From: a phage | Length of the DNA: 64,000 nt | Sequence record: PZ027503.1 | Strand: one strand, 5' to 3' | Shown: positions 1 through 64,000 of the stretch, in pieces | Position numbering within the stretch: the stretch's first letter is position 1 | Layout: each line of letters starts with the position of its first letter | Made by a program: the position numbers and the translations under genes | Notes under the pieces: generated by a model | Seen by the model: the letters and a program-made list of their open reading frames with translations, nothing else | What the model was told of the DNA's origin: nothing | Database searches by the model: none

Positions 1-16
1 GAAAACGTGGGAAGAA

Positions 17-298
17 ATGGAGAGACATGCGTATAGCATCAATGAAGCTTTAGATCGTAAAGCTTGGTTTATTGAGGCAGTAAAGGCGGCATACCCCCAA
101 TTCTCATTCTGTGATTTCACTGGTGGCCCAGGATACATTACACATACAGCCTCTTTTGAGTTTCCTGGTTCACGTTATAAGGGTAATGTTTATTGGGACT
201 GGGATGAAAATAAACAACCTTCGGCTCAAGACTTCCGTTGCTATGTTTGTCAAGGCGATCAAGAAGCCCTTGACAAATACCTACAAAGTCTGGTATAG
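17..298 (+). CDS. hypothetical protein (93 aa)
   Basis: ORF track; followed by hairpin plus T-run. Confidence 0.5.
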   Translation: MERHAYSINEALDRKAWFIEAVKAAYPQFSFCDFTGGPGYITHTASFEFPGSRYKGNVYWDWDENKQPSAQDFRCYVCQGDQEALDKYLQSLV

Positions 299-315
299 TG
301 CCAGCATCTGAACAA

Positions 316-345
316 AGCCTCCTGTTTCAGGGGGCTTTTCTTTTA
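316..345 (+). terminator. rho-independent terminator
   Basis: stem AGCCTCCTG/CAGGGGGCT followed by TTTTCTTTT. Confidence 0.5.
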
Positions 346-356
346 TAGGAGGGAAT

Positions 357-842
357 ATGTTTCAAGTAAATGTCAATGTGCATAATAGTTACTCTGATTG
401 TGAAACGTGTGGCTATAATTCATCTAATGTTATTCGTATTAGTGGCGATTTAGGAGAAGCTTCTTTTGGAGAAGAAGCAAGTTGCTTTAGTGGTATGGAT
501 GCAGAATGGAATGATATTGCACATTGGTTAGTGAGCAAACTAAAAGAAAAAGAGAAACCATTTCCTACTCTGCTTGATCGTTCTCTTGTGGAAGATGCAG
601 GTAAAGCATACGCAGACTATGCGTATGCAGACGGGAAATATTTGGAAGATGATAAGGCTAACCATTTGCTTTATGTTTACTATGAAGCTGAATCTGCCTA
701 CGATAATTATTACAGCATGTCTAACATCCTACGTCTGTTTGCAGAGTTTGATATTTATTTCGAAGTAGAATTTTCAGAAGATGATACTTACGAGTACAAT
801 TCTTATGATCCATTTGAGGAGGAAGAATGCCAAGACGAGTGA
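357..842 (+). CDS. strongly acidic D/E/Y-rich hypothetical protein (161 aa), coupled to Sir2 gene
   Basis: ORF track; AGGAGG 5 nt upstream; 16-nt overlap with downstream ORF. Confidence 0.6.
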   Translation: MFQVNVNVHNSYSDCETCGYNSSNVIRISGDLGEASFGEEASCFSGMDAEWNDIAHWLVSKLKEKEKPFPTLLDRSLVEDAGKAYADYAYADGKYLEDDKANHLLYVYYEAESAYDNYYSMSNILRLFAEFDIYFEVEFSEDDTYEYNSYDPFEEEECQDE

Positions 843-1642
843 TTTTTGTAAGCGGTGCAGGTTTAAGTGCAGACAGTGGGATTCGAACATTTAGAACAGA
901 CACAGATAGTGGTCGTGCTTTATGGGAAGAATATGATTTAGAAGAGGTCTGCGATATTGGAGCTTTCCAAGCAGGTTATCGTGTTAGAACATCTCCAGAT
1001 CTTCCAGTGGTCGGTGGTGTAGACGAGAACGGTATGGATTTGTATGCCAAAACACACGAATTTTATAACAAAAGACGTGTTGAGCTTAAAGATGTACAAC
1101 CTAATGCTGCACATATTCAAATAGCAAAGTGGTTTAAGGAATATCCTAACCAAATAGTAAACTTGACAACAAACGTTGATGATCTACTAGAGCGAGCAGG
1201 TGTAGACAGAGATTCTGTTATTCACGTACACGGCTATCTTCCTGAAGTAGTTTACCGTATGCATCCTGGAGATTACAAAACACTGGTAGATATTGGTTAC
1301 AATAGTATAAACATAGATGATTATAACTGGGTGAAGCCTAATGTTGTATTTTTTGGTGAGGCTGCACCTTTGTATGCAGATATGGCTCACTTGTTCGATA
1401 CTTTGACCATGCAAGATTTGGTTGTAGTAGTAGGATGTTCAAACCAAGTTATCAATTTTAATTGGGAATTATTTCCTGCACTTAGTATGGGTACAAAAAT
1501 GGTTGTAGTTAACCCTGGAGTTAATTACGAAGAAACACTTCTCTATGAAGATCGTGGAGTTTTTGTTTACCGAGAAAAAGCTGCAACAGCCTTCAGCAAT
1601 GAAGGTTTCATTAAAATGGTCGAAGACCACTTAAACAAATAA
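827..1642 (+). CDS. Sir2-family (sirtuin-like) NAD-dependent enzyme
   Basis: motifs GAGLSADSGIRTFR, TNVDDLLERAG, HVHG, VVFFGE, VVVGCS; no Zn-ribbon cysteines. Confidence 0.8.
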   Translation: MPRRVIFVSGAGLSADSGIRTFRTDTDSGRALWEEYDLEEVCDIGAFQAGYRVRTSPDLPVVGGVDENGMDLYAKTHEFYNKRRVELKDVQPNAAHIQIAKWFKEYPNQIVNLTTNVDDLLERAGVDRDSVIHVHGYLPEVVYRMHPGDYKTLVDIGYNSINIDDYNWVKPNVVFFGEAAPLYADMAHLFDTLTMQDLVVVVGCSNQVINFNWELFPALSMGTKMVVVNPGVNYEETLLYEDRGVFVYREKAATAFSNEGFIKMVEDHLNK

Positions 1643-1649
1643 ACCACTC

Positions 1650-1675
1650 AAGGGGCTTCGGCCCCTTTCTTATTA
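1650..1675 (+). terminator. rho-independent terminator
   Basis: AAGGGGCTTCGGCCCCTT hairpin then TCTTATT. Confidence 0.55.
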
Positions 1676-1685
1676 GGAGAATAAA

Positions 1686-1958
1686 ATGACTGAAGAAATC
1701 CGTGATTACTACCTTGCACATTACGTTTACTACTTTGCCAATGCTACACAAAAAGGGGAAGGTAATCTTTACTTGGCAACAGGACATGGAACAGGCGTTA
1801 GGAAATCAAATATTGATAATGCCTTGGCTCAAGTGGCTGCGGGGCTAGAAGATAAACTTCAAACACCTGTAGTTGTAGTGATGCAAAATATAAGTTACTT
1901 AGCAAGTTGTACTGAAACCGAATTTAACGCGTCTGAGACGCAATCTAACGAAGAATAA
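1686..1958 (+). CDS. hypothetical protein (90 aa)
   Basis: ORF track; AGGAGA RBS. Confidence 0.55.
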   Translation: MTEEIRDYYLAHYVYYFANATQKGEGNLYLATGHGTGVRKSNIDNALAQVAAGLEDKLQTPVVVVMQNISYLASCTETEFNASETQSNEE

Positions 1959-1963
1959 AACAA

Positions 1964-1992
1964 AGGCACCCACTTGGGTGCCTTTTCTATTT
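1964..1992. terminator. bidirectional terminator between convergent units
   Basis: AGGCACCCACTTGGGTGCCT hairpin with T-runs on both strands. Confidence 0.55.
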
Positions 1993-2027
1993 TAGAGCGT
2001 CTCTGTTCGATTTAGGTGGGTTCTAGC

Positions 2028-2258
2028 TTACTTGTGTAGTGCTCTCTCGTATAACTCAATGATCAATTCATCCTCTACTGTAATACGCGCCATTTGATCC
2101 GTCTTAAGTATTGTTGGTTGGTAGTGGTGCATTTCACTATTGATACTACAATCCCATTCGTCATAACCTAAATACTCTCCTACATGGACCTTAACCATAA
2201 AGGGAAACGGGTTATCTACCAAAAATGCCATACAACCTTCTTCGATTTTATTTAACAC
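2028..2258 (-). CDS. hypothetical protein (76 aa, GTG start)
   Basis: ORF track; AGGAGG-like RBS. Confidence 0.5.
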   Translation of the reverse strand: MLNKIEEGCMAFLVDNPFPFMVKVHVGEYLGYDEWDCSINSEMHHYQPTILKTDQMARITVEDELIIELYERALHK

Positions 2259-2285
2259 ACGACCTCCTATTGCTACAGATATGAA

Positions 2286-2307
2286 AAAACCCGCCGAAGC
2301 GGGTTCT
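2286..2307 (-). terminator. intrinsic terminator or attenuator
   Basis: AAACCCGCCGAAGCGGGTT hairpin followed by T6 on minus strand; identical hairpin at 36238. Confidence 0.45.
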
Positions 2308-2349
2308 ATTGCTACGATAGGATCACTATCCTATAGTATTGTTTCTGTG

Positions 2350-2631
2350 TCAAGCCTTAGCGTAGAAAAACTTCTCATATTCAGATTTTGTTACGATTGT
2401 GGGGCAACCTTTTGTTCCATCCTCGATAACAGGGGCTTCTACCATTCTGGTGTTGAATAAGCAATAAGTTCCACGCATGTAAATACCCAGTTTTGTTTCT
2501 ACGATGTGCTCTTTACTTACGCTTGAAAACTTAATCTCACCATCGGAGTCTCTTATAGCAATAAGCGCATGTTCGGGCCAATCTTTTCCTTTTGCTCCTA
2601 AAGCATTATACAATTCTTGAACGAGTTCCAT
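2350..2631 (-). CDS. hypothetical protein (93 aa)
   Basis: ORF track; same-strand tiling. Confidence 0.55.
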   Translation of the reverse strand: MELVQELYNALGAKGKDWPEHALIAIRDSDGEIKFSSVSKEHIVETKLGIYMRGTYCLFNTRMVEAPVIEDGTKGCPTIVTKSEYEKFFYAKA

Positions 2632-2643
2632 GTGACCTCCTTA

Positions 2644-2817
2644 TTAAATAACAAATTTTTCTTCTTCTGGCTTATCGTAATCTGGAGAATAAACATGTGC
2701 GGGATTAAAACCTTTAAAATTTCCGCGACCTTTACGTGGACAGTTGAATGTGCGAGCTTGATGATCCCCAAAAGATTTCCCACAATGCATACATTTAAAA
2801 TCAGTGCGTTTAGTCAT
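2644..2817 (-). CDS. small Cys-rich (CxxC) protein (57 aa)
   Basis: ORF track frame; start moved to internal ATG with AGGAGA RBS. Confidence 0.5.
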   Translation of the reverse strand: MTKRTDFKCMHCGKSFGDHQARTFNCPRKGRGNFKGFNPAHVYSPDYDKPEEEKFVI

Positions 2818-2869
2818 GCCATATCTCCTTTTAAAAGGCTGCACCTATTGAAGATGCAGCTTTGATAGA

Positions 2870-2971
2870 TTATTTAGATGAGTCTAAAATGTCTTTTACT
2901 TTTGCCGTGATAACGTCTTGATATTTGTTAATAAGATAGCCTACAACTACACCTACGATAAATGAAACCAT
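2870..2971 (-). CDS. small hydrophobic peptide (33 aa)
   Basis: hand-translated MVSFIVGVVVGYLINKYQDVITAKVKDILDSSK; AAGGAG RBS; below ORF-track size cutoff. Confidence 0.4.
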   Translation of the reverse strand: MVSFIVGVVVGYLINKYQDVITAKVKDILDSSK

Positions 2972-2980
2972 TATTTCTCC

Positions 2981-3589
2981 TTATTTAAGTGGTGAGAGAA
3001 CAATCTCTCGGTTTTTTAAGAACCAAAGCATGTCATCTTGATCATAATCTGATCCCTCTGTAGTAGAATTTTTGATAGAATCAAAAAACCAACGAGGTAT
3101 ACCAAAACAACTTCCAGATGACTGCATGTCTTTCTGCGACATTTTAAATGTGATTGGAAAATCACAATTATCAATCTCTCGGATATCTGCTGAAGATAAG
3201 ATTGTAACTTCAACCAGTTCGTCGTTAGATGTAGTATCGTTGTCTTCCTGAATAATGTCAAATGCTTTTTGCACATCTTTTGCATCTAATGTTAAACCTG
3301 TGGCTTTCTGAAAAGCCGAAACAAAAATTAGAGCTTCTTCAGAGCAAGGGGCTTCCAGCAAATGAGCCATAATAGGTGACAAGCAAATGTTAAGATCTTT
3401 GTCATACCAACGAACAATCCACACAGGCGTTGCTCCGTTTTGTTTGTCACGAGCCAAAATTGTAACGTGCTGACCTTCTTCTGGTATATGATACCAACCA
3501 GAAAAACCAGGACCTGTAGTAGATTTTTTGACACGTGCTACGTGTCCAACTTCTAAAGGATCTTTACCATCCCAAATCTTCTCTTCCAT
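2981..3589 (-). CDS. hypothetical protein (202 aa)
   Basis: ORF track; AGGAGG RBS. Confidence 0.6.
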   Translation of the reverse strand: MEEKIWDGKDPLEVGHVARVKKSTTGPGFSGWYHIPEEGQHVTILARDKQNGATPVWIVRWYDKDLNICLSPIMAHLLEAPCSEEALIFVSAFQKATGLTLDAKDVQKAFDIIQEDNDTTSNDELVEVTILSSADIREIDNCDFPITFKMSQKDMQSSGSCFGIPRWFFDSIKNSTTEGSDYDQDDMLWFLKNREIVLSPLK

Positions 3590-3597
3590 ATAACCTC

Positions 3598-3861
3598 CTA
3601 AATAACATCTTTGAAATAGTGAATCACTTCAATATTATGGTACAAAGTGCTTCGCTCTTTTGTGTACTCTGTTTTAGTAACAAACACTTTTGCAATACCG
3701 TACTTATGTGCTGGTAGGTTTGGATTGGTTTGCATAATTTCTTTCACTACACTTATAGTTTCGTGCTCGGATTCCCAATAAGTGAAGTAACCCTCACTAT
3801 CAACGATTAAAGACTCGTTTTCAAGATCTACAAAACAGAAAAATATTGACGGATGGCTCAT
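3598..3861 (-). CDS. hypothetical protein (87 aa)
   Basis: ORF track. Confidence 0.55.
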   Translation of the reverse strand: MSHPSIFFCFVDLENESLIVDSEGYFTYWESEHETISVVKEIMQTNPNLPAHKYGIAKVFVTKTEYTKERSTLYHNIEVIHYFKDVI

Positions 3862-4025
3862 TCTTTTTCTTCAACCTTCCTCAAAGCTTTTTGATCGAAT
3901 ATGGCGTGTTGCAATTCCCCGTTTTCATCGAACCAAGTTACTTTACAAGATTCACCATAACTTTCTATTACTGTCATTTGTTTGTTTGCACCTTTAAGAC
4001 AAACCACATCACCTACTTGCATCAT
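3858..4025 (-). CDS. small protein (55 aa) resembling DUF2158/YodC-like family
   Basis: hand-translated MMQVGDVVCLKGANKQMTVIES...; GDVVxLKxGxxxMTV motif; ATGA overlaps both neighbours. Confidence 0.45.
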   Translation of the reverse strand: MMQVGDVVCLKGANKQMTVIESYGESCKVTWFDENGELQHAIFDQKALRKVEEKE

Positions 4026-4471
4026 GATTGAGTTCCTTTTTGTTTTTCAATGGCTGCACGAATTTCTGCTAAAGGCTCTGCTACCAGATCTTCAACTTCT
4101 TGGATTTGTTCATTCATTACGTCACGAACCATTTGAATCCGCTCTTCAAGGGAAACAGCAAGTTCATCTGCATAAGCCATATTAAGAACGTGGTAGAAAT
4201 TTTCTTGTGCACTTAAAGCACCAGATAACAAATAATCCTGATCTTCCTCTGGTAAAAGCATGTGTTGCTCATATTCAGCAAAAGTGTTTTTGTTAATCTC
4301 AAGCAAAGCACCCATCATAACATCATACTGATAATCTTTATGGCCAGGGTTGTTTAAAATAACATCTTCAAAGATATTAAGAAGAATCTTAGTAACAAAA
4401 GCATTGTTTTCGGCACCTTCCATCTGACGGATTACCGTGATTACTTCTTTTTCTTTAGCGTTTTGGCTCAT
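4022..4471 (-). CDS. hypothetical protein (149 aa)
   Basis: ORF track. Confidence 0.6.
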   Translation of the reverse strand: MSQNAKEKEVITVIRQMEGAENNAFVTKILLNIFEDVILNNPGHKDYQYDVMMGALLEINKNTFAEYEQHMLLPEEDQDYLLSGALSAQENFYHVLNMAYADELAVSLEERIQMVRDVMNEQIQEVEDLVAEPLAEIRAAIEKQKGTQS

Positions 4472-4661
4472 AGTGTTTCTCCTCTGATTCTATTTGGATA
4501 TAACCTGTGGTTTTGCACGGGTTACACTCGTAAATTTGACCTACATCCGCCATAACATATCCTGCACCACCACAATAGGGGCAAGGCATAGGAGAACAAG
4601 GTGTGGACGTAGTGATTGTTACGACATTATCAATTTCCAACATTTTCGCCATTATTACCAT
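4455..4661 (-). CDS. small zinc-ribbon-like protein (68 aa)
   Basis: ORF track; CPYCGG...CNPC. Confidence 0.5.
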   Translation of the reverse strand: MVIMAKMLEIDNVVTITTSTPCSPMPCPYCGGAGYVMADVGQIYECNPCKTTGYIQIESEEKHYEPKR

Positions 4662-4903
4662 TCCGCTATTAACGTCAAACCAAGTGCATCGTTAAAACGC
4701 TCAACATTTGAGTATAGGTATGGAGGGGTTATTTGCTCTAAAATTTGTGCTGCTTCCACTTGGTGTTCTATGTTTTGAGAAGTTCGGGCATAAACTAAGA
4801 CACCCATTTTATTCAAAATAAAAACAGAATCAGACCCATCCAGCTTATCAACGGCTGCATACATTTTAGTCATATTTTCTCCTGGATTACCATTCAGCAA
4901 CAA
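4655..4903 (-). CDS. hypothetical protein (82 aa)
   Basis: ORF track. Confidence 0.5.
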   Translation of the reverse strand: MLLNGNPGENMTKMYAAVDKLDGSDSVFILNKMGVLVYARTSQNIEHQVEAAQILEQITPPYLYSNVERFNDALGLTLIAEW

Positions 4904-5102
4904 GACTGGGATTCATTGCAAAAGCTTTGAAAGTTGTTATGTCATGACTAACATTAAAACTAACACCTTTTACTTTCTCCAGTATTTGAACTTTTGTCTC
5001 TCCGTCCCACGGTAGGATGATAACACCATCTCCTGTGATCAACCACCAATGTTTCTCTCCATCTCGTGAATCTTTTGCTTTGTATAGAAAATTGGAACTC
5101 AT
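4887..5102 (-). CDS. hypothetical protein (71 aa)
   Basis: ORF track; GGAGG RBS. Confidence 0.5.
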   Translation of the reverse strand: MSSNFLYKAKDSRDGEKHWWLITGDGVIILPWDGETKVQILEKVKGVSFNVSHDITTFKAFAMNPSLVAEW

Positions 5103-5304
5103 TCTTCCTCCTGTTCGGTATTATTCACCTGTGAGACACAATGTAACACAAGTTTTGTGAGTTTGTCAAGGATCTAATTACATTCTATAGAAGAAGAGGG
5201 TTAATAACCATAGGAATAATCTTACTATAGGTGCAATACTAGTTAAGAGTTAGATTGATAGGTAAGACTTATCTTAAACAGATAATTGATAGGTGAATCA
5301 GCAT

Positions 5305-5361
5305 TGACTTTTTCAAAAAAATATGGTACCCTAAACATATGTTTACGAGCGATAGCGAGTA
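5305..5361 (+). promoter_or_regulatory. conserved element copy 1 (TTGACT...TACCCT...GAGCGATAGCGAGTA)
   Basis: near-identical to 42177-42234; followed by inverted-repeat hairpin 5382-5416. Confidence 0.4.
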
Positions 5362-5462
5362 GTAGATTTCTATATAATAATGTTTCATGTTACTCACGAT
5401 AGTGAGGTATGAAACGTAAGTGAAGGTAGATAAACTATGATCATCTATCTACCATCTATTAA

Positions 5463-5672
5463 TCAATATAGATCTAATGTTAGACTAACAGTTATCCAAC
5501 AAACAATAGCAGTCCATATAACAAGTAATGATCTACAAACTACATCCCATTCAAATACATTGTATGTTAACCATTCTCCCATCACAACAGAAGAACCCAA
5601 CCAACATCCAACAACAACTATAATCCAATAAAAGAATCCTACAGTAGAGTATACAGCAAAAGCTTTTAACAT
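5463..5672 (-). CDS. small membrane protein (69 aa)
   Basis: ORF track; hydrophobic; GGAGG RBS. Confidence 0.5.
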   Translation of the reverse strand: MLKAFAVYSTVGFFYWIIVVVGCWLGSSVVMGEWLTYNVFEWDVVCRSLLVIWTAIVCWITVSLTLDLY

Positions 5673-6085
5673 CTTTCCTCCAGAAGTTGTTCAACAGTTT
5701 GACGAGTATGATTGTCCCAGTAAACCTTAGTGAAGTCAAGAGTTCCTTGTTCGTTTCTCTTAGTTTCGAAGAAGTATCCGCCTTCTCTTTCTACTCTGTC
5801 TCTAATGTGCTCTATAAGGTGCTTTTTACAAGATGCTGATAAACAATAGTCATACTCCCCACGAAGCAATGCTATAGCTGCAAGTCTGTTATCACCAACT
5901 TGAGATATTGTCCAAGAAAGCATACTACCTTTTATACCTAAAGGTGTTTGTCGAATGGAATATCCACCATGCCGACTGATAGAAATTATGGCAAGTGGTT
6001 CTCCTGTTAGGGATCTTCCTAATGCACCTTCTGTTGGACTTCCTTCAATAACACGTTTGAAAAAAGCTTTGATCTTACCTAACAT
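5666..6085 (-). CDS. hypothetical protein (139 aa)
   Basis: ORF track. Confidence 0.55.
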   Translation of the reverse strand: MLGKIKAFFKRVIEGSPTEGALGRSLTGEPLAIISISRHGGYSIRQTPLGIKGSMLSWTISQVGDNRLAAIALLRGEYDYCLSASCKKHLIEHIRDRVEREGGYFFETKRNEQGTLDFTKVYWDNHTRQTVEQLLEERC

Positions 6086-6103
6086 AAGTCCCCCCTTAAA
6101 AAC

Positions 6104-6238
6104 TTACTTGTTTAAAGTATCTCTTACTTGTTCTGCTTGACGTTTAGTAATAAAAGTCCCAACCGAAACGTTAAATTCATTGACTACAGAGAACGATCCA
6201 TCACGATTCTCACGAATATTAAACAATTTCTTACTCAT
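6104..6238 (-). CDS. small protein (44 aa)
   Basis: hand-translated MSKKLFNIRENRDGSFSVVNEF...; GGAGG RBS. Confidence 0.4.
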   Translation of the reverse strand: MSKKLFNIRENRDGSFSVVNEFNVSVGTFITKRQAEQVRDTLNK

Positions 6239-6434
6239 TTCTACCTCCTTCGATGCTTTGTGCCGTACCATCCCAAGCCATTAGAATATTTGCCAATAGT
6301 TCACGAGGCTCTTTAAACCAAACTTCCATTTCATCAAGAATCTCGTCCGTGTCGTAAGTATAACCTGGAACACCAAGTTCGCATTTCTTAAGATAGCTTT
6401 CTAACCAGCGGTGATAATTCTTAACCCCATTCAT
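6231..6434 (-). CDS. hypothetical protein (67 aa)
   Basis: ORF track. Confidence 0.5.
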   Translation of the reverse strand: MNGVKNYHRWLESYLKKCELGVPGYTYDTDEILDEMEVWFKEPRELLANILMAWDGTAQSIEGGRNE

Positions 6435-6759
6435 ACTGTGCTACCTTTTCTTTTACCCAATCTACACGATCTTTATCATAATGTTGAGTGCCAAGGAAAA
6501 GACCATTGTGGAAACTTTCCTCACCGAAAGGATAAATCGGATCTAAACCATCTTCTTCAAATAACATTTTTAGTCTCTGTGATGTAGATTTCTTAGTTTC
6601 TGAGTTGTAGTTTGTGGTTATAAGCCAATCTTCCAAACAACGACACAAACCTTGACGAGAATCCCAAGGAAAAACGCAATCTCCGACAGGAGCTTGTTCA
6701 GCCCATTTCAACCAGCCTTTAAAAAAGTTATACAGTATGTAGTCTTCAGTGTAATACAT
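6421..6759 (-). CDS. paralog family A member (GLC ... RVDWVKEK motif)
   Basis: ORF track frame; start at internal ATG with AAGGAGG RBS; shared motifs with 6 other ORFs. Confidence 0.6.
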   Translation of the reverse strand: MYYTEDYILYNFFKGWLKWAEQAPVGDCVFPWDSRQGLCRCLEDWLITTNYNSETKKSTSQRLKMLFEEDGLDPIYPFGEESFHNGLFLGTQHYDKDRVDWVKEKVAQYEWG

Positions 6760-6810
6760 TAGCGCCTCCTTTACGTATACAATAACACCCCGAAGAACGG
6801 GGTGCAACTG

Positions 6811-7422
6811 TTATTTAATCTGTTTGAAAATTTCGTTTGGAACGGTACCGTTTAAAATACCTTCTACGATCTCCTGTGCAGACGTGTAAGAGAGTCCAAA
6901 AGAAGCTACGCCTAAAATTGCCTCCTTCAAAGGATCTGGCAGGGGTTCAAAATTACCTGCAACAAAGCCACCTGCACAAGCAGCGCCTTCATCATCCCAG
7001 AAAACAACTGCTACATCGTTACCATGCGAAGTTGTGCGATGTGCAATAACTTCAACTTCGGTGCCTTCTTTAGGAACAGAATAAGAACTGTCCCAAGAAT
7101 ATCTTTCCAAATCAGGAACAAAGATAACCTTTTCACCTACTGGTGGCAGTTCACAACGATAGTACCAAGAATTTTTTTCGTTCATTGTTTTATTTTCCTC
7201 CACGTCTTCAAAAGTAACGATCCAATCGTAGCCGTAAGAAAACGGATATTTTAGATCTAAAGAATAAGTTTGACCTAGATCATCCTCAACAAGAACCATC
7301 CTGTCAAAGTTTGCGATGTTAGGATTATGTTTAATGATAGGGTATGTTTCCCCTACAGTAAATTGTCCCAAATGGTAAAGTTCATCTCTCCAAGTAATTT
7401 GGATATGAGTGCATTGAATCAT
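6811..7422 (-). CDS. hypothetical protein (203 aa)
   Basis: ORF track. Confidence 0.6.
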   Translation of the reverse strand: MIQCTHIQITWRDELYHLGQFTVGETYPIIKHNPNIANFDRMVLVEDDLGQTYSLDLKYPFSYGYDWIVTFEDVEENKTMNEKNSWYYRCELPPVGEKVIFVPDLERYSWDSSYSVPKEGTEVEVIAHRTTSHGNDVAVVFWDDEGAACAGGFVAGNFEPLPDPLKEAILGVASFGLSYTSAQEIVEGILNGTVPNEIFKQIK

Positions 7423-7426
7423 AAAA

Positions 7427-7702
7427 TCACCCCCAAGAAATATTTATATATCTTACAATGTTTGCACTGTCTAAAGCCATGTTTGCACCACACCCACGCT
7501 CGCGCCAGTAACTAACAATACCTTCGCAGATACTTTCTTGTATCTTCTTATCACTTGGCATTTCTAGTATAAGACTTGGGTTGTGGATGTTTATGTTATA
7601 ATATCCTTCCTCTGCGGCTTGAGCTACCAACTTACTTACTTTTTCAAAGTACGGGGAATTAGTAGCATCTGCCATTGTTTTTAAGGTTTGTCTATCCATC
7701 AT
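7427..7702 (-). CDS. hypothetical protein (91 aa)
   Basis: ORF track. Confidence 0.55.
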   Translation of the reverse strand: MMDRQTLKTMADATNSPYFEKVSKLVAQAAEEGYYNINIHNPSLILEMPSDKKIQESICEGIVSYWRERGCGANMALDSANIVRYINISWG

Positions 7703-8064
7703 TCTACCTCATCATAGAAGAAATCCAACTCTTGTTCCAGTTGTTTAACTCGATCCTTAACCCACTGTACACGTTTTTCATTAAACATACAACGTTTTTC
7801 CTTACACTCTTGCTCAAAAGATTTTGCTGTGTTAAATGGGAAAGTTGTATCTAAGCCAGCGTTTTCAAAACTGGCTAATTGCATACCATAAACAGAATAT
7901 GCTAAAGAATGCTCTGCCCGAAATTCATCACTTATATACATACGCAGACCTCGGCATAAGCCAACATCAGCGTAACCACTTTCTCTTGGAAAGAGACGGA
8001 GGTGTTCTAACCAATTATTATAGAAATCTAAAAGAATCCTCTTACACTTCAAATCAATTGTCAT
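7699..8064 (-). CDS. paralog family A member (GLC ... RVQWVKDR motif)
   Basis: ORF track frame; start at internal ATG with GAAGGAG RBS. Confidence 0.6.
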   Translation of the reverse strand: MTIDLKCKRILLDFYNNWLEHLRLFPRESGYADVGLCRGLRMYISDEFRAEHSLAYSVYGMQLASFENAGLDTTFPFNTAKSFEQECKEKRCMFNEKRVQWVKDRVKQLEQELDFFYDEVE

Positions 8065-8464
8065 AAAAAGTTTCTCCTTCATCAAACAAGTTGGCAAGAT
8101 TGTTCATGGCAATCTGGGTGGAAAGAAGACAACTGTTTGCAGACACATAAGCACGAGCTATTTTGTAAACATAGACTTTCGTATTACAATTGTCTAGGAT
8201 CGGAAGGCTTTCGTCGATAGCATCTATAACACTAAACATCACATCTAAAACTTTAATGGTGAGTGTTGTATTTGTATCTTCGTAACCTTTTTCAATCAGA
8301 CCTGAATAGAAGGTATAGTCCTCAACAGTTCGTCGTTTAAATTGGCGCATAAAATCGGAACCATCTGTAGCAGAATTGAACAAATTTTCAAAAAATACGT
8401 CCCATCCGGCAAAAAGGGCTGACAGCATGATTAAGTGATCTACAGATTCATTTTCTTGTTTCAT
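8054..8464 (-). CDS. hypothetical protein (136 aa)
   Basis: ORF track. Confidence 0.55.
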   Translation of the reverse strand: MKQENESVDHLIMLSALFAGWDVFFENLFNSATDGSDFMRQFKRRTVEDYTFYSGLIEKGYEDTNTTLTIKVLDVMFSVIDAIDESLPILDNCNTKVYVYKIARAYVSANSCLLSTQIAMNNLANLFDEGETFYDN

Positions 8465-8472
8465 ATCCTCTC

Positions 8473-9144
8473 CTATTTAATGTTAAGTCTGGCACACAAA
8501 CGAGAAACAGTTTTAGCATCCCATTTACCACCACGTGCTGTTGCTATTTTCTTACTGTTGAATTTTTCAGCAATAGTTTTGTAAGGTGTATTTAAATCTC
8601 TAAGGATCTCCAAACGTTCACGGAATGTCTCTGCAAAAGCATCTGCTTTAACAGAGTTGTATTCCATTTTTCCTTTTCTACGCGCAGCGGCAGTTTTAGG
8701 ATTAGCACTGCCTAATAAAACACCTTTGCTTTTTGCTACAGCAAGACCCTTTTTAATACGATCAGCAATACCTCTAACCTCTTGTTCAGCCAGAACAGAC
8801 AGAAGCTGTATAACCATTTTATCTGCATCTGGCATAATGGCTATCTTAACATCAATCATTTCTAGAAGAGTTGCTACGGAGGCGTTGTTACGACCCAAGC
8901 GGTCAACTTTAGCTACCAATAAAGTTGCTCCGGTAGCTTTACACATTTCAACCGCTTTAACCAGTTCCTTACGTTGCTTCCAATCGCCCTTACCCGAATA
9001 GTATTCAGAAAATTGACCAATAACTTCCGCATCAGGCACAGAGTCTAAGAAGTAACGGATATCGTTCTCTTGGCTCTCCATACCATATTGTGCCTCGCCT
9101 TTTTTCTGTTTAGAAAGACGACTGTAAACAACAAACTTTTTCAT
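8473..9144 (-). CDS. serine recombinase (resolvase/invertase family)
   Basis: VYSRLSKQ catalytic-Ser motif, VAKVDRLGRN motif, C-terminal HTH-like segment; AGGAG RBS; sigma70-like promoter upstream. Confidence 0.75.
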   Translation of the reverse strand: MKKFVVYSRLSKQKKGEAQYGMESQENDIRYFLDSVPDAEVIGQFSEYYSGKGDWKQRKELVKAVEMCKATGATLLVAKVDRLGRNNASVATLLEMIDVKIAIMPDADKMVIQLLSVLAEQEVRGIADRIKKGLAVAKSKGVLLGSANPKTAAARRKGKMEYNSVKADAFAETFRERLEILRDLNTPYKTIAEKFNSKKIATARGGKWDAKTVSRLCARLNIK

Positions 9145-9214
9145 AACCACTCCTAAACCATTGCTGTATTCTCACTTTACAAAATGAATAAACACTTGTC
9201 AAGGTATTTATTAT

Positions 9215-9427
9215 TTACAGCCATTCTACTCTTAAGCAGTATTCCTCGACATGTTGTTTACGCTTGTTTTTGTCTATGTAAGTGTATTCAACAAATGTCC
9301 CAAGATAGTCCTTGTCTACATTGTGTGGGCTATTGATTGGACATTTAGTACGACAAACCCGTTGCCACTGACGAAGAATTACGGCTTTGTTTTTAGGATC
9401 AAACGGATGAGGGTAATATACCTTCAT
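9215..9427 (-). CDS. hypothetical protein (70 aa)
   Basis: ORF track. Confidence 0.5.
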   Translation of the reverse strand: MKVYYPHPFDPKNKAVILRQWQRVCRTKCPINSPHNVDKDYLGTFVEYTYIDKNKRKQHVEEYCLRVEWL

Positions 9428-9751
9428 TCACGCCCCCTGTTTTAGTCGAAAAATATTTTGAATAACTAGAGATGTATAGTTATCACCTAGTCCCATAAGT
9501 TCTACTTCCAAGTTTCGAATATCTTCCACCGTAGGAGGATATGTTGGTAAAAATGCTTGAGCATTGCCAGATCCAACCTCATTGCTGTAAGCAGTTGTAA
9601 AATTGTAAGATACAAAACATGAAACACCTTTTTGTCGGTACCCGATTAATCGACGAATACACCAGATAAGAGCCAAACCTATGAGAACACCTCCTAAACC
9701 AGCTAACAAGAAGGATAAGTTCATAATAGCTTCGTTAACAACTGCTTGCAT
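9428..9751 (-). CDS. membrane protein (107 aa)
   Basis: ORF track; N-terminal TM helix. Confidence 0.5.
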   Translation of the reverse strand: MQAVVNEAIMNLSFLLAGLGGVLIGLALIWCIRRLIGYRQKGVSCFVSYNFTTAYSNEVGSGNAQAFLPTYPPTVEDIRNLEVELMGLGDNYTSLVIQNIFRLKQGA

Positions 9752-9761
9752 TCTTTTCTCC

Positions 9762-10061
9762 TTAGTTATGTAAACCCAAATGTGCTACAACTTCTCTACG
9801 ATAAGATAACTGCATAGCGATTTTATAGCCAGGATGAAAACCATTTACATCAATGTCATCAAACCAAACCTCAAACGAACCGTGCTTAAGAGTCATTAAG
9901 TTGATATACCATTCGATAGTATAATGATCGTCAGCAATACCTTCGATGTAAAACTCTCGGCAACAATGAGATAAATCTTCACTTGTTTCACGTTTCCAGT
10001 CTTTGATAGCACCCTTCTCTTTAGCTTTATTCAGAATGTGGATCAGGTCTTCAACTTGCAT
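9762..10061 (-). CDS. hypothetical protein (99 aa)
   Basis: ORF track. Confidence 0.55.
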   Translation of the reverse strand: MQVEDLIHILNKAKEKGAIKDWKRETSEDLSHCCREFYIEGIADDHYTIEWYINLMTLKHGSFEVWFDDIDVNGFHPGYKIAMQLSYRREVVAHLGLHN

Positions 10062-10113
10062 ATTCTCTCCTTTGTGGTTAATCTTTATATTTTAAATATT
10101 GTACCGTCTTCTG

Positions 10114-10527
10114 TCAAATAGTCTCTTTCTCTAAAACAACTCTTTGGATCACAACATCTTCAATGTTTGCCAAACAATGACCCAAAGTCAATCCCGCCTT
10201 GAAAGGTGCTTGTAGTTTGGATTCGGCTTCTACGCGAACAGAATGTTCCGCTCCGCACATGGTGTAATCTACACGGTAAACGTTTAAACCTAAGAACATA
10301 GATTCTTCTTCCTCACAACAAGGATGAAGTTCAGCCCAGTCCCAAGCATCTCCTTCTAAAGCAAATGGAGTATTGTAATTGAAGAAAGTGCAGCGCGGAT
10401 ATTCCCCGTTGAAAGAATCTTTCAGCAGAATATATTTCTTACCGTTTGCATGGAAGAGTTCTCCTTTGATAACTTTACCTACAAGGATATCACTGTTAGT
10501 GGAACGGGTGCAAATAAACTTTTTCAT
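10114..10527 (-). CDS. hypothetical protein (137 aa)
   Basis: ORF track. Confidence 0.55.
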   Translation of the reverse strand: MKKFICTRSTNSDILVGKVIKGELFHANGKKYILLKDSFNGEYPRCTFFNYNTPFALEGDAWDWAELHPCCEEEESMFLGLNVYRVDYTMCGAEHSVRVEAESKLQAPFKAGLTLGHCLANIEDVVIQRVVLEKETI

Positions 10528-10581
10528 GATTTTCTCCTCTCTGTTTCGATGAGATGATTATGACAAAGACAGATCCTTCTG

Positions 10582-10908
10582 TCAACCAATTATTTCTTCT
10601 GCTACACGTTCTTTTACCCAGTTCACACGATCCACATTCAAATGACAACGGCCTTTTTCCGCTTCTAAGGTGTACTTTCCAAAATTACTGTTGAAAGGCA
10701 ACACCATAACCAAACCTTTGAGGTAGAACTGCTCATGCATTTCATCCAGTACAGGTTCGTATCGTTCGCTTTCTCCTATGTCGTAAAAATCATAGAGGTT
10801 CGTGCACAAACCTGTGCAACGGGTGAACGGTTCACCTTCAGGAGCACCAGCTTCCAACCATGCCAAATACGTGCGGTAAAATGTTAATAGCTCTTCGCTC
10901 ATTTCCAC
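10582..10908 (-). CDS. paralog family A member
   Basis: ORF track; FYRTYLAWL, GLC, VDRVNWVKERV motifs. Confidence 0.6.
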   Translation of the reverse strand: MEMSEELLTFYRTYLAWLEAGAPEGEPFTRCTGLCTNLYDFYDIGESERYEPVLDEMHEQFYLKGLVMVLPFNSNFGKYTLEAEKGRCHLNVDRVNWVKERVAEEIIG

Positions 10909-11111
10909 TCTCCTTCGTGATAGTAAACCTCAAAAGAATAGTAAGTGAACATGCTCATTGTAACACCTGCCATTTCTGGATCAAAGGGGGTGTTGTTATA
11001 CATGTCAACTACTGCCTGACCCGCTGCTTTGGCATGTGCTGCTGAATCACAGGCACAAACATCTTTCTCCCACGGAAACTTGCCATCATACTTAAGACGG
11101 ACAATCCACAT
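10899..11111 (-). CDS. hypothetical protein (70 aa)
   Basis: ORF track. Confidence 0.5.
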   Translation of the reverse strand: MWIVRLKYDGKFPWEKDVCACDSAAHAKAAGQAVVDMYNNTPFDPEMAGVTMSMFTYYSFEVYYHEGEWK

Positions 11112-11113
11112 GC

Positions 11114-11341
11114 TTATTCCTCCATCTCAAACCATTCAGGGAACACTTTATGGAAGACACGGGTTGTTTCCAAAAGGAATTCCAATTCTTTTTCCAGATC
11201 TGCGTTCCAATCGTGCACTTTAACATTGATTGCCAATGCACTTGCACGGCGACTCAATTCTTGACAGATTGGATCACGCAGAACTATTGAGTCATAAAAC
11301 TGACAAACAGCCTCAAGTTCATACCAGTTATAATCCGACAT
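11114..11341 (-). CDS. hypothetical protein (75 aa)
   Basis: ORF track. Confidence 0.5.
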   Translation of the reverse strand: MSDYNWYELEAVCQFYDSIVLRDPICQELSRRASALAINVKVHDWNADLEKELEFLLETTRVFHKVFPEWFEMEE

Positions 11342-11667
11342 TATTCATCCTCCTCTGCAATACGATCTCTTACCCAATTAATCCTGTCCACGTTCAGGTG
11401 ACATACCTCTGCATCTGATTCTAAGACATATGCATCGTAGTTCTCATTGAAAGGGAGTTCTTGACTCAACCCTTTGTGGTAAAACTGTGAGTGCATTTCA
11501 TCTGACAAGGTTGTTATAAGAGGATTGTAGCCATCCGCGTGCACATAGTCGAATAAGTTGGCACACAAACCGCAATCCCGCCGAAAAGGTTTACCATCAG
11601 GAGCACCAACATCAATCCACGCTAGATAAATTTTATAAAACTCCATCAACCTTGCACTTGTTTTCAT
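11341..11667 (-). CDS. paralog family A member
   Basis: ORF track; FYKIYLAWI, GLC, VDRINWVRDRI motifs; GAGGTGG RBS. Confidence 0.6.
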   Translation of the reverse strand: MKTSARLMEFYKIYLAWIDVGAPDGKPFRRDCGLCANLFDYVHADGYNPLITTLSDEMHSQFYHKGLSQELPFNENYDAYVLESDAEVCHLNVDRINWVRDRIAEEDE

Positions 11668-11905
11668 TTAGCCACCTCGTTAGTTTTTCTTGCTCTTTGT
11701 TTGCGCGTTCTAAGCTTCTGAACTTTAAACAGAGGGAACGAGAATCCCTACCCATGCACAAGCTTTCATCTAAGCTGTGCTCCCCAACCAACCAAAGAGA
11801 GTATGTTTGAACATCTAACCCATAGTTTCTGTCTTTCCATAATCTCACCCCAAGAACATCAAAAGGCGCTTCCGCGACTAAAGAAAGAAACCGATCTTTA
11901 TTCAT
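11633..11905 (-). CDS. hypothetical protein (90 aa)
   Basis: ORF track; 35-nt overlap with downstream gene. Confidence 0.45.
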   Translation of the reverse strand: MNKDRFLSLVAEAPFDVLGVRLWKDRNYGLDVQTYSLWLVGEHSLDESLCMGRDSRSLCLKFRSLERANKEQEKLTRWLNENKCKVDGVL

Positions 11906-11967
11906 ATTACACCACCTTGCTCACGTTGATAATGTATGTATACCATACATAAAATAAATGTCAAGGC

Positions 11968-12168
11968 TTATCGACACAGATAGTTGTAACGATCTGCTTT
12001 ATCCTCTGCTTCAGCAAAGTCAGCAATCAAGGAAGTTTTGAGTTCTTCCAACTCTTTCACCCAAGAGTCGTAATCGTTCTGTGTTTCTCCAATAGTTTGG
12101 AGAAAACAATCGTCGTAGCCAATAGACATGGCTAACTCGATAATACGTTCCAGTTTTTCTTCCATCAT
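11968..12168 (-). CDS. hypothetical protein (66 aa)
   Basis: ORF track. Confidence 0.5.
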   Translation of the reverse strand: MMEEKLERIIELAMSIGYDDCFLQTIGETQNDYDSWVKELEELKTSLIADFAEAEDKADRYNYLCR

Positions 12169-12527
12169 TTCTCTCCTTCTACAGGCTTCTGTTTAACATA
12201 AAAGTAAGCACCACGAGCAAGATACAAATCATGTTCAATATCGCTCACAGGAAAACCATCTGGATTTTTAAAACCATCTTCTACAGCCAAAATGAGAGAT
12301 CGTAAACTGATAGCTAACAACTCCATTTGATCTTGTAGTTTTCTATTTTCTGCGTAAAGGTTTTTGCATTTTTGTTCTGCATTTTTCCATTGTTCTAATG
12401 CATGATCATAGCGGTGCATAAGAATAGCTTTTTCTTGTTCACGCTTAAAAGTTTCTTCGCAAATGAAACCTGTGCCTAAACCAGTTTCTTCGTCTTTGAC
12501 AAACACTTCAACAAAATCTTTAGACAT
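12165..12527 (-). CDS. hypothetical coiled-coil protein (120 aa)
   Basis: ORF track frame; start at internal ATG with AGGAGA RBS. Confidence 0.55.
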   Translation of the reverse strand: MSKDFVEVFVKDEETGLGTGFICEETFKREQEKAILMHRYDHALEQWKNAEQKCKNLYAENRKLQDQMELLAISLRSLILAVEDGFKNPDGFPVSDIEHDLYLARGAYFYVKQKPVEGEK

Positions 12528-12528
12528 A

Positions 12529-12819
12529 TTATCTCCTATTTGCTTTAGGATACTCCCAACCCTCTGGGAGATCTTCTTTACACATCCACTCAAAAGGCCA
12601 GCGACAATAACTGTGCCATTTTCCATTGAGATACAAACAATCTTCATCTACTGGTCCACAAGGGTTGATAACTACAACACACCCTTTCGCTCGCCAATAT
12701 TGAACTATTTCAGGGTAAAAACAAGAAACGTCGGTCCACTCCCAAATACGTTCATCATTCAGACGGTAGGCTGCTGGTAATGTTTCTTTCATAGTATTAA
12801 ACCTGAGCCAAGGAGTCAC
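12529..12819 (-). CDS. hypothetical protein (96 aa)
   Basis: ORF track. Confidence 0.55.
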   Translation of the reverse strand: MTPWLRFNTMKETLPAAYRLNDERIWEWTDVSCFYPEIVQYWRAKGCVVVINPCGPVDEDCLYLNGKWHSYCRWPFEWMCKEDLPEGWEYPKANRR

Positions 12820-13252
12820 GCCAATTACGGCTATCTCCTTCTCCTAAATACCAGTAATCCGCAGCATTAAAAACTTGATAAGGAATACGCCACGCATAAG
12901 CGAAATCTGGAATCTCCGGTTTATGACTGTAACCATAACGCTCGCCATTCGAATCTGTTGCAATATAATTAACAAATTCAGGAACCTCTAAAGTTTCACC
13001 TTGATACTCTACACGCTTGAAGCCATCTTCCACTTGTTCCTCCCCTTCTACCAGAAGGGCAAGAAGTTTGATGTGAGGGCAAGTGAAATCTTGTCCTGGA
13101 TAACGTGAACGGATATCAGTTAACAATGCGATCACAGCATCCGATAACTCTTTATAATCCTCATATCTTACAAATGTGCCTTCTGTCGGATCATCAGGAC
13201 ATAAACGCCAAACATCGTTGCAGTTTACAGCATAATGTCGCATTTTAGTCAT
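12797..13252 (-). CDS. hypothetical protein (151 aa)
   Basis: ORF track. Confidence 0.55.
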   Translation of the reverse strand: MTKMRHYAVNCNDVWRLCPDDPTEGTFVRYEDYKELSDAVIALLTDIRSRYPGQDFTCPHIKLLALLVEGEEQVEDGFKRVEYQGETLEVPEFVNYIATDSNGERYGYSHKPEIPDFAYAWRIPYQVFNAADYWYLGEGDSRNWRDSLAQV

Positions 13253-13262
13253 AAATACCCCC

Positions 13263-13661
13263 TTATCGTTGCGTACAATCAGCTTCTAGAGTAAGAACAT
13301 TCGTTATTGTTTTATCATTTTTTAGAAATGCAAACCAAGCCAAAGTGTCTCGATACTCTGTGCGCATCATTACTACTTCAGTAGTGCCAATAAACTGTTG
13401 TGAACCGTACATAGCACTACCATCTTTACTTTTTTCTCCTGTGTATTGCAGAATGCCACTCATCAAAGCACCACCTGAATTTTTAAGGATAAAGGAGTTA
13501 TCTTTGTTAATGACAACAGAAGCCATTTTCTTAGGACCAGAAATAACTTCACCTTTCAGATTTTTAACAACCACCTCTGACACACACTCATAAACTTGAG
13601 ACGCATTTGCTGTTCCAAGTGATGCAATGAGTAACAATAAACCTACAATGATCTTTTTCAT
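13263..13661 (-). CDS. secreted protein with signal peptide (132 aa)
   Basis: ORF track; MKKIIVGLLLLIASLGTANA. Confidence 0.6.
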   Translation of the reverse strand: MKKIIVGLLLLIASLGTANASQVYECVSEVVVKNLKGEVISGPKKMASVVINKDNSFILKNSGGALMSGILQYTGEKSKDGSAMYGSQQFIGTTEVVMMRTEYRDTLAWFAFLKNDKTITNVLTLEADCTQR

Positions 13662-13756
13662 ATAAACTCTCCTCTTTATTTACCCGACGCGCCCCTGTTG
13701 GGCGGAAAGGGTTGTACGCAAAATTTTTAGCTCCAATCGTCGGGTGTCCCGACTCC

Positions 13757-13963
13757 TTACGCTTTTAATGTTTTAACAGAATGACAAGCTTTGCAAACCA
13801 TAACCGGAACAAGTTCATCTCCATTATCCGCATAAATCACTGTTTTCTTCATTCTGCCACCACATGAACAATACTCCGTATGATCCACTGGAATATTAAA
13901 TATTCCGTAATCACTTTCATACTGTTTCTTACATATGGACACTGCTTTTGTAAAACAAGACAT
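13757..13963 (-). CDS. small zinc-ribbon-like protein (68 aa)
   Basis: ORF track; CSCGG...CKAC. Confidence 0.5.
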   Translation of the reverse strand: MSCFTKAVSICKKQYESDYGIFNIPVDHTEYCSCGGRMKKTVIYADNGDELVPVMVCKACHSVKTLKA

Positions 13964-13965
13964 AC

Positions 13966-14187
13966 CTACTCCGAAAGAACATTCACTTCATCAGAGAAAA
14001 ATACGTAATCACAACCTTCCCAAACATCTTCTTCAAACCACTCCCATCCCTCAACTTTGGACATTTCTTCTATCGTAACAAAGAATGTTGTCATGTCATC
14101 GCTAACAAGATGTGCTTCAACAACAAAAGGAATCTGAACATTCTCAAAACCAACATAACCCAATACATCGCAAACTCTAATTTTCAT
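13966..14187 (-). CDS. hypothetical protein (73 aa)
   Basis: ORF track. Confidence 0.5.
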   Translation of the reverse strand: MKIRVCDVLGYVGFENVQIPFVVEAHLVSDDMTTFFVTIEEMSKVEGWEWFEEDVWEGCDYVFFSDEVNVLSE

Positions 14188-14188
14188 A

Positions 14189-14389
14189 TTATGCTCCTTT
14201 GTAGATTATGTTGGTGCGTTCACACTCTGCCACCAGCAAGCGATTAGCAATGTTGTCCATAGGAACATCAATCTCTACGCTCCAGGCATTGATATACACT
14301 TCTTCAATCTTTGCTCCAAGCGTTTGTGCGATCAGAGCAACAGCCCCAGCATATTCAAGTTTAATCTCAATTACCATTTTGCACCTCAA
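14189..14389 (-). CDS. hypothetical protein (66 aa)
   Basis: ORF track. Confidence 0.5.
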   Translation of the reverse strand: MRCKMVIEIKLEYAGAVALIAQTLGAKIEEVYINAWSVEIDVPMDNIANRLLVAECERTNIIYKGA

Positions 14390-14391
14390 GG

Positions 14392-14592
14392 TTATTTATC
14401 TTGCTTGTATCTTACAAGGCGATCACACTCTAGGTCAAGAAATTTCTCCGCATTTCGTTCATGTTTGAGCACAATACATTGTTCTTTCCAGTCTGTAGCT
14501 CTTTGCTGCGCTGCTCCTGGGTCAAAATCCCAAAGCCATGCCGCGAAAAGAACTACCATAACAATTACTAAGAAACTAAACACTATTGGCAT
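14392..14592 (-). CDS. small membrane protein (66 aa)
   Basis: ORF track frame; start at internal ATG with AGGAGG RBS; TM helix. Confidence 0.5.
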   Translation of the reverse strand: MPIVFSFLVIVMVVLFAAWLWDFDPGAAQQRATDWKEQCIVLKHERNAEKFLDLECDRLVRYKQDK

Positions 14593-14897
14593 TGCACATC
14601 CTCCTGTGTGGCATGGTCTTTTACCCATTTTATACGGGCAGCATTCAAATGCAATAGCCCGTTTCTTTGTGCAAAATCATATTTAAACCAGTCTCCGTCA
14701 TCAAACGGGTATTCTTCAGACAATCCTGCCTCACGGAATTGCATTTGCATTTCATAATTTAGATCATCATAACCTCCAGTCCAAAGGTAGAGGCAACTAC
14801 ATAATCCTTTATCATGCCAGAAAGGATTATTATCTGGAGCACCAGCTAACAGCCAGTTATGATATGCTTGATAAAATTCTTTAAGTTCTTCTGACAT
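14583..14897 (-). CDS. paralog family A member
   Basis: ORF track; FYQAYHNWL, GLC, ARIKWVKDH motifs. Confidence 0.6.
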   Translation of the reverse strand: MSEELKEFYQAYHNWLLAGAPDNNPFWHDKGLCSCLYLWTGGYDDLNYEMQMQFREAGLSEEYPFDDGDWFKYDFAQRNGLLHLNAARIKWVKDHATQEDVQCQ

Positions 14898-15074
14898 TTA
14901 ACCTCCTGTGTACAGGGTTGAAAGATACACAGCAAACGCATTCTCGGCTGTTTTCACCTCCTCTTCAAGATCTTCACGCTCTGCTGGCGTTAATGCATTC
15001 CGCACAGCAGCGTCTGCTTCTCGGATTTTTCTTACTAAACGTGAAACATCTTTCAATTGTTGAAAAGTAGCCAT
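14898..15074 (-). CDS. small protein (58 aa)
   Basis: hand-translated MATFQQLKDVSRLVRKIREADAAV...; AGGAGA RBS. Confidence 0.4.
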   Translation of the reverse strand: MATFQQLKDVSRLVRKIREADAAVRNALTPAEREDLEEEVKTAENAFAVYLSTLYTGG

Positions 15075-15088
15075 AATTTTCTCCTGTT

Positions 15089-15448
15089 TTAGTGAGTATC
15101 ACGCCATTCGGCAATCTCTTCGGCTAAACGATCACAAGAATCGAAAGCCACTTTACCTTCACCAGGGTAGTTCCAGAAGACACCCCGTGAATCTGTAATG
15201 TTTATATGATACTTGTCCCACATCTCTTTTGCAAGTGGTCGATCAACATATCCTTCAAAATATATTTCAGTTTCTGCTGAATATGGAGTGTAATCACTGG
15301 CAGCAAAAGCATCCTGGAAGATCACCATCACGTTACGTGTTGTGCTTGGGTACATCAATTGGTGAAATTTCAACAACCTTCCGTTGATCCTAACAACATC
15401 TCCTTCAAACAAGGAGATATCTTTTACTTTACGAAATTCTCCGCTCAT
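15089..15448 (-). CDS. hypothetical protein (119 aa)
   Basis: ORF track. Confidence 0.55.
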   Translation of the reverse strand: MSGEFRKVKDISLFEGDVVRINGRLLKFHQLMYPSTTRNVMVIFQDAFAASDYTPYSAETEIYFEGYVDRPLAKEMWDKYHINITDSRGVFWNYPGEGKVAFDSCDRLAEEIAEWRDTH

Positions 15449-15457
15449 TTTACCCCC

Positions 15458-15649
15458 TTAATACACATCTCCTACAAACCAGATTTCTGGATCGCCATAC
15501 TGATCCTTCTCGTAAGATTTATAGACATTACAGCAATATTTCAAAACACCATCGACAAAGATTGTTGATCTTTCTTCTGGAATCTCTGTGATTTCACCTT
15601 TACGGGTTTCGAAGATGGTATCACCATTTTCAATTAGTCTGATTTTCAT
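15458..15649 (-). CDS. hypothetical protein (63 aa)
   Basis: ORF track. Confidence 0.5.
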   Translation of the reverse strand: MKIRLIENGDTIFETRKGEITEIPEERSTIFVDGVLKYCCNVYKSYEKDQYGDPEIWFVGDVY

Positions 15650-15848
15650 ATCGTACTTCCTTCAATGCGAGTAATGCATTCACCAGATTATCAACACCTT
15701 GATCATCCAGTGCAATAACATCAAAGTTAAACCCTGTATCAGTTGGGACTTTACGTTTTATGGTGTAATAGTCTCCTTCATGACGTTCAACATCCGCGTA
15801 TGGGTAACTGCTGTTTGGATCATGTTTTACGCGAATAGATGTTTTCAT
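15630..15848 (-). CDS. hypothetical protein (72 aa)
   Basis: ORF track. Confidence 0.5.
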   Translation of the reverse strand: MKTSIRVKHDPNSSYPYADVERHEGDYYTIKRKVPTDTGFNFDVIALDDQGVDNLVNALLALKEVRYENQTN

Positions 15849-16318
15849 GTTTTGTTCTCCTCTTTAATTGCAACACGGAACTTATTAGCTTCTCTCACCT
15901 GGTGCATGAAGTCTTTCTTCTTCATAATCCAGATGGACATTTCATCCAGTTCTTCTGGGTGAATCTGAAGATTACGGCGATCAGACAGGAACCAAGTTTT
16001 CTCCCACCAGAAGCGTTGATCCTCCTCTTCGTGATATTTATATGTCTCTTTTTCTTCTTCTGTGAGAAGTTTGAATCGGTTTTTCGCTTCGTACCTCATT
16101 GGGGTATGAAAAGGAATGCCATTATCACCATTATACACCGCAGACGTACCCAGACAATAACCAGTTTCTGCGTCGATCATTTGGTAGTGAAACTCACACT
16201 CCAGTTCAACATACTCTAAATCCCCATAAAAATCACTAATCAAGAAAGCAATGTAAGTTTCACCGTGTTCGGGAACAAATTCTTGCTTTGTCAACATCTC
16301 CAGTTTCAAACCTGCCAT
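15845..16318 (-). CDS. hypothetical protein (157 aa)
   Basis: ORF track. Confidence 0.55.
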   Translation of the reverse strand: MAGLKLEMLTKQEFVPEHGETYIAFLISDFYGDLEYVELECEFHYQMIDAETGYCLGTSAVYNGDNGIPFHTPMRYEAKNRFKLLTEEEKETYKYHEEEDQRFWWEKTWFLSDRRNLQIHPEELDEMSIWIMKKKDFMHQVREANKFRVAIKEENKT

Positions 16319-16330
16319 TGCTTTTTCCTT

Positions 16331-16582
16331 TTAGTCAAACCAGTTGTATTCAGAAGGGTAACGAGCGTAGTTTGGCTTGTACCCCAGCCTTTTCATCTTA
16401 ACAGACATACGAGTGAAGCCAAAGGTTGTTTTGCCCTTAGACATAAACTTCTTCCCACTCTTCATTGGCTTCTTAGGGTCTTTGATCGTCTGGTGTAACG
16501 CTCGCGCAAGCCATAAAGTGTATGCGCTCGGCACTTGATTAACTTTCATCTTGTTACCTTTCATCATTTCACCTCGGACCAA
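16331..16582 (-). CDS. small basic protein (83 aa)
   Basis: ORF track; K/R-rich. Confidence 0.5.
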   Translation of the reverse strand: MVRGEMMKGNKMKVNQVPSAYTLWLARALHQTIKDPKKPMKSGKKFMSKGKTTFGFTRMSVKMKRLGYKPNYARYPSEYNWFD

Positions 16583-16863
16583 TCAATAGTGATCCACTCA
16601 TATGCTCCGTTTAGGTCCATTTCTTTATAAACAACAAGCCCACGCTCACGAAGAATTGCTACTGCTTCATCCATCCACTTCACCTGATTGTAGATCTGCT
16701 CTGGGTGGGTGGGAGAATTATTCAGACCAAAATCAGATGGCGTGAAATTTCTTGAAGAGTTTCCCGCTCGTGCTTCAGCAAAACATGTCTCGATCACTTC
16801 TTCAACAGGGAAGTTGAAGGAAGCTTCTTTTGCAATACGGCGTAACTGTTCGGTCAGATTCAT
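16564..16863 (-). CDS. hypothetical protein (99 aa)
   Basis: ORF track. Confidence 0.55.
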   Translation of the reverse strand: MNLTEQLRRIAKEASFNFPVEEVIETCFAEARAGNSSRNFTPSDFGLNNSPTHPEQIYNQVKWMDEAVAILRERGLVVYKEMDLNGAYEWITIDWSEVK

Positions 16864-16890
16864 CTTATTCTCCTTTCGTTGTGCGAAACA

Positions 16891-17328
16891 TTACAGCAGA
16901 TCTAATGCTTTCAACTCTTCTTTCAATGATTCAGGCAGGTCACATTCAATGTCAATCAGAGATAACAAGTGACCAACAATGCCTTCCAGATGTTGATACT
17001 CACTATAACTTATAAATTCAGAATTGTAAACAGAAACATCCTTAGTTTCTTTCACAACTTCCCCCGCAGACACGCACATAAAAAAGTTACGCTCTCCGCG
17101 AGCTAACAATATCTCCCAACTCCTGAACGGATACTGTCCAGCTTCAATAATATCCCCGCTGTCCAATAAAGTCAATGAGCAAACAGACCCTGATTCACTA
17201 ACATCTTCGACGCGGAAACAAGACCCTTCAATCAAAGCTGCCATTTTGAAATTTTCATCAGAGATCATAGAGAAAGCTTCACATGCAGCTTTACTTTTGA
17301 AACAGTAAACAGCATTAACTTTAAACAT
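16891..17328 (-). CDS. paralog family B member
   Basis: ORF track; MFKVNAVYCF N-terminus shared with two neighbours. Confidence 0.55.
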   Translation of the reverse strand: MFKVNAVYCFKSKAACEAFSMISDENFKMAALIEGSCFRVEDVSESGSVCSLTLLDSGDIIEAGQYPFRSWEILLARGERNFFMCVSAGEVVKETKDVSVYNSEFISYSEYQHLEGIVGHLLSLIDIECDLPESLKEELKALDLL

Positions 17329-17340
17329 AACATTCCCCTT

Positions 17341-17796
17341 TTAAACAAAAGATACGCCGATGGTAGCAACAACCAAACGTTTATAAACTTCAACCTCTTC
17401 TGTAGGATTAGCCATTTTATGCTCTGCTGCTTCTTTCAAAGCTTCTTCATAACTTTCAAATCCAGAAATACAGGTGTCATCAGTCATTACAACATACCAC
17501 TCTTCTTTTGTTGTATCAACAGGTTCTTCTTGGGGTTTTCCACGACCACCACGAATACCACCGTCAACAAAATAATCTATATGAGCAGAATTGATTATGT
17601 AACGATCCCCATCACTAGCAGTGATAATACCGTCTCTCCCTATCACAACAATTGACAAGATATTACCATTTGCATCAGTGCTCAACACCTCGAAAAAATT
17701 CTCTCCAATGATAGCAGCCATACTGTTATCAAAGGTAGAATATAATTGCATATAATCTTCATCCTGGAAACGGTAGACATGACCTTCTTTGAACAT
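17341..17796 (-). CDS. paralog family B member
   Basis: ORF track; MFKEGHVYRF; C-terminal domain shared with 17802-18257. Confidence 0.55.
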   Translation of the reverse strand: MFKEGHVYRFQDEDYMQLYSTFDNSMAAIIGENFFEVLSTDANGNILSIVVIGRDGIITASDGDRYIINSAHIDYFVDGGIRGGRGKPQEEPVDTTKEEWYVVMTDDTCISGFESYEEALKEAAEHKMANPTEEVEVYKRLVVATIGVSFV

Positions 17797-17801
17797 TGGC
17801 T

Positions 17802-18257
17802 TTACTCCTTATCAATAGTGATTGTGGCGTTTGCTACTGCAACACGAGCGTAAATCTCAACCGTCTTCGACGGATAATCCTTCTTAGCTTTTGTAGCGAC
17901 TTCAGAAGCTTTTTCAAAACTAGAACAAACATCTACACACTCTGATCCTACGATCACAACATGCCATTGTGGTTCTGCTTTACCCATTGTTTCCTCCTTT
18001 ACTTCTTCAAAATATTTAAATTCTTCGTTATCAATCAAATAAGTATACGAATTAAACCCTGGGGTAACACCTGCTGTATAGAGGGTACCATTGATATAAA
18101 ACTCAAGAACATGACCATACTTATCATCTGTATTCATAACTTTGAAAACTTCGTTTCCAATTGCTTGACAAACAGCAATATTTGCTTTGTCCTGTGTTGC
18201 CATAGCTCCTTGGTCAGCAACGCTTTTGAATTTATAAGTAAACCCTACTTTAAACAC
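17802..18257 (-). CDS. paralog family B member (GTG start)
   Basis: ORF track frame; start moved to GTG after AAGGAG RBS giving (M)FKVGFTYKF. Confidence 0.5.
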   Translation of the reverse strand: MFKVGFTYKFKSVADQGAMATQDKANIAVCQAIGNEVFKVMNTDDKYGHVLEFYINGTLYTAGVTPGFNSYTYLIDNEEFKYFEEVKEETMGKAEPQWHVVIVGSECVDVCSSFEKASEVATKAKKDYPSKTVEIYARVAVANATITIDKE

Positions 18258-18444
18258 GATGTGCTCCTTCTTGTTCAAGAGTAAAAGGAATGATTTCACC
18301 GTAGCTGTATCGCATAGCATCCACTTCTTCTTCTGCACGTTGTGCTAGTTCTAATGTTGCACAGATTTTGTAAGGGACAGTGCTGCATTGGCTCCAGCCT
18401 GGGGTATTCTTTGTTACTAAATATACAGTAGTTCCTTTATTCAT
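18250..18444 (-). CDS. hypothetical protein (64 aa)
   Basis: ORF track. Confidence 0.5.
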   Translation of the reverse strand: MNKGTTVYLVTKNTPGWSQCSTVPYKICATLELAQRAEEEVDAMRYSYGEIIPFTLEQEGAHRV

Positions 18445-18898
18445 AACTTTCTCCTCCTAGTTCATCATACCATTTCAAAGCGTCTTTTGGAAGCATACCA
18501 AAATCTTCTTTCAGTTCTTTTTCAATCTCTTCTTGCATTTCCATCAGCGTTTTCAGTTGACGGACTTTTTTGTGCATAGCCACATTCCTTTCATTAAGGT
18601 TTGTCACTACATTATTTGCACGACTCGGTGGAAATGACAAAGGTTTCACGGGAAGATAATCTTCGATATTATCTAGTGCGTTACGAAAATTATGATCCAA
18701 GAAACGCACATCTACACGATTGTAATCAGCAGCTACAACAGTGAACACTTTAAACGGCACGTTGGATAAAGTATGTTGCACACAGACAGTACCCATATTA
18801 CCTTCAATTTTACTGGTAACTTCCAGCAAACCTGTATGAGCACTAACATAATCGTGAACACATTGCACATAAGCTGCCAGTATAGTGAATTGTCTCAT
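18437..18898 (-). CDS. hypothetical protein (153 aa)
   Basis: ORF track. Confidence 0.55.
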   Translation of the reverse strand: MRQFTILAAYVQCVHDYVSAHTGLLEVTSKIEGNMGTVCVQHTLSNVPFKVFTVVAADYNRVDVRFLDHNFRNALDNIEDYLPVKPLSFPPSRANNVVTNLNERNVAMHKKVRQLKTLMEMQEEIEKELKEDFGMLPKDALKWYDELGGESYE

Positions 18899-19143
18899 TT
18901 TCTACCTCCCCATAATGCTAACATTTTATTGAAAATGGAAACGCGTCGTGCGCGAGATGCCATATCATAGTTCATTCTTTCCGTCTCTGCAAGAAATTGA
19001 TCTACTGTAATCAACGCTTCTGTTTTCTCTTTCAGAGTTTGCATATTCATCCATTCACATTCGGAGTACCAATTATCGAAATACAAACTATCAAGAAGAT
19101 CCATTGCTGCTTCGTTCTGTTGTGGTGTGATCATTGCACACAA
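18895..19143 (-). CDS. hypothetical protein (82 aa)
   Basis: ORF track. Confidence 0.5.
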   Translation of the reverse strand: MCAMITPQQNEAAMDLLDSLYFDNWYSECEWMNMQTLKEKTEALITVDQFLAETERMNYDMASRARRVSIFNKMLALWGGRK

Positions 19144-19146
19144 CCT

Positions 19147-19377
19147 TTAATAGACAATTTCATATTCGTGAGGAAAGAAAACATAATCTTCCCCTTCTCG
19201 TGCATCTATCTCGTCCCAAAACCACTCCTGCACTTCCATCATCTTCGAGAATCGCACATGAGCAAGCCCACTGTATTCCACTGTAGCTTCCAACACAAGT
19301 GGAAATTTTGCATGTGCCAATCCTTTATAACCACCATCATTCTCAATACGAATTTTCATACGTTTCATGTTATGCAT
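19147..19377 (-). CDS. hypothetical protein (76 aa)
   Basis: ORF track. Confidence 0.5.
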   Translation of the reverse strand: MHNMKRMKIRIENDGGYKGLAHAKFPLVLEATVEYSGLAHVRFSKMMEVQEWFWDEIDAREGEDYVFFPHEYEIVY

Positions 19378-19579
19378 CTTTCATATTCTCCACGAAGTGA
19401 CGAGCAACAGGATTCCCGTGGAAATATTCATTGATGAAATCGATCACACACGTTTCACTGCCTGTCACAACGGACGGTGCGAAGTTTCGGAACTGCACGA
19501 GTACACGACTTGCATTAGCAAGGGTGTGCACACGATCAGTGTTAGCTAAATACAAGGATACAGTTTTCATATTTGACAT
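19370..19579 (-). CDS. hypothetical protein (69 aa)
   Basis: ORF track. Confidence 0.5.
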   Translation of the reverse strand: MSNMKTVSLYLANTDRVHTLANASRVLVQFRNFAPSVVTGSETCVIDFINEYFHGNPVARHFVENMKDA

Positions 19580-19638
19580 TTCAATCTCCTCATTGGCTAT
19601 CTGTTATGTGCGGTATGCAAACCACTATACAGACATTT

Positions 19639-20022
19639 TTATTCAATGCAAGCATTATTTGCATCTTCAATGCGATCTTTCACCCATTGAAGACGTAACG
19701 TGTTGGTATGACACGCCAAGTTTATACACTCTGAAAGGTAATCCATGCAATCTGCATTGAACGGAAGATTGTAGTCCAGCCCTGCACATGTAAATTGTTT
19801 CCTCATTTCATATTTCAAACGGTCTAACAAACTATCCCGCCATCTTCTATCTTCTTCTCTAGTTGTCTCACCAACAAAATCATCTACATAATCTACCAGA
19901 CAACCACATAAGCCACTCGTTGTGCGATTCATTGCAGGATAGTTGGCAATCCATGCTTTATAGAAGCGAAGCAATGTTGCACTACTCAACGGAATATTAT
20001 TTGTCATTTTTCTCTCCTTCAT
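19639..20022 (-). CDS. paralog family A member
   Basis: ORF track; FYKAWI, GLC, RLQWVKDRI motifs. Confidence 0.55.
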   Translation of the reverse strand: MKERKMTNNIPLSSATLLRFYKAWIANYPAMNRTTSGLCGCLVDYVDDFVGETTREEDRRWRDSLLDRLKYEMRKQFTCAGLDYNLPFNADCMDYLSECINLACHTNTLRLQWVKDRIEDANNACIE

Positions 20023-20341
20023 AATCCTGAATTCTATCTAACACCCATTGTATACGATGTTTGTTTTTATGGCAAATATGTTTTTTATGTTCGAAGGTGT
20101 ATTCTTCATAACCACCTTCATTAAACGGGAAATTGTAATCTAGTCCTGCACTAATAAACTGTGATTTCATCTCCTGTTGTAGACGAGGTAACAGTTCATC
20201 AGGGTATGTTCCCTCTACATACTTAATCAAACATATGCACAAACCACTCGTTGTGTGACCTTCTACCTCACCAGTAAGCCAAGCTTTGTAAAACTTCATT
20301 AGACGTAAGCTACTCAACGGAACATTTCTACTCTCTTGCAT
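19997..20341 (-). CDS. paralog family A member
   Basis: ORF track; FYKAWL, GLC, RIQWVLDRI motifs. Confidence 0.55.
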   Translation of the reverse strand: MQESRNVPLSSLRLMKFYKAWLTGEVEGHTTSGLCICLIKYVEGTYPDELLPRLQQEMKSQFISAGLDYNFPFNEGGYEEYTFEHKKHICHKNKHRIQWVLDRIQDYEGEKNDK

Positions 20342-20680
20342 GATAATCTCCTCTCATTCTTAGCCATCTTTCATGGCAATCATCAATCACCAACATCATA
20401 CGATCAATCTTAGGGAATTACAATCGAATTATCATAGGGGATTCCTATCAATTATCCCATATATACCGATTATTTTTGACACCCCACTCTTGTATAAAAA
20501 GTAACCCAAAATATCTACGGGGAGAGATTATTTCGGGACACCCTGTTTCATGGCAATCATGGCAAGAATATCTAATAGAATCAATATGATATGGCAAAAA
20601 TCATGGCGCATACGTAAGAAGTGCTTAACGCGAACTTTCGGGCCGTCAGGTCCACGCAGCGACAATTCCCAAATATCATG

Positions 20681-20703
20681 CGAATGAGAATAATTATCAT
20701 TCG
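20681..20703. promoter_or_regulatory. operator-like palindrome CGAATGA-N9-TCATTCG
   Basis: inverted repeat seen in sequence; related motifs at 20863, 33553, 33625. Confidence 0.4.
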
Positions 20704-21117
20704 TATTCAATGACTTATGCAAGGCTCATGCCAACATAGCGACAAGGTGGGCCACTTGATTATAAATCACACAAACACTTATTTATCAATAGGTTGGCAA
20801 CTTCATCATATGACGGAACAATGTCAACTAATCCCGCTCATAACAGACAGACTATTATTTATATGAGAATGATTATTATTTAAACGTTTATTAACATAAA
20901 ACCAGAATAAATCAAGAATTTTCTGATTTTATTTACGTTTAAGAGAAGATGCTCAACATCCTACCGGATCGCCGTTGGCAATCCTGCGGATATTTACGCC
21001 CCCATGATTAAGGTTTATCTCTTTTCTTAGTGCTCAACATTCCCGCCCGTGGCGGTAACATTTCGCCCCCAAAATTATTGACTTTTATTCTATTATGTGC
21101 ATAGTGTGCAATGTATC

Positions 21118-21136
21118 GGAATGATGATAATCATCC
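21118..21136. promoter_or_regulatory. Fur-box-like palindrome (AATGATGATAATCATC)
   Basis: close match to TGATAATCATT core of enterobacterial Fur boxes. Confidence 0.35.
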
Positions 21137-21928
21137 TCCCATTGCCCCCAATAATTATTGCCATGCTAATGATCTCATATTGTAATTATTACAATGATTA
21201 TTGTTATTGCGCTAATGTTATGATCTTGGTAATTACATATAATGCTAATAATAAGCCAGCGCAATGAGTGTAAGCGTAATTACGCTTGCAATTATTGCAA
21301 GCTACGCAATAACAAGAAATAACCGTCACCGATGGTTATGATTGTTGGGGTGTAGTTGGCTTATTATTAGCTCGCTATGTGTCCGGCATAGCGTGCTAAT
21401 GATGATCCTGGGAATGATTCGTTTTGTAATGATTTCATTCAGTCACTATTATGGCAATAGTTATTATTTTAATGGTTTCGTTTGTTATTGTTCGTTAGTT
21501 GGTTGTTTTGTCGTGTTATCGTTATTTTGCTTAGTATTCATCATGGTTTGATTGTTTGTCGTTATCAATCATCTTGCTATTATTCCTTTGATTATGATTA
21601 GTTTGCTTATTGTTTTATGTTGTTTGTTGGTTAGTTGTTGCGAACTATTATCAACATTATAATTATGCGCTTATATTGCATAGATAATCATGGGTAGATG
21701 ATAATGGTTATCATTGCACTAGAAAGGAGGTAGAAGGGTGTTTTTGATGGTTTGTTGTTGGTTGTTGATCGATTTTAACCGCTATAAATGGCTCTCTAAC
21801 AGCCTGTTACCCTGGGAGGTATGGTTATTCGTTTAATGGTTGATTAGCTCGATACCGCGATTTATTCAATTTTGTTCTGTGTCGGTTTTTCATAGGCGAA
21901 AGCTATCAACATTGTTCGGGCAAAAAGA

Positions 21929-21949
21929 AAGGGCGCTTGGTGCGCCCTT
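21929..21949 (-). terminator. terminator at distal end of island
   Basis: AAGGGCGCTTGGTGCGCCCTT hairpin flanked by T-runs. Confidence 0.5.
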
Positions 21950-21962
21950 GTTTTGTTGTCAA

Positions 21963-22382
21963 TTATAACGCTTCATAGATTGAGTAGATCCGGTTTGCCA
22001 GGTCATTACGAAAGCGGAATTTTTCATCACGTTTGATCATCAGATCCTTAAAACCGCATTCTTTCAGTGCTTCATTAACTTTACTGCGGCATACTTTCAT
22101 ATTGTCCTGCGCGTCACCAATAAACTTGTTACTATGATGCATTGCTTTGATCTCTTCTTCCAGGACCAGGGCAACTACACGGATCGGATCAAGCTGATAC
22201 GCGGTAACATCCATGCGGCATTGTAAACGGCTTTTAACGTCTGCCACCGGATATACTGCAACCTCTTCCCCGTCAACGTTCACAATAACCAATTTACCAT
22301 CGATTTCGAAGCCTTTAGCGGCGCTACCGTGACAAAAAGCGTTGTCGAAGGAGTAAGCTGGATTATTTGATTTAATGTTCAT
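21963..22382 (-). CDS. hypothetical protein (139 aa)
   Basis: ORF track; promoter TTGACA inside hairpin at 22440-22470. Confidence 0.6.
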   Translation of the reverse strand: MNIKSNNPAYSFDNAFCHGSAAKGFEIDGKLVIVNVDGEEVAVYPVADVKSRLQCRMDVTAYQLDPIRVVALVLEEEIKAMHHSNKFIGDAQDNMKVCRSKVNEALKECGFKDLMIKRDEKFRFRNDLANRIYSIYEAL

Positions 22383-22492
22383 GGTGTTGTCCTTTGTTTC
22401 GTTTCGTTGTTTGCTGCCAGTGAGTTAAATATAATATAACGCCGATCCCCTGTCAATAGGGGATAGCGCATTATTTACATTTCTTTACGTTA

Positions 22493-22513
22493 AAGGGCGC
22501 TTAGTGCGCCCCT
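22493..22513 (-). terminator. stem-loop, weak terminator
   Basis: AAGGGCGCTTAGTGCGCCCCTT hairpin after stop at 22523. Confidence 0.4.
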
Positions 22514-22522
22514 TGTACAATC

Positions 22523-22891
22523 TTACTTTGTGCGGTTGTGAACGTTATCGCGTTCAACCATCAGGGCAAGGCGGATCAGTTGATCAGTTGTATCGCGTAA
22601 ATTGTCGGGCCATGTTTTACTGTTCCAGCTATCCATGTTTGATTGTATATAGGTTTCAATGGCTTGATCCATATTATCAAACAAGTTTTCCTCCAGGCTC
22701 TCGGCTGTTTCACACTGGAAAGCATTAGCGACACTATTAATCAATAAGCAAGCCAGTAAATCAGCATTACGCCAATTTTTACGGATAGTTTCATCTGTCA
22801 GATAACCAACGAGATTAACCTTTGCGCCAGTGGTTGACGTTGCGATCACTTCTTGTGCTTTTTCAAGTGCTTTAATTGCTGATTTGCTCAT
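22523..22891 (-). CDS. hypothetical protein (122 aa)
   Basis: ORF track frame; start at internal ATG with AGAGGAAAA RBS downstream of cassette. Confidence 0.55.
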   Translation of the reverse strand: MSKSAIKALEKAQEVIATSTTGAKVNLVGYLTDETIRKNWRNADLLACLLINSVANAFQCETAESLEENLFDNMDQAIETYIQSNMDSWNSKTWPDNLRDTTDQLIRLALMVERDNVHNRTK

Positions 22892-22906
22892 TTTATTTTC
22901 CTCTTT

Positions 22907-22969
22907 GTGGGCTTGCTGTATTGCTCGCCCTACGTGATAAATAATAATGTAAGCGTGATCCGGTGTCAA
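22907..22969 (-). promoter_or_regulatory. promoter plus degenerate 5' stem-loop cassette
   Basis: minus-strand TTGACA-N17-TATTAT then CCCTACGTGATA block. Confidence 0.45.
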
Positions 22970-23144
22970 TAGGTAGCATTGTAAAGATTTGATAGTTTAT
23001 TCCTTTGATGTTTTGTTGTTTGATAGATGTTAGCTATCAATATATGGCGGGGTCGTCCGGTGATTATCTTCCCCTGCTCCCAGGTGCCGCCCGTTCAATA
23101 AGTATAACAAAAAACAGGACAAAAACAAGCCCTGTTTATTTATC

Positions 23145-23264
23145 TTAAAACCAGTTGCCAACCGTTTCCAATAGGTCACTGACTACCAGGACAACATTGA
23201 TCAGCACATATTTAATCAGGAAGGGGATTAGCGCCAGCGCCGCTACTATGATCCCCATTGTCAT
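23145..23264 (-). CDS. membrane micro-protein (39 aa)
   Basis: hand-translated MTMGIIVAALALIPFLIKYVLINVVLVV...; GAGAAAGG RBS. Confidence 0.35.
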   Translation of the reverse strand: MTMGIIVAALALIPFLIKYVLINVVLVVSDLLETVGNWF

Positions 23265-23275
23265 GATTACCTTTC

Positions 23276-23566
23276 TCATTGTTGGCGGTTTACGTAAGCT
23301 TTACCGTTTACGGTCATCTGTATGGCTTCAAGGTCTGGATCTTCCTTAAGGTCGCGTGCAAGCTCACCGCAGCGGATACCCTCGAATCCGTAGTATTCTG
23401 TTTCCCCGTCCTTAAAAGTTTTAGCGGCAAGGCATAGGCGATAATTAACGCCGATCCGGTTTACCGCGTTGATATCGGTTAACGCGATGGATTCAGGCAA
23501 ATCATTAGCCATTACAGGCGCGTTAATACCAACAACCAGGGCAACTACTGCGATCATCTTTTTCAT
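23276..23566 (-). CDS. secreted protein with signal peptide (96 aa)
   Basis: ORF track; MKKMIAVVALVVGINAPVMA; hairpin 23597-23612 upstream. Confidence 0.6.
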   Translation of the reverse strand: MKKMIAVVALVVGINAPVMANDLPESIALTDINAVNRIGVNYRLCLAAKTFKDGETEYYGFEGIRCGELARDLKEDPDLEAIQMTVNGKAYVNRQQ

Positions 23567-23621
23567 GCTTTCTAGCCTCTTCCTATTGCGTTTAATGGGG
23601 CGTTACCGCCCCGCTTATGGT

Positions 23622-23858
23622 TTATTGATTGATGTTATAATGAAAATTATTTTCTTCAATAGCTTTTAAAATAAAAGCCGTGATCGCTTTCGTGTCTACT
23701 TGTTCGAACGTATCGGAATAGCACCAATAATGATCATCCCCTACTTTCGGCGGGTAAACCTGGACAAGGAGATCGCCACCTGGTTGATCTATAAGCTCAA
23801 CATGTAAGCCGGATGATTCAGCGGTTTTAACGGCGTTTAATACTGTTGCAATACTCAT
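23622..23858 (-). CDS. hypothetical protein (78 aa)
   Basis: ORF track; hairpin 23879-23894 upstream of RBS. Confidence 0.55.
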   Translation of the reverse strand: MSIATVLNAVKTAESSGLHVELIDQPGGDLLVQVYPPKVGDDHYWCYSDTFEQVDTKAITAFILKAIEENNFHYNINQ

Positions 23859-23902
23859 AATCTTTTCCTTTCTGATGTGGGGCGTTGCCGCCCCTTTGTT
23901 GA

Positions 23903-24202
23903 TTAGATCGCTGTTTCCAGTAGTTCGGCTAACGTCTTACCGCCTGATAGTTGGTCTAACGTTTGCTCTTCTGGCAAGAAATTAGCTGATATTAATCCGA
24001 CTTGATTCCCTTTGTGCCAATTGGCTTGACGGATGATTCCATCCTTTAAAGATTTTACCGCCATTGTGCAACCGTCGCCAAATGATTCATTTTTATGATC
24101 CATTACTTCATAAGCGCCCAGCTTGCTGCTGTTAGGCACCATCAACGCGAATACATCACCAACAACCAGTTTTTCTACGGTAACAATAGCGATAGTTTCC
24201 AT
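23903..24202 (-). CDS. hypothetical protein (99 aa)
   Basis: ORF track. Confidence 0.55.
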   Translation of the reverse strand: METIAIVTVEKLVVGDVFALMVPNSSKLGAYEVMDHKNESFGDGCTMAVKSLKDGIIRQANWHKGNQVGLISANFLPEEQTLDQLSGGKTLAELLETAI

Positions 24203-24219
24203 TTTACTTTCCTCATTAT

Positions 24220-24278
24220 CGGCGGCACCATTGCCGCCCTACGCATTAAATATAAGTTATCTAAGAGATTAGATCAAG
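24220..24278 (-). promoter_or_regulatory. promoter plus 5' stem-loop cassette
   Basis: hairpin GGCGGCACCATTGCCGCC 24221-24238; minus-strand TTGATC-N17-TATATT. Confidence 0.55.
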
Positions 24279-24280
24279 GA

Positions 24281-24472
24281 TTATTTTGTAAAGATTACAG
24301 CTTCATCAAAATTTTCAACATAGTAAGCAAGCTCCTCATTTGCTGCAACCATTCCTAAAAGTTGGCTATAAGATAAACCTTTGATCCCTTCCTCGTTGTT
24401 TAATGCTTCGATGATTTCATCAACGGGCGCAAAAAACATGTTATTCGATTCCAGGTAGGAGATGGTTTTCAT
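24281..24472 (-). CDS. hypothetical protein (63 aa)
   Basis: ORF track. Confidence 0.5.
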   Translation of the reverse strand: MKTISYLESNNMFFAPVDEIIEALNNEEGIKGLSYSQLLGMVAANEELAYYVENFDEAVIFTK

Positions 24473-24492
24473 AATGTTTACCTTTTTCGGGG

Positions 24493-24549
24493 AGCGGCAC
24501 CATTGCCGCCCTACGTGGTAAATATTAGCACACTGGCGATCTGTGTCAA
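24493..24549 (-). promoter_or_regulatory. promoter plus 5' stem-loop cassette
   Basis: hairpin GCGGCACCATTGCCGC 24494-24509; TTGACA-N16-TAATAT on minus strand. Confidence 0.6.
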
Positions 24550-24555
24550 TACTTT

Positions 24556-24942
24556 TTATTCAATATAAATCAAATTATCTTCACCAATGTAAGCCGACAC
24601 GTTCGGCATAAACTTAGCTGCATTGGTTAGGCGGTTCGCCGTGTTAGTGGTGTATATTTCAGGGCGATCCCAAAAGCCTACGCCGTGACTGTTACGGGTA
24701 AAATGTAAATCATTCCCGATCTGGTTGGCTGTTGCGCCGTCGCTCATTGCCTCAGAGATAGCGGCAAGATTAGCATTAATAAAGGCTGTTACATCCTGGG
24801 CGATCCGTTGATCCGCACTAGGAGAAAAATCATAATCGTCTAAGTTATCAATAAAATTACCTTCATAATCCCTTGCTGATTCAGCAAAAATAAAGGCTTC
24901 TTTATAGCCGTTGATGATTTCAATAATGATTTCTGTTTTCAT
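24556..24942 (-). CDS. hypothetical protein (128 aa)
   Basis: ORF track. Confidence 0.55.
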   Translation of the reverse strand: MKTEIIIEIINGYKEAFIFAESARDYEGNFIDNLDDYDFSPSADQRIAQDVTAFINANLAAISEAMSDGATANQIGNDLHFTRNSHGVGFWDRPEIYTTNTANRLTNAAKFMPNVSAYIGEDNLIYIE

Positions 24943-25154
24943 GCTGTACGCTCGACAATAATAATAGTTTGCGGGATCTCGTTTTCTACTACTAACAAGG
25001 CTTTTTTCTGTGTGATAGATATTTTAACACGTTGTAAAGTAGCGGTAAAATCTTTCATTTCATTATGCGCGGATTTAGTACAATGCCAGATCTCAGGTTT
25101 ACCAACTTGCAAGCCGCGTAAAAATTCCGTTTTACCTGTCTTATTCGTGATCAT
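24939..25154 (-). CDS. hypothetical protein (71 aa)
   Basis: ORF track frame; start at ATG 25154 with AAGGTG RBS. Confidence 0.5.
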   Translation of the reverse strand: MITNKTGKTEFLRGLQVGKPEIWHCTKSAHNEMKDFTATLQRVKISITQKKALLVVENEIPQTIIIVERTA

Positions 25155-25164
25155 TTGTTTCACC

Positions 25165-25269
25165 TTAACCGATACCGTGGGAAGATAGGATCATATTAGC
25201 CATAGTTGCAACTACTCCAACCGATAACGCCAGGCCAACCACTGCAACCGTGAAAATTTTCTCTAACAT
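25165..25269 (-). CDS. membrane micro-protein (34 aa)
   Basis: hand-translated MLEKIFTVAVVGLALSVGVVATMANMILSSHGIG; follows cassette. Confidence 0.35.
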   Translation of the reverse strand: MLEKIFTVAVVGLALSVGVVATMANMILSSHGIG

Positions 25270-25286
25270 GATTCTACCCTCATTAA

Positions 25287-25349
25287 TGGGCGTTGCACCA
25301 TTGCCCCGCCCTACGTAATACACTTTACCAGATAACAAACCATTGTCAA
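25287..25349 (-). promoter_or_regulatory. promoter plus 5' stem-loop cassette (variant)
   Basis: hairpin 25288-25311; TTGACA at 25343-25349 (minus). Confidence 0.5.
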
Positions 25350-25407
25350 GGTTTATTTACTACATCTTTTAAGCTGTATTTTTAAAATACAGCTTTCAGG
25401 CTGTCAA

Positions 25408-25578
25408 TTACTCTTCATCGTCGCCGTTATAGTATTCAATGCCGTTTTCATCGGTTACGGTGATGTTAACGCCACCGATAGCAACACGATCACGGGCAAA
25501 CGTCATAGCTTCGTTTAAATCTTCAGACCAAAAAATATTGTGACCTTTGCGCGATACATAAAACATAGTTGGGATCAT
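25408..25578 (-). CDS. hypothetical protein (56 aa)
   Basis: ORF track frame; start at internal ATG after cassette and AGAAGAGAAA RBS. Confidence 0.5.
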   Translation of the reverse strand: MIPTMFYVSRKGHNIFWSEDLNEAMTFARDRVAIGGVNITVTDENGIEYYNGDDEE

Positions 25579-25600
25579 GATTTGTTTCTCTTCTGTTGTG

Positions 25601-25662
25601 AGCGGTGGACCATTCCGCCGCTCTATGTAATAAACTTTACTACGTTGTTTGCCTACTGTCAA
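25601..25662 (-). promoter_or_regulatory. promoter plus 5' stem-loop cassette
   Basis: hairpin GCGGTGGACCATTCCGCCGC; TTGACA 25657-25662 (minus). Confidence 0.55.
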
Positions 25663-25663
25663 A

Positions 25664-25948
25664 TTATTTTTTAATGTTTTGCCCTACAAAATTGATCACT
25701 TCCTTAAGCTGTCTCTCTGTCATGATCGTACCTGGTAACTCTTCTTTAATTTCTTCCGGTAAATAAATATTACCGCGCCAGGTTAACAAACAACCGTTTT
25801 GATCTTCGCAGATAGAATAAGAAAACATCCACTCGCAATCATTCTCAAGCTCCCAAAAACACAAAAAGTCTTCTTTCCCTAAGTTTTCAACGGTTAAACA
25901 TAATCCGCGACGTGCTGCATAATTAGTTAGGCTTTTTGTGATTTTCAT
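25664..25948 (-). CDS. hypothetical protein (94 aa)
   Basis: ORF track frame; start at internal ATG downstream of hairpin. Confidence 0.55.
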   Translation of the reverse strand: MKITKSLTNYAARRGLCLTVENLGKEDFLCFWELENDCEWMFSYSICEDQNGCLLTWRGNIYLPEEIKEELPGTIMTERQLKEVINFVGQNIKK

Positions 25949-25970
25949 GATTTTTCTCTCTTCTGTTGTG

Positions 25971-26027
25971 AGCGGCACCATTGCCGCCCTACAAGATACA
26001 TATTATCAGACTACGCGGACTTGTCAA
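25971..26027 (-). promoter_or_regulatory. promoter plus 5' stem-loop cassette
   Basis: hairpin GCGGCACCATTGCCGC 25972-25987; TTGACA 26021-26027 (minus). Confidence 0.6.
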
Positions 26028-26028
26028 A

Positions 26029-26139
26029 CTATTTTTTCTTTTTCTTTGCTTCCAACCGTCTAAGGTTACGGCTTGACTTATTGCGCAAGGCGCTTAGATC
26101 GTCGTACCCTTTCCATGCTTGCATATCTTTCGGATTCAT
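26029..26139 (-). CDS. small basic protein (36 aa)
   Basis: ORF track frame; start at internal ATG with GGGGGATAAC RBS; K-rich C-terminus. Confidence 0.35.
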   Translation of the reverse strand: MNPKDMQAWKGYDDLSALRNKSSRNLRRLEAKKKKK

Positions 26140-26149
26140 GTTATCCCCC

Positions 26150-26428
26150 TTAACGATTATAAACATTATGGATGGCTTCAAAGGCAAGATGACCATAAGC
26201 CGCCAAATCGGGATTGATCCAAGCGTTATCCAACATCGTTTCAAGGACTGTGGAATCATCGTATAAAGCATCATAGAAATCTGCACGGATGATCGTTTCA
26301 ATGTCGTCCGGTGTTAGTTTGTCGTTCAACTTGCACACTGTTTCAACGTCAACACCAATTTTCCAATTTTGTAAATTAGTGGTTAACATTGTTTTCATTT
26401 CTTCGGTTGTTAATTTAACGATGGTCAT
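26150..26428 (-). CDS. hypothetical protein (92 aa)
   Basis: ORF track; cassette upstream. Confidence 0.55.
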   Translation of the reverse strand: MTIVKLTTEEMKTMLTTNLQNWKIGVDVETVCKLNDKLTPDDIETIIRADFYDALYDDSTVLETMLDNAWINPDLAAYGHLAFEAIHNVYNR

Positions 26429-26451
26429 GATTTTTTCTCTCTTCTGTTAGG

Positions 26452-26507
26452 CGGGGCGCTTGTCGCCCCTATGTGATACATCTTATCAGGTTGATTCAGC
26501 TTGTCAA
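26452..26507 (-). promoter_or_regulatory. promoter plus 5' stem-loop cassette
   Basis: hairpin GGGGCGCTTGTCGCCCC; TTGACA-N16-TAAGAT (minus). Confidence 0.6.
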
Positions 26508-26508
26508 A

Positions 26509-26670
26509 CTATTTGTTAGCCGGATTATATGCCAGGACCGCGCCGCTTGCTTTCACGCTTTCCGCTTCATAGTTGCGCAGATCGTTTTCTGTAAGATTGA
26601 GCGCGATCACTTCCTCAATCTCAACACCAGCGGCAATGGCGATCTCTTTGATAATGTCTGCTGTTTTCAT
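26509..26670 (-). CDS. hypothetical protein (53 aa)
   Basis: ORF track frame; start at internal ATG (MKTADIIKEI). Confidence 0.5.
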   Translation of the reverse strand: MKTADIIKEIAIAAGVEIEEVIALNLTENDLRNYEAESVKASGAVLAYNPANK

Positions 26671-26680
26671 GGTATGTACC

Positions 26681-26800
26681 TTATAAGATGATTGATAAGA
26701 TAGTGACAACGAAAGCGATTATACTGATGGCAAATGTCATCTTTTTACCTTCGGATACTGCCGGATTTTCTACCGTGTATTCTACTGTGTACTTGCTCAT
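26681..26800 (-). CDS. membrane-anchored micro-protein (39 aa)
   Basis: hand-translated MSKYTVEYTVENPAVSEGKKMTFAISIIAFVVTILSIIL. Confidence 0.35.
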   Translation of the reverse strand: MSKYTVEYTVENPAVSEGKKMTFAISIIAFVVTILSIIL

Positions 26801-26822
26801 CGTGTAATCCTCTCGTTTGCTT

Positions 26823-26880
26823 TGGGAACTATTCCCGCCGCCCTATGAATTAAATATACACTATCTCAAAATGATTGCAA
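26823..26880 (-). promoter_or_regulatory. promoter plus 5' stem-loop cassette (short stem)
   Basis: hairpin GGGAACTATTCCC; TTGCAA at 26875-26880 (minus). Confidence 0.5.
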
Positions 26881-26898
26881 GCCTTTTTCTAAATTATT

Positions 26899-27183
26899 TT
26901 ATGCAGTAAACAAACCATCATTTACAACGGCGGCGATGATCTCCCGTGCCATTGATTCAGGGAAAGGGGCGCTATAGTCCTGGCTTGTCTCATCGGTATC
27001 GGTGATCCAATGATAAGCTAACGAGTAAAAGCCTTTACTAACTGTTTTCAGTGAGATGATGATCACTCGGTCAAGCTTATTGGTGAATGTTGCCGTTAAT
27101 GTGTCACCCTCCTGCGTCATGTTGGACAAGTAAGCGGGATCATTAATCAGGGAAAACATTAGCACGGTGTTAGCTTTACTCAT
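26899..27183 (-). CDS. hypothetical protein (94 aa)
   Basis: ORF track frame; start at internal ATG with GAGGATG RBS. Confidence 0.55.
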   Translation of the reverse strand: MSKANTVLMFSLINDPAYLSNMTQEGDTLTATFTNKLDRVIIISLKTVSKGFYSLAYHWITDTDETSQDYSAPFPESMAREIIAAVVNDGLFTA

Positions 27184-27203
27184 GATTGCATCCTCAAAGG
27201 GGG

Positions 27204-27260
27204 CGCGGCACCATTGCCGCCCTACACGATAACTATAACACAATATAAAACAGGATCAAC
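27204..27260 (-). promoter_or_regulatory. promoter plus 5' stem-loop cassette
   Basis: hairpin GCGGCACCATTGCCGC 27205-27220; TTGATC-N16-TATAGT (minus). Confidence 0.55.
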
Positions 27261-27462
27261 CTTTATTTTTCCACGGTGTCAGCTTGTTAATCATTGGTGA
27301 TAAATAGCGTTTACCAACGTAAAACAGCACGCCAACTGATGCAACGGCGGCGACCTCATGCATAGCCGACGGGAAACGGGTATCATAATAAGATCCAATA
27401 ATAGCAATAGCGGCAACGGCTGCAACGTCGATAATGATTTTTTCTTGTTTTGCGGTGATCAT
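27256..27462 (-). CDS. small membrane protein (68 aa)
   Basis: ORF track; hydrophobic. Confidence 0.5.
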   Translation of the reverse strand: MITAKQEKIIIDVAAVAAIAIIGSYYDTRFPSAMHEVAAVASVGVLFYVGKRYLSPMINKLTPWKNKG

Positions 27463-27481
27463 AATATTTACCTTTTTGTAT

Positions 27482-27541
27482 GGTGGGGAACTATTCCCCG
27501 CCTGATGTAATACAGTTTAACAGGTCCGGTTATGGTGTCAA
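27482..27541 (-). promoter_or_regulatory. promoter plus 5' stem-loop cassette
   Basis: hairpin GGTGGGGAACTATTCCCCGCC; TTGACA 27536-27541 (minus). Confidence 0.55.
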
Positions 27542-27547
27542 CCACTT

Positions 27548-27733
27548 TTAAAGATATTTTATGTTAATGATGTTTTCAGGTTTTACCTTGTTATGATGTG
27601 CATCAACATAGATCAAACCATCGTCAGAAAAGCCCAGGATCACGCCCTGCGCAATAAAACCGTATTCGTCACGGTAACGCACGGCTATTTTTAATGTTGC
27701 GCTGTAGGCTGTTTTAAGCTCGTTTAAAGTCAT
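27548..27733 (-). CDS. hypothetical protein (61 aa)
   Basis: ORF track; GAGGAT RBS. Confidence 0.5.
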   Translation of the reverse strand: MTLNELKTAYSATLKIAVRYRDEYGFIAQGVILGFSDDGLIYVDAHHNKVKPENIINIKYL

Positions 27734-27753
27734 TTTTGTTTATCCTCTACATG

Positions 27754-27774
27754 TAAAAAGAAAGGGCGCTTGGT
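27754..27774 (-). terminator. intra-island terminator
   Basis: AAGGGCGCTTGGTGCGCCCTT hairpin followed by CTTTTTAC on minus strand. Confidence 0.45.
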
Positions 27775-27788
27775 GCGCCCTTGTTATG

Positions 27789-27935
27789 TTAATCCTCTAA
27801 ATCCATCCAATTATATTTGTCACTCTTCCCGCGCTTTGTTTTATTGCGCTTGTCGCCTTTGCGGATCACTTCCTCGTTCCAGGCCTTGCGGATCTTGGAA
27901 GATTGAATTTTTTCTGCGCGATTAGATGTATTCAT
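27789..27935 (-). CDS. small basic protein (48 aa)
   Basis: hand-translated MNTSNRAEKIQSSKIRKAWNEEVIRKGDKRNKTKRGKSDKYNWMDLED; AGAGGAAACA RBS. Confidence 0.4.
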   Translation of the reverse strand: MNTSNRAEKIQSSKIRKAWNEEVIRKGDKRNKTKRGKSDKYNWMDLED

Positions 27936-27954
27936 TTTGTTTCCTCTTTATATG

Positions 27955-28008
27955 AGCGGCACTATTGCCGCTATATTGTTAATTTAAACTGTTTTGTAAA
28001 ATTGTCAA
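27955..28008 (-). promoter_or_regulatory. promoter plus 5' stem-loop cassette
   Basis: hairpin GCGGCACTATTGCCGC 27956-27971; TTGACA 28002-28008 (minus). Confidence 0.55.
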
Positions 28009-28014
28009 GGTTTA

Positions 28015-28368
28015 TCATTCATAAGAGCAAGCAAGGATCACGCCTGCAATATAAAGCCAATAATTTTCCCTTTCTCGTTGGATTTTATCATCGCTGCTAT
28101 TCTCTTTAATGTATCCCCAGGATGTTAACAACCGATCTACTTCCCAATACTCGAAAGCTATATTAATATTTGACGGTAAACCTTGTAACCATGATGCTAT
28201 TGCTCTGATAATGTTATGATCGTAACGTTTTTGATTATCGGTGTACCAATATTCAGATTTAAAACAGCGCATCAATTCCGCGATCTTCTCTTTCTCTTCT
28301 GTGATGCCATACTCGCTATAATCAATTGAGGCCAGAATATAAAGTTTAATTGCATTTTGTGCTTTCAT
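28015..28368 (-). CDS. hypothetical protein (117 aa)
   Basis: ORF track. Confidence 0.55.
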   Translation of the reverse strand: MKAQNAIKLYILASIDYSEYGITEEKEKIAELMRCFKSEYWYTDNQKRYDHNIIRAIASWLQGLPSNINIAFEYWEVDRLLTSWGYIKENSSDDKIQRERENYWLYIAGVILACSYE

Positions 28369-28387
28369 GGTGTCTCTCTTCTGTTGT

Positions 28388-28445
28388 TGGCGGCACCATT
28401 GCCGCCCTATGTGTTACATCTTACCGGATTTTTAAAACTTGTCAA
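28388..28445 (-). promoter_or_regulatory. promoter plus 5' stem-loop cassette
   Basis: hairpin GGCGGCACCATTGCCGCC 28389-28406; TTGACA 28439-28445 (minus). Confidence 0.6.
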
Positions 28446-28667
28446 TCATTTTTCTACTATCATTTGATACCCTGTTTCCAGGTTAGTAAACACCGTGATC
28501 CCGTCCTGGCGTTCACTCATTAGCATACAAGGCGCTAACATCCTTTCTACTGCCTTGCACTCATTGTAAACGGCGGTTATGTCTCCTGCGGCCTTGTCTT
28601 CTGTGGTGAATGTATCGTTTACGTAAACCTGACCAGCGACAACGGCGACAATAGCGAAAGTGATCAT
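28446..28667 (-). CDS. hypothetical protein (73 aa)
   Basis: ORF track; MITFA N-terminus shared with next small ORF. Confidence 0.5.
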   Translation of the reverse strand: MITFAIVAVVAGQVYVNDTFTTEDKAAGDITAVYNECKAVERMLAPCMLMSERQDGITVFTNLETGYQMIVEK

Positions 28668-28700
28668 GGTGTTTCCTTGTTAGTAGTGGTTTCTCTTCTC

Positions 28701-28726
28701 TATAGCGCCCATTGTAAGGCGCTATA
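28701..28726 (-). promoter_or_regulatory. variant 5' stem-loop (TATAGCGCC/GGCGCTATA)
   Basis: inverted repeat immediately upstream of RBS of 28446-28667. Confidence 0.4.
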
Positions 28727-28734
28727 ACGAAAAG

Positions 28735-28908
28735 TCAACGATTATTTTTAAGGCTTAAAGTACCTAACTTGTCAGCATGACGCAGACCAGGGAAGATCCA
28801 TTTGCCTGATTCATCTTTTACAGGTGCTTTAAACGTAGCGCCCAGGTTGGCGGCGTTAATTTTACGGGCAACGTTGCGAGCGGCTTCACGGGTAGCGAAA
28901 GTGATCAT
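28735..28908 (-). CDS. small protein (57 aa)
   Basis: hand-translated MITFATREAARNVARKINAANLGATFKAPVKDESGKWIFPGL... Confidence 0.4.
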   Translation of the reverse strand: MITFATREAARNVARKINAANLGATFKAPVKDESGKWIFPGLRHADKLGTLSLKNNR

Positions 28909-28932
28909 GGTGTTTTCCTCTTCTCTTTGTTA

Positions 28933-28994
28933 GGCGGTGGACCATTCCGCCGCCTTGATGTAATACAGTTTACTTTATTTTTGCAGTATTGCAA
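28933..28994 (-). promoter_or_regulatory. promoter plus 5' stem-loop cassette
   Basis: hairpin GGCGGTGGACCATTCCGCCGCC; TTGCAA 28989-28994 (minus). Confidence 0.45.
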
Positions 28995-29000
28995 GCGGTT

Positions 29001-29213
29001 TTATGAAATAATCGTCAAAGTAAAATTGTAATCACCTGATTGATACAATACTTTATCACCGAACGTTCCAACACGTTTAACATTGCAATATATACCCATA
29101 ACACTTTTTACATCTTTGATATTCTTCACGCCTGTAATATCTTTATTAAAATGATCGTGATCAGAAAATAAAACTTGACTTGCATTTTTTAACAGTGTGC
29201 GGATATTAGCCAT
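29001..29213 (-). CDS. hypothetical protein (70 aa)
   Basis: ORF track. Confidence 0.5.
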   Translation of the reverse strand: MANIRTLLKNASQVLFSDHDHFNKDITGVKNIKDVKSVMGIYCNVKRVGTFGDKVLYQSGDYNFTLTIIS

Positions 29214-29237
29214 CGTAATAATCTCTCTTCTGTTGTG

Positions 29238-29294
29238 AGCGGCACCATTGCCGCCCTACGTAATATAGTTTACTCTTTTTCTTTCCCGTGTCAA
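29238..29294 (-). promoter_or_regulatory. promoter plus 5' stem-loop cassette
   Basis: hairpin GCGGCACCATTGCCGC 29239-29254; TTGACA 29289-29294 (minus). Confidence 0.6.
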
Positions 29295-29303
29295 CAATCT
29301 TTT

Positions 29304-29531
29304 TCAGATTAATTCATCCAGGCATAACAGGCGATCAACGTTGAGATCGGTTAGGCTGATGGTTGGCACCTGGTAGGATTCGATGTACTCGACGCTTGCA
29401 TATTCCCCAAAATTAGCAATAGCCCACTTATTCAAGATCTCACATACATCATTAATCTTTTTGTTTGTTACGACTGCAATAACCTGGGAAGTGCCAACGG
29501 TGCCGGATACGCGAACAATATTGATAGCCAT
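29304..29531 (-). CDS. hypothetical protein (75 aa)
   Basis: ORF track. Confidence 0.5.
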   Translation of the reverse strand: MAINIVRVSGTVGTSQVIAVVTNKKINDVCEILNKWAIANFGEYASVEYIESYQVPTISLTDLNVDRLLCLDELI

Positions 29532-29551
29532 AATCTTTAATCTCTCTGTTT

Positions 29552-29612
29552 TGGCGGGAAACCACTTCCCGCCCTATGTGATACATCTTACACTAATTTT
29601 AAACGTTGTCAA
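29552..29612 (-). promoter_or_regulatory. promoter plus 5' stem-loop cassette
   Basis: hairpin GGCGGGAAACCACTTCCCGCC; TTGACA-N-TAAGAT (minus). Confidence 0.6.
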
Positions 29613-29621
29613 CTGTTTTTA

Positions 29622-29861
29622 TTACATTCCAACCATCGCGGCACGGATCGCAGTAGTGCTATATTTGAAACCGTCTGGCGTTTTATCTTGTCCAGTTTGT
29701 TCCAGAAAAAGCATCATATCCCGCGCCGCATCATTACGATTAGCATTAGCGTTAATAAAATCTTGGGCCAACCGGTATAACGATTCATCGTTATTAATCC
29801 AAAGGCTTACATTCCAATGAGTTTTGTTTTTGTGACCGTTGTACATTTTAGATTTAGCCAT
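29622..29861 (-). CDS. hypothetical protein (79 aa)
   Basis: ORF track. Confidence 0.5.
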   Translation of the reverse strand: MAKSKMYNGHKNKTHWNVSLWINNDESLYRLAQDFINANANRNDAARDMMLFLEQTGQDKTPDGFKYSTTAIRAAMVGM

Positions 29862-29884
29862 GATTTTTCTCTCTTTTTCAGTGA

Positions 29885-29944
29885 GGCGGGAAGTGTTCCC
29901 GCTCTCTATGTAATACAGTTTACTCTTTTTATTCGTGCTGTCAA
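29885..29944 (-). promoter_or_regulatory. promoter plus 5' stem-loop cassette
   Basis: hairpin GCGGGAAGTGTTCCCGC 29886-29902; TTGACA 29939-29944 (minus). Confidence 0.55.
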
Positions 29945-29950
29945 TGCTTT

Positions 29951-30316
29951 TTATAAATCTTTTTTACGTTTTACATCGCTCGCATGACTGTATACAGTGA
30001 TCCCATTGTCACGGCAAAAACGGGAAAGGTAGGCATAATTTGAAAACTCTTTACCTTCCAGGTTGATAACCTTGCTAAACTCTTCTAGGGCAACGGTATC
30101 AAAATGATCACCATAGCCATATTGAAACGGAACGTTAACCACCTCGATCAGTTTACCGCCGATCTCAACGTCAACCATTAAAGAGAAATATGTGTTACCG
30201 TAGGACCGTTGAAACCAGCGACGGGCGCTAATGTGCACCGCTTCAATGCTGGATAATTCAATTTTAGCCGTGTTAGCCAGGGTAGCATAAGCGGAAACAT
30301 TGATATTAATAGCCAT
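29951..30316 (-). CDS. hypothetical protein (121 aa)
   Basis: ORF track. Confidence 0.55.
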   Translation of the reverse strand: MAININVSAYATLANTAKIELSSIEAVHISARRWFQRSYGNTYFSLMVDVEIGGKLIEVVNVPFQYGYGDHFDTVALEEFSKVINLEGKEFSNYAYLSRFCRDNGITVYSHASDVKRKKDL

Positions 30317-30341
30317 GATGATAATCTCTCTTTTTGGTTAG

Positions 30342-30394
30342 TGGGAAGTATTCCCGATAAAAGTTATTATGCTTATACTATCACTCATTGTCAA
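30342..30394 (-). promoter_or_regulatory. promoter plus 5' stem-loop cassette (short stem)
   Basis: hairpin GGGAAGTATTCCC; TTGACA 30389-30394 (minus). Confidence 0.5.
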
Positions 30395-30413
30395 TAGTAT
30401 AAGACTAAAACTT

Positions 30414-30593
30414 TTAACGATAATCGTTATAGGCTTTATTGACCTGGCGAATGTAACATTCGAAAGCAAGATCAATGTATTCGTATTCACGCACATAATC
30501 ACCATAGGTCACTACATACATTTTTAAAGTTTCCTCATAAGCCAGGAGGATCGAATCTAAACCTATAATCTCAGTTTTTGCAATGATAGCCAT
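30414..30593 (-). CDS. small protein (59 aa)
   Basis: hand-translated MAIIAKTEIIGLDSILLAYEETLKMYVVTYGDYVREYEYIDLAFECYIRQVNKAYNDYR. Confidence 0.4.
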   Translation of the reverse strand: MAIIAKTEIIGLDSILLAYEETLKMYVVTYGDYVREYEYIDLAFECYIRQVNKAYNDYR

Positions 30594-30612
30594 GATGTTA
30601 ACCTTTTATTGT

Positions 30613-30670
30613 TGGCGGCACCATTGCCGCCCTACGTGATAAACTATACCAGAAGTTTAAACAGTGTCAA
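30613..30670 (-). promoter_or_regulatory. promoter plus 5' stem-loop cassette
   Basis: hairpin GGCGGCACCATTGCCGCC 30614-30631; TTGACA 30665-30670 (minus). Confidence 0.6.
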
Positions 30671-30676
30671 CCGTTT

Positions 30677-31039
30677 TTATTCGTAAATTTTACCGCTTTC
30701 GGCCCATACCATAACGCGGCGCATACTATCCCAAGTGTTTTGATCCAGGTTTAAGCCGTGCAACTCTTCGGTACTTCCCAGACCAGGTACCGCTTTGTTG
30801 TAAGTCGCATATAAGCGCCCTTGATACTCATACGCCAGAGTAAGATCCGTTTGAATCATCTTTTTAAGCATAGCATTAAGCATCATATTAGCGGCATGTT
30901 GATCACGTTTTAGCGGTAACATATCAATAAGGGCGCGATAAGCTGAAACATGGATATCAACCGTTTCACGTGGTAAATTTTTCATATCATCGCGGAAAGA
31001 TACCAGATTAAATATGATAGTATTGATTTGCTTGCTCAT
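30677..31039 (-). CDS. hypothetical protein (120 aa)
   Basis: ORF track. Confidence 0.55.
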   Translation of the reverse strand: MSKQINTIIFNLVSFRDDMKNLPRETVDIHVSAYRALIDMLPLKRDQHAANMMLNAMLKKMIQTDLTLAYEYQGRLYATYNKAVPGLGSTEELHGLNLDQNTWDSMRRVMVWAESGKIYE

Positions 31040-31059
31040 TGTGTTACCCTTTTTTGTTT

Positions 31060-31121
31060 TGGCGGGGAAGTATTCCGCCGCCCTATGTGATACATCTTAT
31101 CAGATTAAAAAACGTTGTCAA
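31060..31121 (-). promoter_or_regulatory. promoter plus 5' stem-loop cassette
   Basis: hairpin GGCGGGGAAGTATTCCGCCGCC; TTGACA-N-TAAGAT (minus). Confidence 0.6.
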
Positions 31122-31129
31122 GAATATTT

Positions 31130-31225
31130 TTAGAAAATAATATCCGCTACTACAACCCAAAATGGAACGGCTAGAATGATAGCGTTAATCGTTCCAACCG
31201 TCAAGCTATTTTCTTTATTAATCAT
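31130..31225 (-). CDS. membrane micro-protein (31 aa)
   Basis: hand-translated MINKENSLTVGTINAIILAVPFWVVVADIIF; sits between two cassettes. Confidence 0.3.
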   Translation of the reverse strand: MINKENSLTVGTINAIILAVPFWVVVADIIF

Positions 31226-31253
31226 TGTAAGCCTCTTGCATAATTTCACTATG

Positions 31254-31311
31254 AGCGGCACCATTGCCGCCCTACGTGGTAAATATTATGCCAGTGGCGG
31301 CGATATGTCAA
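31254..31311 (-). promoter_or_regulatory. promoter plus 5' stem-loop cassette
   Basis: hairpin GCGGCACCATTGCCGC 31255-31270; TTGACA 31306-31311 (minus). Confidence 0.6.
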
Positions 31312-31865
31312 AGACTATTTTCAAAGTTTTCTAGTGCGATCCTTTTTTCTTCCTCTGTCGGCTGATAATCAGGAAAAGCATCAACACACAACAACGGCGG
31401 GATCTCTTCGTACTCTTCCTCTTCCGTTGTCTCCTCGTCTTCCTCCTGGGCTATGGCTGCAATTTTGGCTAATTTTCTTTCGGCTTGAATCAATTTACCA
31501 TCAAGTACGTTTTTTGCCATGTTGTAAGCGGTCCAGGTGATGCGCTTACTTTCCAACGCTTCATCAAGCGCCGCTATCTTGCTGGGGTATTCATCCAGGA
31601 CACGAAAAGCCGGATCAATTTTGTACAAAGGATTATCTTTCGCGCCGTCGCTTGCATCTTCCGCACTGGATAAATCAGCGTTACCATTTGCCAGCCAGCC
31701 AGGGCGCACATAACGCGCTTTTACGTTGCCGTTACTACGTGCTAATCTGTTACCTATTTGCTCACCGCTATATCCCGTGGATTCATCGATAAGATGATCG
31801 GGAATGATGCGCGGATCATCTGCTTCATGTTTTACCCAAGACTGGATCACATATTCGCGGCCCAT
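31308..31865 (-). CDS. hypothetical protein with acidic C-terminus (185 aa)
   Basis: ORF track frame; start at ATG 31865 with AAGGTGG RBS. Confidence 0.6.
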   Translation of the reverse strand: MGREYVIQSWVKHEADDPRIIPDHLIDESTGYSGEQIGNRLARSNGNVKARYVRPGWLANGNADLSSAEDASDGAKDNPLYKIDPAFRVLDEYPSKIAALDEALESKRITWTAYNMAKNVLDGKLIQAERKLAKIAAIAQEEDEETTEEEEYEEIPPLLCVDAFPDYQPTEEEKRIALENFENSL

Positions 31866-31866
31866 A

Positions 31867-32124
31867 TTAACCACCTTTTTTCAACAATTGGCATACTTTA
31901 AAAAGACTTGCTGAATCCTTGCAAGGGTAGAAAGATGTACGATAATCACGTACGCCAACCTTGCGGATCTCGATGTTCTCGCATGTTGTTTGATCAAAGA
32001 TATTTATTTCATCACGCCCCCTTATATAAACATAGTGGGGATGTATTAACGCATATTTTGCTAATCTGTAAAAAGCGTTATCTTTGAACGCGATCACGTG
32101 ACCTTTTAATTTGATGTAAAACAT
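31867..32124 (-). CDS. hypothetical protein (85 aa)
   Basis: ORF track. Confidence 0.5.
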   Translation of the reverse strand: MFYIKLKGHVIAFKDNAFYRLAKYALIHPHYVYIRGRDEINIFDQTTCENIEIRKVGVRDYRTSFYPCKDSASLFKVCQLLKKGG

Positions 32125-32141
32125 TCTACCACCTTACAAAT

Positions 32142-32197
32142 AGCGGGAACTATTCCCGCTTTATGTAACATATTAACAAATTATTCGTTAATGTCAA
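32142..32197 (-). promoter_or_regulatory. promoter plus 5' stem-loop cassette
   Basis: hairpin AGCGGGAACTATTCCCGCT; TTGACA 32192-32197 (minus). Confidence 0.55.
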
Positions 32198-32200
32198 GCC

Positions 32201-32473
32201 TTAAAGCAAAAACGCTACATCTTGCGCTTTTAGTGTAGTATCAACCATTTTCGGGCTTTTATAATCAACAAAGCGCGCGGTTTTTTCAATAGCGAAACCG
32301 AGATAATCTTGCTTGTTGAAATTACACTCTTTCTTAAATGTTTCCCGTGCAATGGCAATCGCTGCGTCCAGGGATAAACGCCCGTCAATATTGATATTAG
32401 CGAAAGATCCGCCACCGCTCATAGGTTTACCAGTTGTGCCAGCTACGATCATTGTTGCGCTATATGATGCCAT
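32201..32473 (-). CDS. hypothetical protein (90 aa)
   Basis: ORF track. Confidence 0.55.
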   Translation of the reverse strand: MASYSATMIVAGTTGKPMSGGGSFANINIDGRLSLDAAIAIARETFKKECNFNKQDYLGFAIEKTARFVDYKSPKMVDTTLKAQDVAFLL

Positions 32474-32497
32474 GATGATAATCTCTCTTCTGTTACG

Positions 32498-32557
32498 AGC
32501 GGGAAACCACTTCCCGCCCTATGTGATACATCTTATCAGGTTGTTGTTTGTTGTCAA
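32498..32557 (-). promoter_or_regulatory. promoter plus 5' stem-loop cassette
   Basis: hairpin GCGGGAAACCACTTCCCGC; TTGACA-N-TAAGAT (minus). Confidence 0.6.
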
Positions 32558-32563
32558 TACTTT

Positions 32564-32761
32564 TTATTCTATCCCTGCAATTTGATTAACGCGCTTGCAT
32601 TTTGTAGCGTGCTGGTCTTCTGTAATGACTCCCATTTCTAACAGGGAATCAATGAAAGATAAAACCGTTTCATGATCATCCTGGGGATGACTGAACTCAG
32701 TAAAACCGTTTACCACGACGCTGATTTGTCCTGCTTTCGCCACAATGTGCAATGTTGCCAT
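32564..32761 (-). CDS. hypothetical protein (65 aa), first gene of island
   Basis: ORF track; GGAG RBS. Confidence 0.5.
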   Translation of the reverse strand: MATLHIVAKAGQISVVVNGFTEFSHPQDDHETVLSFIDSLLEMGVITEDQHATKCKRVNQIAGIE

Positions 32762-33036
32762 GATTTTAACTCCAGGTGATGAATGATGTTTTTTGTTGGT
32801 GGACGGTGGATTATGGAGATCCTCACCTTTGCCCGTCCTGCATTGCGCCCCTCCTGTTGTTTATTGTCGTTGTGCCGCGCCCCCCTCGACAAGATGAATA
32901 CTACGCCACCAGGTGAGGAACGTCAACCACTTTTTCAATCTTTTTTATTTTCTTTTTTGCTTGCTGTATATGAAGGAAACGGCTATCATCTTTCTACCGC
33001 GCCAACCAGGGCGCACAACAAAGAAAGGGCGATACC

Positions 33037-33303
33037 ATGACAAATACTACATTACACCTTATGCACTCATTGGGCTGGCAAGGCGGCACGGTGCACCAGG
33101 TAGCAAGCGCAACGGGCTTAAAGGTTGAAACAGTTCTCAACCTGGGCGATCATAAGGTGGAAGAGATAGATCATTTTGATTCGTTCGCTGATGGTTATTT
33201 ATGGGCTTGCAGTGGCGGCGGGGAAAGCAAGATACCGCCAGGGGAGCGGGGTAATATGTATTTTTGGTTAGGTGTCCTATCCTGGCAAGAAGATAAAAAA
33301 TAA
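33037..33303 (+). CDS. hypothetical protein (88 aa)
   Basis: ORF track; isolated rightward ORF in hub, weak RBS. Confidence 0.35.
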   Translation: MTNTTLHLMHSLGWQGGTVHQVASATGLKVETVLNLGDHKVEEIDHFDSFADGYLWACSGGGESKIPPGERGNMYFWLGVLSWQEDKK

Positions 33304-33552
33304 TCTTGACAAGCCCAGGGATCGGGCTTATACTGTTTTACATACAGAAGAGGAAGCGCCACCCCACGGCGTAAAGGCGGGGCTAACATACCAGGGCGCT
33401 GGTTGGAAGGTTGATCGCCGGTAGGCTGGGCGCTATATATTTGTAAAGAAATGTAAAGATAAAATAATCGCTTGCTTTCCTGGCTGGATCTGTTATTCTT
33501 ATTACATGGCGAGGGGACACGGGAGCGCGAGACAAACACCACCCCTGCGCGT

Positions 33553-33670
33553 CATTCTCTAGATGAGAATGATTATCATTCACCTTATTAAATAAGAATC
33601 AATCTCATTTATAAACTTAAATGCGAATCATTATCATTTGCATTTCCATATGAGAACTCTTCTCATTCTC
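33553..33670. promoter_or_regulatory. cluster of operator-like palindromes (TCATTCTC/GAGAATGA, GAATGATTATCATTC, GAATCATTATCATT)
   Basis: overlapping inverted repeats seen in sequence; same motif family as 20681 and 20863. Confidence 0.45.
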
Positions 33671-33686
33671 ACCTGCATAAATTTTT

Positions 33687-33863
33687 GTAAACTTTAAATT
33701 TTGCTTTTGTACTTTCATTTTTGTAAAAGCAAAAAAACTTTAAATACTGTGGGCGCGCAAAATTTTTAAAATTTTCCTTGACTTTTGAGTTTTGTTTTGT
33801 ATCTAACATTTTAAGATAATTTTCCTAAACTTTAAATTTTGGTTTTCAACTTTCACTTTTGTA
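33687..33863. repeat. two 39-bp direct repeats (35/39 identical) plus partial copies, iteron-like
   Basis: AAACTTTAAATTTTGCTTTTGTACTTTCATTTTTGTAAA at 33687 and 33825; AT-rich. Confidence 0.5.
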
Positions 33864-34024
33864 AATTCTTAAAAAGTTTAAATAATTTGAGGGATTTTTG
33901 AGATAATGGATAGTGGGAATTTGATATAACCTTTAATCTTATTAGTAGACCTTCAGGAACCCACTTAGATCGAATCCTAGTGATGCAAACTGAAAAAGAT
34001 AAGGGTTTGTATAGGACAAAATAA

Positions 34025-34055
34025 CAGGCTCTCTACGGTGCTGTAGGAGCCTTAT
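34025..34055. terminator. bidirectional terminator
   Basis: GGCTCTCTACGGTGCTGTAGGAGCC hairpin with T-rich flanks. Confidence 0.5.
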
Positions 34056-34107
34056 TTCTATGCTACAAAGTGACACCTTTGTTCTAAAAATGAAAAAAGT
34101 TAAAATA

Positions 34108-34650
34108 TCACAAATATCGTCTTTGCGGTATTTTGTCTGGGAAAAGTATTTCGATCAGTTTATTATGATATTTACCTAAAAGATTCTGCCCTTTCCAGGT
34201 GGCAGGGTTTAGCACCCCTGGTTCATACATCCCCATTCCAATTCCGTAAACCTTATCGTAGGGGCTTGCTTCAACAAACGTTTTGTATTGGTAAAGGTGT
34301 AAGTCTGCATACAAATCTGGATTCTGTACATATTTCAAGCATAAACCTCGCATAACAATACGCTCACGGTTCTCTTCCCATACGTTGTTATCAAAATCCG
34401 ACACTGCCCTACCCATACGTTTGTAATAAGCTTGGATCTTCTCATCTTTCCGTATCAAACTATGAGTCAGAATAGCCTGTGCAGTGTTGTGATCATTAAA
34501 AAGCAAAGCTTTACGCCACATCATGTATTGTTCGACACAATTAAATGTCTGATTGTAACCTGGTTCGGTTTCTGTAAAGGGTGCAATATACCAATTACTA
34601 AAAACATCTTTATGTGAAAAGAAGAATACATAATCATCAGTTATTCGCAT
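34108..34650 (-). CDS. NADAR (YbiA-like) domain protein
   Basis: FFFSHKDVFSNWYIAPF and CVEQYMMWRKALLF motifs typical of YbiA/NADAR. Confidence 0.75.
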   Translation of the reverse strand: MRITDDYVFFFSHKDVFSNWYIAPFTETEPGYNQTFNCVEQYMMWRKALLFNDHNTAQAILTHSLIRKDEKIQAYYKRMGRAVSDFDNNVWEENRERIVMRGLCLKYVQNPDLYADLHLYQYKTFVEASPYDKVYGIGMGMYEPGVLNPATWKGQNLLGKYHNKLIEILFPDKIPQRRYL

Positions 34651-34861
34651 TTTTCATACTCTCCAAAATTTCACGTTGCCCTTGCTGATAGGCTTTCATC
34701 AGAACTACTTTAAGGTTTGTCTCCAAGAGGTCTTCATTGTAATTATACCGCTCCACAACATATGTCAATTCATCATAAAGATCAAGAACGGGGTAGAATA
34801 CAGGGTTATCTGCTAAACGTGCCATAATTTCTCCTTTGTTAGTCCATCCACCAGTAGCCAT
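34637..34861 (-). CDS. hypothetical protein (74 aa)
   Basis: ORF track. Confidence 0.5.
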   Translation of the reverse strand: MATGGWTNKGEIMARLADNPVFYPVLDLYDELTYVVERYNYNEDLLETNLKVVLMKAYQQGQREILESMKNANN

Positions 34862-35204
34862 AAACTGCGTCTGCGTCGATGAGTTTGTGTTTGTTGTTTC
34901 GCATGTAGTCTAAGATAAGTAGACGTTTATTGTATCTGGAGAGATTATGACCCTCTTTTCCGCCATAGTCAAAATATTTTGCAAGATCTTTGCACTCAAA
35001 CAAAATTAGTTCGGGAGTTTCTTCACACTGGTCTGTCTGGTACACTTGACGAATGATCATGTATACATCATCGTCTTCCGCTAAATGCTCTACTGGTCCA
35101 CATCCAGCAGGAACAAATTCATAGTCCCATCTGATCAGATGTTTCTCTACTGCTTCAAAGAAGTCCATTCTTTCGTTGCGCATAATTTGAACGTCAACTA
35201 ACAT
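34839..35204 (-). CDS. hypothetical protein (121 aa)
   Basis: ORF track. Confidence 0.55.
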   Translation of the reverse strand: MLVDVQIMRNERMDFFEAVEKHLIRWDYEFVPAGCGPVEHLAEDDDVYMIIRQVYQTDQCEETPELILFECKDLAKYFDYGGKEGHNLSRYNKRLLILDYMRNNKHKLIDADAVYGYWWMD

Positions 35205-36205
35205 GTTTCCTCCTGTAATATTCCACCATAAAGTTTATAAATGTTTTGTATTGATGCCAGACAAGATAGCTCCACTGTTTCTGTGTAGCCGTCTGGCATA
35301 GCATATTTGCTCACTGCTTCTGTGTCTAACACCTTTTTGCAATACTTTTCTGAATTTTTGCACTGCTTCACAGTGGGGAACTGCCACACTTGAACTTGTC
35401 TCATAGTAAACACATTGCGGCTATTCTGTTCTTTGATACGGCGATCACTACTATTGGCAATACCAAACTTCAGTGCACAAAGAATACCATCTTCATCATA
35501 AATATGATTAATGTAACATTGTTGTTGGTTTTGGCCCCCGCACTGCGGACACCCACTCCCCTTATGTAGCAAACCATCTGCACGCCCTATCTGTTCCCCG
35601 TGCTCCTTACATCCATATTTAAACTTACCCATTGTTGAAGGTTTACCGATCCATCCTACCCATATATATCCTCTCCTTTCTACTTCCTTTCTTGTTCTAT
35701 AGGTGGTCTGATCCTCTGTGTATTTGTAACTTGTAGAACAGCGGCAAGGGAGACACCCACGTTTAAGATGACTTCCGGTAGCATAGAATTTACCATCACA
35801 CACCCCAGCTTCCACATATTCATCATGAGAGCAAACAGGACATTCAACCATCCATACTATATCACACCCTTTACGTTCCCCTGTATTGGTGAAAATAGTG
35901 CCTTCCTTAAATTTACCTACCTTCATAAAATCTTGTATGTGTTGCTGGTCTGGAATAGTGATAGCTTTGCTTCTCTTTTTCGAACGTTCCCTGTAGGCGC
36001 ACTTAGGACAACCTCGACCATCTTTAAAACTGTGAAACGTTGTAGTATTCCATTCATGACCATGCTCACAACGATTGATCATCTTCGTATGCACACCTTT
36101 ATCTTCTCCATACGTGCCGAGAATGGTAATCCCTTTAGCCTCAGCTATCGGCTTACATTCTTCCATATATGTTTCAATACTCTTCTTTACTGGCATATCT
36201 AACAA
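35198..36205 (-). CDS. protein with three zinc-ribbon repeats and C-terminal GIY-YIG/T5orf172-like segment (possible nuclease)
   Basis: three CxxHG...GxGCPxC repeats; C-terminal HIY...KFGIANSSDRRIKEQN. Confidence 0.5.
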   Translation of the reverse strand: MLDMPVKKSIETYMEECKPIAEAKGITILGTYGEDKGVHTKMINRCEHGHEWNTTTFHSFKDGRGCPKCAYRERSKKRSKAITIPDQQHIQDFMKVGKFKEGTIFTNTGERKGCDIVWMVECPVCSHDEYVEAGVCDGKFYATGSHLKRGCLPCRCSTSYKYTEDQTTYRTRKEVERRGYIWVGWIGKPSTMGKFKYGCKEHGEQIGRADGLLHKGSGCPQCGGQNQQQCYINHIYDEDGILCALKFGIANSSDRRIKEQNSRNVFTMRQVQVWQFPTVKQCKNSEKYCKKVLDTEAVSKYAMPDGYTETVELSCLASIQNIYKLYGGILQEETC

Positions 36206-36237
36206 TTCTCTTCCTATTAAACTGAAATCAATATAAC

Positions 36238-36257
36238 AAAACCCGCCGAAGCGGGTT
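36238..36257 (-). terminator. intrinsic terminator or attenuator
   Basis: AAACCCGCCGAAGCGGGTTT hairpin, identical stem to 2286-2307. Confidence 0.45.
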
Positions 36258-36274
36258 TAGCTATTTGTGCTGTA

Positions 36275-37414
36275 TCAGAATACGCTACCCAGTGTGGTAG
36301 ATCGCTGCGTTACAGGCTCCAGCACCACTCGCAGAGTGTTTCCTGGTGTAGTGCTCATCACCAGGATCTTACCACCTTCAATCAGATCACAAGTTAGACC
36401 ATCAGCAGTTGCACATAGATCAATATGTGGGTCGCCATCTTCGTCTAGGATAACATAACTATTGGTTTCCATTGCTTCCACTTCATCATCTTTCAAGCTT
36501 TGTAGATAGATGTTCAAGGAACAAGCACCCGACAAAAACTTAGTAGGGGTAAAGTCGTGCCAGTTATTGATCCAATTCACCTTCAAGGTTTTACCATTAG
36601 CTACAATAGAAGCCACATTCCATTTAGCATCATTGCCTAAAGAAATACCCATCATTTCAAGACATTCTTTAAAAGTCATTTTTGGATAGAAATTCAATTC
36701 TTCTACAATGCCTTGAATAACATCGAAAGACAACTCTGTGCTAACATCCCATAAACGTTGGAAGTTATCTACGTGTTTTTTATTTACCAAGTTCTTATCC
36801 AAGTAATCTAACATAGTTTCACTAGACAGTTTATCGTAATTGAAACTGTAGTAGATACGACTAGGACGGTTTACAAAATATTCCGAGATATAGCCACTAT
36901 TTTTAGTGAGGATGTAAAGTTTATTCCCACTTCCTGTTCCATCCAACAAGGTCAACAGTGCTTCCTGATCTTCTTTCTTAGCGTACACTTTATCAAATTC
37001 GTCAAATAAAACAACAGCACGATCTGTAATTTTACTCATAAATTCTAAGAAGCCAGCATCTGTGTAAGGCTGTGTAACCAAAATGGTTGGAATACCTAAA
37101 CCTTCTGTGGACATTAGAGACATGCTAATCAGTTTAGCTAACATCGTCTTACCACTGCCTTTTGTCCCTGTCAGTAACACCCCAGTATTTTTACCTTCTT
37201 TACTACGACGAGCAAATGTTTTAATAACATGTGCGGCGCGATCTTTAGTTTCCCCATAAAGAGTGTTCGGAAGAGAGAAACTTTCGCCACGCACTAAAGA
37301 GTAGTTACCGTGCGGATCGCAGTTGACAACCCAAACTCCAGCAGGAAGTTTATTAGCTTCAACACCATATTCCTTATTTACAACAGCCACATCTCCAAAA
37401 ATAGTGTATTTCAT
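36275..37414 (-). CDS. P-loop NTPase (AAA-type ATPase)
   Basis: Walker A LLTGTKGSGKT; Walker B AVVLFDEFDK. Confidence 0.7.
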   Translation of the reverse strand: MKYTIFGDVAVVNKEYGVEANKLPAGVWVVNCDPHGNYSLVRGESFSLPNTLYGETKDRAAHVIKTFARRSKEGKNTGVLLTGTKGSGKTMLAKLISMSLMSTEGLGIPTILVTQPYTDAGFLEFMSKITDRAVVLFDEFDKVYAKKEDQEALLTLLDGTGSGNKLYILTKNSGYISEYFVNRPSRIYYSFNYDKLSSETMLDYLDKNLVNKKHVDNFQRLWDVSTELSFDVIQGIVEELNFYPKMTFKECLEMMGISLGNDAKWNVASIVANGKTLKVNWINNWHDFTPTKFLSGACSLNIYLQSLKDDEVEAMETNSYVILDEDGDPHIDLCATADGLTCDLIEGGKILVMSTTPGNTLRVVLEPVTQRSTTLGSVF

Positions 37415-37770
37415 TAGAACGTTTCTCCTTTTAAAATAATTACTGTAAACTTTGCAGTTTTTTCACTCTTAATATTCTTGATTAATAAGTACTCTCCTCC
37501 AGGGGCATCTTTGTATTGTTTAATAGCTACTATTTCATTTTTGCAAGTAGCTATAATCGAATAAAAAGGACGTTCCGTGTTATCTTCTTTTCCTGTATAT
37601 GCCTCAACATCTTGGCACTCTTCTAGAACACCATTTCCAGGTGTATAGTAAAATTTGTTGCCTGTGATCACAACATCTTTACCAATATCTGTTTTAACTG
37701 CTACAAATTTTTGAGCGTAAGTGGTGAAGCTTACGGTAGCCAGCAATGTGGCTAAGATTAATTTTTTCAT
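37414..37770 (-). CDS. secreted protein with signal peptide (118 aa)
   Basis: ORF track frame; start at ATG with GGAGGG RBS; MKKLILATLLATVSFTTYA. Confidence 0.6.
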   Translation of the reverse strand: MKKLILATLLATVSFTTYAQKFVAVKTDIGKDVVITGNKFYYTPGNGVLEECQDVEAYTGKEDNTERPFYSIIATCKNEIVAIKQYKDAPGGEYLLIKNIKSEKTAKFTVIILKGETF

Positions 37771-37781
37771 AAACTTCCCTC

Positions 37782-37946
37782 CTATTCCCACAACATACAA
37801 ATCGCAGCGACAAACATATTAGCAATAGCTGCACCAAGAACTATAAACATCGCCAGTTCAGAACAATATTCACCAACCAGAGGGGATACTATTGCACAGA
37901 GTAGTCCCAATGTCAAACACAAGTTGATGATGAAGTTTAAAATCAT
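37782..37946 (-). CDS. membrane micro-protein (54 aa)
   Basis: hand-translated MILNFIINLCLTLGLLCAIVSPLVGEYCSELAMFIVLGAAIANMFVAAICMLWE; AAGGAG RBS. Confidence 0.4.
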   Translation of the reverse strand: MILNFIINLCLTLGLLCAIVSPLVGEYCSELAMFIVLGAAIANMFVAAICMLWE

Positions 37947-37955
37947 ATTCTCTCC

Positions 37956-38147
37956 TTACAACCAACCCTTTGCCTGGTAGCCTTTAGAAAATCCATTTTC
38001 CCATTCTTCGAATTCCTTTTTGTGTGTCATTGGACAGTATGGATTTACTTTATTAAACATACCAAACTTGAACCCTGCGGTATACCCTTTCTTAAAAGCT
38101 ATTGATTCTAAAGAGATCATATTCTTTCTCCTCTTAGAACTCGACAA
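37956..38147 (-). CDS. hypothetical protein (63 aa)
   Basis: ORF track. Confidence 0.5.
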   Translation of the reverse strand: MSSSKRRKNMISLESIAFKKGYTAGFKFGMFNKVNPYCPMTHKKEFEEWENGFSKGYQAKGWL

Positions 38148-38385
38148 TGATTTTGTCTAAGTGTTCTGCTTCAACTTGGGATAATGTTAACACCTGCACC
38201 AAACCTCTGTCAATGCCTAATTTGATCACTTGCAAATAATCACCGAAAAGATCAGAGATTTCAATCTGGTGTTCAGTAACCACCACGACCTCGTTACCCT
38301 TGGTATACTCTCTCCAGATTCGTCCACACTTGTAAATGAAATCTTTCTGGTCTTCACTGATCATCTTAGGCTTAACGCTTAACAT
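38134..38385 (-). CDS. hypothetical protein (83 aa)
   Basis: ORF track. Confidence 0.5.
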   Translation of the reverse strand: MLSVKPKMISEDQKDFIYKCGRIWREYTKGNEVVVVTEHQIEISDLFGDYLQVIKLGIDRGLVQVLTLSQVEAEHLDKIIVEF

Positions 38386-38741
38386 TACATACTCCCGTAT
38401 TCTGGTTCAATATTATGTTTACGACAAATGGTATCCCAACGTTCATTACCAAAACTTCTTCCATGTAGAGCGTTAAATGCGAAATGCTCTGCCAACCACA
38501 ATACTACATCATCAGGATCTGTGTCAAGAGGAATTCTAAACTCTCGATCATAACGCATACGCAGAATAAAATCCTTATCATCTTCAAGGAGATACATGTG
38601 ACTTTTAGCCCGTGATGCCAAATCAAAGAAAGGAGGCTCATCTTTCCAAACGTGACGCTCAACTTCAACACCATGATCAACTACCAGAGTAGCGATTACC
38701 TCTCTCATTTCTTTACTAAACATATTACCTCCATTAACCAA
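38385..38741 (-). CDS. hypothetical protein (118 aa)
   Basis: ORF track. Confidence 0.55.
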   Translation of the reverse strand: MVNGGNMFSKEMREVIATLVVDHGVEVERHVWKDEPPFFDLASRAKSHMYLLEDDKDFILRMRYDREFRIPLDTDPDDVVLWLAEHFAFNALHGRSFGNERWDTICRKHNIEPEYGSM

Positions 38742-38922
38742 TTAGTTCAACCGATTTGCAAATGTAAATCCAAACTGGAGTGAGCATAAGAGCTATACCG
38801 AATGCACAATTCCACTTAATTCCCATTTCCTCTATTAGAGACATGATTAAGCCAACAGCACTAATAATCAGATAGATCCCTAAGAAAGCCATTGTGAAGA
38901 ATTCAGACATATTTAGCTCCAA
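38734..38922 (-). CDS. small membrane protein (62 aa)
   Basis: ORF track; two TM helices. Confidence 0.5.
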   Translation of the reverse strand: MELNMSEFFTMAFLGIYLIISAVGLIMSLIEEMGIKWNCAFGIALMLTPVWIYICKSVELIG

Positions 38923-39269
38923 AGATTATCAAAATAACTAGCGAATAAAAGACGGCCCTCTAACCGTGCCTTCCTTTGATCTTCAGCATACACGATTTCT
39001 GGATTACCACTATCAATAAAAGCATTCTCCATCTTTTCTAAAATATTTAACCACTCTCTTCTACCTGTCTCCTCTTCTTCATCTGTATACGGCGCACTTC
39101 TATTTGGATACAAAACACGCATCAGTTTAGTGGGGATCATGACAAACGTGCTATTGTTTGCCTTCTCACGGAAGGCTTTAATTCCTGCATAGATTACCTT
39201 CCCCAAAGCTGCATCCAAATCCATCAGGTCACTTTCTTCTATTTGAATTTCATCGTGTACAATTTTCAT
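38913..39269 (-). CDS. hypothetical protein (118 aa)
   Basis: ORF track. Confidence 0.55.
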   Translation of the reverse strand: MKIVHDEIQIEESDLMDLDAALGKVIYAGIKAFREKANNSTFVMIPTKLMRVLYPNRSAPYTDEEEETGRREWLNILEKMENAFIDSGNPEIVYAEDQRKARLEGRLLFASYFDNLWS

Positions 39270-39553
39270 CGTGCCTTCTCCCGATCTGCATCTAATTTCA
39301 ACAAGAAAGCTGTATACTCTTCCGAACCTTGGTGTAAAAACATGTGATAAGAGCTTACCAGTTTCTTCGTTGTCGTATAACGTTCCATTTCCCCAACAAC
39401 ACCTCCACCTAGTGTGTAGAGCACAATACCTTCAACTCCAACATAGGTTACTACTTCAACCAAGTCTGTGTTATCCCAATAGTAGTTAGGTGACACAATA
39501 AGATCGCCAACTGCCAGTTTAATGTTTGCTACTTCATCTTGTGAATAATACAT
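39266..39553 (-). CDS. hypothetical protein (95 aa)
   Basis: ORF track frame; start at internal ATG with GAGAGGAGAA RBS. Confidence 0.55.
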   Translation of the reverse strand: MYYSQDEVANIKLAVGDLIVSPNYYWDNTDLVEVVTYVGVEGIVLYTLGGGVVGEMERYTTTKKLVSSYHMFLHQGSEEYTAFLLKLDADREKAR

Positions 39554-39590
39554 TTGGTTCTCCTCTCTTAATTGATGGAAATAGTATACC

Positions 39591-40082
39591 TTACCACATA
39601 ATCTCGCGCAACTCTTTTTCTTCTTTAAAATTACGCAAGTTTTCCAGTGCACGGTTTAGGTCTTCTTCCGTCTCTGCTTTCTGGACTTTTTCCATCATTT
39701 TCGCAACAATATTTTTCTTAACTTGCAAATCTGGAACAGGCATACGTTTTTCCATTTCATAAACTTCTCGTTTATGACGTTCCTCCATCTCTGCTTTTTC
39801 TTTTACCCAATCCGCCTCGTCCATTGCACCTTTGCAGACACAAGTGTAACCTTTAATAGTATAATCACCATGTTCAATACCAGGTTGAAGAGCTAAGGCT
39901 TCATTACCACAATACGCGCACAACGGACGACCTGGCATTTTCAAAGTTTTGGTAGCCTTAGCGCCACATTGACTATCCCAGCTTGTTTTATAACTGGAAC
40001 CGTTGTCTCCGTGAGAACGACCAACCAAGAAGTTACGGAAGAAACCCATAGCACGTTCGTCAATGTAATCAGGGTAAGCCAT
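39591..40082 (-). CDS. Cys-rich protein with coiled-coil C-terminus (163 aa)
   Basis: ORF track; CAYCG...CVCKG. Confidence 0.55.
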   Translation of the reverse strand: MAYPDYIDERAMGFFRNFLVGRSHGDNGSSYKTSWDSQCGAKATKTLKMPGRPLCAYCGNEALALQPGIEHGDYTIKGYTCVCKGAMDEADWVKEKAEMEERHKREVYEMEKRMPVPDLQVKKNIVAKMMEKVQKAETEEDLNRALENLRNFKEEKELREIMW

Positions 40083-40094
40083 TATATTCTCCTT

Positions 40095-40388
40095 TCACAT
40101 TAAGACACGTTTTGTGTCGATGGGTGCATTATCAAACATGTTAAGAACATTGTCAAGCAGTTTTACTAATTCGTTTGTAATTTGTTCCTTTGAACGGGAG
40201 GAAGTGAGCACTTTGCTTTCACCAACAATATGCATAACTTTTATAGGAGCGTCTAAAATGATGTTGTGCTGACGATCCTCTTCAAAAGAAGCCAACCATT
40301 TCTCATTGTTACCGTGCAAGGCTATAATCACACCAAAACCGTTAATTGTTTCAGAAATATTCTTAGTTGCTAAAGTAATGTTCATCAT
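40095..40388 (-). CDS. hypothetical protein (97 aa)
   Basis: ORF track. Confidence 0.55.
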   Translation of the reverse strand: MMNITLATKNISETINGFGVIIALHGNNEKWLASFEEDRQHNIILDAPIKVMHIVGESKVLTSSRSKEQITNELVKLLDNVLNMFDNAPIDTKRVLM

Positions 40389-40443
40389 CTACCTCTCTTG
40401 TTAATGTTCATACATGATACCTGAAAATAATTTCAGATCAAGT

Positions 40444-40471
40444 GTTGACATGCTTTTTAGTCCTGTTAAGA
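40444..40471 (+). promoter_or_regulatory. sigma70-like promoter for rightward operon
   Basis: TTGACA-N16-TAAGAT, then GAGGAG RBS and ATG 40503. Confidence 0.55.
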
Positions 40472-40502
40472 TCAACTCATACAAAACGAGAGGAGAAAAC
40501 AA

Positions 40503-40931
40503 ATGCAAAACATGACTTGGACCGAAGCTAAAGAAGCGATGCAGAATGGCAAACGTGTGAAGCACGAATACTTCTGTAGTGATGAGTGGTTTGAGATGCA
40601 ATACGGTGTTATTCTGGATGAGCATGGCTACAATATGTCAAACTGGTTCCGAGGGGAAGCTTGGCAGGAACAGGGTTGGTTTGTAATTGAAAAAGAAGAC
40701 AGTAAGGAAGAAGGCGTGTTGTCTAATGTAGAACGCGAGATGAGGGAAACAAAGATACCTGCTTTGGATTTTGTATACCTGGAAGAACTTGTGGCAGCAT
40801 CTTTTGTAGCAGGAAACCTTTGGAATACACCTGTTAGCCGACTGGAGAACCAAAATAACCCGTCTGCTCGTAATCACAAGCTTTATAAGGGTAAAGGTCA
40901 CAACAAATTAAAGAAAGGAAAGAAGAAATGA
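40503..40931 (+). CDS. protein with DUF2829-like (Tad2-like) N-terminal domain and basic tail
   Basis: WTEAKEAMQNGKRVKHEYF...WFRGEAWQEQGWFVIE pattern; function call tentative. Confidence 0.45.
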   Translation: MQNMTWTEAKEAMQNGKRVKHEYFCSDEWFEMQYGVILDEHGYNMSNWFRGEAWQEQGWFVIEKEDSKEEGVLSNVEREMRETKIPALDFVYLEELVAASFVAGNLWNTPVSRLENQNNPSARNHKLYKGKGHNKLKKGKKK

Positions 40932-41074
40932 TCTACAAAAACAAGTTCACTGGTTGTCTCCGTAAATTTATCGATAAGAAAGGGTATGTTTCTCTTGACA
41001 ACGGGGCTACATGGATAGAGAATGGTGCTTCAGAACAATTGATTAAAGCTTTGCCTTACTACGAGGAGGTTTAA
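40928..41074 (+). CDS. small protein (48 aa)
   Basis: hand-translated MIYKNKFTGCLRKFIDKKGYVSLDNGATWIENGASEQLIKALPYYEEV; ATGA overlap upstream. Confidence 0.4.
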   Translation: MIYKNKFTGCLRKFIDKKGYVSLDNGATWIENGASEQLIKALPYYEEV

Positions 41075-41398
41075 ATGTCAAACAGCCTGTTTAGCGTGTC
41101 AATTGCACCACGTGTCAACATCCGTTGTCAGTTTGTTACTTTACCTGGTGTAACGCATATCACATTAGAATACGATCCTCGTTCACGAGAGAACCCAATT
41201 ACAGGTAAGATTGATTCAGCCTACGGCGACTTCCTGATGGATCACCAAGCGATCTTATGTTGTGTGCAACGCTTACAGGCAGGGTCTTTATACATCTTTA
41301 AGAAAACGGTGTTCCAAGAGATTGCTCAAGCAGTTGAAAGTGGTATGGAGACTCTTAACGCTATGATTGAAGCAGCCAACAAGAAGGAGGTTTTATGA
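41075..41398 (+). CDS. hypothetical protein (107 aa)
   Basis: ORF track. Confidence 0.55.
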   Translation: MSNSLFSVSIAPRVNIRCQFVTLPGVTHITLEYDPRSRENPITGKIDSAYGDFLMDHQAILCCVQRLQAGSLYIFKKTVFQEIAQAVESGMETLNAMIEAANKKEVL

Positions 41399-41655
41399 CA
41401 CTTTATCACGTAACTACAGAAGGCGACTGTGAAGGCCGCACTACAAAAGATTTGGGGTATGTTGAAGCAGATTCACCTGAACATGCTATCAAATACCTGC
41501 ATTCCATCGGGAAGTATGCGGGTTATGAGTATACTATCTACGAGGTTGAAATTATTAACCTTATACAAGTGGCAACTCCTATGGCAGAGTTGAAACATCT
41601 TAAGGCAAAAGTAAGACCTGGTATAGTGTCCGATTACAAAGGGGAAGTAAAGTGA
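41395..41655 (+). CDS. hypothetical protein (86 aa)
   Basis: ORF track. Confidence 0.55.
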   Translation: MTLYHVTTEGDCEGRTTKDLGYVEADSPEHAIKYLHSIGKYAGYEYTIYEVEIINLIQVATPMAELKHLKAKVRPGIVSDYKGEVK

Positions 41656-41864
41656 GTGGATGGATTAAAGTATCTGGTACTGAGGATGTTCCTATCGGAG
41701 AGTGGCTTGTAATCATGGCAAACGGCAAGAAGGGATTCTGTGAGGTTAACAAAACACGCAATGGCACGATAGCTGTTATCAATGGTCATTTTTATTTTGA
41801 CTTGGCACCTGTGATCGCATACCATGAACTACCAACATATGAAGAGGAGATTAACAATGGCTAA
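41652..41864 (+). CDS. hypothetical protein (70 aa)
   Basis: ORF track. Confidence 0.5.
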   Translation: MSGWIKVSGTEDVPIGEWLVIMANGKKGFCEVNKTRNGTIAVINGHFYFDLAPVIAYHELPTYEEEINNG

Positions 41865-41866
41865 CA

Positions 41867-42180
41867 AAGAACCACATGTATATACTGCACTGGTAAAACA
41901 TTTGAACAAAGAACGTAACAGGATCATTGCAGATTATCGTAAATTTAAACGTAGTAGTCTAAATCGTAAATACATGCCACATGCAGCTTTTGACGCTACA
42001 CGTGCAGTATTTCGTGCAAAGATTGCGGAAATGGATAATCTGCTTAAGCTTGCACGATTATCTATTCATGCATCCAAAGTAACAGGAGTCACTCACTTCT
42101 TTGACTTCGATACTAAAGCACTATATGCACCAGAAGCAGGTGAACAATTGATTTATCTACTTACCAAAAATAAGTGTTGA
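41867..42180 (+). CDS. hypothetical protein (104 aa)
   Basis: ORF track frame; start at ATG after GAGGAG RBS. Confidence 0.55.
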
Positions 42181-42234
42181 CTTTTTTCAAAAAATATGCT
42201 ACCCTAACCCCGAAGGGTCGAGCGATAGCGAGTA
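42177..42234 (+). promoter_or_regulatory. conserved element copy 2 (TTGACT...TACCCT...GAGCGATAGCGAGTA)
   Basis: near-identical to 5305-5361; followed by ~115-nt inverted-repeat-rich leader. Confidence 0.4.
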
Positions 42235-42349
42235 TAGATTATGTAATAGATTAATCTCTATCGTTAGATGTTCGAAGAACAGAGATTTAAGTACTTGTTC
42301 TTATCGGTAGATGATCGTAAGATCAAGAACAATAATAGGAGAGTGTGTT

Positions 42350-42547
42350 ATGTTAGTCAGTGAAATACTACCTGACTCTAATGGTAATCAGATCACTGTT
42401 GATTGGTTTCCTGGTACTGGTACACTAGATCTAACTGCTGAATGGTCTGGTGATATTTATGGAGAAGGTGTATTATCATTGTCTACAGAACAAATGATCA
42501 TCCTTCGTGACTTCTTAATTAGTTTAGATCTAGGAGAAAACAAATGA
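42350..42547 (+). CDS. hypothetical protein (65 aa)
   Basis: ORF track frame; start at ATG with AGGAGAG RBS. Confidence 0.5.
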   Translation: MLVSEILPDSNGNQITVDWFPGTGTLDLTAEWSGDIYGEGVLSLSTEQMIILRDFLISLDLGENK

Positions 42548-42813
42548 GTAAAACTTCTGTCGAGTTTATCGAGAAATCCCCTGTTCCAAAGTTATACCGT
42601 TTATCTGAAATTGAACCTATGTCTGTTTTCTACTACTACGATTCAGAAGTAAGTGAACAAGAACGGGACTACTACTTAGCTACAGATACAGGTGCAGTGT
42701 GCTTAACAGGTTCTCGTGCAGGAGAATACATTGTGACTAGTCGTTTTAATGAAGCAGATTACTGTTGGGCTAAGGTTGAAACTAAGATTGTCATCAACAT
42801 CACTAATCATTAA
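42544..42813 (+). CDS. hypothetical protein (89 aa)
   Basis: ORF track. Confidence 0.55.
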   Translation: MSKTSVEFIEKSPVPKLYRLSEIEPMSVFYYYDSEVSEQERDYYLATDTGAVCLTGSRAGEYIVTSRFNEADYCWAKVETKIVINITNH

Positions 42814-42835
42814 GACTAATCTGACAAAGAGTTAC

Positions 42836-42865
42836 TTGACATGTGCAAAGCTCTTTGTGTAGAAT
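42836..42865 (+). promoter_or_regulatory. sigma70-like promoter
   Basis: TTGACA-N18-TAGAAT upstream of AAGGAG RBS. Confidence 0.45.
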
Positions 42866-42895
42866 AAAGATTCACTTACTAAGGAGATTTTATAA

Positions 42896-43093
42896 ATGGC
42901 TACAAAGAAACAGAAAATGAAATGTCTTACTCTCACTGAACTGGGTCAAGCTTCCAACTGCGTTACTGTTGGTAAGATTTATTCTACAGTTTTTGATAAA
43001 GACAACAACAGTTTTACTTTCAAAGATGATAACGGAAACCCTCAAGTTGGAATCTACCCTTCCTGTGCTTTTGGTACTTGGGAAAAAGTGTAA
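42896..43093 (+). CDS. hypothetical protein (65 aa)
   Basis: ORF track. Confidence 0.5.
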   Translation: MATKKQKMKCLTLTELGQASNCVTVGKIYSTVFDKDNNSFTFKDDNGNPQVGIYPSCAFGTWEKV

Positions 43094-43136
43094 CTAATTA
43101 GAGGGTATACTTGTAAACAAGATTAAGGAGGCATTT

Positions 43137-43310
43137 ATGGGAGATAAACAAAGTAACATCCGTTACGCGCTTTATGGAAGAATGGGTGCAGATTGTGAAT
43201 GGATGCTTCTGTCGCAACGTATACCCTCTTACAAAGAGGCTCTTGAAAAAAGAGACTATTATAAACAAACATGGCGTTTTGTCATTTGTAAACACTATTT
43301 GGAGGCGTGA
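43137..43310 (+). CDS. small protein (57 aa)
   Basis: hand-translated MGDKQSNIRYALYGRMGADCEWMLLSQRIPSYKEALEKRDYYKQTWRFVICKHYLEA; AAGGAGG RBS. Confidence 0.45.
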   Translation: MGDKQSNIRYALYGRMGADCEWMLLSQRIPSYKEALEKRDYYKQTWRFVICKHYLEA

Positions 43311-43618
43311 TGAGTACATTATCATTAGCAGTTACGGTGCACCAGTATTACGAAGAAGCTGTAAAAGATTCAGAAAACCCATCTACATTGGTGTTTGAAG
43401 ATCGGACTGGTCTTAAATGGGTAGAATCTGGGGATGAACTCTACTTTTGGTATCCACAAGGTTGCACAAGTAATTCTAATTTGTATAGTTATGAACTGGA
43501 GTATCGTGCGCCTGTAGACGAAGATGACAATTACATCATGTATTATGTTAATAATGGTTGCGGTGAAACGTTTAATGTAGTATTCTCTAAAGCCTTGAAG
43601 TCCGACGAGGAGATGTAA
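43310..43618 (+). CDS. paralog family C member (102 aa)
   Basis: ORF track; TLSLAV...EDD.(F/Y)IM(F/Y) shared with next ORF. Confidence 0.55.
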   Translation: MSTLSLAVTVHQYYEEAVKDSENPSTLVFEDRTGLKWVESGDELYFWYPQGCTSNSNLYSYELEYRAPVDEDDNYIMYYVNNGCGETFNVVFSKALKSDEEM

Positions 43619-43923
43619 TGCGGCACAATACGACTTTAAGTTTGGCAGTTGCAGCCCACACGCTGTACAATGATTCTGTGAAGGATGAGTTGTCGCCTGT
43701 GAGTTTAGCTTTCTATCTGATAGATAGGGATTGGATGTTCTCTGGTGAGGATGAAATCTACTACGTAAATTCACGCGGTTTTATTGAAAGTTTTGAACTT
43801 GAACATCGCGCACCAACAGCAGAAGATGATCGTTTTATTATGTTCTGTGTAAATGATGGTTACGGAGAGGTGTATGACGTAGTATTCTTCAAAAACCGAC
43901 AGAAGACTGAAGAGGAATTCTAA
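43618..43923 (+). CDS. paralog family C member (101 aa)
   Basis: ORF track; tandem duplicate of 43310-43618. Confidence 0.55.
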   Translation: MRHNTTLSLAVAAHTLYNDSVKDELSPVSLAFYLIDRDWMFSGEDEIYYVNSRGFIESFELEHRAPTAEDDRFIMFCVNDGYGEVYDVVFFKNRQKTEEEF

Positions 43924-44286
43924 ATGAAAAGGCTACTTTGTATCCTGATGTTGATGATTGCCACCAATGCTACAGCCGCCCGTGATGGTTTCAAGATTGG
44001 GGTGGAAGGTAGCCAATTCTTCACTTGGTATGGTGGTGAAGCTGTCTACCAGGTGGATGATAAAAAGTATAACTGCAAGTTTGATCGTATAGATCGTGGA
44101 GTGGATAATTGGGGTGACGCTTACAAAGCCACAGGTTTCTATTGCACAAAAGATTTATATATTACAGTCAAAGAACCACAAGACAATAGAAAGGTGTTGT
44201 TCATTGTGGTAAACCCTGCTAAATTTGAAGAACGTAAAGCTTACTATGCAGATATGTTCATTGAATACAAAAAGGAGGAAAAATGA
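43924..44286 (+). CDS. secreted protein with signal peptide (120 aa)
   Basis: ORF track; MKRLLCILMLMIATNATA. Confidence 0.6.
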   Translation: MKRLLCILMLMIATNATAARDGFKIGVEGSQFFTWYGGEAVYQVDDKKYNCKFDRIDRGVDNWGDAYKATGFYCTKDLYITVKEPQDNRKVLFIVVNPAKFEERKAYYADMFIEYKKEEK

Positions 44287-44645
44287 GAGAAACAATCGTA
44301 GATGTTGTTATTAATGGTCAACGTTATGTGCCTGTTGTAGAGAAAGCTGAACCAGATGCTTTAGATGTTGTTTTTGAAGACGATGATCTTGGCACTGTTA
44401 CTGTGCGTGAATATTTCAGACGACTGCTCTCTACGCTTTGGGAAGAAGAAGATAGTTTCAGTGGAAAACGCCCTTTCGGTAACTCTTGCTGGCAGTTCGA
44501 TTTGATTATTGGTTTGATCGATGCTGGGTACCTGGAAGGTAAAGTTTATCGTGACGAAGATGGTGGTATAGAAGATACCGACTATGATCGGGAAGAAGCA
44601 GATAAACTCATCCAGGGTCTGATCGCACGTATGTGTTTAGGTTAA
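44283..44645 (+). CDS. hypothetical acidic protein (120 aa)
   Basis: ORF track. Confidence 0.55.
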   Translation: MRETIVDVVINGQRYVPVVEKAEPDALDVVFEDDDLGTVTVREYFRRLLSTLWEEEDSFSGKRPFGNSCWQFDLIIGLIDAGYLEGKVYRDEDGGIEDTDYDREEADKLIQGLIARMCLG

Positions 44646-44646
44646 T

Positions 44647-45015
44647 ATGAAGGTATTAAACTTTTACCATTTAGGCAAAACAATCCCAGAAGGTGCTGTT
44701 TATATTGGTAGAGCAATGCCACACATGGGATTAAAAGCCTCTAAGTTTGCAAACCCTTTTAAGTTAAAAGATGATGAACCACGAGGATCAACTATACAAA
44801 GGTATAAAGAGTGGTTGTGGGAGCAAATTCGTTGTGGTAAGATCACTCTTGAAGATTTATTAGAGTTAGAAGGGAAAGATTTAGTTTGCTTCTGCTCACC
44901 TCAACCTTGTCATGGAGATGTATTGGTAGCAGCCGTAGCTTGGGCTAGAAAAGAGTGGGACAAAAGGCATCCTACTTATGTAGACAATTATTGGATTTGG
45001 GAGGAGAATTTTTGA
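44647..45015 (+). CDS. conserved protein with CFCSPQPCHGD motif (possibly DUF4326-like)
   Basis: ORF track; family assignment from memory only. Confidence 0.5.
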   Translation: MKVLNFYHLGKTIPEGAVYIGRAMPHMGLKASKFANPFKLKDDEPRGSTIQRYKEWLWEQIRCGKITLEDLLELEGKDLVCFCSPQPCHGDVLVAAVAWARKEWDKRHPTYVDNYWIWEENF

Positions 45016-45365
45016 AAAATATTATTGATGTAGATGTGTTTGGTATCACAGCACTACAAGACAAACAAGCAACATTATACTACCATAAAAAAGAGGACCA
45101 AGCTTACATCTACATCGGGGCAGAAAAGTTTGGTGTCGGAGATATGGTTTTAAATGTTGAAGGAGATCTTCCTTTAGAACAAAAGTTGAAAGTTTTTCGT
45201 TTCACAGGAGATGTTAAACTAGACGGCGTTATCGCAATCCTACAAGAAGACCATTATTATATGGTAACTTTCGTTACTCCTGCTTTCTCTGGCCTTAATG
45301 GAGAAGACGCTCTTAATGATGTTATTATCTTAAAGATTGGTAATGCTCTAAACGATGTAAACTAA
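45012..45365 (+). CDS. hypothetical protein (~117 aa, TTG start uncertain)
   Basis: ORF track frame; GGAGGAG RBS then TTG. Confidence 0.45.
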   Translation: MKNIIDVDVFGITALQDKQATLYYHKKEDQAYIYIGAEKFGVGDMVLNVEGDLPLEQKLKVFRFTGDVKLDGVIAILQEDHYYMVTFVTPAFSGLNGEDALNDVIILKIGNALNDVN

Positions 45366-45378
45366 AGGGGGAGTGAGT

Positions 45379-45888
45379 ATGTTTTTTGATGCAAATTCTC
45401 TTTTTGTATCTACAGCAGGGCAGTCTGCTGTTAATGCAGAATTTGAGGAAAGAGAAGAATGGATTGATAATCACAACTACGATCCAAGTAATTTAAACTG
45501 GTGCAGTTTGGATGTTGGTAATCTTAGTAGAGATAATGCACTTAGAGCATACTACTCTGTATATACTGTTGACAATCTTTATCAATACTACGTGTTTCGT
45601 AGTCTTATTGTTAATCTTAATTTAGCTGGACGTTTAAAGAACAATAAGGCATTCACATTGGGACATTATATTCCCTTCCGTAAAGGTGGTGTGCATTTTC
45701 CATGTAATTGGATCATTCAAACACGAAAAGAAAACAGTTTAGCAGGAGACACCATGCCAAGATTTAAAGATAAGTGGACATGGGAAAAACAAATGGGGTA
45801 CATTAATGCACATTTGCCACCTAATCTAAAAGAACCTTACGCCAGCAGAGCTAAGGAAATGATGAGGATTGTCAAGAGTTTTTATTAA
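45379..45888 (+). CDS. hypothetical protein (169 aa)
   Basis: ORF track frame; ATG after AAGGGGGAG. Confidence 0.55.
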   Translation: MFFDANSLFVSTAGQSAVNAEFEEREEWIDNHNYDPSNLNWCSLDVGNLSRDNALRAYYSVYTVDNLYQYYVFRSLIVNLNLAGRLKNNKAFTLGHYIPFRKGGVHFPCNWIIQTRKENSLAGDTMPRFKDKWTWEKQMGYINAHLPPNLKEPYASRAKEMMRIVKSFY

Positions 45889-45902
45889 GAGAGGAGAAAT
45901 AC

Positions 45903-47495
45903 GTGTCTACACAATTGAGTTTTACACCTACCGAGGAACAATACGCTATTGAAAGCGGGTATAAAGAAAATCGTTTCGTTACAATTCAAGCTAAATCTGG
46001 ATCAGGTAAAACGTCAACACTGTATATGTTGGCTAATGGCACAAATGATAGTATTCTATACTTGGCGTTTAACAAAAGTATGGCAGAGGAAGCTCGACGT
46101 AAAATGCCGCCTAACGTTATGTGCCGAACGCTACATTCAATCTGTTACCAGCGTCTTCCACAAAACCTTCGACACAAATTGTCTCGTCCAGAAGGTCAAT
46201 ATGTTAACGTAGCTGGAACTGGTAGTGAGATTGCCAAAAAATTCAAGATTCAGAACTTGATTGATAAGAATGGTAAAGTGCTACTGACTCGTGCAATGAT
46301 CGGGTTAATGGTAAAACAAACTTTAGCTAAATATGAGTTTTCTGACGATGAACATATTGGACATAAACATTTTCCTAAAGTGCATATGTCAGATCTTAAA
46401 CGTAAGAACATCAACGAACAAAAACTTATTAACGAAGTTGTTAAATATGCGAAGCAACTTTGGCGTGAGCGTATTGATCCTAAATCAGAAACCATTATGA
46501 CTCATGACACCTATGTGAAACTCTTTGAATTGAGCAAAGAAGACTTAGGATATGATATTATTTTTGGAGATGAATTCCAGGATGTTAACCCTGCATTCCT
46601 GTCTATCCTTCGCAATGCTAAATCGGCTAAACGTATTGTTGTTGTGGGTGATGAATTTCAGAGTATTTATCAGTTCCGTGGAAGCCAGAACATGATGAAG
46701 CAAACGGCTACATATGGGGTTGAGTTGCCTCTGACAGCTTGTTTTCGCTTTGGTCCTAAAGTTGCGGACATTGCTAATGCGATCCTTTCTGATCGCTCAC
46801 CTCTGAAGCATCCGCTGGTAGGCAAAGGTTATGATACTGTCACTGGAAGTTTTCATTCTGATGTGGTAGATTATAGTAAACCTTACACCATTATTTTCCG
46901 TAAGAATTTGACTCTGTTGCTCGAAGCTATGGACCGAATCGCTAACGGAGAAGAGATTATTATTAACGTAGATACCAAAGATTTCATTTCTATGGTTGAT
47001 AGTGTTAATGCTTTACGTAGAGGTGATTTGGACAAAGTTAAGCATGAGACAGTTCTCCCTTACACTTCTTGGGAAGAATTTGTAGAGTGTGCAGAATCAG
47101 ATCCTGATGCAAAACGACTTTTAAACATTGTTGTTTCTGGTAAAGCTAATAATATTGCATACACTTTACGTATGCACCGTAACTCTCCAACGGCTAAAGT
47201 TACTTTAACTACAGCCCACAAATCAAAAGGTTTGGAATGGGATCAGGTTATTGTTGCAAATGACTTTCCTTCTAATTATGATAAGAAGGGTGAGTGGGTA
47301 GGTCTTGAAGAATCAGAACGAAATCTTCTGTATGTTGCACATACACGTTGTATTAAATGTCTACAATGGAACCGAACTGTTCAAGAGATTTTAGACATGC
47401 ATCGTTTAGGTAAGAGCACGGCTCCTGTGTCTGAAGAAGATAAGCTTATAGCTGCCCTTGCTCGTAAGATTAATCAAATCAGAGAGGATCGTTAA
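45903..47495 (+). CDS. UvrD/Rep-type superfamily 1 DNA helicase
   Basis: motif I AKSGSGKTS, motif II FGDEFQDV, motif III VVVGDEFQSIYQFRGS, motif VI TTAHKSKGLEWDQV; GTG start with GAGGAG RBS. Confidence 0.8.
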   Translation: MSTQLSFTPTEEQYAIESGYKENRFVTIQAKSGSGKTSTLYMLANGTNDSILYLAFNKSMAEEARRKMPPNVMCRTLHSICYQRLPQNLRHKLSRPEGQYVNVAGTGSEIAKKFKIQNLIDKNGKVLLTRAMIGLMVKQTLAKYEFSDDEHIGHKHFPKVHMSDLKRKNINEQKLINEVVKYAKQLWRERIDPKSETIMTHDTYVKLFELSKEDLGYDIIFGDEFQDVNPAFLSILRNAKSAKRIVVVGDEFQSIYQFRGSQNMMKQTATYGVELPLTACFRFGPKVADIANAILSDRSPLKHPLVGKGYDTVTGSFHSDVVDYSKPYTIIFRKNLTLLLEAMDRIANGEEIIINVDTKDFISMVDSVNALRRGDLDKVKHETVLPYTSWEEFVECAESDPDAKRLLNIVVSGKANNIAYTLRMHRNSPTAKVTLTTAHKSKGLEWDQVIVANDFPSNYDKKGEWVGLEESERNLLYVAHTRCIKCLQWNRTVQEILDMHRLGKSTAPVSEEDKLIAALARKINQIREDR

Positions 47496-47747
47496 ATGGC
47501 AGGGTATCACATAACAGACATTAAGAAACAACCTTATGGCAGCATAGAAAAGATTAAAGAGGAAGTAGAAGAACTTTTTGATGCTGTTGAACAGGATTGC
47601 AAAATAATGCAACTTGTTGAATTATCAGATATTATAGGTGCTGTTGAGGGAGTTTTAGAACAACAGTTCCCAGATATGACTTTACAAGACTTAATCATTA
47701 TGTCCAACATTACTAAACGCGCTTTCCGCACAGGAGGAAGATCATGA
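47496..47747 (+). CDS. MazG-like nucleotide pyrophosphohydrolase domain protein
   Basis: EEVEELFDAV ... ELSDIIGAV pattern. Confidence 0.45.
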   Translation: MAGYHITDIKKQPYGSIEKIKEEVEELFDAVEQDCKIMQLVELSDIIGAVEGVLEQQFPDMTLQDLIIMSNITKRAFRTGGRS

Positions 47748-48298
47748 ACGTAGCTGTTATTGCTCAAGCTATTGATTACTACGGGCGATTTGCGGAGATG
47801 TTGGAAGTCCCTTATCTTGTAGATGCGGATATCCTTGCATATACATTACCAGAAGGTAAAGAGGATCGCCCCTTGGGGCATCCTAATGGTAAGTTCTACG
47901 TAGCCAGTGCAGAGCAGTCTTTCCTCCAGATGGAGAAAGATGGGTTTGAATTTTCAACAGATCATCCTTATATGGCTCTAACACCTTGCTACCGAACAGA
48001 AGAAGAGTTGGATGATGCTCATTTTAACATTTTCTTAAAGTTGGAAATTATTGAGTTTTATCCAGGAGCGTCCGTCAAAGAATATGCCGAAACTATGCGC
48101 TATTTCTTTTGGACGTATTACAAAGTTCAAACTCAAATCATAGAGACAGATATTGGTCTTGACGTGGAAGATATGTATGGGTTAGAATTAGGTTCGTTTG
48201 GGATGAGAACTTCTCCACAAGGTCATCCATATTTATACGCCACTGGTATCGCAGAGCCTAGGGCATCTATTGCAATAAAACGAGGAGGGTTATTATGA
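47744..48298 (+). CDS. hypothetical protein (184 aa)
   Basis: ORF track. Confidence 0.55.
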   Translation: MNVAVIAQAIDYYGRFAEMLEVPYLVDADILAYTLPEGKEDRPLGHPNGKFYVASAEQSFLQMEKDGFEFSTDHPYMALTPCYRTEEELDDAHFNIFLKLEIIEFYPGASVKEYAETMRYFFWTYYKVQTQIIETDIGLDVEDMYGLELGSFGMRTSPQGHPYLYATGIAEPRASIAIKRGGLL

Positions 48299-49641
48299 AT
48301 GTATATGCACATAAGCAAGATTTGGTAACAGCGGCAAACAATCGGGGCTTGTTCGATAGGCTTTGCAAAGCTATTGAGATTGCATATGGTTGGACTAAAG
48401 AGACAGATCCTAAACTTACAGGACAATATGCTCTTTTACACGGTTGCACAAATTTTCCATACATCTGTCACACAGTCGGGACCGATGAATTTACTGGAGA
48501 GCCGACAGTAGGAGATAATGAACTACGTTTTACAGGAGATGCAATGCTAGATTTAATTTTTAAGAAAACTAAAATGCTAAAAATTGAAGATGTTTACACA
48601 GACACTAGTAACCTTTCTGAAGAAGAAATTGGAGAAATGATTACTACTTTCAATAATACAACAGGGAAGAGTTTTTGGACTAAAAGCGATGCTTCCCGTC
48701 TTAAACGAGTAGACCCTGCTATTCCAGAAGACGGTAAGAAGTATCGAAAAGTTATCTTTTACGATAAAATGGCAGGTCTGGATGCTCTACATCTTGAGTG
48801 TGGAAGCCTTGTGCCTCCGGCTGTTAGAGAACATGAATTTGCAGTTGAGGTTGAAGCACAGGAGTTTAAAGATATGTTTTATACTAAGCATGTAAGAAAA
48901 GTGGAAGATGTGGAACAACAAAAAGAGACTTTTGAACCAGAAGACACAGAGCCTACCTATATTCCTAATACAGGTATTCAACCTTGTGAGGACTTTGTTC
49001 AAGTCCGTTACAAAAATGGTGTTTTAGAAGTATGCAAAGCCAACCACTTCGAATGGGAGAAATACGACAGTGAATGGCAGATTGAAGAATATTTTGTTCT
49101 CCCAAGAACAGCAAAATACCAAGCCCACATCGGAGGTAGACGCCCTTGTGATGGTCCTGTTAATGTCCTTTTTCGAAATGGGGACAAAGGAAAAGGTTTG
49201 GCAGAGACGTTTTATTGGAGCCACTCTGGAGATGGGTCAGATATTGTAGGTTATATTCAACTTAACCCGTCTCCACGTTACCGCAAGCGTCGTCAGAAGC
49301 CGCCAGTAGGTAAGAAGAGTGTCGTTCGTGTCCTTTACACTACACAGCAGACATACACATTTAAAAATGTGGTAGACGTGCAAGTGACCGAGGAGCGAGT
49401 TTATATCCAATATGATCGTGAAGTTACAGAGGGTATTAAAGAATCGGTTACTACCGAAATTGAAAATAAGCTTGTTATGGCAATCATTGTGGAAGAAAGT
49501 AAAGTAGAGAACGGTAAAGCCTACATTGTTCGTGATAGCTTCTTGCGTAACATTGATGGAACTTGGGATTATAATGGACACGATGGGACCGCTGTAAAGA
49601 ACGGTAAGATCATGGGAAGACAATTCCTCTCCAAACGATAA
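48295..49641 (+). CDS. hypothetical protein (448 aa)
   Basis: ORF track; no recognised motif. Confidence 0.6.
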   Translation: MNVYAHKQDLVTAANNRGLFDRLCKAIEIAYGWTKETDPKLTGQYALLHGCTNFPYICHTVGTDEFTGEPTVGDNELRFTGDAMLDLIFKKTKMLKIEDVYTDTSNLSEEEIGEMITTFNNTTGKSFWTKSDASRLKRVDPAIPEDGKKYRKVIFYDKMAGLDALHLECGSLVPPAVREHEFAVEVEAQEFKDMFYTKHVRKVEDVEQQKETFEPEDTEPTYIPNTGIQPCEDFVQVRYKNGVLEVCKANHFEWEKYDSEWQIEEYFVLPRTAKYQAHIGGRRPCDGPVNVLFRNGDKGKGLAETFYWSHSGDGSDIVGYIQLNPSPRYRKRRQKPPVGKKSVVRVLYTTQQTYTFKNVVDVQVTEERVYIQYDREVTEGIKESVTTEIENKLVMAIIVEESKVENGKAYIVRDSFLRNIDGTWDYNGHDGTAVKNGKIMGRQFLSKR

Positions 49642-49647
49642 AACTTA

Positions 49648-49675
49648 AAGGCGCACTTTGCGCCTTTTTTGATTT
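49648..49675 (+). terminator. rho-independent terminator
   Basis: AAGGCGCACTTTGCGCCTT hairpin then TTTTTGATTTT. Confidence 0.6.
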
Positions 49676-49741
49676 TCCTCAAAGCTTTTTTCGGTTGGAA
49701 GAGGTAGAATAATAGTTCTACTCACAAAATAAGGATTAATA

Positions 49742-51556
49742 ATGAAAGATTTGTACCAAGATGTTTTTTCTTTTTTAGATCGCACTTCAGAAACATACAC
49801 TAGAGAGAATGCAAACAAACCTTCCCACCTCGTTAACACGCACAGGGATCTCTTGGCGGGGATTTTAAGCAAACATATGGCAATGACACAGATACTGCCA
49901 AAAAACTTGTCAGAATGGCATACAGAAGGTTTTGGACATATTCACGACTTGGATTATCTACTCTCTCCTCTTACAAACTGTTGTCTTGTTAATTATCAAG
50001 ATATGTTAGAGAATGGTTTTAAGATCGGAGCCGCACAGATAGAAAAACCAAAATCTATTGGGGTAGCTACTACAGTGCTAACTCAAATCATTCAAGCTGT
50101 TGCCTCCAGTCAGTATGGAGGTCAAACGTGTGCGCACATTGATAAAGGTCTTAGTCCTTATGTTGAAGCTAGTTTCCTTAAAAACATGGAGATAACCAAA
50201 CGTCGCTACGGTTGTTATGCAAGGAAAGAAGCCCTGGAAATGACCGAACAAGATGTATATGATGCTATGCAAACTCTCTTGTATCAGGTTAATACTTTAA
50301 TGAGTGTTAATGGACAATCTCCTTTTATTACAATCAGTATGGGTCTGGATACCTCTGTTTTTGGCAGAATGATCACAGCTAACTATCTTAAAGTGCATAG
50401 TAACGGTCTAGGCAAAGATCATGTAACACCTGTATTCCCTAAAGTTATTTTCTTTTTACAAGAAGGTGTTAACATGAAACCTAATGATCCTAACTATGAC
50501 CTTAAGCAACAAGCTTTGGCATGTTGTGCTGATCGTATTTATCCAGACTTTATTTCTGTTCCTTTGAACAAAGAAGTTACGGGATCAGCAGATGGTACTG
50601 TTACGAGTATGGGTTGTCGTTCCTTTTTGTCGTACTATGCCACCGAGCAAGGAGAAAAATATGATGGACGATTCAACCTTGGAGTAGTTTCTATCAACTT
50701 GCCTCTGATTGCTGCGGAAGCGAGAAGTAAAGGAGAATCTTTCACCGATCTTCTTAATAAACATATGGAGATAGCCTACGATGCTCACATGCTACGTGTA
50801 AACCGTATCAGACATACCAAAGCATCTGAAAACCCTATTCTTTTCATGGAAGGGGCTTTAGCGCGTTTAAATGCCAACGATGAAATTGGTGTTTTGTTTG
50901 AAGGTGGTTATGCTTCTATTAGTATTGGTTATGTAGGTCTTGCCGAAGCTTTGGAAATCCTTTATCCAGAAGAAAAAGATAAAAAGGAACTTGGTAAAAA
51001 CATTCTGCAACATATGAAAGATGTGTGTGCTGTGTTTAAAGAACGATCTAATTTGGCGTTTAGTCTCTATGGAACTCCAGCAGAATCTTTGTGCTATAAG
51101 TTTGCAACAGCTTTAAATGAAAAATACCCAGGTTTGGTAGAAAGAGACTATCTTACCAACTCTTTTCACCAACCTGTATGGTTGGTAACAAATCCTTTTG
51201 AAAAATGGGATTATGAAGCAGGTTTTGCACAGATTAGCAATGGTGGTAACATAAGTTATGTCGAAACACCAAACTTAAAGAATAACTTAGAAGCTTTGGA
51301 GACTTTAGTAGACTACGCTTATGAACATATTCACTATTTTGGTATTAATCAGCCCGTGGATCAATGCTTTAAGTGTGGTTTTCATGGAGAATTTAAGGCA
51401 ACGGCTAAAGGGTTTGAGTGTCCTGATTGTGGCAATCATGAAGAAGAAACTATTTCTGTAGTTAGACGTGTATCAGGGTATCTTTCTGCCCCTAATTCAC
51501 GGCCTTACAACAAAGGTAAAATGCAGGAAGTTTTGCAAAGGGAGAAACATCTTTGA
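49742..51556 (+). CDS. nrdD: anaerobic ribonucleoside-triphosphate reductase (class III RNR)
   Basis: 604 aa; C-terminal Zn ribbon CFKCG...CPDCG and glycyl-radical motif RRVSGYL. Confidence 0.85.
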   Translation: MKDLYQDVFSFLDRTSETYTRENANKPSHLVNTHRDLLAGILSKHMAMTQILPKNLSEWHTEGFGHIHDLDYLLSPLTNCCLVNYQDMLENGFKIGAAQIEKPKSIGVATTVLTQIIQAVASSQYGGQTCAHIDKGLSPYVEASFLKNMEITKRRYGCYARKEALEMTEQDVYDAMQTLLYQVNTLMSVNGQSPFITISMGLDTSVFGRMITANYLKVHSNGLGKDHVTPVFPKVIFFLQEGVNMKPNDPNYDLKQQALACCADRIYPDFISVPLNKEVTGSADGTVTSMGCRSFLSYYATEQGEKYDGRFNLGVVSINLPLIAAEARSKGESFTDLLNKHMEIAYDAHMLRVNRIRHTKASENPILFMEGALARLNANDEIGVLFEGGYASISIGYVGLAEALEILYPEEKDKKELGKNILQHMKDVCAVFKERSNLAFSLYGTPAESLCYKFATALNEKYPGLVERDYLTNSFHQPVWLVTNPFEKWDYEAGFAQISNGGNISYVETPNLKNNLEALETLVDYAYEHIHYFGINQPVDQCFKCGFHGEFKATAKGFECPDCGNHEEETISVVRRVSGYLSAPNSRPYNKGKMQEVLQREKHL

Positions 51557-52023
51557 ATTTTGCAGGATATGAACCTGTAGATCTTATTAATGGTGAGGGA
51601 GTTAGGTGCTCCCTCTGGGTTAGTGGTTGTAGCCACGGTTGTCGTGGCTGTTTTAACCAAAAAGCCTGGTCTTATTCTTATGGGAAACCGTTTACTCACG
51701 AAAATGTAGAGCAAGTTTTAAAAGATTTGTCAAGACCGTTTGTAAAAGGTTTAACAATTTTAGGAGGAGAGCCATTAGATCCGCAGAATATTTACAATGT
51801 TAAAAACCTTATAGAAAAGGTGAGAGACGTTTATGGGTCAAGCAAAGATATAATGGTGTATACAGGATATACTTTTGAGGAAGTGCCTTTGTATATTAAA
51901 AATCTTGTTGACATTATTGTAGACGGAAAGTATGAAATAAACAATCCAACTACAAAACCTTTCAGAGGGTCAGATAATCAAAGATTATGGACCAAAACGG
52001 CAAGTGGTTGGCAGTCAGATTAA
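51553..52023 (+). CDS. nrdG: anaerobic RNR activating radical-SAM enzyme
   Basis: CSHGCRGC (Cx3Cx2C) motif; ATGA-coupled to nrdD. Confidence 0.85.
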   Translation: MNFAGYEPVDLINGEGVRCSLWVSGCSHGCRGCFNQKAWSYSYGKPFTHENVEQVLKDLSRPFVKGLTILGGEPLDPQNIYNVKNLIEKVRDVYGSSKDIMVYTGYTFEEVPLYIKNLVDIIVDGKYEINNPTTKPFRGSDNQRLWTKTASGWQSD

Positions 52024-52036
52024 CTTAGGAGGTTTC

Positions 52037-52228
52037 ATGGTTACATATTTTGCTGTAGGAGATAGAGTAGGGACGGCAGGAGAACTTTTGAAGAACAGTG
52101 ATCGGGACGTTAAGGACATTCTTGCAACCCTTGTGGATATTTTACAAAGAAAAGAGTTGCTTTCTGATCGAGATGTTGCTAAATTACTTGATATCGGAGG
52201 AGATGAACTTCAAAGACTTCCATTTTAA
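52037..52228 (+). CDS. hypothetical protein (63 aa)
   Basis: ORF track frame; ATG after TTAGGAGG. Confidence 0.45.
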   Translation: MVTYFAVGDRVGTAGELLKNSDRDVKDILATLVDILQRKELLSDRDVAKLLDIGGDELQRLPF

Positions 52229-52243
52229 GTGAGGAGATAAGTA

Positions 52244-52849
52244 ATGCAACATAGTGTAGTAGTCAACATGCCGAATAGTGGGGATAAATCTTTTGGTGCC
52301 CCTGCTAAAAAAGTGTGGAAAGCCCATTTTCATCTTACTTTATCTAACGTTAGTTCTGAAGAGTTGATGAAAGCAGCTAAGATTATTGGTGCCAAATGCA
52401 CAACAATTGATTTACATCGGGATACAAAGTCTCAACGTGATCGTATGTTAACAAAGTATCAAAGCGATCTCGACACTACTTTAATGTTGCAGTGTGTAGA
52501 AAAACTTGAGAAGGCAGGTTTCAATGTTGTTCGTTACAAACTGGAACGAATGTTTAAACATGTTGCCTGTGTTCTTTTCATGGATCTAAGCAAAGAAAAT
52601 TATGGAGAAGTTCACATTAAGACTTCAGCAAGTGATCCCGAAGTAGAAACAAACTTCTTCCGTATTTCTTCTAATGCTGAAGAAATTGATTACCGATTTT
52701 ATAATGCTCGCTTATATTCCGCAGAAGATAAGTTGCGTTTCAATGAAGCGTATGAGATGCTCTTGAACAGTGGGATACAGATAAAAGGCTACCACATAGA
52801 ACAAGTGGTAGTGGACAGTAATCTTAATTTAGACGCATGGTGGGCTTAA
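52244..52849 (+). CDS. hypothetical protein (201 aa)
   Basis: ORF track. Confidence 0.55.
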   Translation: MQHSVVVNMPNSGDKSFGAPAKKVWKAHFHLTLSNVSSEELMKAAKIIGAKCTTIDLHRDTKSQRDRMLTKYQSDLDTTLMLQCVEKLEKAGFNVVRYKLERMFKHVACVLFMDLSKENYGEVHIKTSASDPEVETNFFRISSNAEEIDYRFYNARLYSAEDKLRFNEAYEMLLNSGIQIKGYHIEQVVVDSNLNLDAWWA

Positions 52850-52850
52850 T

Positions 52851-53507
52851 ATGACTATTAAACATATCTCTTTTGATGTATGGAACACACTGATCACAGC
52901 AAACTCCAATTACGCAGATATGCGAGCCTGGACTATCGCAAAATATGGAGATATTACGGAAGTGGAAGCAAGAGCAGCTTATAAGAAGATCAAAAAGGAA
53001 CTGGATAATGCAGCACTTCAAGGCAAAGCTGAGTGTGCAGCATACGCCTGGGAAAGACTTGGTTCTGAACTTGGGATAACCCCTTGGAAGTCTGCAAAGC
53101 TTCGTTTCGAGTGTGAACAGTGGTTCCTTAAGTTTCCACCACACGTAGCCGTGGATCTGCCGATGTACTTGCTGTATCTTTCGGGGCGTTATGATTTGAG
53201 TATTAAGAGCAATACCAACTTCATATCAGGGGATATCCTGCGTCGTGCTTGTAAGTTTGATAGTTGGAATTGTTTTGAGTTCACCCATTTCTCGGATGAA
53301 GCTTTACTTTGTAAACCAGATCCGCGATTCTTTGCTCGCACGCTCACGTATTCTCCGATCCCTCTGTTAGGGCACGAAGTATTGCACGTAGGCGATAGTG
53401 AAGAATATGATGGAAAATGTGTTGACTTAGGATTTAACTTCTGTCATATTAAGAACCCTAACGACTTACTAGAGAAACTTAAAAGAGGAGAAATTGTAAA
53501 TGCGTAA
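52851..53507 (+). CDS. HAD-superfamily hydrolase
   Basis: motif I FDVWNTLI, motif III CKPDPRFF, motif IV HVGDSEEYD. Confidence 0.65.
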   Translation: MTIKHISFDVWNTLITANSNYADMRAWTIAKYGDITEVEARAAYKKIKKELDNAALQGKAECAAYAWERLGSELGITPWKSAKLRFECEQWFLKFPPHVAVDLPMYLLYLSGRYDLSIKSNTNFISGDILRRACKFDSWNCFEFTHFSDEALLCKPDPRFFARTLTYSPIPLLGHEVLHVGDSEEYDGKCVDLGFNFCHIKNPNDLLEKLKRGEIVNA

Positions 53508-54327
53508 TCAAACTCAAATTTTTGCAAATAAATTTGATGACCTGGAAACTGCTACTTTTGATATTAAAGATTATTCAAAATTGAAATTTGGTAGTAACCA
53601 GGCTGCGCGTCGTATGGGTAAAGAATTGGCACTTCAGTTTTTTGCTCAAGTGGCAATGGAACATATTGGGGAACAATTTGTTATCATCCCTTCTCCTTAC
53701 AACCATGTGCATAATGCTGCAACAATGATGACAGATCATTTTATTAATTACTTTAATATGTTGCAATCACAATATGATCAAGGTCGTTCAGCAGAACTGG
53801 ATATTATTCATCGTAAAGTTAGCTATATCAACGATTATGGTTTCTTGGATAAAGCTAGTCGTAAGAAACTTATTGATGGGGATACATTCTACTGCAACAA
53901 AGAATTCTGGGGTGATAAGAAGCTTGTGTTTATTGATGATGTAAATATCACTGGAACTCATGAAGACAAACTGATTGAGATCCTTGATGAAAATCAAGTT
54001 AAAAATGATGTTTACTTCTTGTATTTTGCAAAATATGAAGGTAATCAAGCAGATACCGAAGCTAAACTGAATTTTAACTACATTAAGACACCAGAAGCGT
54101 TTGTTAAAATGATTAATGAAGAACGTGATGCACAGTGCCTTGTTCGTCCTATTAAGTATCTTATGGGCCAAAATCACGAAGACTTCAAAATCATTCTTAG
54201 CCAATTGCCACACTACTATGTAGAGCAACTTTTCTTCGGATGCTTGGGAGAAGGTTACAACCGAATTTCAAAGTATGCTGAAAACTTTGAATTCTTGGAT
54301 CGTTACACAAAACAACACATTCTGTAA
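53500..54327 (+). CDS. phosphoribosyltransferase (type I PRTase fold) family protein
   Basis: PRPP-binding loop LVFIDDVNITGTH. Confidence 0.65.
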   Translation: MRNQTQIFANKFDDLETATFDIKDYSKLKFGSNQAARRMGKELALQFFAQVAMEHIGEQFVIIPSPYNHVHNAATMMTDHFINYFNMLQSQYDQGRSAELDIIHRKVSYINDYGFLDKASRKKLIDGDTFYCNKEFWGDKKLVFIDDVNITGTHEDKLIEILDENQVKNDVYFLYFAKYEGNQADTEAKLNFNYIKTPEAFVKMINEERDAQCLVRPIKYLMGQNHEDFKIILSQLPHYYVEQLFFGCLGEGYNRISKYAENFEFLDRYTKQHIL

Positions 54328-54339
54328 TAAGGAGCTAAA

Positions 54340-54813
54340 ATGCTTAAAATGAAAACAGGTAATCTTATTGATGCCGCTAAAGCAGGTGAAGTAACTGTTA
54401 TTGCTCATTGTTGCAACTGTATGTGTAATATGGGGGCAGGTATTGCCCCACAAATCAAACAAGCATTTCCTTACGCATATGCAGCAGACTTAGACACAAT
54501 GGCTGGTGATCAAAGTAAACTAGGTTGTTTTAGTTTAGGGGTGCCAGACGAACAATCAGACCCTTTGGTATATAATCTATACGGGCAATACCGTTACGGA
54601 TACAATGCTAAAGGTCGTCAGTTGGACTATGATGCACTTTACGATGCACTAATAGCTATGGCTAATGATTTGCTTCTCCGTGACCAAAAATGTAAGATCG
54701 GCTTACCTATGATTGGCGCTGGATATGCTGGAGGTAATTGGGCTATCATCCAAGTGATGATTGAAGAAACTTTAGTAAAAACAGGTCACGATGTGACTAT
54801 TTATAAACTTTAA
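54340..54813 (+). CDS. macro-domain protein (ADP-ribose binding/processing)
   Basis: VIAHCCNCMCNMGAGIA and KIGLPMIGAGYAGG motifs. Confidence 0.7.
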   Translation: MLKMKTGNLIDAAKAGEVTVIAHCCNCMCNMGAGIAPQIKQAFPYAYAADLDTMAGDQSKLGCFSLGVPDEQSDPLVYNLYGQYRYGYNAKGRQLDYDALYDALIAMANDLLLRDQKCKIGLPMIGAGYAGGNWAIIQVMIEETLVKTGHDVTIYKL

Positions 54814-54825
54814 GAGGAGATTAGT

Positions 54826-55047
54826 ATGGGTGTTTTTGCAGGTATTGTTGCAGTGGTAAGCTTTTTTGTTATTGCTTTTATGCTTAGTTTGATTCCAGCT
54901 TGGTTACTGTTGCTGGCTTACAACTATGTTGCTGAAGTTATGGGTCATGCAGATATCACTGTCCCAGTAACCTTCTGGACCGTGGTTTGTGTTTCGTTTA
55001 TTCTGGCTGTATTACGAGGAATCTTTTCCTCTCATTCAACAAAATAA
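54826..55047 (+). CDS. small membrane protein (73 aa)
   Basis: ORF track; two TM helices. Confidence 0.5.
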   Translation: MGVFAGIVAVVSFFVIAFMLSLIPAWLLLLAYNYVAEVMGHADITVPVTFWTVVCVSFILAVLRGIFSSHSTK

Positions 55048-55050
55048 GTG

Positions 55051-55109
55051 TTGACATAGTTCTTAAAAAGAGTAAGATATATCACATGAAGCGGGGAATA
55101 GTTCCCCGC
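55051..55109 (+). promoter_or_regulatory. promoter plus 5' stem-loop cassette (same family as island cassettes, plus orientation)
   Basis: TTGACA-N16-TAAGAT, then hairpin GCGGGGAATAGTTCCCCGC, then GAGAGGAG RBS. Confidence 0.6.
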
Positions 55110-55126
55110 AAAGAGAGGAGAAAAGA

Positions 55127-56101
55127 ATGCAACTTGGTTTCCCAATTATTGATGTAGTTGTTTTAGTTGGTATTTTAGCATTGTCTATTGGTATCGATTT
55201 CTTTGGTCATAAAGAGAATAAAGAAATTGGAATTAAATCTGCTTTGCTTTGGTCTGTTTTTTGGATTGCTTTAGCTTTAGGATATTACGCATTCATTTGG
55301 GTAGAACATGGTAAAGAGTTTGCCGCGCTTTTCCTAAGTGGCTATGTGTTGGAAAAGAGTCTTTCTGTAGATAACCTGATGGTGTTCATGGCGATTTTTG
55401 CAAGCTTTGGAATTAAGAGCACACATCTCCAACATAAGATTCTACTTTGGGGGATTGCAGGAGCCATTGTCTTCCGAGGTATTTTTGTTGCAGCAGGGAC
55501 CGCTTTGTTTAACCTTCATTGGTCGGTCCAAGTGTTGTTCGGTTTGATTGTAGCTTGGTCTGCCGTGGCTATCATCAAAGGTGGTGACGAAGAAGAGGAT
55601 ATTGATTACTCTAAACATTGGGCTGTTCGTTTAGTAGGTAAAGTTCTGCCTGTGCACAATGCACTAGATGGTGAAAAGTTCATTACCATTAAGAATGGTA
55701 TTAAATATGCAACTCCTGCTCTTCTTTGTGTGTTTGTTATTGAGCTTACAGATATTGTCTTCTCTTTTGATTCAGTTCCGGCTGTGATCGGTGTGACACA
55801 AGAACCTCTGCTAGTTTATTCTGCAATGCTGATGGCTGTTCTTGGTTTACGTGCACTTTTCTTTGTGTTAAGTGTAGCTGTGAAATATCTGGTTCACTTA
55901 GAGAAAGCTGTTGCTGTGGTTCTGGTGTTTGTCGGTGCTAAACTTATGTATCACCCGTTCGGTGAAACACTTCATGCCAAGTGGTCATTCCTCCCGCATG
56001 ATATTTCCCCTAACGTAAGTCTGATGATTGTTCTAGGCACATTAGCTCTTGGTGTTATTGCAAGCTTTATCTTCCCTGAAAAAGAAGAAGCTGCTATTTA
56101 A
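55127..56101 (+). CDS. TerC-family integral membrane protein
   Basis: multi-TM; duplicated signature VLEKSLSVDNLMVF and IELTDIVFSFDSVPAV. Confidence 0.8.
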   Translation: MQLGFPIIDVVVLVGILALSIGIDFFGHKENKEIGIKSALLWSVFWIALALGYYAFIWVEHGKEFAALFLSGYVLEKSLSVDNLMVFMAIFASFGIKSTHLQHKILLWGIAGAIVFRGIFVAAGTALFNLHWSVQVLFGLIVAWSAVAIIKGGDEEEDIDYSKHWAVRLVGKVLPVHNALDGEKFITIKNGIKYATPALLCVFVIELTDIVFSFDSVPAVIGVTQEPLLVYSAMLMAVLGLRALFFVLSVAVKYLVHLEKAVAVVLVFVGAKLMYHPFGETLHAKWSFLPHDISPNVSLMIVLGTLALGVIASFIFPEKEEAAI

Positions 56102-56107
56102 TAGATG

Positions 56108-56130
56108 AGCCTCCTTCGGGAGGCTATTTT
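56108..56130 (+). terminator. rho-independent terminator
   Basis: AGCCTCCTTCGGGAGGCT hairpin then ATTTTAT. Confidence 0.6.
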
Positions 56131-56143
56131 ATAGGAGAGACTT

Positions 56144-56494
56144 ATGAATAATTTTGATGAAATTCAAGAACTTGTTTGGGATTTGCCTGGTGATGTGGAT
56201 TACATTTCAGATTATCTTTCAAAAGTTTACCCTGGGGTAAGCGTTATGATTGTGACCAAAGATCCGATTAATTTGCCTCCTAATGTGGTAGCTTGTTGTG
56301 GAAGTGGTTCAGGAGAAGTAGAGCCTGTATCTCGTTGGGAATTAACTAAAGCTGTTTCAAAACGAAACGGTGAAGTTTTGAATATTGATATTGAACAAAT
56401 ATGGACTTCTCCAGCAGCCAAATGGAATGATCCGAATGGTTGGGATTTGTTCTTCTGGGATAATGAAACTGATGATGAGGTATTTTTAAAATGA
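56144..56494 (+). CDS. hypothetical protein (116 aa)
   Basis: ORF track. Confidence 0.55.
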   Translation: MNNFDEIQELVWDLPGDVDYISDYLSKVYPGVSVMIVTKDPINLPPNVVACCGSGSGEVEPVSRWELTKAVSKRNGEVLNIDIEQIWTSPAAKWNDPNGWDLFFWDNETDDEVFLK

Positions 56495-56736
56495 AATACT
56501 TGTTGGTTGTGTTTGAAAATATCTGTTTTGCAATAGGGTTGTTTGTTGTAATTTTTGTATTGACAAGCGTAATCAACGGCAGTAAAGTGAGTTTATACCG
56601 AGATGGAGAGCAACTTTATTGCTTCTCTGGAGATTTCAAACACAGATGTATTAATAGCCAAAACGAGGAAAGCAAATATGAAAAAACTAGCCCTGATTTT
56701 AATTGGTTGTATCTTTTTAACAGCTTGCGAGGATGA
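56491..56736 (+). CDS. small membrane protein (81 aa)
   Basis: ORF track; overlaps start of next gene, end uncertain. Confidence 0.4.
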   Translation: MKYLLVVFENICFAIGLFVVIFVLTSVINGSKVSLYRDGEQLYCFSGDFKHRCINSQNEESKYEKTSPDFNWLYLFNSLRG

Positions 56737-57115
56737 AACAAATCCTGCACAATACCAACAACCTCCTCAACAATACGCTCAACAAAGATCTGACGGAGAT
56801 ACAACTATTATCAACAATGGTGGCGGTTCTAGTAGTAGCGGTGTTGGTGAGTTTGCTACAGGTATGTTGTTAGGGCATATGATGAGTGGCGGTAGTAATC
56901 GTAGCAGTGGGGATTATAACGATAACAGAACGATTATTAATAAGCATTATAATACACCTAAACCGAAAACTAATTTTTATGGTAAGCCTAAACAAGAGAT
57001 AAAAACTTATGAAAAGCCGAGACAAACTTTTAAAACAAATAGTAGCTATACAACTCGTAAATCTTACAATAGCCCTTTAAGTAAAAAGAGTTCATCTCGT
57101 AGCAAGCGACGTTAA
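56678..57115 (+). CDS. lipoprotein (145 aa), Q/P/G/S-rich
   Basis: ORF track frame; start MKKLALILIGCIFLTAC (lipobox) after GAGGAAAG RBS. Confidence 0.55.
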   Translation: MKKLALILIGCIFLTACEDETNPAQYQQPPQQYAQQRSDGDTTIINNGGGSSSSGVGEFATGMLLGHMMSGGSNRSSGDYNDNRTIINKHYNTPKPKTNFYGKPKQEIKTYEKPRQTFKTNSSYTTRKSYNSPLSKKSSSRSKRR

Positions 57116-57129
57116 TAAGGAGAAAAACA

Positions 57130-57723
57130 ATGACAATTTCTATCCGTACTTCCATTACAGGTGTTAAAAGTTTGCCTAATGCTTTGCAAATTACACGCGC
57201 TTTGAGGGATACGTTCTCTGCTGTGGATGAGCATAAGATGCTCGATAATCTCTCAAATTGGCCCTATTTTCATTATTTTAAAAATGAAGACGACGAGTTT
57301 ATAGATGCTGTTTCTTATGGTTATGATTTCGGTAAGGAGGTTTCTCCTGAAGAATTTGTAGCTACGGTATTTCCAAATGGTTTTCCTACTCGCAATAAGC
57401 GTAAAAAAGGACCAAAAAACAAGAAACGTGCTACTAATAAAGCTACCATTTTCTTTACTGATGGGACACAGTATACGATTAAAGATTTTGAAGAAGTATC
57501 TTATACAGCAGGTGGGAATCTTTCTTTCTACACCATCAAAAAACAAAACTATACGTTCAGCCATGTTTCTAACATGATTGAAATGTTAGTAGAAGATATT
57601 GAAAGCGTGGCTGTGTTAGGTATGCATAAAAGCTTTTTAATTACAAATATTTCAGATTTCAGTGCAAGTTTATCTGGCCCTGATTTTGAAGCCACGACCA
57701 CGCATTTCGCTTTTAAGGTGTAA
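57130..57723 (+). CDS. hypothetical protein (197 aa)
   Basis: ORF track. Confidence 0.55.
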   Translation: MTISIRTSITGVKSLPNALQITRALRDTFSAVDEHKMLDNLSNWPYFHYFKNEDDEFIDAVSYGYDFGKEVSPEEFVATVFPNGFPTRNKRKKGPKNKKRATNKATIFFTDGTQYTIKDFEEVSYTAGGNLSFYTIKKQNYTFSHVSNMIEMLVEDIESVAVLGMHKSFLITNISDFSASLSGPDFEATTTHFAFKV

Positions 57724-57725
57724 GT

Positions 57726-58316
57726 ATGCATACCGAGAGAGACTTGCAACTCTTGTGGTGGGAAGTGATGCAGGAAATAAAAGAAGATTTTCCTGTTTAC
57801 TACAACATGTTACGTGAAGCAGGATATAAAGCTTGTGTTAGAAACAAAGTGAATAACTCTTTCGGTTGGTGCAACTACCGAGATAAAATTGTTGTTGTAA
57901 ATTGGCACTTGCATAAGAACTCTACAAGAGATATGATCGTGGATACAATGAAGCACGAAATTGCTCACGCTATTGATGGTTGTATGGGTAAGTTTAGTAG
58001 GCACGGTGCTCATTGGCAAAAACTGGCAGCAGAGTTAGGGGCTAATCCTAAAGCCACTTCCAAAGAGCCGTTGAACCACGAGTATAAATATGTTCTTGTT
58101 CTGGTAGATAGGTTTGCGACAAGATGTGTTAGAGGTTATAATCGTAAACCTAATCGCATGTACCCAGGCAAGCAACCTAACATGTGGTTGAAATCAGATA
58201 AAGAAGGAACTGAAGGAAAATTATGGTTGTATAAATGGGATGATTGGGTTAAAGTAGCTAAAGAGTACGGTGTTTCACCATATATAAGAGATGCAGAAGA
58301 GGAGAATGAAGAATGA
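57726..58316 (+). CDS. SprT-like zinc metalloprotease domain protein
   Basis: HEIAHAIDG ... HGAHW motifs. Confidence 0.6.
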   Translation: MHTERDLQLLWWEVMQEIKEDFPVYYNMLREAGYKACVRNKVNNSFGWCNYRDKIVVVNWHLHKNSTRDMIVDTMKHEIAHAIDGCMGKFSRHGAHWQKLAAELGANPKATSKEPLNHEYKYVLVLVDRFATRCVRGYNRKPNRMYPGKQPNMWLKSDKEGTEGKLWLYKWDDWVKVAKEYGVSPYIRDAEEENEE

Positions 58317-59425
58317 CAAGTCCATTTTTAAAAGTAGCTACTGGTGGTCAGAAGAAGTCTGAAATGAGTGTATTCGCTGCAACAACAGATGCAAGTAAAT
58401 CTGTATTCGCTCCAAGCGTGTTAGATGCCAGTCCTGTTTATGCACCAGCGGCACCGCAAGAAGTTCCAGTTTTGCCTTCTATGACCCGACAAGAGATTGA
58501 AGAGATTGGGGCAGAGGCAGGAACAACCTTGCGTTCCTTGAATGCCGAGGTGTTAAAACATCAACGTAGTAATCAAGGCGATCAGATGAGTGAACGACTT
58601 ACAGCTTTGATTAAACAGGCAAAACAACTTGATCCAAACTCTATTAAACAAAGCAAGGGTATTACTAAACTCATTAAAAAAGTTATGGGTATGAAAGAAG
58701 ACCTGTTCGGGGAGTTTGATAATGTTAATAACCGTATTGAAGAGTTGGTAAAGAACCTTCAAATGGATATTCGCAAAGAAGAAGATTCCTTGGTATATCT
58801 TGAAAAGCTACATCAAGCTATTGGACAATATGCTGCAAGTTTGAACCGAGATATGCAGCTTCTAACAGCAACCTATGAAAAAGAAGAACAAGCTTTGGCT
58901 GCTCTTCCAGAAGATGCAGTAGAACAGCGACAAGTGATCCGAGATACTTTGGATCTTCTGGAGATTCGTATTGCAGATTTAAAAGCATTGCGCCTACTGT
59001 GTGTCCAAATGGGACCGCGTGTACAAGGTATGCAAAAAGTTTCTGCAAGCTTAATGCGATCTGCGCGTAACATAGTAAATAATGTTATTCCTGCTTACTC
59101 TGCTAACTTCTCAATGTATATCGAGAGCTTACGTCAAATGAAAGCAGCAGAGACGCAGAATAACGTTCTTGATGAATTTAACCTGGCAATTAAACTGGGT
59201 AGCGATCTTGCCACACAGAATCAGATCGAAGCAGCAGCACTGGCTAACCGTCAAGTGTTGGATATTGAAACTCTGCGTCACGATCAGGAAAACTTGGTTA
59301 AGATGCTGGAAGAAACTAACCGCATCAATACGGAAGCCCGTGCTGCTCGTGTTGATTATATTAATGAAGTTCAATCTCTGGAAGACGGGATGGTAGCTGC
59401 TGTGAAACGAGGGCTTGGTAAATGA
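58313..59425 (+). CDS. alpha-helical/coiled-coil protein (370 aa), possibly TelA-like
   Basis: ORF track; TelA suggestion from size and Ter context only. Confidence 0.5.
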   Translation: MTSPFLKVATGGQKKSEMSVFAATTDASKSVFAPSVLDASPVYAPAAPQEVPVLPSMTRQEIEEIGAEAGTTLRSLNAEVLKHQRSNQGDQMSERLTALIKQAKQLDPNSIKQSKGITKLIKKVMGMKEDLFGEFDNVNNRIEELVKNLQMDIRKEEDSLVYLEKLHQAIGQYAASLNRDMQLLTATYEKEEQALAALPEDAVEQRQVIRDTLDLLEIRIADLKALRLLCVQMGPRVQGMQKVSASLMRSARNIVNNVIPAYSANFSMYIESLRQMKAAETQNNVLDEFNLAIKLGSDLATQNQIEAAALANRQVLDIETLRHDQENLVKMLEETNRINTEARAARVDYINEVQSLEDGMVAAVKRGLGK

Positions 59426-59619
59426 GAATCCGTATCTATATAATTGATGAAGACATTGGTGTCCGTTATGATGACGAAAAACGATTCGCACCGATGGGAG
59501 GCATATATCCCCCAAGTGTTCTAGCAGTTTGTCGTGATTGTTATATTTATGAAGGTTGTCGTAACTTCCGTAAATTCGAACTCCTTGCAGATATTGACTT
59601 CAATGAGGAGGAGGAGTAA
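59422..59619 (+). CDS. hypothetical protein (65 aa)
   Basis: ORF track. Confidence 0.5.
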   Translation: MRIRIYIIDEDIGVRYDDEKRFAPMGGIYPPSVLAVCRDCYIYEGCRNFRKFELLADIDFNEEEE

Positions 59620-59791
59620 TGAAAATATTACGGGTGAATATTGAAACTGCTTGGTGTGGATGCAATGAGGTTGTGGATATCGAAATTGAAGATGATATGT
59701 CTCAAGAGGATATAGAAGATCTTGCACACGAAACCTTTCAGGATTATTGTAATTACGGGTTCCATATTTTAGAGGAGGAAGAAGATGTATA
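59619..59791 (+). CDS. small acidic protein (57 aa)
   Basis: hand-translated MKILRVNIETAWCGCNEVVDIEIEDDMSQEDIEDLAHETFQDYCNYGFHILEEEEDV. Confidence 0.4.
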
Positions 59792-60183
59792 ATCCAACAG
59801 GTATTCTTTTAAAACTTACAGTAACAGACCCTACTCTTTTCACTAATTTGGCAAGTGGTGAAGTTTATGAAGTAATGAAAGATGATGACGGTTGGTGTTA
59901 TCTTTGTGGCTACTTCCTCTGTGATGCAGAAGAGTTAGAATCCATTATAACTAAAGGTTTTTATGAAGAACCAGGGTTCCGTGTGGAAACTACGCAGAAA
60001 CCTGATACCATTACGTTGACTCGACAGGAACTGATCACAATCATTGAAGATGCTTTTATAGATGGCTGGAATACACAAGATAATGACTGGGGTGGACCCG
60101 AAGCTTTTCTGGAACATCATAAAGCTTATGGAGAATTTTGTGAAACCACTGTAGCTCTTGATAATCTGAAGGAGGGTTTGTAA
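59785..60183 (+). CDS. hypothetical protein (132 aa)
   Basis: ORF track. Confidence 0.55.
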   Translation: MYNPTGILLKLTVTDPTLFTNLASGEVYEVMKDDDGWCYLCGYFLCDAEELESIITKGFYEEPGFRVETTQKPDTITLTRQELITIIEDAFIDGWNTQDNDWGGPEAFLEHHKAYGEFCETTVALDNLKEGL

Positions 60184-60746
60184 TGGGTTGTTTTAGCTTT
60201 TTGTGCAAAGAATCGGGCAAAGCTGCCCTTTCTACTTCTTTCGACGGATCACCTTGCTACCTCTTTCTTTTGAAGGACGGTGTTGTTATTGAAGAGATGT
60301 ATGGCAACTATGATAGTTATGGTTGTGTTTTCTCTGGAAAGGAGGATGAAAATGGTGTTCGTGAACGATTTGAATGGGCTATGGATTGGAGTAAGGTTTG
60401 TGATTTGATGCATTCCTCAAATCCAAGGGACGGTATCGCTATGGTGCTGGAAGAGTACTTTACAGGTGAAATCCCTACAGAACAATCTGACGGAGATCCT
60501 AACCAAGGTTGGGGTGATGGTGAAGAAGATCCAGATTGTTTTTTCAGCACAGAAAAGAATAAGTTTAAACGTGTTGACAACCCTTATCACAAAGTGCATA
60601 ATACTCTCATTGAAACAGAAGATGACAAGATGGAAATTGAAGAAGATGATCCTCTTGTAACACTTCCTATAAGTGAGTTACAAAAGATCACTAAGGAAGC
60701 TTACGATTTGGGCTTCAAAATTGGTAGAGGAGGTATGCGTGTTTAG
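60183..60746 (+). CDS. hypothetical protein (187 aa)
   Basis: ORF track. Confidence 0.55.
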   Translation: MGCFSFLCKESGKAALSTSFDGSPCYLFLLKDGVVIEEMYGNYDSYGCVFSGKEDENGVRERFEWAMDWSKVCDLMHSSNPRDGIAMVLEEYFTGEIPTEQSDGDPNQGWGDGEEDPDCFFSTEKNKFKRVDNPYHKVHNTLIETEDDKMEIEEDDPLVTLPISELQKITKEAYDLGFKIGRGGMRV

Positions 60747-61017
60747 ATTCAATATTCAAGAAGAAAAAAGTCAGGATTTACCTATTGCTTTCGAAGATCT
60801 TGACGTAGGGGCCACATTCATGTATTATGATGCCTATGAAGACGCAGGGTTGGATACCTACCGTAACTTGGTGTTCATTAAAAATTCCACAAACAGTGCG
60901 ATTTGTATTAATGGATCACTAGCACAACGAGGCTATACTCATTGCATCCCACCAGATACAAATATGGTGGAAGTAGATTTAGAAGTTACCAATATTACAC
61001 TTAAGAAGGAGAAATAA
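60739..61017 (+). CDS. paralog family D member (92 aa, GTG start)
   Basis: ORF track frame; start set by alignment to 62039 paralog and GGAGG RBS. Confidence 0.45.
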   Translation: MFRFNIQEEKSQDLPIAFEDLDVGATFMYYDAYEDAGLDTYRNLVFIKNSTNSAICINGSLAQRGYTHCIPPDTNMVEVDLEVTNITLKKEK

Positions 61018-61018
61018 T

Positions 61019-61813
61019 ATGTCCGAGAAAATCAGCCTGAAAAAACGTCAAGAAAACCTTGCTTTCTCTCTGAAAAAGAATAAGAACCTGAATGAAGGTA
61101 AGATTGTTCTTCGTGTAGCATGTGCTCTAGATATTTCTGGTAGTATGCATGGTCTATATTCTAGTGGGGTAGTGAGTGATTTTGTAGGTAAACTGCTTCC
61201 TTTTGGTATGCTGTTCGACGATAATCAACAAATTGATATGTGGGCCTTCAATACGAGTTCCCAAGAGCTTACTCCAGCAACAGCAGACGTTTACGATGAC
61301 TATGTTGGTAAATGTATGCGCAATGTTCGTATCGGAGGTGGAACAAATTACGCCCCTGTAATGGCAGATATCTACGATGAGTATTTTGGCACTGTTACCA
61401 AATATATTACCACTAAACAAGTGGTACAAGAGGAGGCTCCAAAGAAAGGCTTCTTTAATCGTCTGCTTGGTAAAACTGAAACAGTGTCTGTAGAGCGTGA
61501 AAAAGTTGTAGCTGTATCTGAACCAGGTGCTGACGTTACCCCTGGTGTTGTATTCTTCCAGACGGATGGTGAGAATGGTGATCCTAGTGCTGTTCGTCGT
61601 CTTATTGAAGAGAATAAGAATAAACCTATTTATTGGTTCATGGTTGGCGTTGGTAATGAGAAGTTTGGCTTCCTGAAAGAACTGGCAAATGCTTATGATA
61701 ATGTTGGTTTTATTGGCATTAAAGATTTAGACTTGACAGATTCAGAGCTTTATGACAAACTTTTATCTGAAGAGTTCGGAGAGTGGGTTGTTAAAGTAGG
61801 TGCTAAAAAATGA
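61019..61813 (+). CDS. vWA-domain protein with KISLKK N-terminus
   Basis: MIDAS-like DISGSM motif. Confidence 0.65.
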   Translation: MSEKISLKKRQENLAFSLKKNKNLNEGKIVLRVACALDISGSMHGLYSSGVVSDFVGKLLPFGMLFDDNQQIDMWAFNTSSQELTPATADVYDDYVGKCMRNVRIGGGTNYAPVMADIYDEYFGTVTKYITTKQVVQEEAPKKGFFNRLLGKTETVSVEREKVVAVSEPGADVTPGVVFFQTDGENGDPSAVRRLIEENKNKPIYWFMVGVGNEKFGFLKELANAYDNVGFIGIKDLDLTDSELYDKLLSEEFGEWVVKVGAKK

Positions 61814-62058
61814 TCGACAAGCTTGCCTCTCAAGTCGTAGAAAATTATTGGCGCGAGAGAGAAGCTTTCATTATGCGCAGTCTCAAAGAGTATTTCATTG
61901 GGACTGTGCGAATGGAAGATATTGTAAGTAGAGTAGAGATTCATGTATGGCCCGATTATGAAGAATGGGTTGACAAAGAAAATGAAAATGCTATAATTCT
62001 TCGTATATACAAACCGGAGATAACATTAGGAGGAAGAAGTGTTAAACTTCGAAATTGA
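61810..62058 (+). CDS. hypothetical protein (82 aa)
   Basis: ORF track. Confidence 0.5.
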   Translation: MIDKLASQVVENYWREREAFIMRSLKEYFIGTVRMEDIVSRVEIHVWPDYEEWVDKENENAIILRIYKPEITLGGRSVKLRN

Positions 62059-62308
62059 TGAGCAAAAAGTAAATAAACGATGCCTTACCATTAAAGATTT
62101 GGATGTAGGAGATACTTTCGTCTATGAAAATGCATTTGATGAAAATGGTTTAGACCTTAGTGAAATCATTGTTTATTTAAAAGTAGACGATGGGGAGAAT
62201 GATTATTCCGCTGTAGAACTAAACCATCATGCACAATTAGTATCAATCCAAAACACATCTAAGCTTTTGGAAGTAGAATTGACTGTAACTGGTATTACAC
62301 TTAAATAA
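62039..62308 (+). CDS. paralog family D member (89 aa, GTG start)
   Basis: ORF track; LDVGDTF(V/M)Y motif shared with 60739. Confidence 0.5.
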   Translation: MLNFEIDEQKVNKRCLTIKDLDVGDTFVYENAFDENGLDLSEIIVYLKVDDGENDYSAVELNHHAQLVSIQNTSKLLEVELTVTGITLK

Positions 62309-62323
62309 TAGAGGAGACAAAAG

Positions 62324-62926
62324 ATGACTGATAAAATTTCCCTGAAAAAAGGCTCTAGCGAAAAAATTTCCCTGAAGAAAGTTGCTCCGGCTCTGAAAGA
62401 ACTGCGCCTGGAATTCTCTTGGAAATCTGATTCTAAACTGGATCTGGATGTAAGTGCACTGGTTTGTCGTCATAATGCCGCTGGCAATCCTGAAATGCTG
62501 TCTGCACGTCATCTGGTTTGCTACGCTAACAAGTTTGATCCTGAACGTTCTACCTTCGCTGGTGACGATGTTCGTGATGGGACTGGCAGCATGGAGCAGA
62601 TTGATATTACTCTGGCTAAAATTTCTCCTGATGCACAAGAGATTGCCTTTGTTCTGACCATTGATGATGATACAGGTCTGAAACGTTTTGGTCATGCTTC
62701 TGAAGGTATGCTTAAAATCTTTGACTCCGAACGCAATGTGGAAATTCTGGATTTTGACTTCCTGGCTCCTGAAGTAGCTGGTAACACAATCTGCCACGTG
62801 GCTTCCTTGGTTCGTGAAGATGGGGAATGGAAGCTGAAAGCATATGGTGTAGGTAAAGCTGGTCTGGATATTTGCGATGTGGTGATGGCCTTCGGTGGTA
62901 AAAAAGAATGGTATGAATGTCCATAA
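62324..62926 (+). CDS. TerD-family protein
   Basis: 200 aa; duplicated KISLKK N-terminus, LDLDVSALV, EIAFVLTID, C-terminal GEWKLKAYGVG. Confidence 0.7.
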   Translation: MTDKISLKKGSSEKISLKKVAPALKELRLEFSWKSDSKLDLDVSALVCRHNAAGNPEMLSARHLVCYANKFDPERSTFAGDDVRDGTGSMEQIDITLAKISPDAQEIAFVLTIDDDTGLKRFGHASEGMLKIFDSERNVEILDFDFLAPEVAGNTICHVASLVREDGEWKLKAYGVGKAGLDICDVVMAFGGKKEWYECP

Positions 62927-62944
62927 TAATTAACAAATGATTTT

Positions 62945-62964
62945 GAGGGGGAGAAATCCCCCTC
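62945..62964 (+). terminator. probable terminator hairpin
   Basis: GAGGGGGAGAAATCCCCCTC; weak T-run. Confidence 0.4.
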
Positions 62965-62993
62965 TTGCAATAAAGCCTCTATCGTGTTATACT
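62965..62993 (+). promoter_or_regulatory. sigma70-like promoter
   Basis: TTGCAA-N17-TATACT upstream of AAAGGAGG RBS. Confidence 0.45.
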
Positions 62994-63025
62994 AGAAATT
63001 CGTTAACTTAAAAAGGAGGCAAAAT

Positions 63026-63547
63026 TTGCTGATAAAAAACTTTGTAACAGTTGCGTTACTATCCTTAACTGCTTTTACATTTACACCTGTTGTGGCGAAA
63101 GCCGAAGCTGCAAACGTAAAAACCGCTAAAGTAGTTCACAAATGTACAAAGCAATATAATGATAAAATTCTATTAGCTTGTGCAATTTACGCAGAAGGTC
63201 GAGGTCTGGGTAAAAAAGGAATGAATGCCGTTGGGAATGTGGTAATCAACAGAAGAAATGATACCTACTTCCCTAACACAGTCAGAGGAGTCTTGTTCCA
63301 GAAAGGGCAATTCTCATATGCGAAAACTTTTAACGTAACAGAGAAAGATAAGTGGCAAGAAGCAAAAGCAATAGCGGAGCGTTTACTTTATTTAGAGAAA
63401 CATTTTCCTGAATTGCGGTCTGTTTTAGATGTTACTAAAGGTGCTCTATACTTCAAGAAACGGAATATAAGGACACACTGGGAACGTGATATGCGTCTTG
63501 TTTATCGAGATAAAGTGCATGGTTTCTATCTACCAAAGGGGAGTTAA
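63026..63547 (+). CDS. secreted SleB-like cell-wall hydrolase (TTG start)
   Basis: signal peptide; AIYAEGRG ... AVGNVVINR ... VRGVLFQKGQFS motifs. Confidence 0.65.
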   Translation: MLIKNFVTVALLSLTAFTFTPVVAKAEAANVKTAKVVHKCTKQYNDKILLACAIYAEGRGLGKKGMNAVGNVVINRRNDTYFPNTVRGVLFQKGQFSYAKTFNVTEKDKWQEAKAIAERLLYLEKHFPELRSVLDVTKGALYFKKRNIRTHWERDMRLVYRDKVHGFYLPKGS

Positions 63548-63548
63548 A

Positions 63549-63833
63549 ATGCAAGAAGATAATACTGTTGTTGTAGCAAGTTACCTGGTTGTCGGTCTTA
63601 CTGAAGAGGATGTATACTACACCCGTAAGCATTTAGAAGCATATGCTACTTTGTTTATGGAAGATGAAAAGGATGTAGATAAATATAGCATTGACATGAT
63701 CAACGACAGTATTTATCCTTGTATGGTTCTTAAAGTAGATGCTGTATTGTGGGAGCGTTTTGCAAGGACTCATGATGCTGTAGAATGCTCCGCAGTAATG
63801 TCTCAAAACAATATTTTAGGGGAGATTCACTGA
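63549..63833 (+). CDS. hypothetical protein (94 aa)
   Basis: ORF track frame; ATG after AAGGGGAG. Confidence 0.55.
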   Translation: MQEDNTVVVASYLVVGLTEEDVYYTRKHLEAYATLFMEDEKDVDKYSIDMINDSIYPCMVLKVDAVLWERFARTHDAVECSAVMSQNNILGEIH

Positions 63834-64000
63834 TGGGAGAAGTCATTGAAGTCAATTTTCGCACTAAACAGAAAGTGCAAAAATATGTCGTTATTAAAAA
63901 CATTTGCGTTGTCTGCTTCAATACAGTAATATACGACTCACGACGCGGAGAAAACGAAAATGAACCTTACATTGAAATTTCTAAGAACAAAGGTCAATGT
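63833..64000 (+). CDS. hypothetical protein, 3' end beyond window
   Basis: open frame from ATG 63833 to window edge. Confidence 0.4.
   Translation, partial: MGEVIEVNFRTKQKVQKYVVIKNICVVCFNTVIYDSRRGENENEPYIEISKNKGQC

Follow-up and report, generated by a model that had tools for sequence, protein, structure and literature searches.

Phage genomes carry a clade of sirtuins (phrog_2162) that has been described in silico (Skliros et al. 2016, PMC5107563; Iyer et al. 2022, PMC9503650). For the sirtuins of Vibrio phages the absence of the zinc-binding cysteines was noted earlier (PMC5107563), and for the majority clade, which includes the proteins of V5, Mydo, SP15 and jumbo phages, a role in RNA repair was predicted from gene neighbourhoods (PMC9503650, section 3.7.3). 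We find the clade in 990 of 50,697 phage records (T5, rV5-like, Mydo and jumbo phages) and in 1,801 protein clusters, corresponding to ~2% of sequenced phage genomes, the model phage T5 included. The predictions made for its function are incompatible, one being a protein deacylase that would activate host enzymes and the other an enzyme that would remove 2'-phosphates from RNA. A search of the literature, including by locus tags, found no experimental or biochemical work on any sirtuin of the clade, and the biochemistry of any one member would inform how NAD+ is used during infection. The deacylase prediction carries a puzzle of its own, in that the CobB of the host is reported to restrict T4 and lambda (PMC4271551), so that the benefit to a phage of encoding CobB activity is not obvious.

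We consider here one such sirtuin, encoded directly behind a small acidic protein in the window, by which we mean the whole 64,000-nucleotide stretch of DNA that was analysed. The source phage is a Phapecoctavirus, the window being 99.9% identical to published genomes. The Sir2 gene is annotated already in the near-identical published genomes of this genus, and the two genes are an already catalogued pair in phAPEC8-like E. coli phages. The original prediction, of a Sir2-like enzyme translationally coupled to a strongly acidic and aromatic-rich protein, gave the coordinates of both reading frames and their 16-nt overlap exactly (Table 1). The genes are packed head-to-tail and would form one short transcription unit between terminator-like hairpins, the first of which matches the position of a terminator annotated in Schickermooser. 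Klebsiella phage KP13-26 likewise has TTGACA...TATAGT and then a hairpin 5' of its Sir2. The acidic reading frame has a Shine-Dalgarno sequence of its own (AGGAGGG at 347-353), and the last codons of its tail double as the Shine-Dalgarno sequence and ATG of Sir2, the ATG lying at 827 and the TGA of the acidic frame at 840-842. The overlap is also 16 nt long in SKA64 (Phapecoctavirus) and is 13 nt long in ECGD1 (Justusliebigvirus); this arrangement of stop, start and internal Shine-Dalgarno sequence, kept in two genera, is compatible with translational coupling. A programmed -1 frameshift that would fuse the two proteins was set aside, as no slippery heptamer occurs in the overlap and a Shine-Dalgarno sequence and ATG of its own are available to Sir2.

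Table 1. Features of the locus, with positions in the window
Feature	Position	Strand	Basis and remarks
Putative sigma-70-like promoter, TTGACA-18-TATAGT with TG	270..299	+	Consensus scan, 11/12; inside the 3' end of the upstream gene
Intrinsic-terminator-like hairpin with T-run	314..338	+	11-bp stem; sets the pair apart from the upstream gene
Acidic orphan protein gene, 161 aa, phrog_9509, pI 4.05	357..842	+	ORF, profile match, dN/dS, AF2
N-terminal beta-domain of the acidic protein, residues 1-47	357..497	+	Alignments A1 and A5; AF2 strands
Disordered acidic-aromatic C-terminal tail, residues 145-161	789..839	+	AF2 pLDDT <50; family alignment; sequence
Shine-Dalgarno sequence of Sir2, GAGGAGG	816..822	+	Read from the sequence; within the EEEE codons of the acidic ORF
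16-nt overlap of Sir2 start and acidic ORF end	827..842	+	Sequence; Sir2 is read in frame -1 with respect to the acidic ORF
Phage-clade sirtuin, 271 aa, phrog_2162, CobB-like class III fold, cysteine-less small domain	827..1642	+	Pfam, alignments, AF2
Sir2 core segment, Justusliebigvirus-like allele	901..1500	+	blastn, sliding-window identity; dS 0.30 vs 2.1
Terminator-like hairpin ending the two-gene unit	1650..1667	+	Scan; annotated in Schickermooser

The downstream protein is a genuine Sir2 with the canonical NAD-binding and catalytic motifs, as had been proposed. It matches Pfam PF02146 (E=1.9e-22; 80.5 bits, where the cutoff is 24) and phrog_2162 (E=3e-104), and its best match both in sequence (1s5p, E=8e-19) and in fold (Foldseek E=2e-18, target-normalised TM-score 0.85) is E. 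coli CobB, a class III/U lysine deacylase (PDB IDs: 1S5P; 6RXJ). Foldseek searches, here and for the acidic protein, were against BFVD and the PDB. When considering 40 phage homologues, the residues G10-A-G12-x-S14, F22-R23, Y80/R83, T115-N116-V-D118, H135-G136, F176-G-E178, G203-x-S205 and N229-P230 are all invariant, and the NAD-binding and catalytic residues align with those of CobB and Sir2Tm. The elements held in common with CobB are GAGxS, FR, Y-x-x-R, N, D, HG, FGE and GxS, at an overall identity of only 26-31%. The NCBIfam models for CobB equivalogs score far under their cutoffs (NF001753, 106 bits vs 243; NF040867, 86 vs 320), and the protein is therefore not a CobB equivalog. Within the phage clade it has tblastn identities of 46-47% to rV5-like, 56% to Mydo and 52-60% to T5-like sirtuins (54-60% by protein alignment) and 37-40% to the Vibrio and jumbo-phage versions, and it carries the motifs of the clade (FRTDTxSGxALW, FYNKRR, TTNVDDLLERAG, HGYLPE, KPNVVFFGE and GCSNxVINFNWELFP). 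The gene is under purifying selection (dN/dS = 0.08-0.10).

There are several differences from CobB. The Gln of the TQNxD motif is replaced by Thr115, a clade-specific TDTxSG insertion lies in the cofactor-binding loop, VYPAA of CobB becomes VINFNWELFP, and the phage protein lacks the basic extension that CobB has at its N terminus. The claim that the cysteines of the Zn-ribbon are missing also holds: Tyr143 stands where CobB has its first zinc cysteine, a deletion removes the C-H-C-C loop, and in none of nine phage Sir2 sequences is there a Cys aligned to the zinc ligands of CobB or Sir2Tm, a lack that the present protein thus has in common with its clade. Classical sirtuins are inactivated by loss of the zinc site; in the AF2 model of the phage protein (pLDDT 91.2) the three-stranded sheet of the small domain is still predicted (pLDDT 96-97). 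With the SIR2 NADases of bacterial defence (ThsA, DSR1/2, SIR2-HerA, SPARSA) it shares the Rossmann fold of the superfamily and the catalytic Asn and His, though unlike them it is a single domain, has no sensor or partner domain, and is encoded by a lytic phage. No PADLOC family matches it at E<=0.01.

We favour an explanation in which the locus holds two separate accessory genes that do not form an obligate two-component system, with Sir2 as an active CobB-like NAD+-dependent enzyme, and we hold this explanation at about even confidence. Sir2, of the T5 'cobB' type, is probably an NAD+-dependent enzyme, to judge from a Rossmann domain, catalytic His135, Asn116 and Asp118 and FGE loop that are intact, and it would take the ADP-ribosyl group from NAD+ and free nicotinamide. 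NAMPT and PRPP synthetase are encoded in the same phage subfamily, and the genes for Sir2 and NAMPT are 2 kb apart in jumbo phage 7t3, both of which fit an enzyme that releases nicotinamide. The likeliest substrates would be acyl-lysines on host or phage proteins, removed by CobB-like deacylation. The FYNKRR motif aligns with FYNARR of CobB, where the Tyr-x-x-Arg dyad (Y92/R95 in CobB, Y102/R105 in SIRT5) recognises anionic acyl groups by binding their carboxylate, and the retention of Tyr80/Arg83 would accordingly favour groups such as succinyl or malonyl; in the 7t3 protein the Arg of the dyad is displaced by one position. The points against this explanation are the loss of the zinc site, Thr115 in place of Gln, the TDTxSG insertion, the sub-cutoff CobB equivalog scores, the neighbourhoods of RNA-repair type in rV5-like phages and Mydo, the reported restriction of phages by host CobB, and the stop/start overlap kept in two genera. 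For Sir2 itself, a CobB-like deacylase is our lead reading and removal of RNA 2'-phosphates is its main rival.

That rival follows the proposal of Iyer et al. 2022, and holds that Sir2 acts in RNA repair by a Tpt1/KptA-like transfer of ADP-ribose to the 2'-phosphate at a healed RNA break, so that a tRNA cut by host anticodon nucleases, for instance, would be made functional once ligated; the acidic gene would be uninvolved. We consider it unlikely, if still to be reckoned with. The neighbourhoods from which the prediction was made (PMC9503650) are confirmed both in WalterGehring, where the order is RNA ligase, one hypothetical gene and Sir2, with polynucleotide kinase and phosphoesterase adjacent, and in Mydo (phosphoesterase, RNA ligase, ATPase, Sir2, DNA ligase, MazG). 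The Sir2 of the window is 46-58% identical to the rV5-like and Mydo sirtuins, its invariant Tyr80/Arg83 dyad could equally bind a phosphate, and an RNA ligase gene is present in the phage. However, where the rV5 and Mydo sirtuins adjoin genes for RNA ligase, kinase or phosphoesterase, this one does not: a search of its transcription unit for RNA ligase, kinase, phosphoesterase, 2H, HAD and Nudix genes gave none, and the two-gene unit thus holds no gene for RNA-end healing. The candidate genes closest to it encode a NinI-like phosphatase and a DprA-like protein and lie ~5 kb upstream, past two terminators. The RNA ligase of this phage lineage is ~28 kb away, and Sir2 is missing from the syntenic cluster in which genes for Nudix, RNA ligase and DNA ligase are found. 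The analogy with the RNA 2'-phosphotransferase Tpt1/KptA, taken from the literature, is that it uses NAD+ as an ADP-ribosyl donor as sirtuins do, though its fold is unrelated. The FGE loop, which in classical sirtuins staples the peptide substrate, is invariant in the 40 phage homologues and so speaks against an RNA substrate. Additionally, repair of the T4 Pnkp/Rnl1 type leaves no 2'-phosphate, and we know of no sirtuin shown to act on RNA, both of which count against this rival.

The upstream protein is strongly acidic and rich in aromatic residues, as originally described, with a net charge of -27 and a pI that falls in the lowest percentile among the ORFs of the window. Its fraction of D/E/Y/F over the full length is 0.39, a value that exceeds the 99th percentile for the 109 window ORFs, and rises to 0.52 in residues 81-161. 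Its dN/dS against the SKA64 allele is 0.18, from which we take it to be a real gene. The family is an orphan one, confined to phages (132 records, with 16 representatives among 1.84 billion proteins), and it evolves quickly, the protein being 37% identical between sister genera whose neighbouring genes are 80-96% identical. The AF2 model (pLDDT 78.6, pTM 0.62) gives a folded alpha/beta domain followed by a disordered tail of 17 residues, with N-terminal strands at residues 2-15, 19-30 and 35-47 (pLDDT 81-93). The sole invariant residues of the family lie in this N-terminal domain (C15-x2-C18 ... G38, A41, C43; alignments A1 and A5), and the three cysteines may form a metal site. C158 was rejected as a fourth ligand, its TGC codon being forced by the overlapping ATG and the residue being missing in remote family members. 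The terminal EEEE-C is dictated by the Shine-Dalgarno sequence and ATG of Sir2 (gaA TGc); an acidic-aromatic tail is nevertheless present in 16 of the 16 aligned family members, including those that have no overlap with a Sir2 gene.

Such a composition brings to mind proteins that mimic DNA, and the acidic protein could be a stand-alone mimic or anti-restriction inhibitor of the class of Ocr and ArdA, directed at a DNA-binding protein of the host. The reading is compatible with our preferred explanation for Sir2, and we judge it improbable. The idea is drawn from the composition of the protein only, that is from its charge and pI; like Ocr, ArdA and Arn it is also small, encoded by a phage and fast-evolving, and its T4-like and jumbo-phage homologues sit among small, mostly unannotated accessory genes. 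The conserved three-Cys beta-domain has, to our knowledge, no counterpart in these mimics, we found no similarity to Ocr, ArdA or Arn in sequence or fold, and there is no known DNA mimic among the structural matches of the model. Under our preferred explanation the acidic protein, with its three-Cys beta-domain, helical core and disordered tail, would most likely act alone, as an early protein of the host-interaction or anti-defence type. The genera for which the anti-TIR gene Atd1 is reported are exactly Phapecoctavirus, Justusliebigvirus and Lazarusvirus. The acidic protein was considered as a candidate for Atd1 and ruled out, as Atd1 is a MazG-like (p)ppGpp pyrophosphatase.

The original prediction also raised the possibility that the two proteins work as a pair, and a dedicated pair is not borne out. 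Such a pair would be particular to Stephanstirmvirinae, with the acidic protein bound to the sirtuin as an inhibitor, as a substrate mimic filling the peptide cleft with its acidic-aromatic tail, as a targeting subunit or as a zinc module in trans, and the two would make up an NAD-manipulating module for takeover or anti-defence; we give this a slender chance. It draws on the overlapping stop and start with the internal Shine-Dalgarno sequence kept in two genera, on purifying selection in both genes, on the terminators that bracket the unit, on the three invariant cysteines in the acidic protein vs none in the small domain of Sir2, and on the presence of both families, though apart, in GAP32. 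Since the overlap persists in both genera despite a partner identity of 37%, it could reflect a real functional link. However, conservation of the upstream frame with Sir2, which the original prediction had set as its own test, ends outside these two genera: the acidic family adjoins Sir2 in Phapecoctavirus and Justusliebigvirus only, and nowhere else in the phage sirtuin clade does a gene of this family precede Sir2. The genes that neighbour Sir2 in T5, WalterGehring, Mydo, 7t3 and D483 have no homology to the acidic family (hhalign probability <=1.4%). In KP13-26 the acidic gene is deleted to a remnant of ~17 codons with Sir2 intact behind it, and Sir2 stands without the partner in ~850 other phage genomes, equally cysteine-less. 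Conversely, acidic-family members occur away from any Sir2, those in GAP32 and in T4-like contigs adjoining DUF5856/thymidine kinase genes. GAP32 also carries a Sir2/cobB gene (PMC5107563), which is not a neighbour of its acidic-family gene.

A similar picture emerges within the two genera. The core of Sir2 is 94-99% identical in nucleotides to that of Justusliebigvirus ECGD1 and only 52-76% identical to that of SKA64, a phage of its own genus, whereas the acidic gene is 45-53% identical to its Justusliebigvirus counterpart in nucleotides and 37% in protein. Recombination breakpoints fall at the boundary between the two genes, leaving a 96%-identical Sir2 behind 37%-identical partners; as judged from these alignments, Sir2 alleles are exchanged between genera independently of the alleles of the acidic gene. 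With 132 records for the acidic family vs 990 for Sir2, and with discordant profiles of dS and identity, the two do not co-occur or co-evolve as a two-gene module, and a functional pair is weakly supported by the sequence comparisons. The zinc-module variant was rejected separately, as the sirtuins of T5, rV5-like phages, Mydo and KP13-26 lack the cysteines to the same degree and yet stand beside no gene of this kind. In our preferred explanation of two separate genes, the overlap would reflect compact gene packing and possibly co-translation, and not a functional dependence of one protein on the other. As a long shot, the acidic protein might be a lineage-specific partner of the sirtuin, its tail occupying or gating the peptide/acyl cleft, or the protein recruiting the enzyme to a host target, as part of a takeover or counter-defence module based on NAD+/ADP-ribose, or might alone be an anti-defence inhibitor with a new fold.

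Lastly, it is very unlikely that Sir2 is a constitutive NADase, or an ADP-ribosyltransferase of proteins or small molecules, serving host takeover or interfering with NAD-derived immune signalling: Sir2-superfamily enzymes of bacterial immunity do act as NADases (PMC9503650), the clade departs from classical deacylases in its missing zinc site, Thr115 and cofactor-loop insertion, and the phages that bear it also encode NAD+ salvage enzymes, but a defence-type NADase is made unlikely by the lack of a PADLOC match and by the classical PF02146 type of the protein, whose nearest relative is the deacylase CobB, there is no macrodomain partner as in SirTM systems, and unchecked hydrolysis of NAD+ would probably hurt a phage reliant on the metabolism of its host. 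For the macrodomain, Pfam gave no Macro match in the genes adjoining Sir2 (one for the acidic protein, the other for an orphan of 90 aa), and no macrodomain label appears in the annotation of the 40 kb around the locus, which was checked by annotation only.

The acidic protein does not accompany the sirtuin in a conserved way and so offers little purchase on what the sirtuin does, and the locus adds little to that question; the acidic protein is at best a separate candidate for a host-interaction protein. A feature of the sirtuin that does distinguish the present lineage is an insertion of 22 residues at about residues 51-72, found in an alignment of 11 sequences only in the four Sir2 proteins from Stephanstirmvirinae.

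The two reading frames in question, one for a strongly acidic protein (phrog_9509) and one for a Sir2-like enzyme (phrog_2162), are exactly as first described in their coordinates and overlap. The first 2.4 kb of the window match 127 phage records, the best 20 of them at 99.5–99.9% identity; these 20, E. coli myophages of phAPEC8/ESCO13 type (Phapecoctavirus, Stephanstirmvirinae), in most cases already carry the annotation “Sir2-like / NAD-dependent deacetylase” with a hypothetical protein in front.

The sirtuin is real, matching Pfam SIR2 (80.5 bits, E=2e-22) and PHROG 2162 (E=3e-104). The nearest solved protein, in both sequence (phmmer E=8e-19) and predicted fold (Foldseek E=2e-18, target-normalised TM-score 0.85, from a confident AF2 model with pLDDT 91.2), is the E. 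coli deacylase CobB, followed by archaeal Sir2-Af1/Af2 and, further down, SIRT5; scores against the NCBIfam CobB models are far below cutoffs. The canonical NAD-binding and catalytic motifs noticed originally are invariant among 40 aligned phage homologues, with no loss of catalytic residues; they include G10-A-G12-x-S14, F22-R23, Y80, R83, T115-N116-V-D118, H135-G136, K170-P-N-V-x-F-F-x-E178, G203-x-S205 and N229-P230. These motifs and a dN/dS of 0.08–0.10 make the gene look like a working enzyme: its catalytic apparatus is intact and under strong purifying selection, and the protein is probably active, though biologically unexplained. Unlike in cellular sirtuins, and as the original prediction had it, the zinc-ribbon cysteines are absent, here throughout the clade, with Tyr143 in place of the first and the C-H-C-C loop deleted; the three-stranded sheet of the small domain is still predicted (pLDDT 96–97). 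Further differences from cellular sirtuins common to the phage clade are a TQNxD motif with Thr115 for Gln, a conserved TDTxSG insertion in the cofactor loop and VINFNWELFP instead of VYPAA. A 22-residue insertion (approximately residues 51–72) is confined to the four Stephanstirmvirinae sequences of an 11-sequence alignment.

By tblastn, 990 of 50,697 phage records carry the sirtuin, with identities to the window Sir2 of 52–60% for T5-like phages, 56% for Mydo, 46–47% for rV5-like phages and 30–40% for Vibrio and enterobacterial jumbo phages; 1,801 protein clusters were matched in a metagenome-scale database. The enzyme belongs to a phage clade already catalogued and discussed. Skliros et al. 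(2016; PMC5107563) reported on Sir2/cobB in Vibrio phages, noted its missing zinc cysteines, listed T5 and GAP32 among the carriers and proposed deacetylation of host Acs. Iyer et al. (2022; PMC9503650) proposed from gene neighbourhoods that the majority clade (V5, Mydo, SP15, jumbo phages) serves in NAD+-dependent RNA repair, in the manner of the RNA 2′-phosphotransferase KptA/Tpt1. Our literature search turned up no experimental work on a phage sirtuin. The host enzyme CobB reportedly restricts T4 and lambda (PMC4271551).

The enzyme would use NAD+ for ADP-ribosyl transfer, releasing nicotinamide. Of the two published ideas we lean, tentatively, towards a CobB-like lysine deacylase, since CobB is the nearest relative, both the FGE loop and the Tyr/Arg dyad (Tyr80/Arg83, aligned with CobB Y92/R95) are retained, and in this phage the gene stands apart from RNA-repair genes (RNA ligase ~28 kb away in phage anhysbys). 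In CobB and SIRT5 this class III dyad recognises succinyl and malonyl groups. Action on RNA 2′-phosphate in RNA repair is a less likely but serious rival: the dyad could bind phosphate, the Vequintavirinae RNA-repair neighbourhoods are real, and we confirmed RNA ligase, kinase/ATPase, phosphoesterase, DNA ligase and MazG genes around the sirtuins of Mydo and the rV5-like phage WalterGehring. That Sir2 is a constitutive NADase is unlikely, and the PADLOC defence SIR2 models gave no match to it.

Stephanstirmvirinae also encode NAMPT and PRPP synthetase, adjoining clustered genes for Nudix, RNA ligase and ATP-dependent DNA ligase, and in the Salmonella jumbo phage 7t3 the sirtuin is 2 kb from NAMPT, both of which fit an enzyme whose nicotinamide gets recycled. 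The former region looks like an NAD+-salvage (NARP2-like) module combined with an RNA-repair module; it falls outside the window, ~28 kb away from Sir2. In 7t3 (L012 258–7819) the sirtuin sits in a same-strand gene run, with NAMPT upstream and a PhoH-family gene 1.6 kb downstream; PhoH is near Sir2 in T5 too, and more distant in Phapecoctavirus.

The original prediction treated the two genes as a coupled pair. The overlap is kept in phAPEC8-type Phapecoctavirus (16 nt) and in the Justusliebigvirus ECGD1 (13 nt), but phage genomes with Sir2 outnumber those with the acidic family ~7.5-fold, and hhalign detected no homology to that family in the genes beside Sir2 in T5, rV5-like phages, Mydo, 7t3 and D483. 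Members of the acidic family in GAP32 and two T4-like metagenomic contigs adjoin DUF5856/MobD.6-like and thymidine kinase genes, none having Sir2 alongside. In KP13-26, a Klebsiella phage in the same subfamily, Sir2 is intact (76% identity) and the acidic gene is reduced to a ~17-codon remnant (MNYQDMINYQTQCV), fused in frame directly upstream of the Sir2 ATG and resembling the Justusliebigvirus N-terminal extension MSFDDMLKYE. The histories of the two genes are also discordant, as dS agrees with nucleotide identity in placing Sir2 nearer ECGD1 (0.30, vs 2.1 to the same-genus phage SKA64) and the acidic gene nearer SKA64 (0.61, vs 1.57 to ECGD1); the window's Sir2 core has therefore passed between genera as a cassette, separately from the acidic gene. 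Apart from the conserved overlap, all this comparative evidence argues against an obligate partnership: the coupling is a lineage-specific adjacency, broken at least once in nature with the sirtuin kept.

The mosaicism of 357–1642 is fine-scaled, with breakpoints within genes. Identity of the acidic gene to SKA64 runs from 67% (401–500) through 96–99% to 79% (701–800), and the last ~45 codons of Sir2 are SKA64-like and the remainder ECGD1-like, so the window Sir2 is itself a chimera. The KP13-26 deletion scar (L007 2938–3003) holds a 21-codon ORF head (MNYQDMINYQTQCVLNSGGIK) that is similar to the start of the acidic protein of Justusliebigvirus type; its frame is that of Sir2, which makes a 292-aa Sir2 with an N-terminal extension a formal possibility.

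The acidic ORF is a real gene, judging by its dN/dS of 0.18, and its described composition was borne out (pI 4.05, net charge -27), the D/E/Y/F content being the highest among 109 window ORFs and reaching 52% in residues 81–161. The AF2 model (pLDDT 78.6, pTM 0.62) has an N-terminal beta-hairpin domain, four helices, a terminal strand and a disordered tail (145–161). The family is tiny and found in phages only (132 phage records, 9 close clusters; 16 representatives among 1.84 billion proteins by profile search). Its likeliest role is that of a fast-evolving host-interaction protein working by itself; a DNA mimic is possible on composition.

Features of the acidic–Sir2 locus and related regions (window positions unless a record is named; percentages are nucleotide identity)
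Feature	Position	Strand	Details
Sigma-70-like promoter	270-299	+	consensus scan; strong match, TTGACA-18-TATAGT; upstream of two-gene unit
Terminator-like hairpin, 5′ border of unit	314-338	+	hairpin scan
Acidic protein ORF	357..842	+	161 aa
Sir2 Shine-Dalgarno GAGGAGG	816-822	+	within acidic gene
Sir2 ORF	827..1642	+	271 aa; 16-nt overlap with acidic ORF
Terminator-like hairpin, 3′ border of unit	1650-1667	+	hairpin scan
90-aa ORF, phrog_15991	1686-1958	+	own Shine-Dalgarno; beyond Sir2 terminator
Acidic gene	501-700		SKA64 96-99%, ECGD1 46-53%
Sir2 core	901-1500		SKA64 52-76%, ECGD1 94-99%
Sir2 3′ end and start of downstream gene	1501-1700		SKA64 100%, ECGD1 68-82%
Downstream gene	1701-2000		SKA64 96-99%, ECGD1 45-51%
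NinI-like phosphatase / DprA-like protein region	L001 395-1801 / L009 14161-15801	rightward	annotation
NAMPT/PRPP synthetase and Nudix/ligase region	PD06 (L014) 1-8200; anhysbys MN850648.1 ~102.6 kb		

Each ORF has a separate Shine-Dalgarno, and the final E-E-E-E-C codons of the acidic gene also encode that of Sir2 and its ATG. Both terminators are annotated in phage Schickermooser as well. The near-consensus promoter is located in the last codons of the gene upstream (270–338), with the hairpin directly 3′, so its transcripts would start with a terminator stem-loop, an arrangement kept in KP13-26 (L007 2855–2925). The unit comes last in a rightward set of genes for nucleotide metabolism and auxiliary functions (ThyX, NrdAB, rml genes, PhoH, HslV, methyltransferases, NinI-like phosphatase, DprA-like), and a long series of small, leftward orphan genes converges with it. 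The NinI-like (calcineurin-type) phosphatase and DprA-like Rossmannoid protein, of classes that are occasional phage sirtuin companions (Iyer et al., PMC9503650), lie ~5 kb before the window begins, separated from Sir2 by ~10 genes and two terminators.

Records labelled “Campylobacter phage” (MG065639, MG065650, MG065689 and others), queried with the acidic protein, Sir2 and RNA ligase, show 97–98% protein identity to E. coli Stephanstirmvirinae/Vequintavirinae genes and are probably mislabelled or from contaminant phages. The 90-aa downstream ORF is 100% identical in SKA64 and 47% in ECGD1, and KP13-26 has no gene annotated at its position. It has no Sir2 similarity, Pfam giving sub-threshold DUF5050 and Smr matches alone, and its label “Sir2-like protein” in ESCO13 and Ro121lw looks like annotation carry-over.

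Follow-up and report, generated by a model that had tools for sequence, protein, structure and literature searches.

A Promoter-Like Cassette With a Putative 5'-Hairpin in Three Syntenic Copies in Stephanstirmvirinae Phages

An element that occurs twice in a 64-kb stretch of phage DNA (64,000 nucleotides of record PZ027503.1, referred to as the window) is on balance probably a cassette of a promoter and a 5'-hairpin, which marks three co-regulated or stabilised transcripts. The window belongs to a Phapecoctavirus genome; these E. coli myophages of ~150 kb are part of the subfamily Stephanstirmvirinae, and a 1.2-kb probe around copy 1 shows 98-99% identity to dozens of Phapecoctavirus phages. 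The conservation of the sequence, the co-variation of paired positions, the strand specificity of the pairing and the synteny of the copies are direct observations. A promoter followed by a leader hairpin is a familiar kind of arrangement; unusual are the invariant apex of the hairpin, the occurrence in three syntenic copies and the palindrome over the predicted start site. The literature searched on promoters or transcriptomes of Phapecoctavirus, phi92 or rV5 yielded neither a description of the element nor a transcriptome of these phages.

Stephanstirmvirinae (phAPEC8- and phi92-like phages) are widely isolated for therapy, and their gene regulation is essentially unstudied. The cassette offers a distinct promoter class, a likely antisense RNA in a long early operon and a conserved hairpin that is expected to bind or protect something. 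If the hairpin serves as a tag for a phage factor or marks an origin, it would represent a new regulatory or replication module; if it is only a 5' stabiliser, the promoter and leader would still make up a compact and portable part, of which natural sequence variants exist.

Anatomy and Distribution of the Element

Both copies in the window lie on the + strand and share the anatomy TTGACT, 17 nt, TGnTACCCT, AA, 12 variable nt, C and GAGCGATAGCGAG-TA, in which the 17-nt spacer consists of a T-tract followed by an A-tract. Their parts, of which the hexamers and their spacing are conserved, are:

5304-5309, + strand: -35 hexamer TTGACT of copy 1
5310-5326, + strand: spacer of copy 1, with the TG at 5324-5325
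5327-5332, + strand: -10 hexamer TACCCT of copy 1
5347-5361, + strand: 15-mer of copy 1, GAGCGATAGCGAGTA
42177-42182, + strand: -35 hexamer TTGACT of copy 2, followed by the 17-nt spacer with TGC
42200-42205, + strand: -10 hexamer TACCCT of copy 2
42220-42234, + strand: 15-mer of copy 2

The sequence-only reading had located an element twice on the + strand, and both copies were recovered with coordinates right within one base, the -35 of copy 1 beginning at 5304 instead of 5305. The two promoter strings, given there as near-identical, are so except for a T/A shift between the copies (TTTTTC-A7 vs TTTTTTC-A6), and the gap of 10 nt that had been put before the 15-mer measures 12 nt from TACCCTAA. 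In the window, the promoter 31-mer has two sites at <=2 mismatches, with 0.00 expected from shuffles, and the 15-mer has two exact sites and no further one at <=3 mismatches on either strand. A covariance model of the hairpin likewise singles out the two copies (36.5 and 34.4 bits), the next-best site of the window reaching 10 bits. The proposed search for further copies thus returned two in the window and, in whole genomes of relatives, a third and more diverged copy elsewhere. Copy 1, copy 2 and this third copy are termed type I, type II and type III, and all three types are present in four lineages.

The element was found by BLAST in ~130 phage records, all of them Stephanstirmvirinae (Phapecoctavirus, Justusliebigvirus/phi92-like phages, and Klebsiella and Citrobacter relatives), and pattern scans of IMG/VR and metagenomes extended this set to ~40 distinct variants from four lineages. 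Its conservation in related genomes, on which the earlier reading had partly staked its case, is therefore clear and crosses genera. Over all searches, the element was limited to Stephanstirmvirinae phages and related metagenomic contigs, and bacterial genomes held no promoter-bearing copy except for phage contamination in assemblies. A tRNA/tmRNA scan of the window found none, and Rfam gave nothing at gathering score for the whole window and chance-level matches only (E > 1) in a permissive search around both copies.

The Predicted Promoter

The -35, the TG and the -10 are constant together with their spacing in the ~40 variants from four lineages, while the sequence of the spacer drifts. The -35 hexamer is TTGACT in both window copies (5/6 positions of TTGACA) and TTGACT, TTGACA, TTGATT or TTTACT across the variants. 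The spacer comprises 17 nt in the window copies and 17-18 nt in other variants, with the TG invariantly placed one base before TACCCT, and positions 6/7 after the -10 read as pyrimidine/purine in nearly all variants. Accordingly, the suggestion that the element is a promoter is well supported by comparison across genera, and both copies appear to fit sigma-70 promoters of the extended -10 class with predicted starts near 5339 and 42212. The -10 keeps T1, A2 and T6 and matches TATAAT at just 3/6 positions, for which reason a consensus promoter scan misses copy 1. The weak -10 and its absence from the standard scan speak against the cassette model and leave promoter function a prediction.

Two other ways of placing the -10 were rejected. 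Taking TATGCT as the hexamer would leave a spacer of 14 nt, and its A is lost in some variants; an opposite-strand promoter from the symmetric TACCCTA is without a usable -35 or TG. A hairpin between the T-tract and the A-tract of the spacer was dismissed as well, as the AC of the -35 is invariant and its putative partner is GT, CA or TA, with no co-variation. The TACCCTA itself (5327-5333 and 42200-42206) is symmetric in the sense of TAnnnTA and reads TAGGGTA on the opposite strand. In some relatives, a divergent gene starts just 20-54 nt beyond the -35, so that this -10 might conceivably also support weak initiation in the divergent direction.

The window also holds ~19 near-identical early-promoter cassettes at 22969-32557 on the - strand and one more at 55051 on the + strand. 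Their layout is TTGACA, 16/17 nt, TAAGAT (or close), gtatcACATAG, a GC-rich 5' hairpin of the GGGCGGCAATGGTGCCGCC type and a ribosome-binding site. Each of the ~19 precedes a tiny ORF, and the array recalls the hyperplastic PeSL (promoter-early stem-loop) regions of T4-type phages.

The Putative Hairpin S2

The comparison of variants supports the view that the 15-mer forms the apex of a putative hairpin, S2, just behind the predicted start:

5343-5362, + strand: S2 of copy 1, lower stem TTAC/GTAG around the apex C-GA-GC-GATA-GC-GA-G
42219-42234, + strand: S2 apex of copy 2 (C + GAGCGATAGCGAG + TA), without a complementary lower stem

The invariant core comprises a C:G pair, tandem G.A/A.G, G:C and C:G, closing a loop G-N(N)-A. 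The loop occurs as GAUA, GAA, GAAA, GAAU, GCA or GGGA; the nucleotides in its middle vary within a constant surround, thus the middle is free and the frame is fixed. Below the apex, the lower stem varies in sequence and retains its pairing. Pair 9:24, the innermost of the flanks, is C:G in 16, A:U in 6 and unpaired in 2 of 24 variants, with no one-sided change, and pair 7:26, two steps further out, is formed in 23 of the 24 (U.G 10, U:A 9, C:G 3, G.U 1). Altogether, 77% of the cells are paired, compared to a shuffle mean of 69% (none of 500 shuffles reaches 77%) and to 31-52% for slid partners. An earlier co-variation test on 22 variants gave the same result. As the wobble pairs fit the + strand alone, the structure is one of the RNA or of the non-template strand of the DNA. 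In most variants, the minimum free energy (MFE) fold of the first ~35 nt includes S2, which begins at +1 to +5 of the predicted RNA, an extended stem beginning at the predicted +1 or +2 in several of them. The base of S2 lies ~11 nt past the -10, the offset at which the ~19 other early promoters of the window have their GC-rich 5' hairpin. A hammerhead-like core (GA-stem-GAA) was considered for the apex and rejected, because neither the flanking CUGANGA nor the A14 position is conserved.

The earlier reading had alternatively proposed a protein-binding site. A co-varying hairpin apex on the transcribed-sense strand fits the 15-mer better than a linear site does, and we would give little credence to an operator in duplex DNA, in which a phage repressor or activator would bind tandem AGCGA half-sites at +8..+21 and the hairpin potential would be incidental. 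Such an operator could draw on the two AGCGA half-sites of the motif, on the position of the invariant 12-13-mer inside the polymerase footprint and on conserved 9-mers that type I copies additionally have upstream. Nevertheless, it leaves the compensatory changes of the flanks unexplained; the spacing of the half-sites varies by 0-2 nt, exactly as expected for a loop, and the same apex appears with other complementary flanks in unrelated bacterial repeats.

Least probable of all is that the element is an ordinary promoter, duplicated or recombined recently like the cassettes of T4-type phages, with a functionless 15-mer. These PeSL cassettes, reportedly described by Arbiol and colleagues in 2010, are said to be numerous and to carry stem-loops that act as terminators. 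In both systems, a short modular promoter of the strong early type is combined with a stem-loop among small early genes, and the downstream genes differ between relatives. Many promoter and hairpin cassettes in the phage and the variation of the genes downstream of type II by genus would agree with duplication. In the element described here, however, the hairpin lies inside the predicted transcript, and the copies are three at syntenic positions. Membership in the PeSL class was rejected on the grounds that no U-tract follows S2, no + strand terminator is called and only three copies exist per genome. Moreover, the apex is invariant across genera in which flanks, spacers and neighbouring genes have diverged. 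The variable parts have diverged between the copies with compensation, which suggests that the copies are old paralogues under selection and not recent ones; given the cross-genus conservation, a recent duplication is unlikely.

Copy 1 and Its Predicted Antisense RNA

Copy 1 is situated within a 38-kb array of small leftward genes, which begins at a divergent junction near 40.4 kb, and is oriented against the genes of this array. The surrounding gap, for which 330 bp had been given, is non-coding and extends over ~360 bp (5103-5462). In MN850571.1, a close relative, the early array has stretches of 0.5-1.7 kb without annotated genes (18218-19894, 24031-24529 and 28039-28846), which correspond to the leftward array of the window. 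The features around copy 1 are:

5254-5263 and 5285-5294, + strand: two direct ATTGATAGGT repeats just upstream of the -35
5382-5416, + strand: H3, a two-tier hairpin GTTTCAT..CTCAC-GATA-GTGAG..ATGAAAC
5425-5453, + strand: H5, a hairpin GGTAGATA..TATCTACC, 10 nt past the stop codon of the convergent gene and conserved in three of the other sequences compared (L005, L016 and L110)
5463-5672, - strand: convergent gene of a 69-aa membrane protein (phrog_24123)
4887-5102, - strand: gene X, 71 aa (LYKAKD...NPSLVAEW, phrog_16110), divergently upstream of every type I copy

The synteny of type I is constant, with the divergent gene X (LYKAxD...NPxLIAEW) on one side and a convergent gene on the other. 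A promoter-like site that belongs to gene X lies at 5169-5140 (- strand). The gene also has a tandem paralogue: the adjacent genes 4655-4903 and 4887-5102 (both - strand) end in ...L(T/S)L(I/V)AEW. All neighbouring genes fall into PHROGs without known function, and no Pfam family was found for them. The direct repeats that had been noted at 5254 and 5285 are present as described and may serve type I copies specifically, as a site for a regulator or an UP-like element; they belong to a class of 9-mers (ATTGATAGG, ATTAATCGG or ATTAATAGG, or the complement CCTATCAA) that is equally placed upstream of the type I copies of other genera.

An antisense or non-coding RNA, as proposed for the element by the earlier reading, fits copy 1. 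No + strand gene follows, the predicted promoter faces the leftward operon, and the predicted RNA (5339-5456) would fold into S2, H3 and H5 with z = -3.1 vs shuffled sequence. The hairpin at 5382-5416 is real, though not perfect as had been thought, since an asymmetric internal loop parts the 7-bp outer stem from the 5-bp inner one. Its loop and 3' arm (CGATAGTGAGGTA) are similar to the 15-mer, and its outer stem shows a compensated change in phiWec179-like phages (ATTGC/GCAAT). In other genera, further hairpins that seem compensated when read by eye follow the S2 of type I, and RNAalifold on a MAFFT alignment of type I recovered S2 alone. H5 may mark where the copy-1 RNA ends, may serve the leftward gene as its 3' hairpin, or may do both. 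A search for a U-tract terminator of the copy-1 RNA found none, nor was any terminator called on the + strand, which counts against the cassette model. Small ORFs within the RNA were rejected as coding, as their peptides are not conserved between genera, and pairing in trans of the type I RNA with the type II leader was no better than with shuffled sequence in three genomes.

The transcript of copy 1 would run antisense into the 3' end of the 69-aa membrane-protein gene. A phage cis-antisense RNA of this kind is the OOP RNA of lambda. Judged from its sequence, copy 1 would resemble it as a short non-coding transcript with its own promoter, directed against an early operon and overlapping a gene at its 3' end. 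The two have no sequence relation, and here promoter and hairpin would additionally serve an mRNA and a tRNA unit.

Copies of Types II and III

Copy 2 lies in the rightward array, 1.7 kb to the right of the divergent junction near 40.4 kb, and its -35 shares bases with the TGA that ends the upstream gene (41824-42180). The region behind it reads as follows:

42235-42547, + strand: ~115 nt of leader past the motif, a ribosome-binding site AGGAG at ~42337-42341 and a 65-aa gene at 42350-42547 (phrog_25113)

The proposed promoter of a small RNA therefore does not hold for copy 2, where a leader of ~135 nt and a ribosome-binding site lead into the gene 42350-42547; by its sequence, copy 2 is best described as the predicted promoter and leader of a rightward mRNA. 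Its leader is a weak point of the cassette model, as it lacks the lower stem of S2, and its folding is not significant (z = -1.5). The MFE fold pairs the motif with the downstream CTCTATCG/TGTTCGA instead. The type II leaders of most other genera contain a second co-varying hairpin with tandem G.A, followed by a ribosome-binding site and a gene, and these downstream genes differ between genera.

The third copy lies outside the window and was found with the covariance model on a complete relative:

11764-11829 of MN850571.1, - strand: type III

Its sequence is TTGACT-18-TACCCT-AG...GAGCGCAGCGAG with a perfect TTAAC/GTTAA stem, and it is conserved in 72 records. Type III is located at a divergent junction beside genes of DNA metabolism. 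Behind it come ~230 nt that are very AT-rich and contain AGTAC(G/A)GAGTAC repeats, then a second promoter, and after this a small gene and the tRNA array. In a Klebsiella phage, types II and III lie on opposite strands, and the orientation is thus not constant. The setting of type III looks origin-like.

The settings of types I and III also bear on an antitermination signal in the nascent RNA, similar to nut of lambda or put of HK022, in which the hairpin, with or without a phage protein, would modify RNA polymerase close to the promoter. We judge such a signal to be improbable, and the same grade applies to its presumed benefit, i.e., read-through of Rho-dependent and intrinsic stops, which would be of use to an untranslated tRNA array or an antisense RNA. 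Type I is untranslated and type III heads a largely untranslated tRNA unit; in addition, the copies are few per genome, each right behind a promoter, and an invariant apex on a variable stem is typical for hairpins that bind a protein or the polymerase. Still, there is neither a boxA-like sequence nor a two-hairpin put architecture beyond S2, the one conserved hairpin common to all types, and the nut/put class was rejected on this basis. Furthermore, Rfam gave no match, no N- or Q-like gene was recognised, and the variable loop (GAUA, GAA, GCA, GGGA, GAAU) is more in keeping with a constraint on structure than with a specific contact.

The Palindrome at the Predicted Start Site

Between the -10 and S2, a second symmetric structure, S1, is centred on the predicted start:

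5333-5344, + strand: S1 of copy 1, palindrome AAACATATGTTT, centred on the predicted start A5339 (7th nt after the -10)
42207-42218, + strand: S1 of copy 2, ACCC-CGAA-GGGT, centred on the predicted start G42212 (p = 0.04 vs shuffles)

S1 of copy 2 co-varies with AACC..GGTT and ACCT..AGGT in its orthologues. Most variants have palindromes of differing sequence at this position, made of Watson-Crick pairs only and centred 6-8 nt after the -10, e.g., AAACATATGTTT, ACCC-CGAA-GGGT, AACC-N4-GGTT, ACCT-GAA-AGGT and AAAC-ACGAA-GTTT. A Fisher combination of ~11 lineages, worked by hand and with lineages that are not fully independent, gives p of roughly 0.002. With the predicted start site in its middle, S1 is unable to form in the primary transcript, which counts against the cassette model. 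S1 lies likewise outside a replication-origin model, and is hence accounted for by neither of the two.

A Model of the Cassette

According to the favoured model of promoter and 5'-hairpin, sigma-70 holoenzyme would recognise TTGACT, the spacer of 17-18 nt, the extended -10 TGn and the weak -10 TACCCT, and host RNA polymerase would start at the purine 7 nt past the -10, near 5339 and 42212. The cassette would then extend from the promoter over the initial 25-30 nt of the RNA. The nascent RNA would fold into the 5'-proximal S2 with its invariant apex and a lower stem varied in sequence yet paired, and S2 might shield the 5' end from RNase E and RppH, as stem-loops at the 5' terminus are known to do. 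The invariance of the apex suggests that S2 probably acts, in addition, as a tag that directs a few transcripts to a shared factor or fate. The RNA of type I would be non-coding, structured, at least ~115 nt long and antisense into the leftward early operon upstream of gene X, and could limit or process read-through into gene X and ~14 distal genes by pairing or polymerase collision. Type II would act as the leader of a rightward mRNA, and type III would head a unit that contains tRNAs. From the comparative evidence, we infer the transcription, its start site, the stabilisation and any partner of the cassette transcripts.

Extended -10 sigma-70 promoters and stabilising stem-loops at the 5' terminus are known, the latter from the 5' UTR hairpins of the ompA type. 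The cassette shares with these a predicted promoter of TGn and TAnnnT with a good -35 and a hairpin a few nt from the predicted 5' end, a layout shared also by other early promoters of this phage. In contrast to the ompA type, its apex is invariant in sequence (tandem G.A, GN(N)A loop), three copies exist per genome and a palindrome lies over the start site.

A Possible Alternative Role at the DNA Level

The apex of S2 also matches a known mini-hairpin of DNA, GCGNAGC/GCGNNAGC, which is far stabler as DNA and occurs near phage priming and transcription start sites (Hirao; PMC13037366). The S2 cores GCGATAGC, GCGAAGC, GCGCAGC, GCGGGAGC and GCGAAAGC match the consensus exactly, and the form GCGN(N)AGC is fitted by 23 of 24 variants, with a varying loop N and fixed G and A; the sole exception is the type II copy of Tr1 (GCGAATGC). 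For the cassette model, an apex that is much stabler as DNA than as RNA is unfavourable (PMC13037366). The known cases are in single-stranded DNA, e.g., at the primase origins of G4/St-1, at RSF1010 ssiA and at N4 promoters (PMC13037366), whereas S2 adds the tandem G.A, a lower stem with wobble pairs and a position in a predicted leader. A hairpin promoter of the N4 type was rejected, as it needs a fully paired stem of 5-7 bp with a 3-nt loop, together with a gene for a giant virion RNA polymerase, and the stem here has tandem G.A and loops of 3-4 nt. No RNA polymerase gene is annotated in ~145 of the 151.5 kb of the nepoznato genome.

The DNA stability of the mini-hairpin, a purine-rich leader (the first 30 nt of the transcript have 69% purine, compared to 50% further downstream and 58% for other early promoters) and the origin-like setting of type III together lend some credence to a role at the DNA level. 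The element could be a transcription-primed origin or priming site, at which the promoter would open the duplex and the purine-rich RNA would remain paired to the template in an R-loop, whose displaced non-template strand would fold into the very stable GCGNAGC mini-hairpin; flanked by tandem G.A, the latter would resist SSB and mark a loading site for primase and helicase. We regard this as possible, with a clear lean towards disbelief, and are slightly more doubtful about the specific version in which all three cassettes are such origins, with the leader RNA on the template and the G.A-clamped GCGNAGC loading the primase/helicase of the phage. If true, a large virulent coliphage would possess an R-loop origin module that is defined by its sequence. 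The phage has its own primase/helicase, type I has no coding function, and type III would fire from the divergent junction into ~230 nt of very AT-rich repeat DNA.

Promoter-dependent origins are known from T4 oriF(uvsY) and oriG and from the primary origin of T7, and the primase sites of the G4 type are comparable. As in T4 and T7, the message is perhaps unneeded, several copies are present per genome and type III faces an AT-rich tract. Unlike in those systems, no consistent AT-rich unwinding element lies directly downstream: type III alone among the three types has a strongly AT-rich tract, and +25..+75 has 63% AT compared to 61% for the window. Against an origin stand also the many T.G pairs of the lower stem, which are unfavourable in DNA and acceptable in RNA, as well as the conserved leader, the ribosome-binding site and the gene behind type II. 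GC skew was rejected as an origin marker, because it merely mirrors gene orientation.

Occurrence of the Apex Outside the Cassette

The 12/13-nt apex is also found in a dispersed bacterial repeat, GTCATTCC-GAGCGAAGCGAG-GAATC, in eight MAG contigs. This repeat has no Rfam match, occurs in Bacteroidota, Acidobacteria, Chloroflexi and others, and shows compensated stems (ATTGC/GCAAT, ATTTC/GAAAT and CCTC/GAGG). Besides, an 84-kb IMG/VR contig of an unrelated, GC-richer phage (L014, 5851-5882, - strand) contains TGTGCTACCCTAA, 8 nt and GAGCGAAAGCGAG, with a perfect 6-bp lower stem CCTATC/GATAGG and a T-rich tail after it. Here, either the same hairpin has independently been put to use as a terminator, or the -10 part matches by chance.

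What the first reader, a model, noticed from the sequence alone, without database searches (positions are those of the whole stretch)
6421..20341. Seven-member paralogous family of ~110-130 aa proteins scattered through the early array
ORFs at 6421-6759, 7699-8064, 10582-10908, 11341-11667, 14583-14897, 19639-20022 and 19997-20341 share an N-terminal aromatic FYxxYLxW-like motif, a central GLC(x)CL motif, a (Y/L)PF(N/D) motif and a C-terminal H-x-N-x2-R-(I/V)-x-WV-(K/R)-(D/E)-(R/K)-(I/V) signature, with divergent sequence in between. Seven diverged copies in 14 kb is a strong expansion for a phage and suggests diversifying selection, as expected for host-factor binders or anti-defence proteins. 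The conserved Cys and His could bind metal.
Basis: seen in the sequence. Interest (0 to 1): 0.65.

Follow-up and report, generated by a model that had tools for sequence, protein, structure and literature searches.

The report
Seven-copy uncharacterised phage early-protein family
Seven small genes in the early region of this E. coli phage really are diverged copies of one phage-only protein family with no known function and no solved relative, but they are old, conserved copies rather than fast-evolving ones, and the proposed metal site is not supported.

Summary
Seven minus-strand genes (104-122 aa) align in register with 15 invariant columns, and all match one PHROG (phrog_2510, unknown function; E 1e-25 to 1e-32). 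A profile finds exactly seven in the window. The window is a phAPEC8-like Phapecoctavirus, and every record calls these genes hypothetical.

One Cys, a Pro-Phe pair and one Arg are near-invariant. The second Cys is not conserved, and the His is replaced in about 29% of domains, so a Cys/His metal site is unsupported. Orthologues are under purifying selection (pN/pS median 0.13 against 0.22 for neighbours). Paralogues are deep lineages, and copy number varies from 5 to 10 within the genus.

Function is unknown. My best guess (0.35) is an accessory early effector that uses a conserved Cys/Arg-centred site, with specificity set by variable loops.

The parts
6421..6759 (-). Family member 1 (112 aa). 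Divergent copy: keeps the Cys, PF, Arg and WV but lacks the family's Glu/Gln pair, and has Gly and Asp in place of the two Asn.
   Evidence: phrog_2510 E 4.1e-27; AAGGAGG ribosome-binding site before ATG 6759; terminator-like hairpin 6785-6805 just upstream; signature table
7699..8064 (-). Family member 2 (121 aa). Divergent copy: lacks the Glu/Gln pair and has Met in place of the His.
   Evidence: phrog_2510 E 2.3e-26; GAAGGAGA before ATG 8064; signature table
10582..10902 (-). Full signature. Local duplicate of member 4 (53% identity). Absent from phages ukendt and phAPEC8_ev052.
   Evidence: phrog_2510 E 2.4e-31; ribosome-binding-site spacing favours 10902; Mt1B1_P17 annotates a 321-nt CDS; presence/absence; tree
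11341..11667 (-). Family member 4 (108 aa). Full signature. This is the copy used for structure prediction.
   Evidence: phrog_2510 E 3.4e-32; AlphaFold2 pLDDT 94.8, pTM 0.88, five helices
14583..14897 (-). Family member 5 (104 aa). Full polar signature (PFD variant) and the shortest helix 2-helix 3 segment. Most strongly constrained copy (pN/pS 0.02).
   Evidence: phrog_2510 E 8e-29
19639..20007 (-). Full signature and the longest helix 2-helix 3 insert (29 aa). Its start overlaps the end of member 7 by 11 nt. The orthologue is shared with Justusliebigvirus phages.
   Evidence: phrog_2510 E 2.5e-25; ribosome-binding site; Mt1B1_P17 annotates a 369-nt CDS; about 85% nucleotide identity to EmilieFrey/PATM over window 18265-20009; tree
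19997..20341 (-). Family member 7 (114 aa). First gene of the leftward array and tandem partner of member 6. Full signature. Absent from ukendt and Ro121lw; phiWec179 has three tandem copies at this end.
   Evidence: phrog_2510 E 3.7e-26; GAGGAG ribosome-binding site; copy-number comparison

Best explanation
The seven genes are old paralogues of a phage-restricted, single-domain, all-helical protein family (PHROG 2510 / pVOG VOG7392; the N4-like representative is gp3). They lie in the leftward array of small genes that I take to be early-expressed.

Proposed mechanism: each copy is a small, soluble, mildly acidic cytoplasmic effector that works as a dimer or pseudo-dimer. It uses a conserved polar site built around the near-invariant Cys at the N-terminus of helix 2 and the near-invariant Arg of helix 5, with Glu, Gln, Asn, His/Tyr and Asn around them. 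With this site it binds or chemically modifies a ligand common to Proteobacteria: a small molecule, a nucleotide-like signal, or a conserved patch of a host macromolecule. The paralogues differ mainly in two variable segments, the helix 2-helix 3 segment (12-29 aa) and the stretch between PFN and the His. I propose these set the specificity, so the phage carries a panel of related effectors for host takeover or counter-defence. Individual copies are dispensable.

Shown: homology; fold prediction; the conservation pattern; purifying selection; copy-number variation; position in small-gene arrays of unrelated phages; tandem fusions.

Inferred: early expression in this phage; dimerisation of the single-domain forms; clustering of the conserved residues into one site; the nature of the ligand; any role in host takeover or counter-defence.
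For: One family.

Position: the homologue is gp3 in the early region of an N4-like phage, upstream of the RNAPII genes (N4 early/middle scheme from PMC4496689). It is gp03 plus a two-domain gp04 at the left end of Rhizobium autographivirus RHEph09. It also sits in arrays of small hypothetical genes in phiPMW, Bas80 and JC221.

Phage restriction: 261 of 50,697 phage records hold a match, against 1 of 72,556 plasmid records, and that one looks like a phage-plasmid. All named cluster members are phage proteins or sit on contigs of 120-154 kb.

Size of the family: 1,611 representatives at E <= 1e-3 and 637 at E <= 1e-10.

Fold: confident five-helix domain, pLDDT 94.8.

Conservation across phages of alpha-, beta- and gamma-proteobacteria: Cys 198/200, PF 202/203, Arg 201/202, Asn 187 (+11 Asp), Gln 172, Glu 167, His 144 (+25 Tyr). 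That is more conservation than expected for an interface with a fast-evolving defence protein.

Oligomerisation hint: two- and three-domain natural fusions keep the Cys, PF and Arg in each domain, and the two-domain form models with pTM 0.81.

Selection and dispensability: purifying selection on every copy; 5 to 10 copies per genome within the genus.

Variable segments are tabulated.
Against: There is no experimental or homology-based functional evidence at all. Pfam, NCBIfam, PADLOC and PDB sequence searches gave nothing, fold searches gave nothing, and the literature searches found nothing.

I could not read model coordinates. That the conserved polar residues form one pocket is therefore inferred only from helix periodicity and position. 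They could equally be a buried structural network.

Two of the seven copies (6424, 7702) have lost the Glu/Gln pair, and one has lost the His, yet both are under purifying selection. So the full polar set is not needed for whatever those copies do.

Early expression in this phage is inferred from position and orientation, not measured.

pTM 0.81 for a fused protein does not prove that single-domain copies dimerise.
Confidence: 0.35

Rival explanations
1. The copies are stoichiometric binders or inhibitors of rapidly evolving host factors or defence proteins. They diversify under positive selection, each copy tracking a different host target through a variable protein-protein interface.
For: Multi-copy and variable in number. 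Located in small-gene arrays where known anti-defence genes of other phages often lie (general knowledge). Small, acidic, soluble proteins. Large sequence divergence between copies.
Against: Orthologues show purifying selection, with pN/pS 0.02-0.36 and a median below that of neighbouring genes. Paralogue lineages are deep and shared with other genera. About eight polar positions are conserved across phages of very different hosts, which is unlike an interface with variable targets. Whole-gene pN/pS cannot exclude positive selection at a few loop sites.
Confidence: 0.2
2. The domain is a thiol-dependent enzyme. The near-invariant Cys at the helix N-terminus is a nucleophile, assisted by His/Tyr, Asn and Arg, and it covalently modifies or cleaves a host or signalling molecule. 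This is the catalytic version of the best explanation.
For: Cys 198/200 with no Ser or Ala substitutions. It lies in G-L-C at the start of helix 2, where a helix dipole can lower a thiol pKa. Arg, Asn, Glu, Gln and His are also conserved.
Confidence: 0.15
3. The domain binds a metal (zinc or iron) through Cys and His, possibly with ligands supplied by two protomers of a dimer. It acts as a structural or redox-sensing module.
For: One invariant Cys and a frequent His. 4 of 7 window copies have C-x-C. Tandem fusions keep a Cys in each domain and model as a packed pair, so an interfacial site is not excluded.
Against: A monomer has only one invariant ligand. The second Cys of C-x-C is Asn in 130 of about 200 domains. 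The Cys preceding the His is not conserved. The His is Tyr, Trp or another residue in 29%. No zinc-finger or zinc-ribbon Pfam match.
Confidence: 0.07
4. The copies are DNA-binding or RNA-polymerase-binding regulators of the phage early-to-middle transcription programme. The multiple copies serve different promoters or stages.
Confidence: 0.08

Closest known systems
PHROG phrog_2510 (and pVOG VOG7392), catalogued phage protein clusters of unknown function
   Same: All seven proteins match the phrog_2510 profile over their full length (E 1e-25 to 1e-32). In phage ukendt, the five genes at the positions of window family members are labelled VOG7392 by its annotators.
   Different: These catalogues record only membership. 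No function, structure, conserved-site description or copy-number analysis is attached, and no paper in the searched library mentions either identifier.
gp3 of N4-like coliphages (Enquatrovirus), an early-region ORF
   Same: Homologous domain: tblastn 30% identity at E 1e-5, and family profile E 4.4e-18. It lies in the early region between gp2 and the RNAPII genes.
   Different: N4-like phages carry a single copy against seven here. gp3 has no described function; the N4 RNA polymerase review names only gp1, gp2, gp15 and gp16 among early products, and 'gp3' does not occur in its main text.
Lineage-specific expansions of small proteins in large phages (for example the roughly 35-copy zinc-ribbon expansion of Bacillus phage G noted in PMC7824862)
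   Same: Many diverged copies of one small domain within one phage genome, of unknown role.
   Different: The fold differs: five helices and no zinc-ribbon ligands. This family is also spread across many unrelated phage lineages rather than confined to one genome.
Small phage anti-defence proteins (nucleotide sponges such as Tad1, Tad2 and Acb2; DNA mimics such as Ocr and ArdA)
   Same: Small, soluble, acidic proteins in accessory-gene regions, often oligomeric. A conserved ligand-binding site would resemble the sponge principle. This is my inference from general knowledge, not a tool result.

Membership tests
PHROG 2510 / pVOG 7392 (N4 gp3-like phage proteins) | Significant full-length match to the family profile | tested here: met
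   All seven: E 2.5e-25 to 3.4e-32, covering about 100-113 profile positions
PHROG 2510 / pVOG 7392 (N4 gp3-like phage proteins) | Family signature in register (F-Y..W, G-L-C, P-F-N, H-x-N-x2-R-x2-W-V) | tested here: met
   15 invariant columns among the seven. The same columns are conserved in about 200 domains of the wider family. Per-copy table.
PHROG 2510 / pVOG 7392 (N4 gp3-like phage proteins) | Shared fold among members | tested here: met
   Model of copy 11344 (pLDDT 94.8) matches BFVD models of homologues from Rhizobium, Burkholderia, Achromobacter, Delftia, Pectobacterium and Klebsiella phages at TM 0.70-0.87
Cys/His metal-binding (zinc-finger-like) small proteins | Three or four conserved metal ligands (Cys/His) per site | tested here: not met
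   Only one Cys is invariant (198/200). The second C-x-C position is Asn in 130 domains. The His is present in 144/202. The Cys before the His is not conserved.
Cys/His metal-binding (zinc-finger-like) small proteins | Metal actually bound | not testable with these tools
   Needs ICP-MS or a structure of purified protein
DNA-mimic anti-restriction proteins (Ocr, ArdA) | Very acidic surface mimicking DNA, and family profile or fold match | tested here: not met
HEPN-type all-helical RNases | R-x(4-6)-H motif and HEPN four-helix fold | tested here: not met
Known anti-defence nucleotide sponges (Tad1, Tad2/DUF2829, Acb2) | Sequence or fold similarity to a solved member | tested here: not met
Known anti-defence nucleotide sponges (Tad1, Tad2/DUF2829, Acb2) | Binds an immune signalling nucleotide | not testable with these tools
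   Needs binding assays with purified protein
Papain-like Cys-His peptidases / deamidases | Alpha+beta papain fold with a Cys-His(-Asn/Asp) triad | tested here: not met
   The model is all-helical with no beta domain. The His is not invariant. There are no fold matches.

The most novel reading that the evidence does not exclude
The family is a previously unrecognised, phage-restricted ligand-binding or thiol-enzyme fold. Virulent phages of Proteobacteria deploy it early in infection. Large myoviruses carry it as a panel of 5 to 10 specificity-diversified copies, which may form homo- or heterodimers, to neutralise several host signals or defence pathways at once. N4 gp3 would then be the single-copy, genetically tractable prototype.
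Probability: 0.2. Interest if true: 0.75.

Novelty: new member of a known kind. Interest (0 to 1): 0.45.

Why it matters
The family is large: about 1,600 clusters at 50% identity. It is confined to phages and present in model or collection phages, namely N4-like phages and the BASEL phages Bas61 and Bas79/80. It has a confidently predicted fold with no solved relative and is completely uncharacterised. A near-invariant Cys and Arg give clear mutational targets. Copy number varies from 5 to 10 among near-identical phages, which provides natural knock-outs. If the proteins prove to be counter-defence or host-takeover effectors, one experiment series would annotate thousands of hypothetical phage genes. 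If they have no detectable role, the finding stays a well-documented example of an old multi-copy accessory family.

Tried and rejected
Searches that returned nothing useful:
- Pfam, NCBIfam and PADLOC scans of the seven proteins gave no real hits.
- A Pfam scan of 57 diverse members showed no recurrent weak family.
- A PDB sequence search with the profile gave zero hits at E <= 10.
- BFVD returned only uncharacterised phage proteins. afdb50 was unavailable.
- The word-indexed protein search recovered only close relatives, even with a diverse profile.
- The search for related loci on genome contigs could not use the alignment. On viral contigs it returned only two loci, both on one contig.
- Neighbourhoods of more distant homologues were further arrays of unnamed small genes with no conserved partner.
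- The fusion partners found, DUF551 and N-terminal transmembrane segments, are themselves uninformative.
- Literature searches for phrog_2510, VOG7392, N4 gp3, Phapecoctavirus paralogues, Stephanstirmvirinae anti-defence and the CRISPRi-ART screens found nothing on this family.

Ideas considered and rejected:
- Cys/His zinc site: conservation fails.
- DNA mimic: not acidic enough and no fold match.
- HEPN: motif order reversed and no fold match.
- Papain-like enzyme: the model is all-helical.
- Recent burst of duplication under positive selection: contradicted by the tree and pN/pS.

Not computed: dN/dS between paralogues, because at 25-53% protein identity synonymous sites are saturated.
Full report
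**Observation.** The window carries a long leftward array of small genes, with negative GC skew from about 2 kb to 40 kb. A MAFFT alignment puts every motif in register. It gives 15 invariant columns, including G-L-C, P-F, R and W-V.

An independent library confirms the homology. All seven match phrog_2510 (function unknown) over about 105 residues, at E 2.5e-25 to 3.4e-32. All 21 pairs are detected by BLASTP at 25-53% identity; the weakest pair has E 0.4 and the other 20 have E ≤ 7e-4. A profile of the seven finds exactly these seven among 674 six-frame ORFs, and the next hit has E 0.32.

Strong Shine-Dalgarno sequences fix the starts at 6759, 8064, 10902, 11667, 14897, 20007 and 20341. This agrees with the Mt1B1_P17 annotation. 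A terminator-like hairpin at 6785-6805 lies just upstream of gene 1.

**What the window is.** The 15-kb region is 98% identical to Escherichia phage Mt1B1_P17. It is 95-98% identical to dozens of phAPEC8-like phages (genus Phapecoctavirus, Stephanstirmvirinae). In every record these genes are "hypothetical protein". Only the ukendt record notes that they share a pVOG, VOG7392. No Pfam, NCBIfam or PADLOC model matches.

**Breadth of the family.**
- tblastn with one copy finds 261 phage records. They include N4-like phages (labelled "gp3 [Escherichia phage N4]" in one record) and autographiviruses of Rhizobium. Other hosts are Achromobacter, Erwinia, Delftia, Ralstonia, Klebsiella and Pseudomonas. 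The hits also include a straboviridae phage of Yersinia and a jumbo Erwinia phage.
- An exhaustive profile search of 1.84 billion cluster representatives finds 1,611 proteins at E ≤ 1e-3 and 637 at E ≤ 1e-10.
- Among the best 150, about 20 contain two or three tandem copies of the domain. A few carry an N-terminal DUF551 or transmembrane segments.
- Every named member is a phage protein or sits on a contig of 120-154 kb.
- Only 1 of 72,556 plasmid records has a match, and its gene content (Phd/Doc, dut, DUF2829) looks like a phage-plasmid.
- In the N4-like phage the gene lies in the early region upstream of the RNAPII genes (early/middle scheme from PMC4496689). In RHEph09 it is gp03 plus a two-domain gp04 at the left genome end. 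In phiPMW, Bas80 and JC221 it again sits among small unnamed genes.

**Conserved residues and the metal idea.** Counts across about 200 domains:

| Residue | Present in |
|---|---|
| Cys (of G-L-C) | 198/200 |
| Pro / Phe (of P-F) | 202/203 each |
| Arg | 201/202 |
| Trp (helix 5) | 191 |
| Asn | 187 (+11 Asp) |
| Gln | 172 |
| Glu | 167 |
| His | 144 (Tyr 25, Trp 6) |

The second position of "C-x-C" is Asn in 130 domains and Cys in 39. The Cys that precedes the His in most window copies does not reach the 60% conservation threshold. One invariant ligand cannot make a Cys/His metal site in a monomer. An interfacial site in a dimer is not excluded but has no support.

Within the window, five copies (10585, 11344, 14586, 19642, 20000) keep the whole polar set. 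The two promoter-distal copies (6424, 7702) keep the Cys, PF, Arg and WV but have lost the Glu/Gln pair. In addition 7702 has lost the His, and 6424 has lost both Asn. The main variable parts are the helix 2-helix 3 segment (12-29 aa) and the stretch between PFN and the His. The proteins are mildly acidic, with pI 4.5-6.2.

**Evolution.** Copy number in the equivalent region differs among close relatives:

| Phage or contig | Copies |
|---|---|
| ukendt | 5 |
| Ro121lw, phAPEC8_ev052 | 6 |
| this window, Mt1B1_P17, phAPEC8 | 7 |
| phiWec179 | 9 |
| one IMG/VR contig | 10 |

Copies 10585 and 20000 are the ones missing from some relatives.

Pooled Nei-Gojobori estimates, window against relatives, give pN/pS of 0.10, 0.11, 0.36, 0.30, 0.02, 0.31 and 0.13 for the seven genes (median 0.13). 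The median for 37 neighbouring genes is 0.22. So there is no whole-gene signal of diversifying selection.

A neighbour-joining tree of 41 domains has long, deep branches. It has no support values and is based on 111 columns. Homologues from N4-like, Bas80 and RHEph09 phages interleave with the window's copies. Only 10585/11344 and the promoter-proximal 19642/20000 group look like local duplications. The 19642 lineage is shared with Justusliebigvirus at about 85% nucleotide identity. Most of the expansion is therefore old.

**Mechanism.** Nothing assigns a function. Five observations guide the guess:
- About eight polar positions are conserved across phages of alpha-, beta- and gamma-proteobacteria.
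- The invariant Cys sits at a helix N-terminus.
- Each domain keeps the site in the tandem fusions.
- The two-domain form is packed.
- The family is phage-restricted and lies in small-gene arrays, and individual copies are dispensable.

From these I think the most likely reading is an accessory early effector. It would use a conserved Cys/Arg-centred site to bind or modify a ligand common to its hosts, act as a dimer or pseudo-dimer, and take its specificity from the variable segments (confidence 0.35).

Rivals:
- Protein-protein inhibitors under positive selection (0.2). The selection and conservation data argue against this.
- A true thiol enzyme (0.15).
- Transcription regulators (0.08). 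The negative charge and the gain and loss of copies argue against this.
- A metal-binding module (0.07). The conservation pattern argues against this.

**Comparison with known families.** The proteins are members of PHROG 2510 / pVOG 7392, and the N4-like counterpart is gp3. All of these are uncharacterised, and the literature searches found nothing on any of them. They fail the tested defining features of zinc-finger-like proteins, Ocr/ArdA DNA mimics, HEPN RNases, papain-like enzymes and the solved anti-defence sponges.

**Verdict.** The sequences are already in GenBank and the cluster is already catalogued. What this analysis adds:
- the size and phage restriction of the family;
- a confident fold with no solved relative;
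- the near-invariant Cys, PF and Arg signature;
- the tandem fusions;
- copy-number variation within the genus;
- evidence for old, constrained paralogues.

Interest is moderate (0.45). It is a good experimental lead, with N4 gp3 and the BASEL phages as entry points, but there is no functional evidence yet.

Noticed in passing
window 16891-17328, 17341-17796, 17802-18338 (minus strand): Three consecutive genes form a second paralogous set. They share an N-terminal domain of about 90 aa matching phrog_3710, phrog_622 and phrog_5347, all of unknown function. One GenBank record labels two of them 'goF mRNA metabolism modulator' and 'RNA metabolism moderator'. Paralogy is therefore a general feature of this array.
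   Followed up: partly
window 13966-14187 and 19147-19377 (minus strand): Two genes of about 75 aa are paralogues of each other. Both match phrog_15322 (E 2.5e-44 and 2.1e-41), and both are labelled VOG6032 in phage ukendt.
   Followed up: partly
window 8473-9150 (minus strand): This gene is a serine recombinase/resolvase (Pfam Resolvase E 5e-18; phrog_125 DNA invertase). Several GenBank records of close relatives annotate it as 'methionine ABC transporter ATP-binding protein', which looks like a propagated mis-annotation.
   Followed up: yes
window 20342-21962: An AT-rich, ORF-poor stretch of about 1.6 kb lies immediately upstream of the first family member. It contains several degenerate direct and inverted repeats rich in ATGATTATTATT-like motifs and a bidirectional terminator-like hairpin at 21929-21949. 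There are no Rfam matches and no tRNAs. It could be a regulatory or origin region.
   Followed up: partly
window 18265-20009: Only this part of the array, which includes family member 6, keeps about 85% nucleotide identity with Justusliebigvirus phages (EmilieFrey/Bas61, PATM, VivaForever). The rest of the 15-kb query does not match them by megablast. This suggests an exchanged or unusually conserved module.
   Followed up: partly
public records H14 (MG065650.1) and H11 (OP562383.1): Genomes 96-98% identical to this E. coli phage are deposited as 'Campylobacter phage B15' and 'Acinetobacter phage vB_AbaM_ABPW7'. The host labels are probably wrong or reflect contamination.
   Followed up: no
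L017 (NZ_CP148392.1, 49153-49632): The single plasmid-collection hit is a 159-aa protein on a 92.8-kb non-mobilizable E. coli element. That element carries Phd/Doc, dut, a DUF2829 protein and a PAPS-reductase-family gene, so it is apparently a phage-plasmid. The family is therefore not limited to virulent phages.
   Followed up: partly
L006 (Rhizobium phage RHEph09, 959-1288 and 1412-2092): An autographivirus carries a single-domain copy (gp03) directly followed by a two-domain fusion (gp04) at its left genome end. Three domains of the family therefore lie within the first 2.1 kb.
   Followed up: partly
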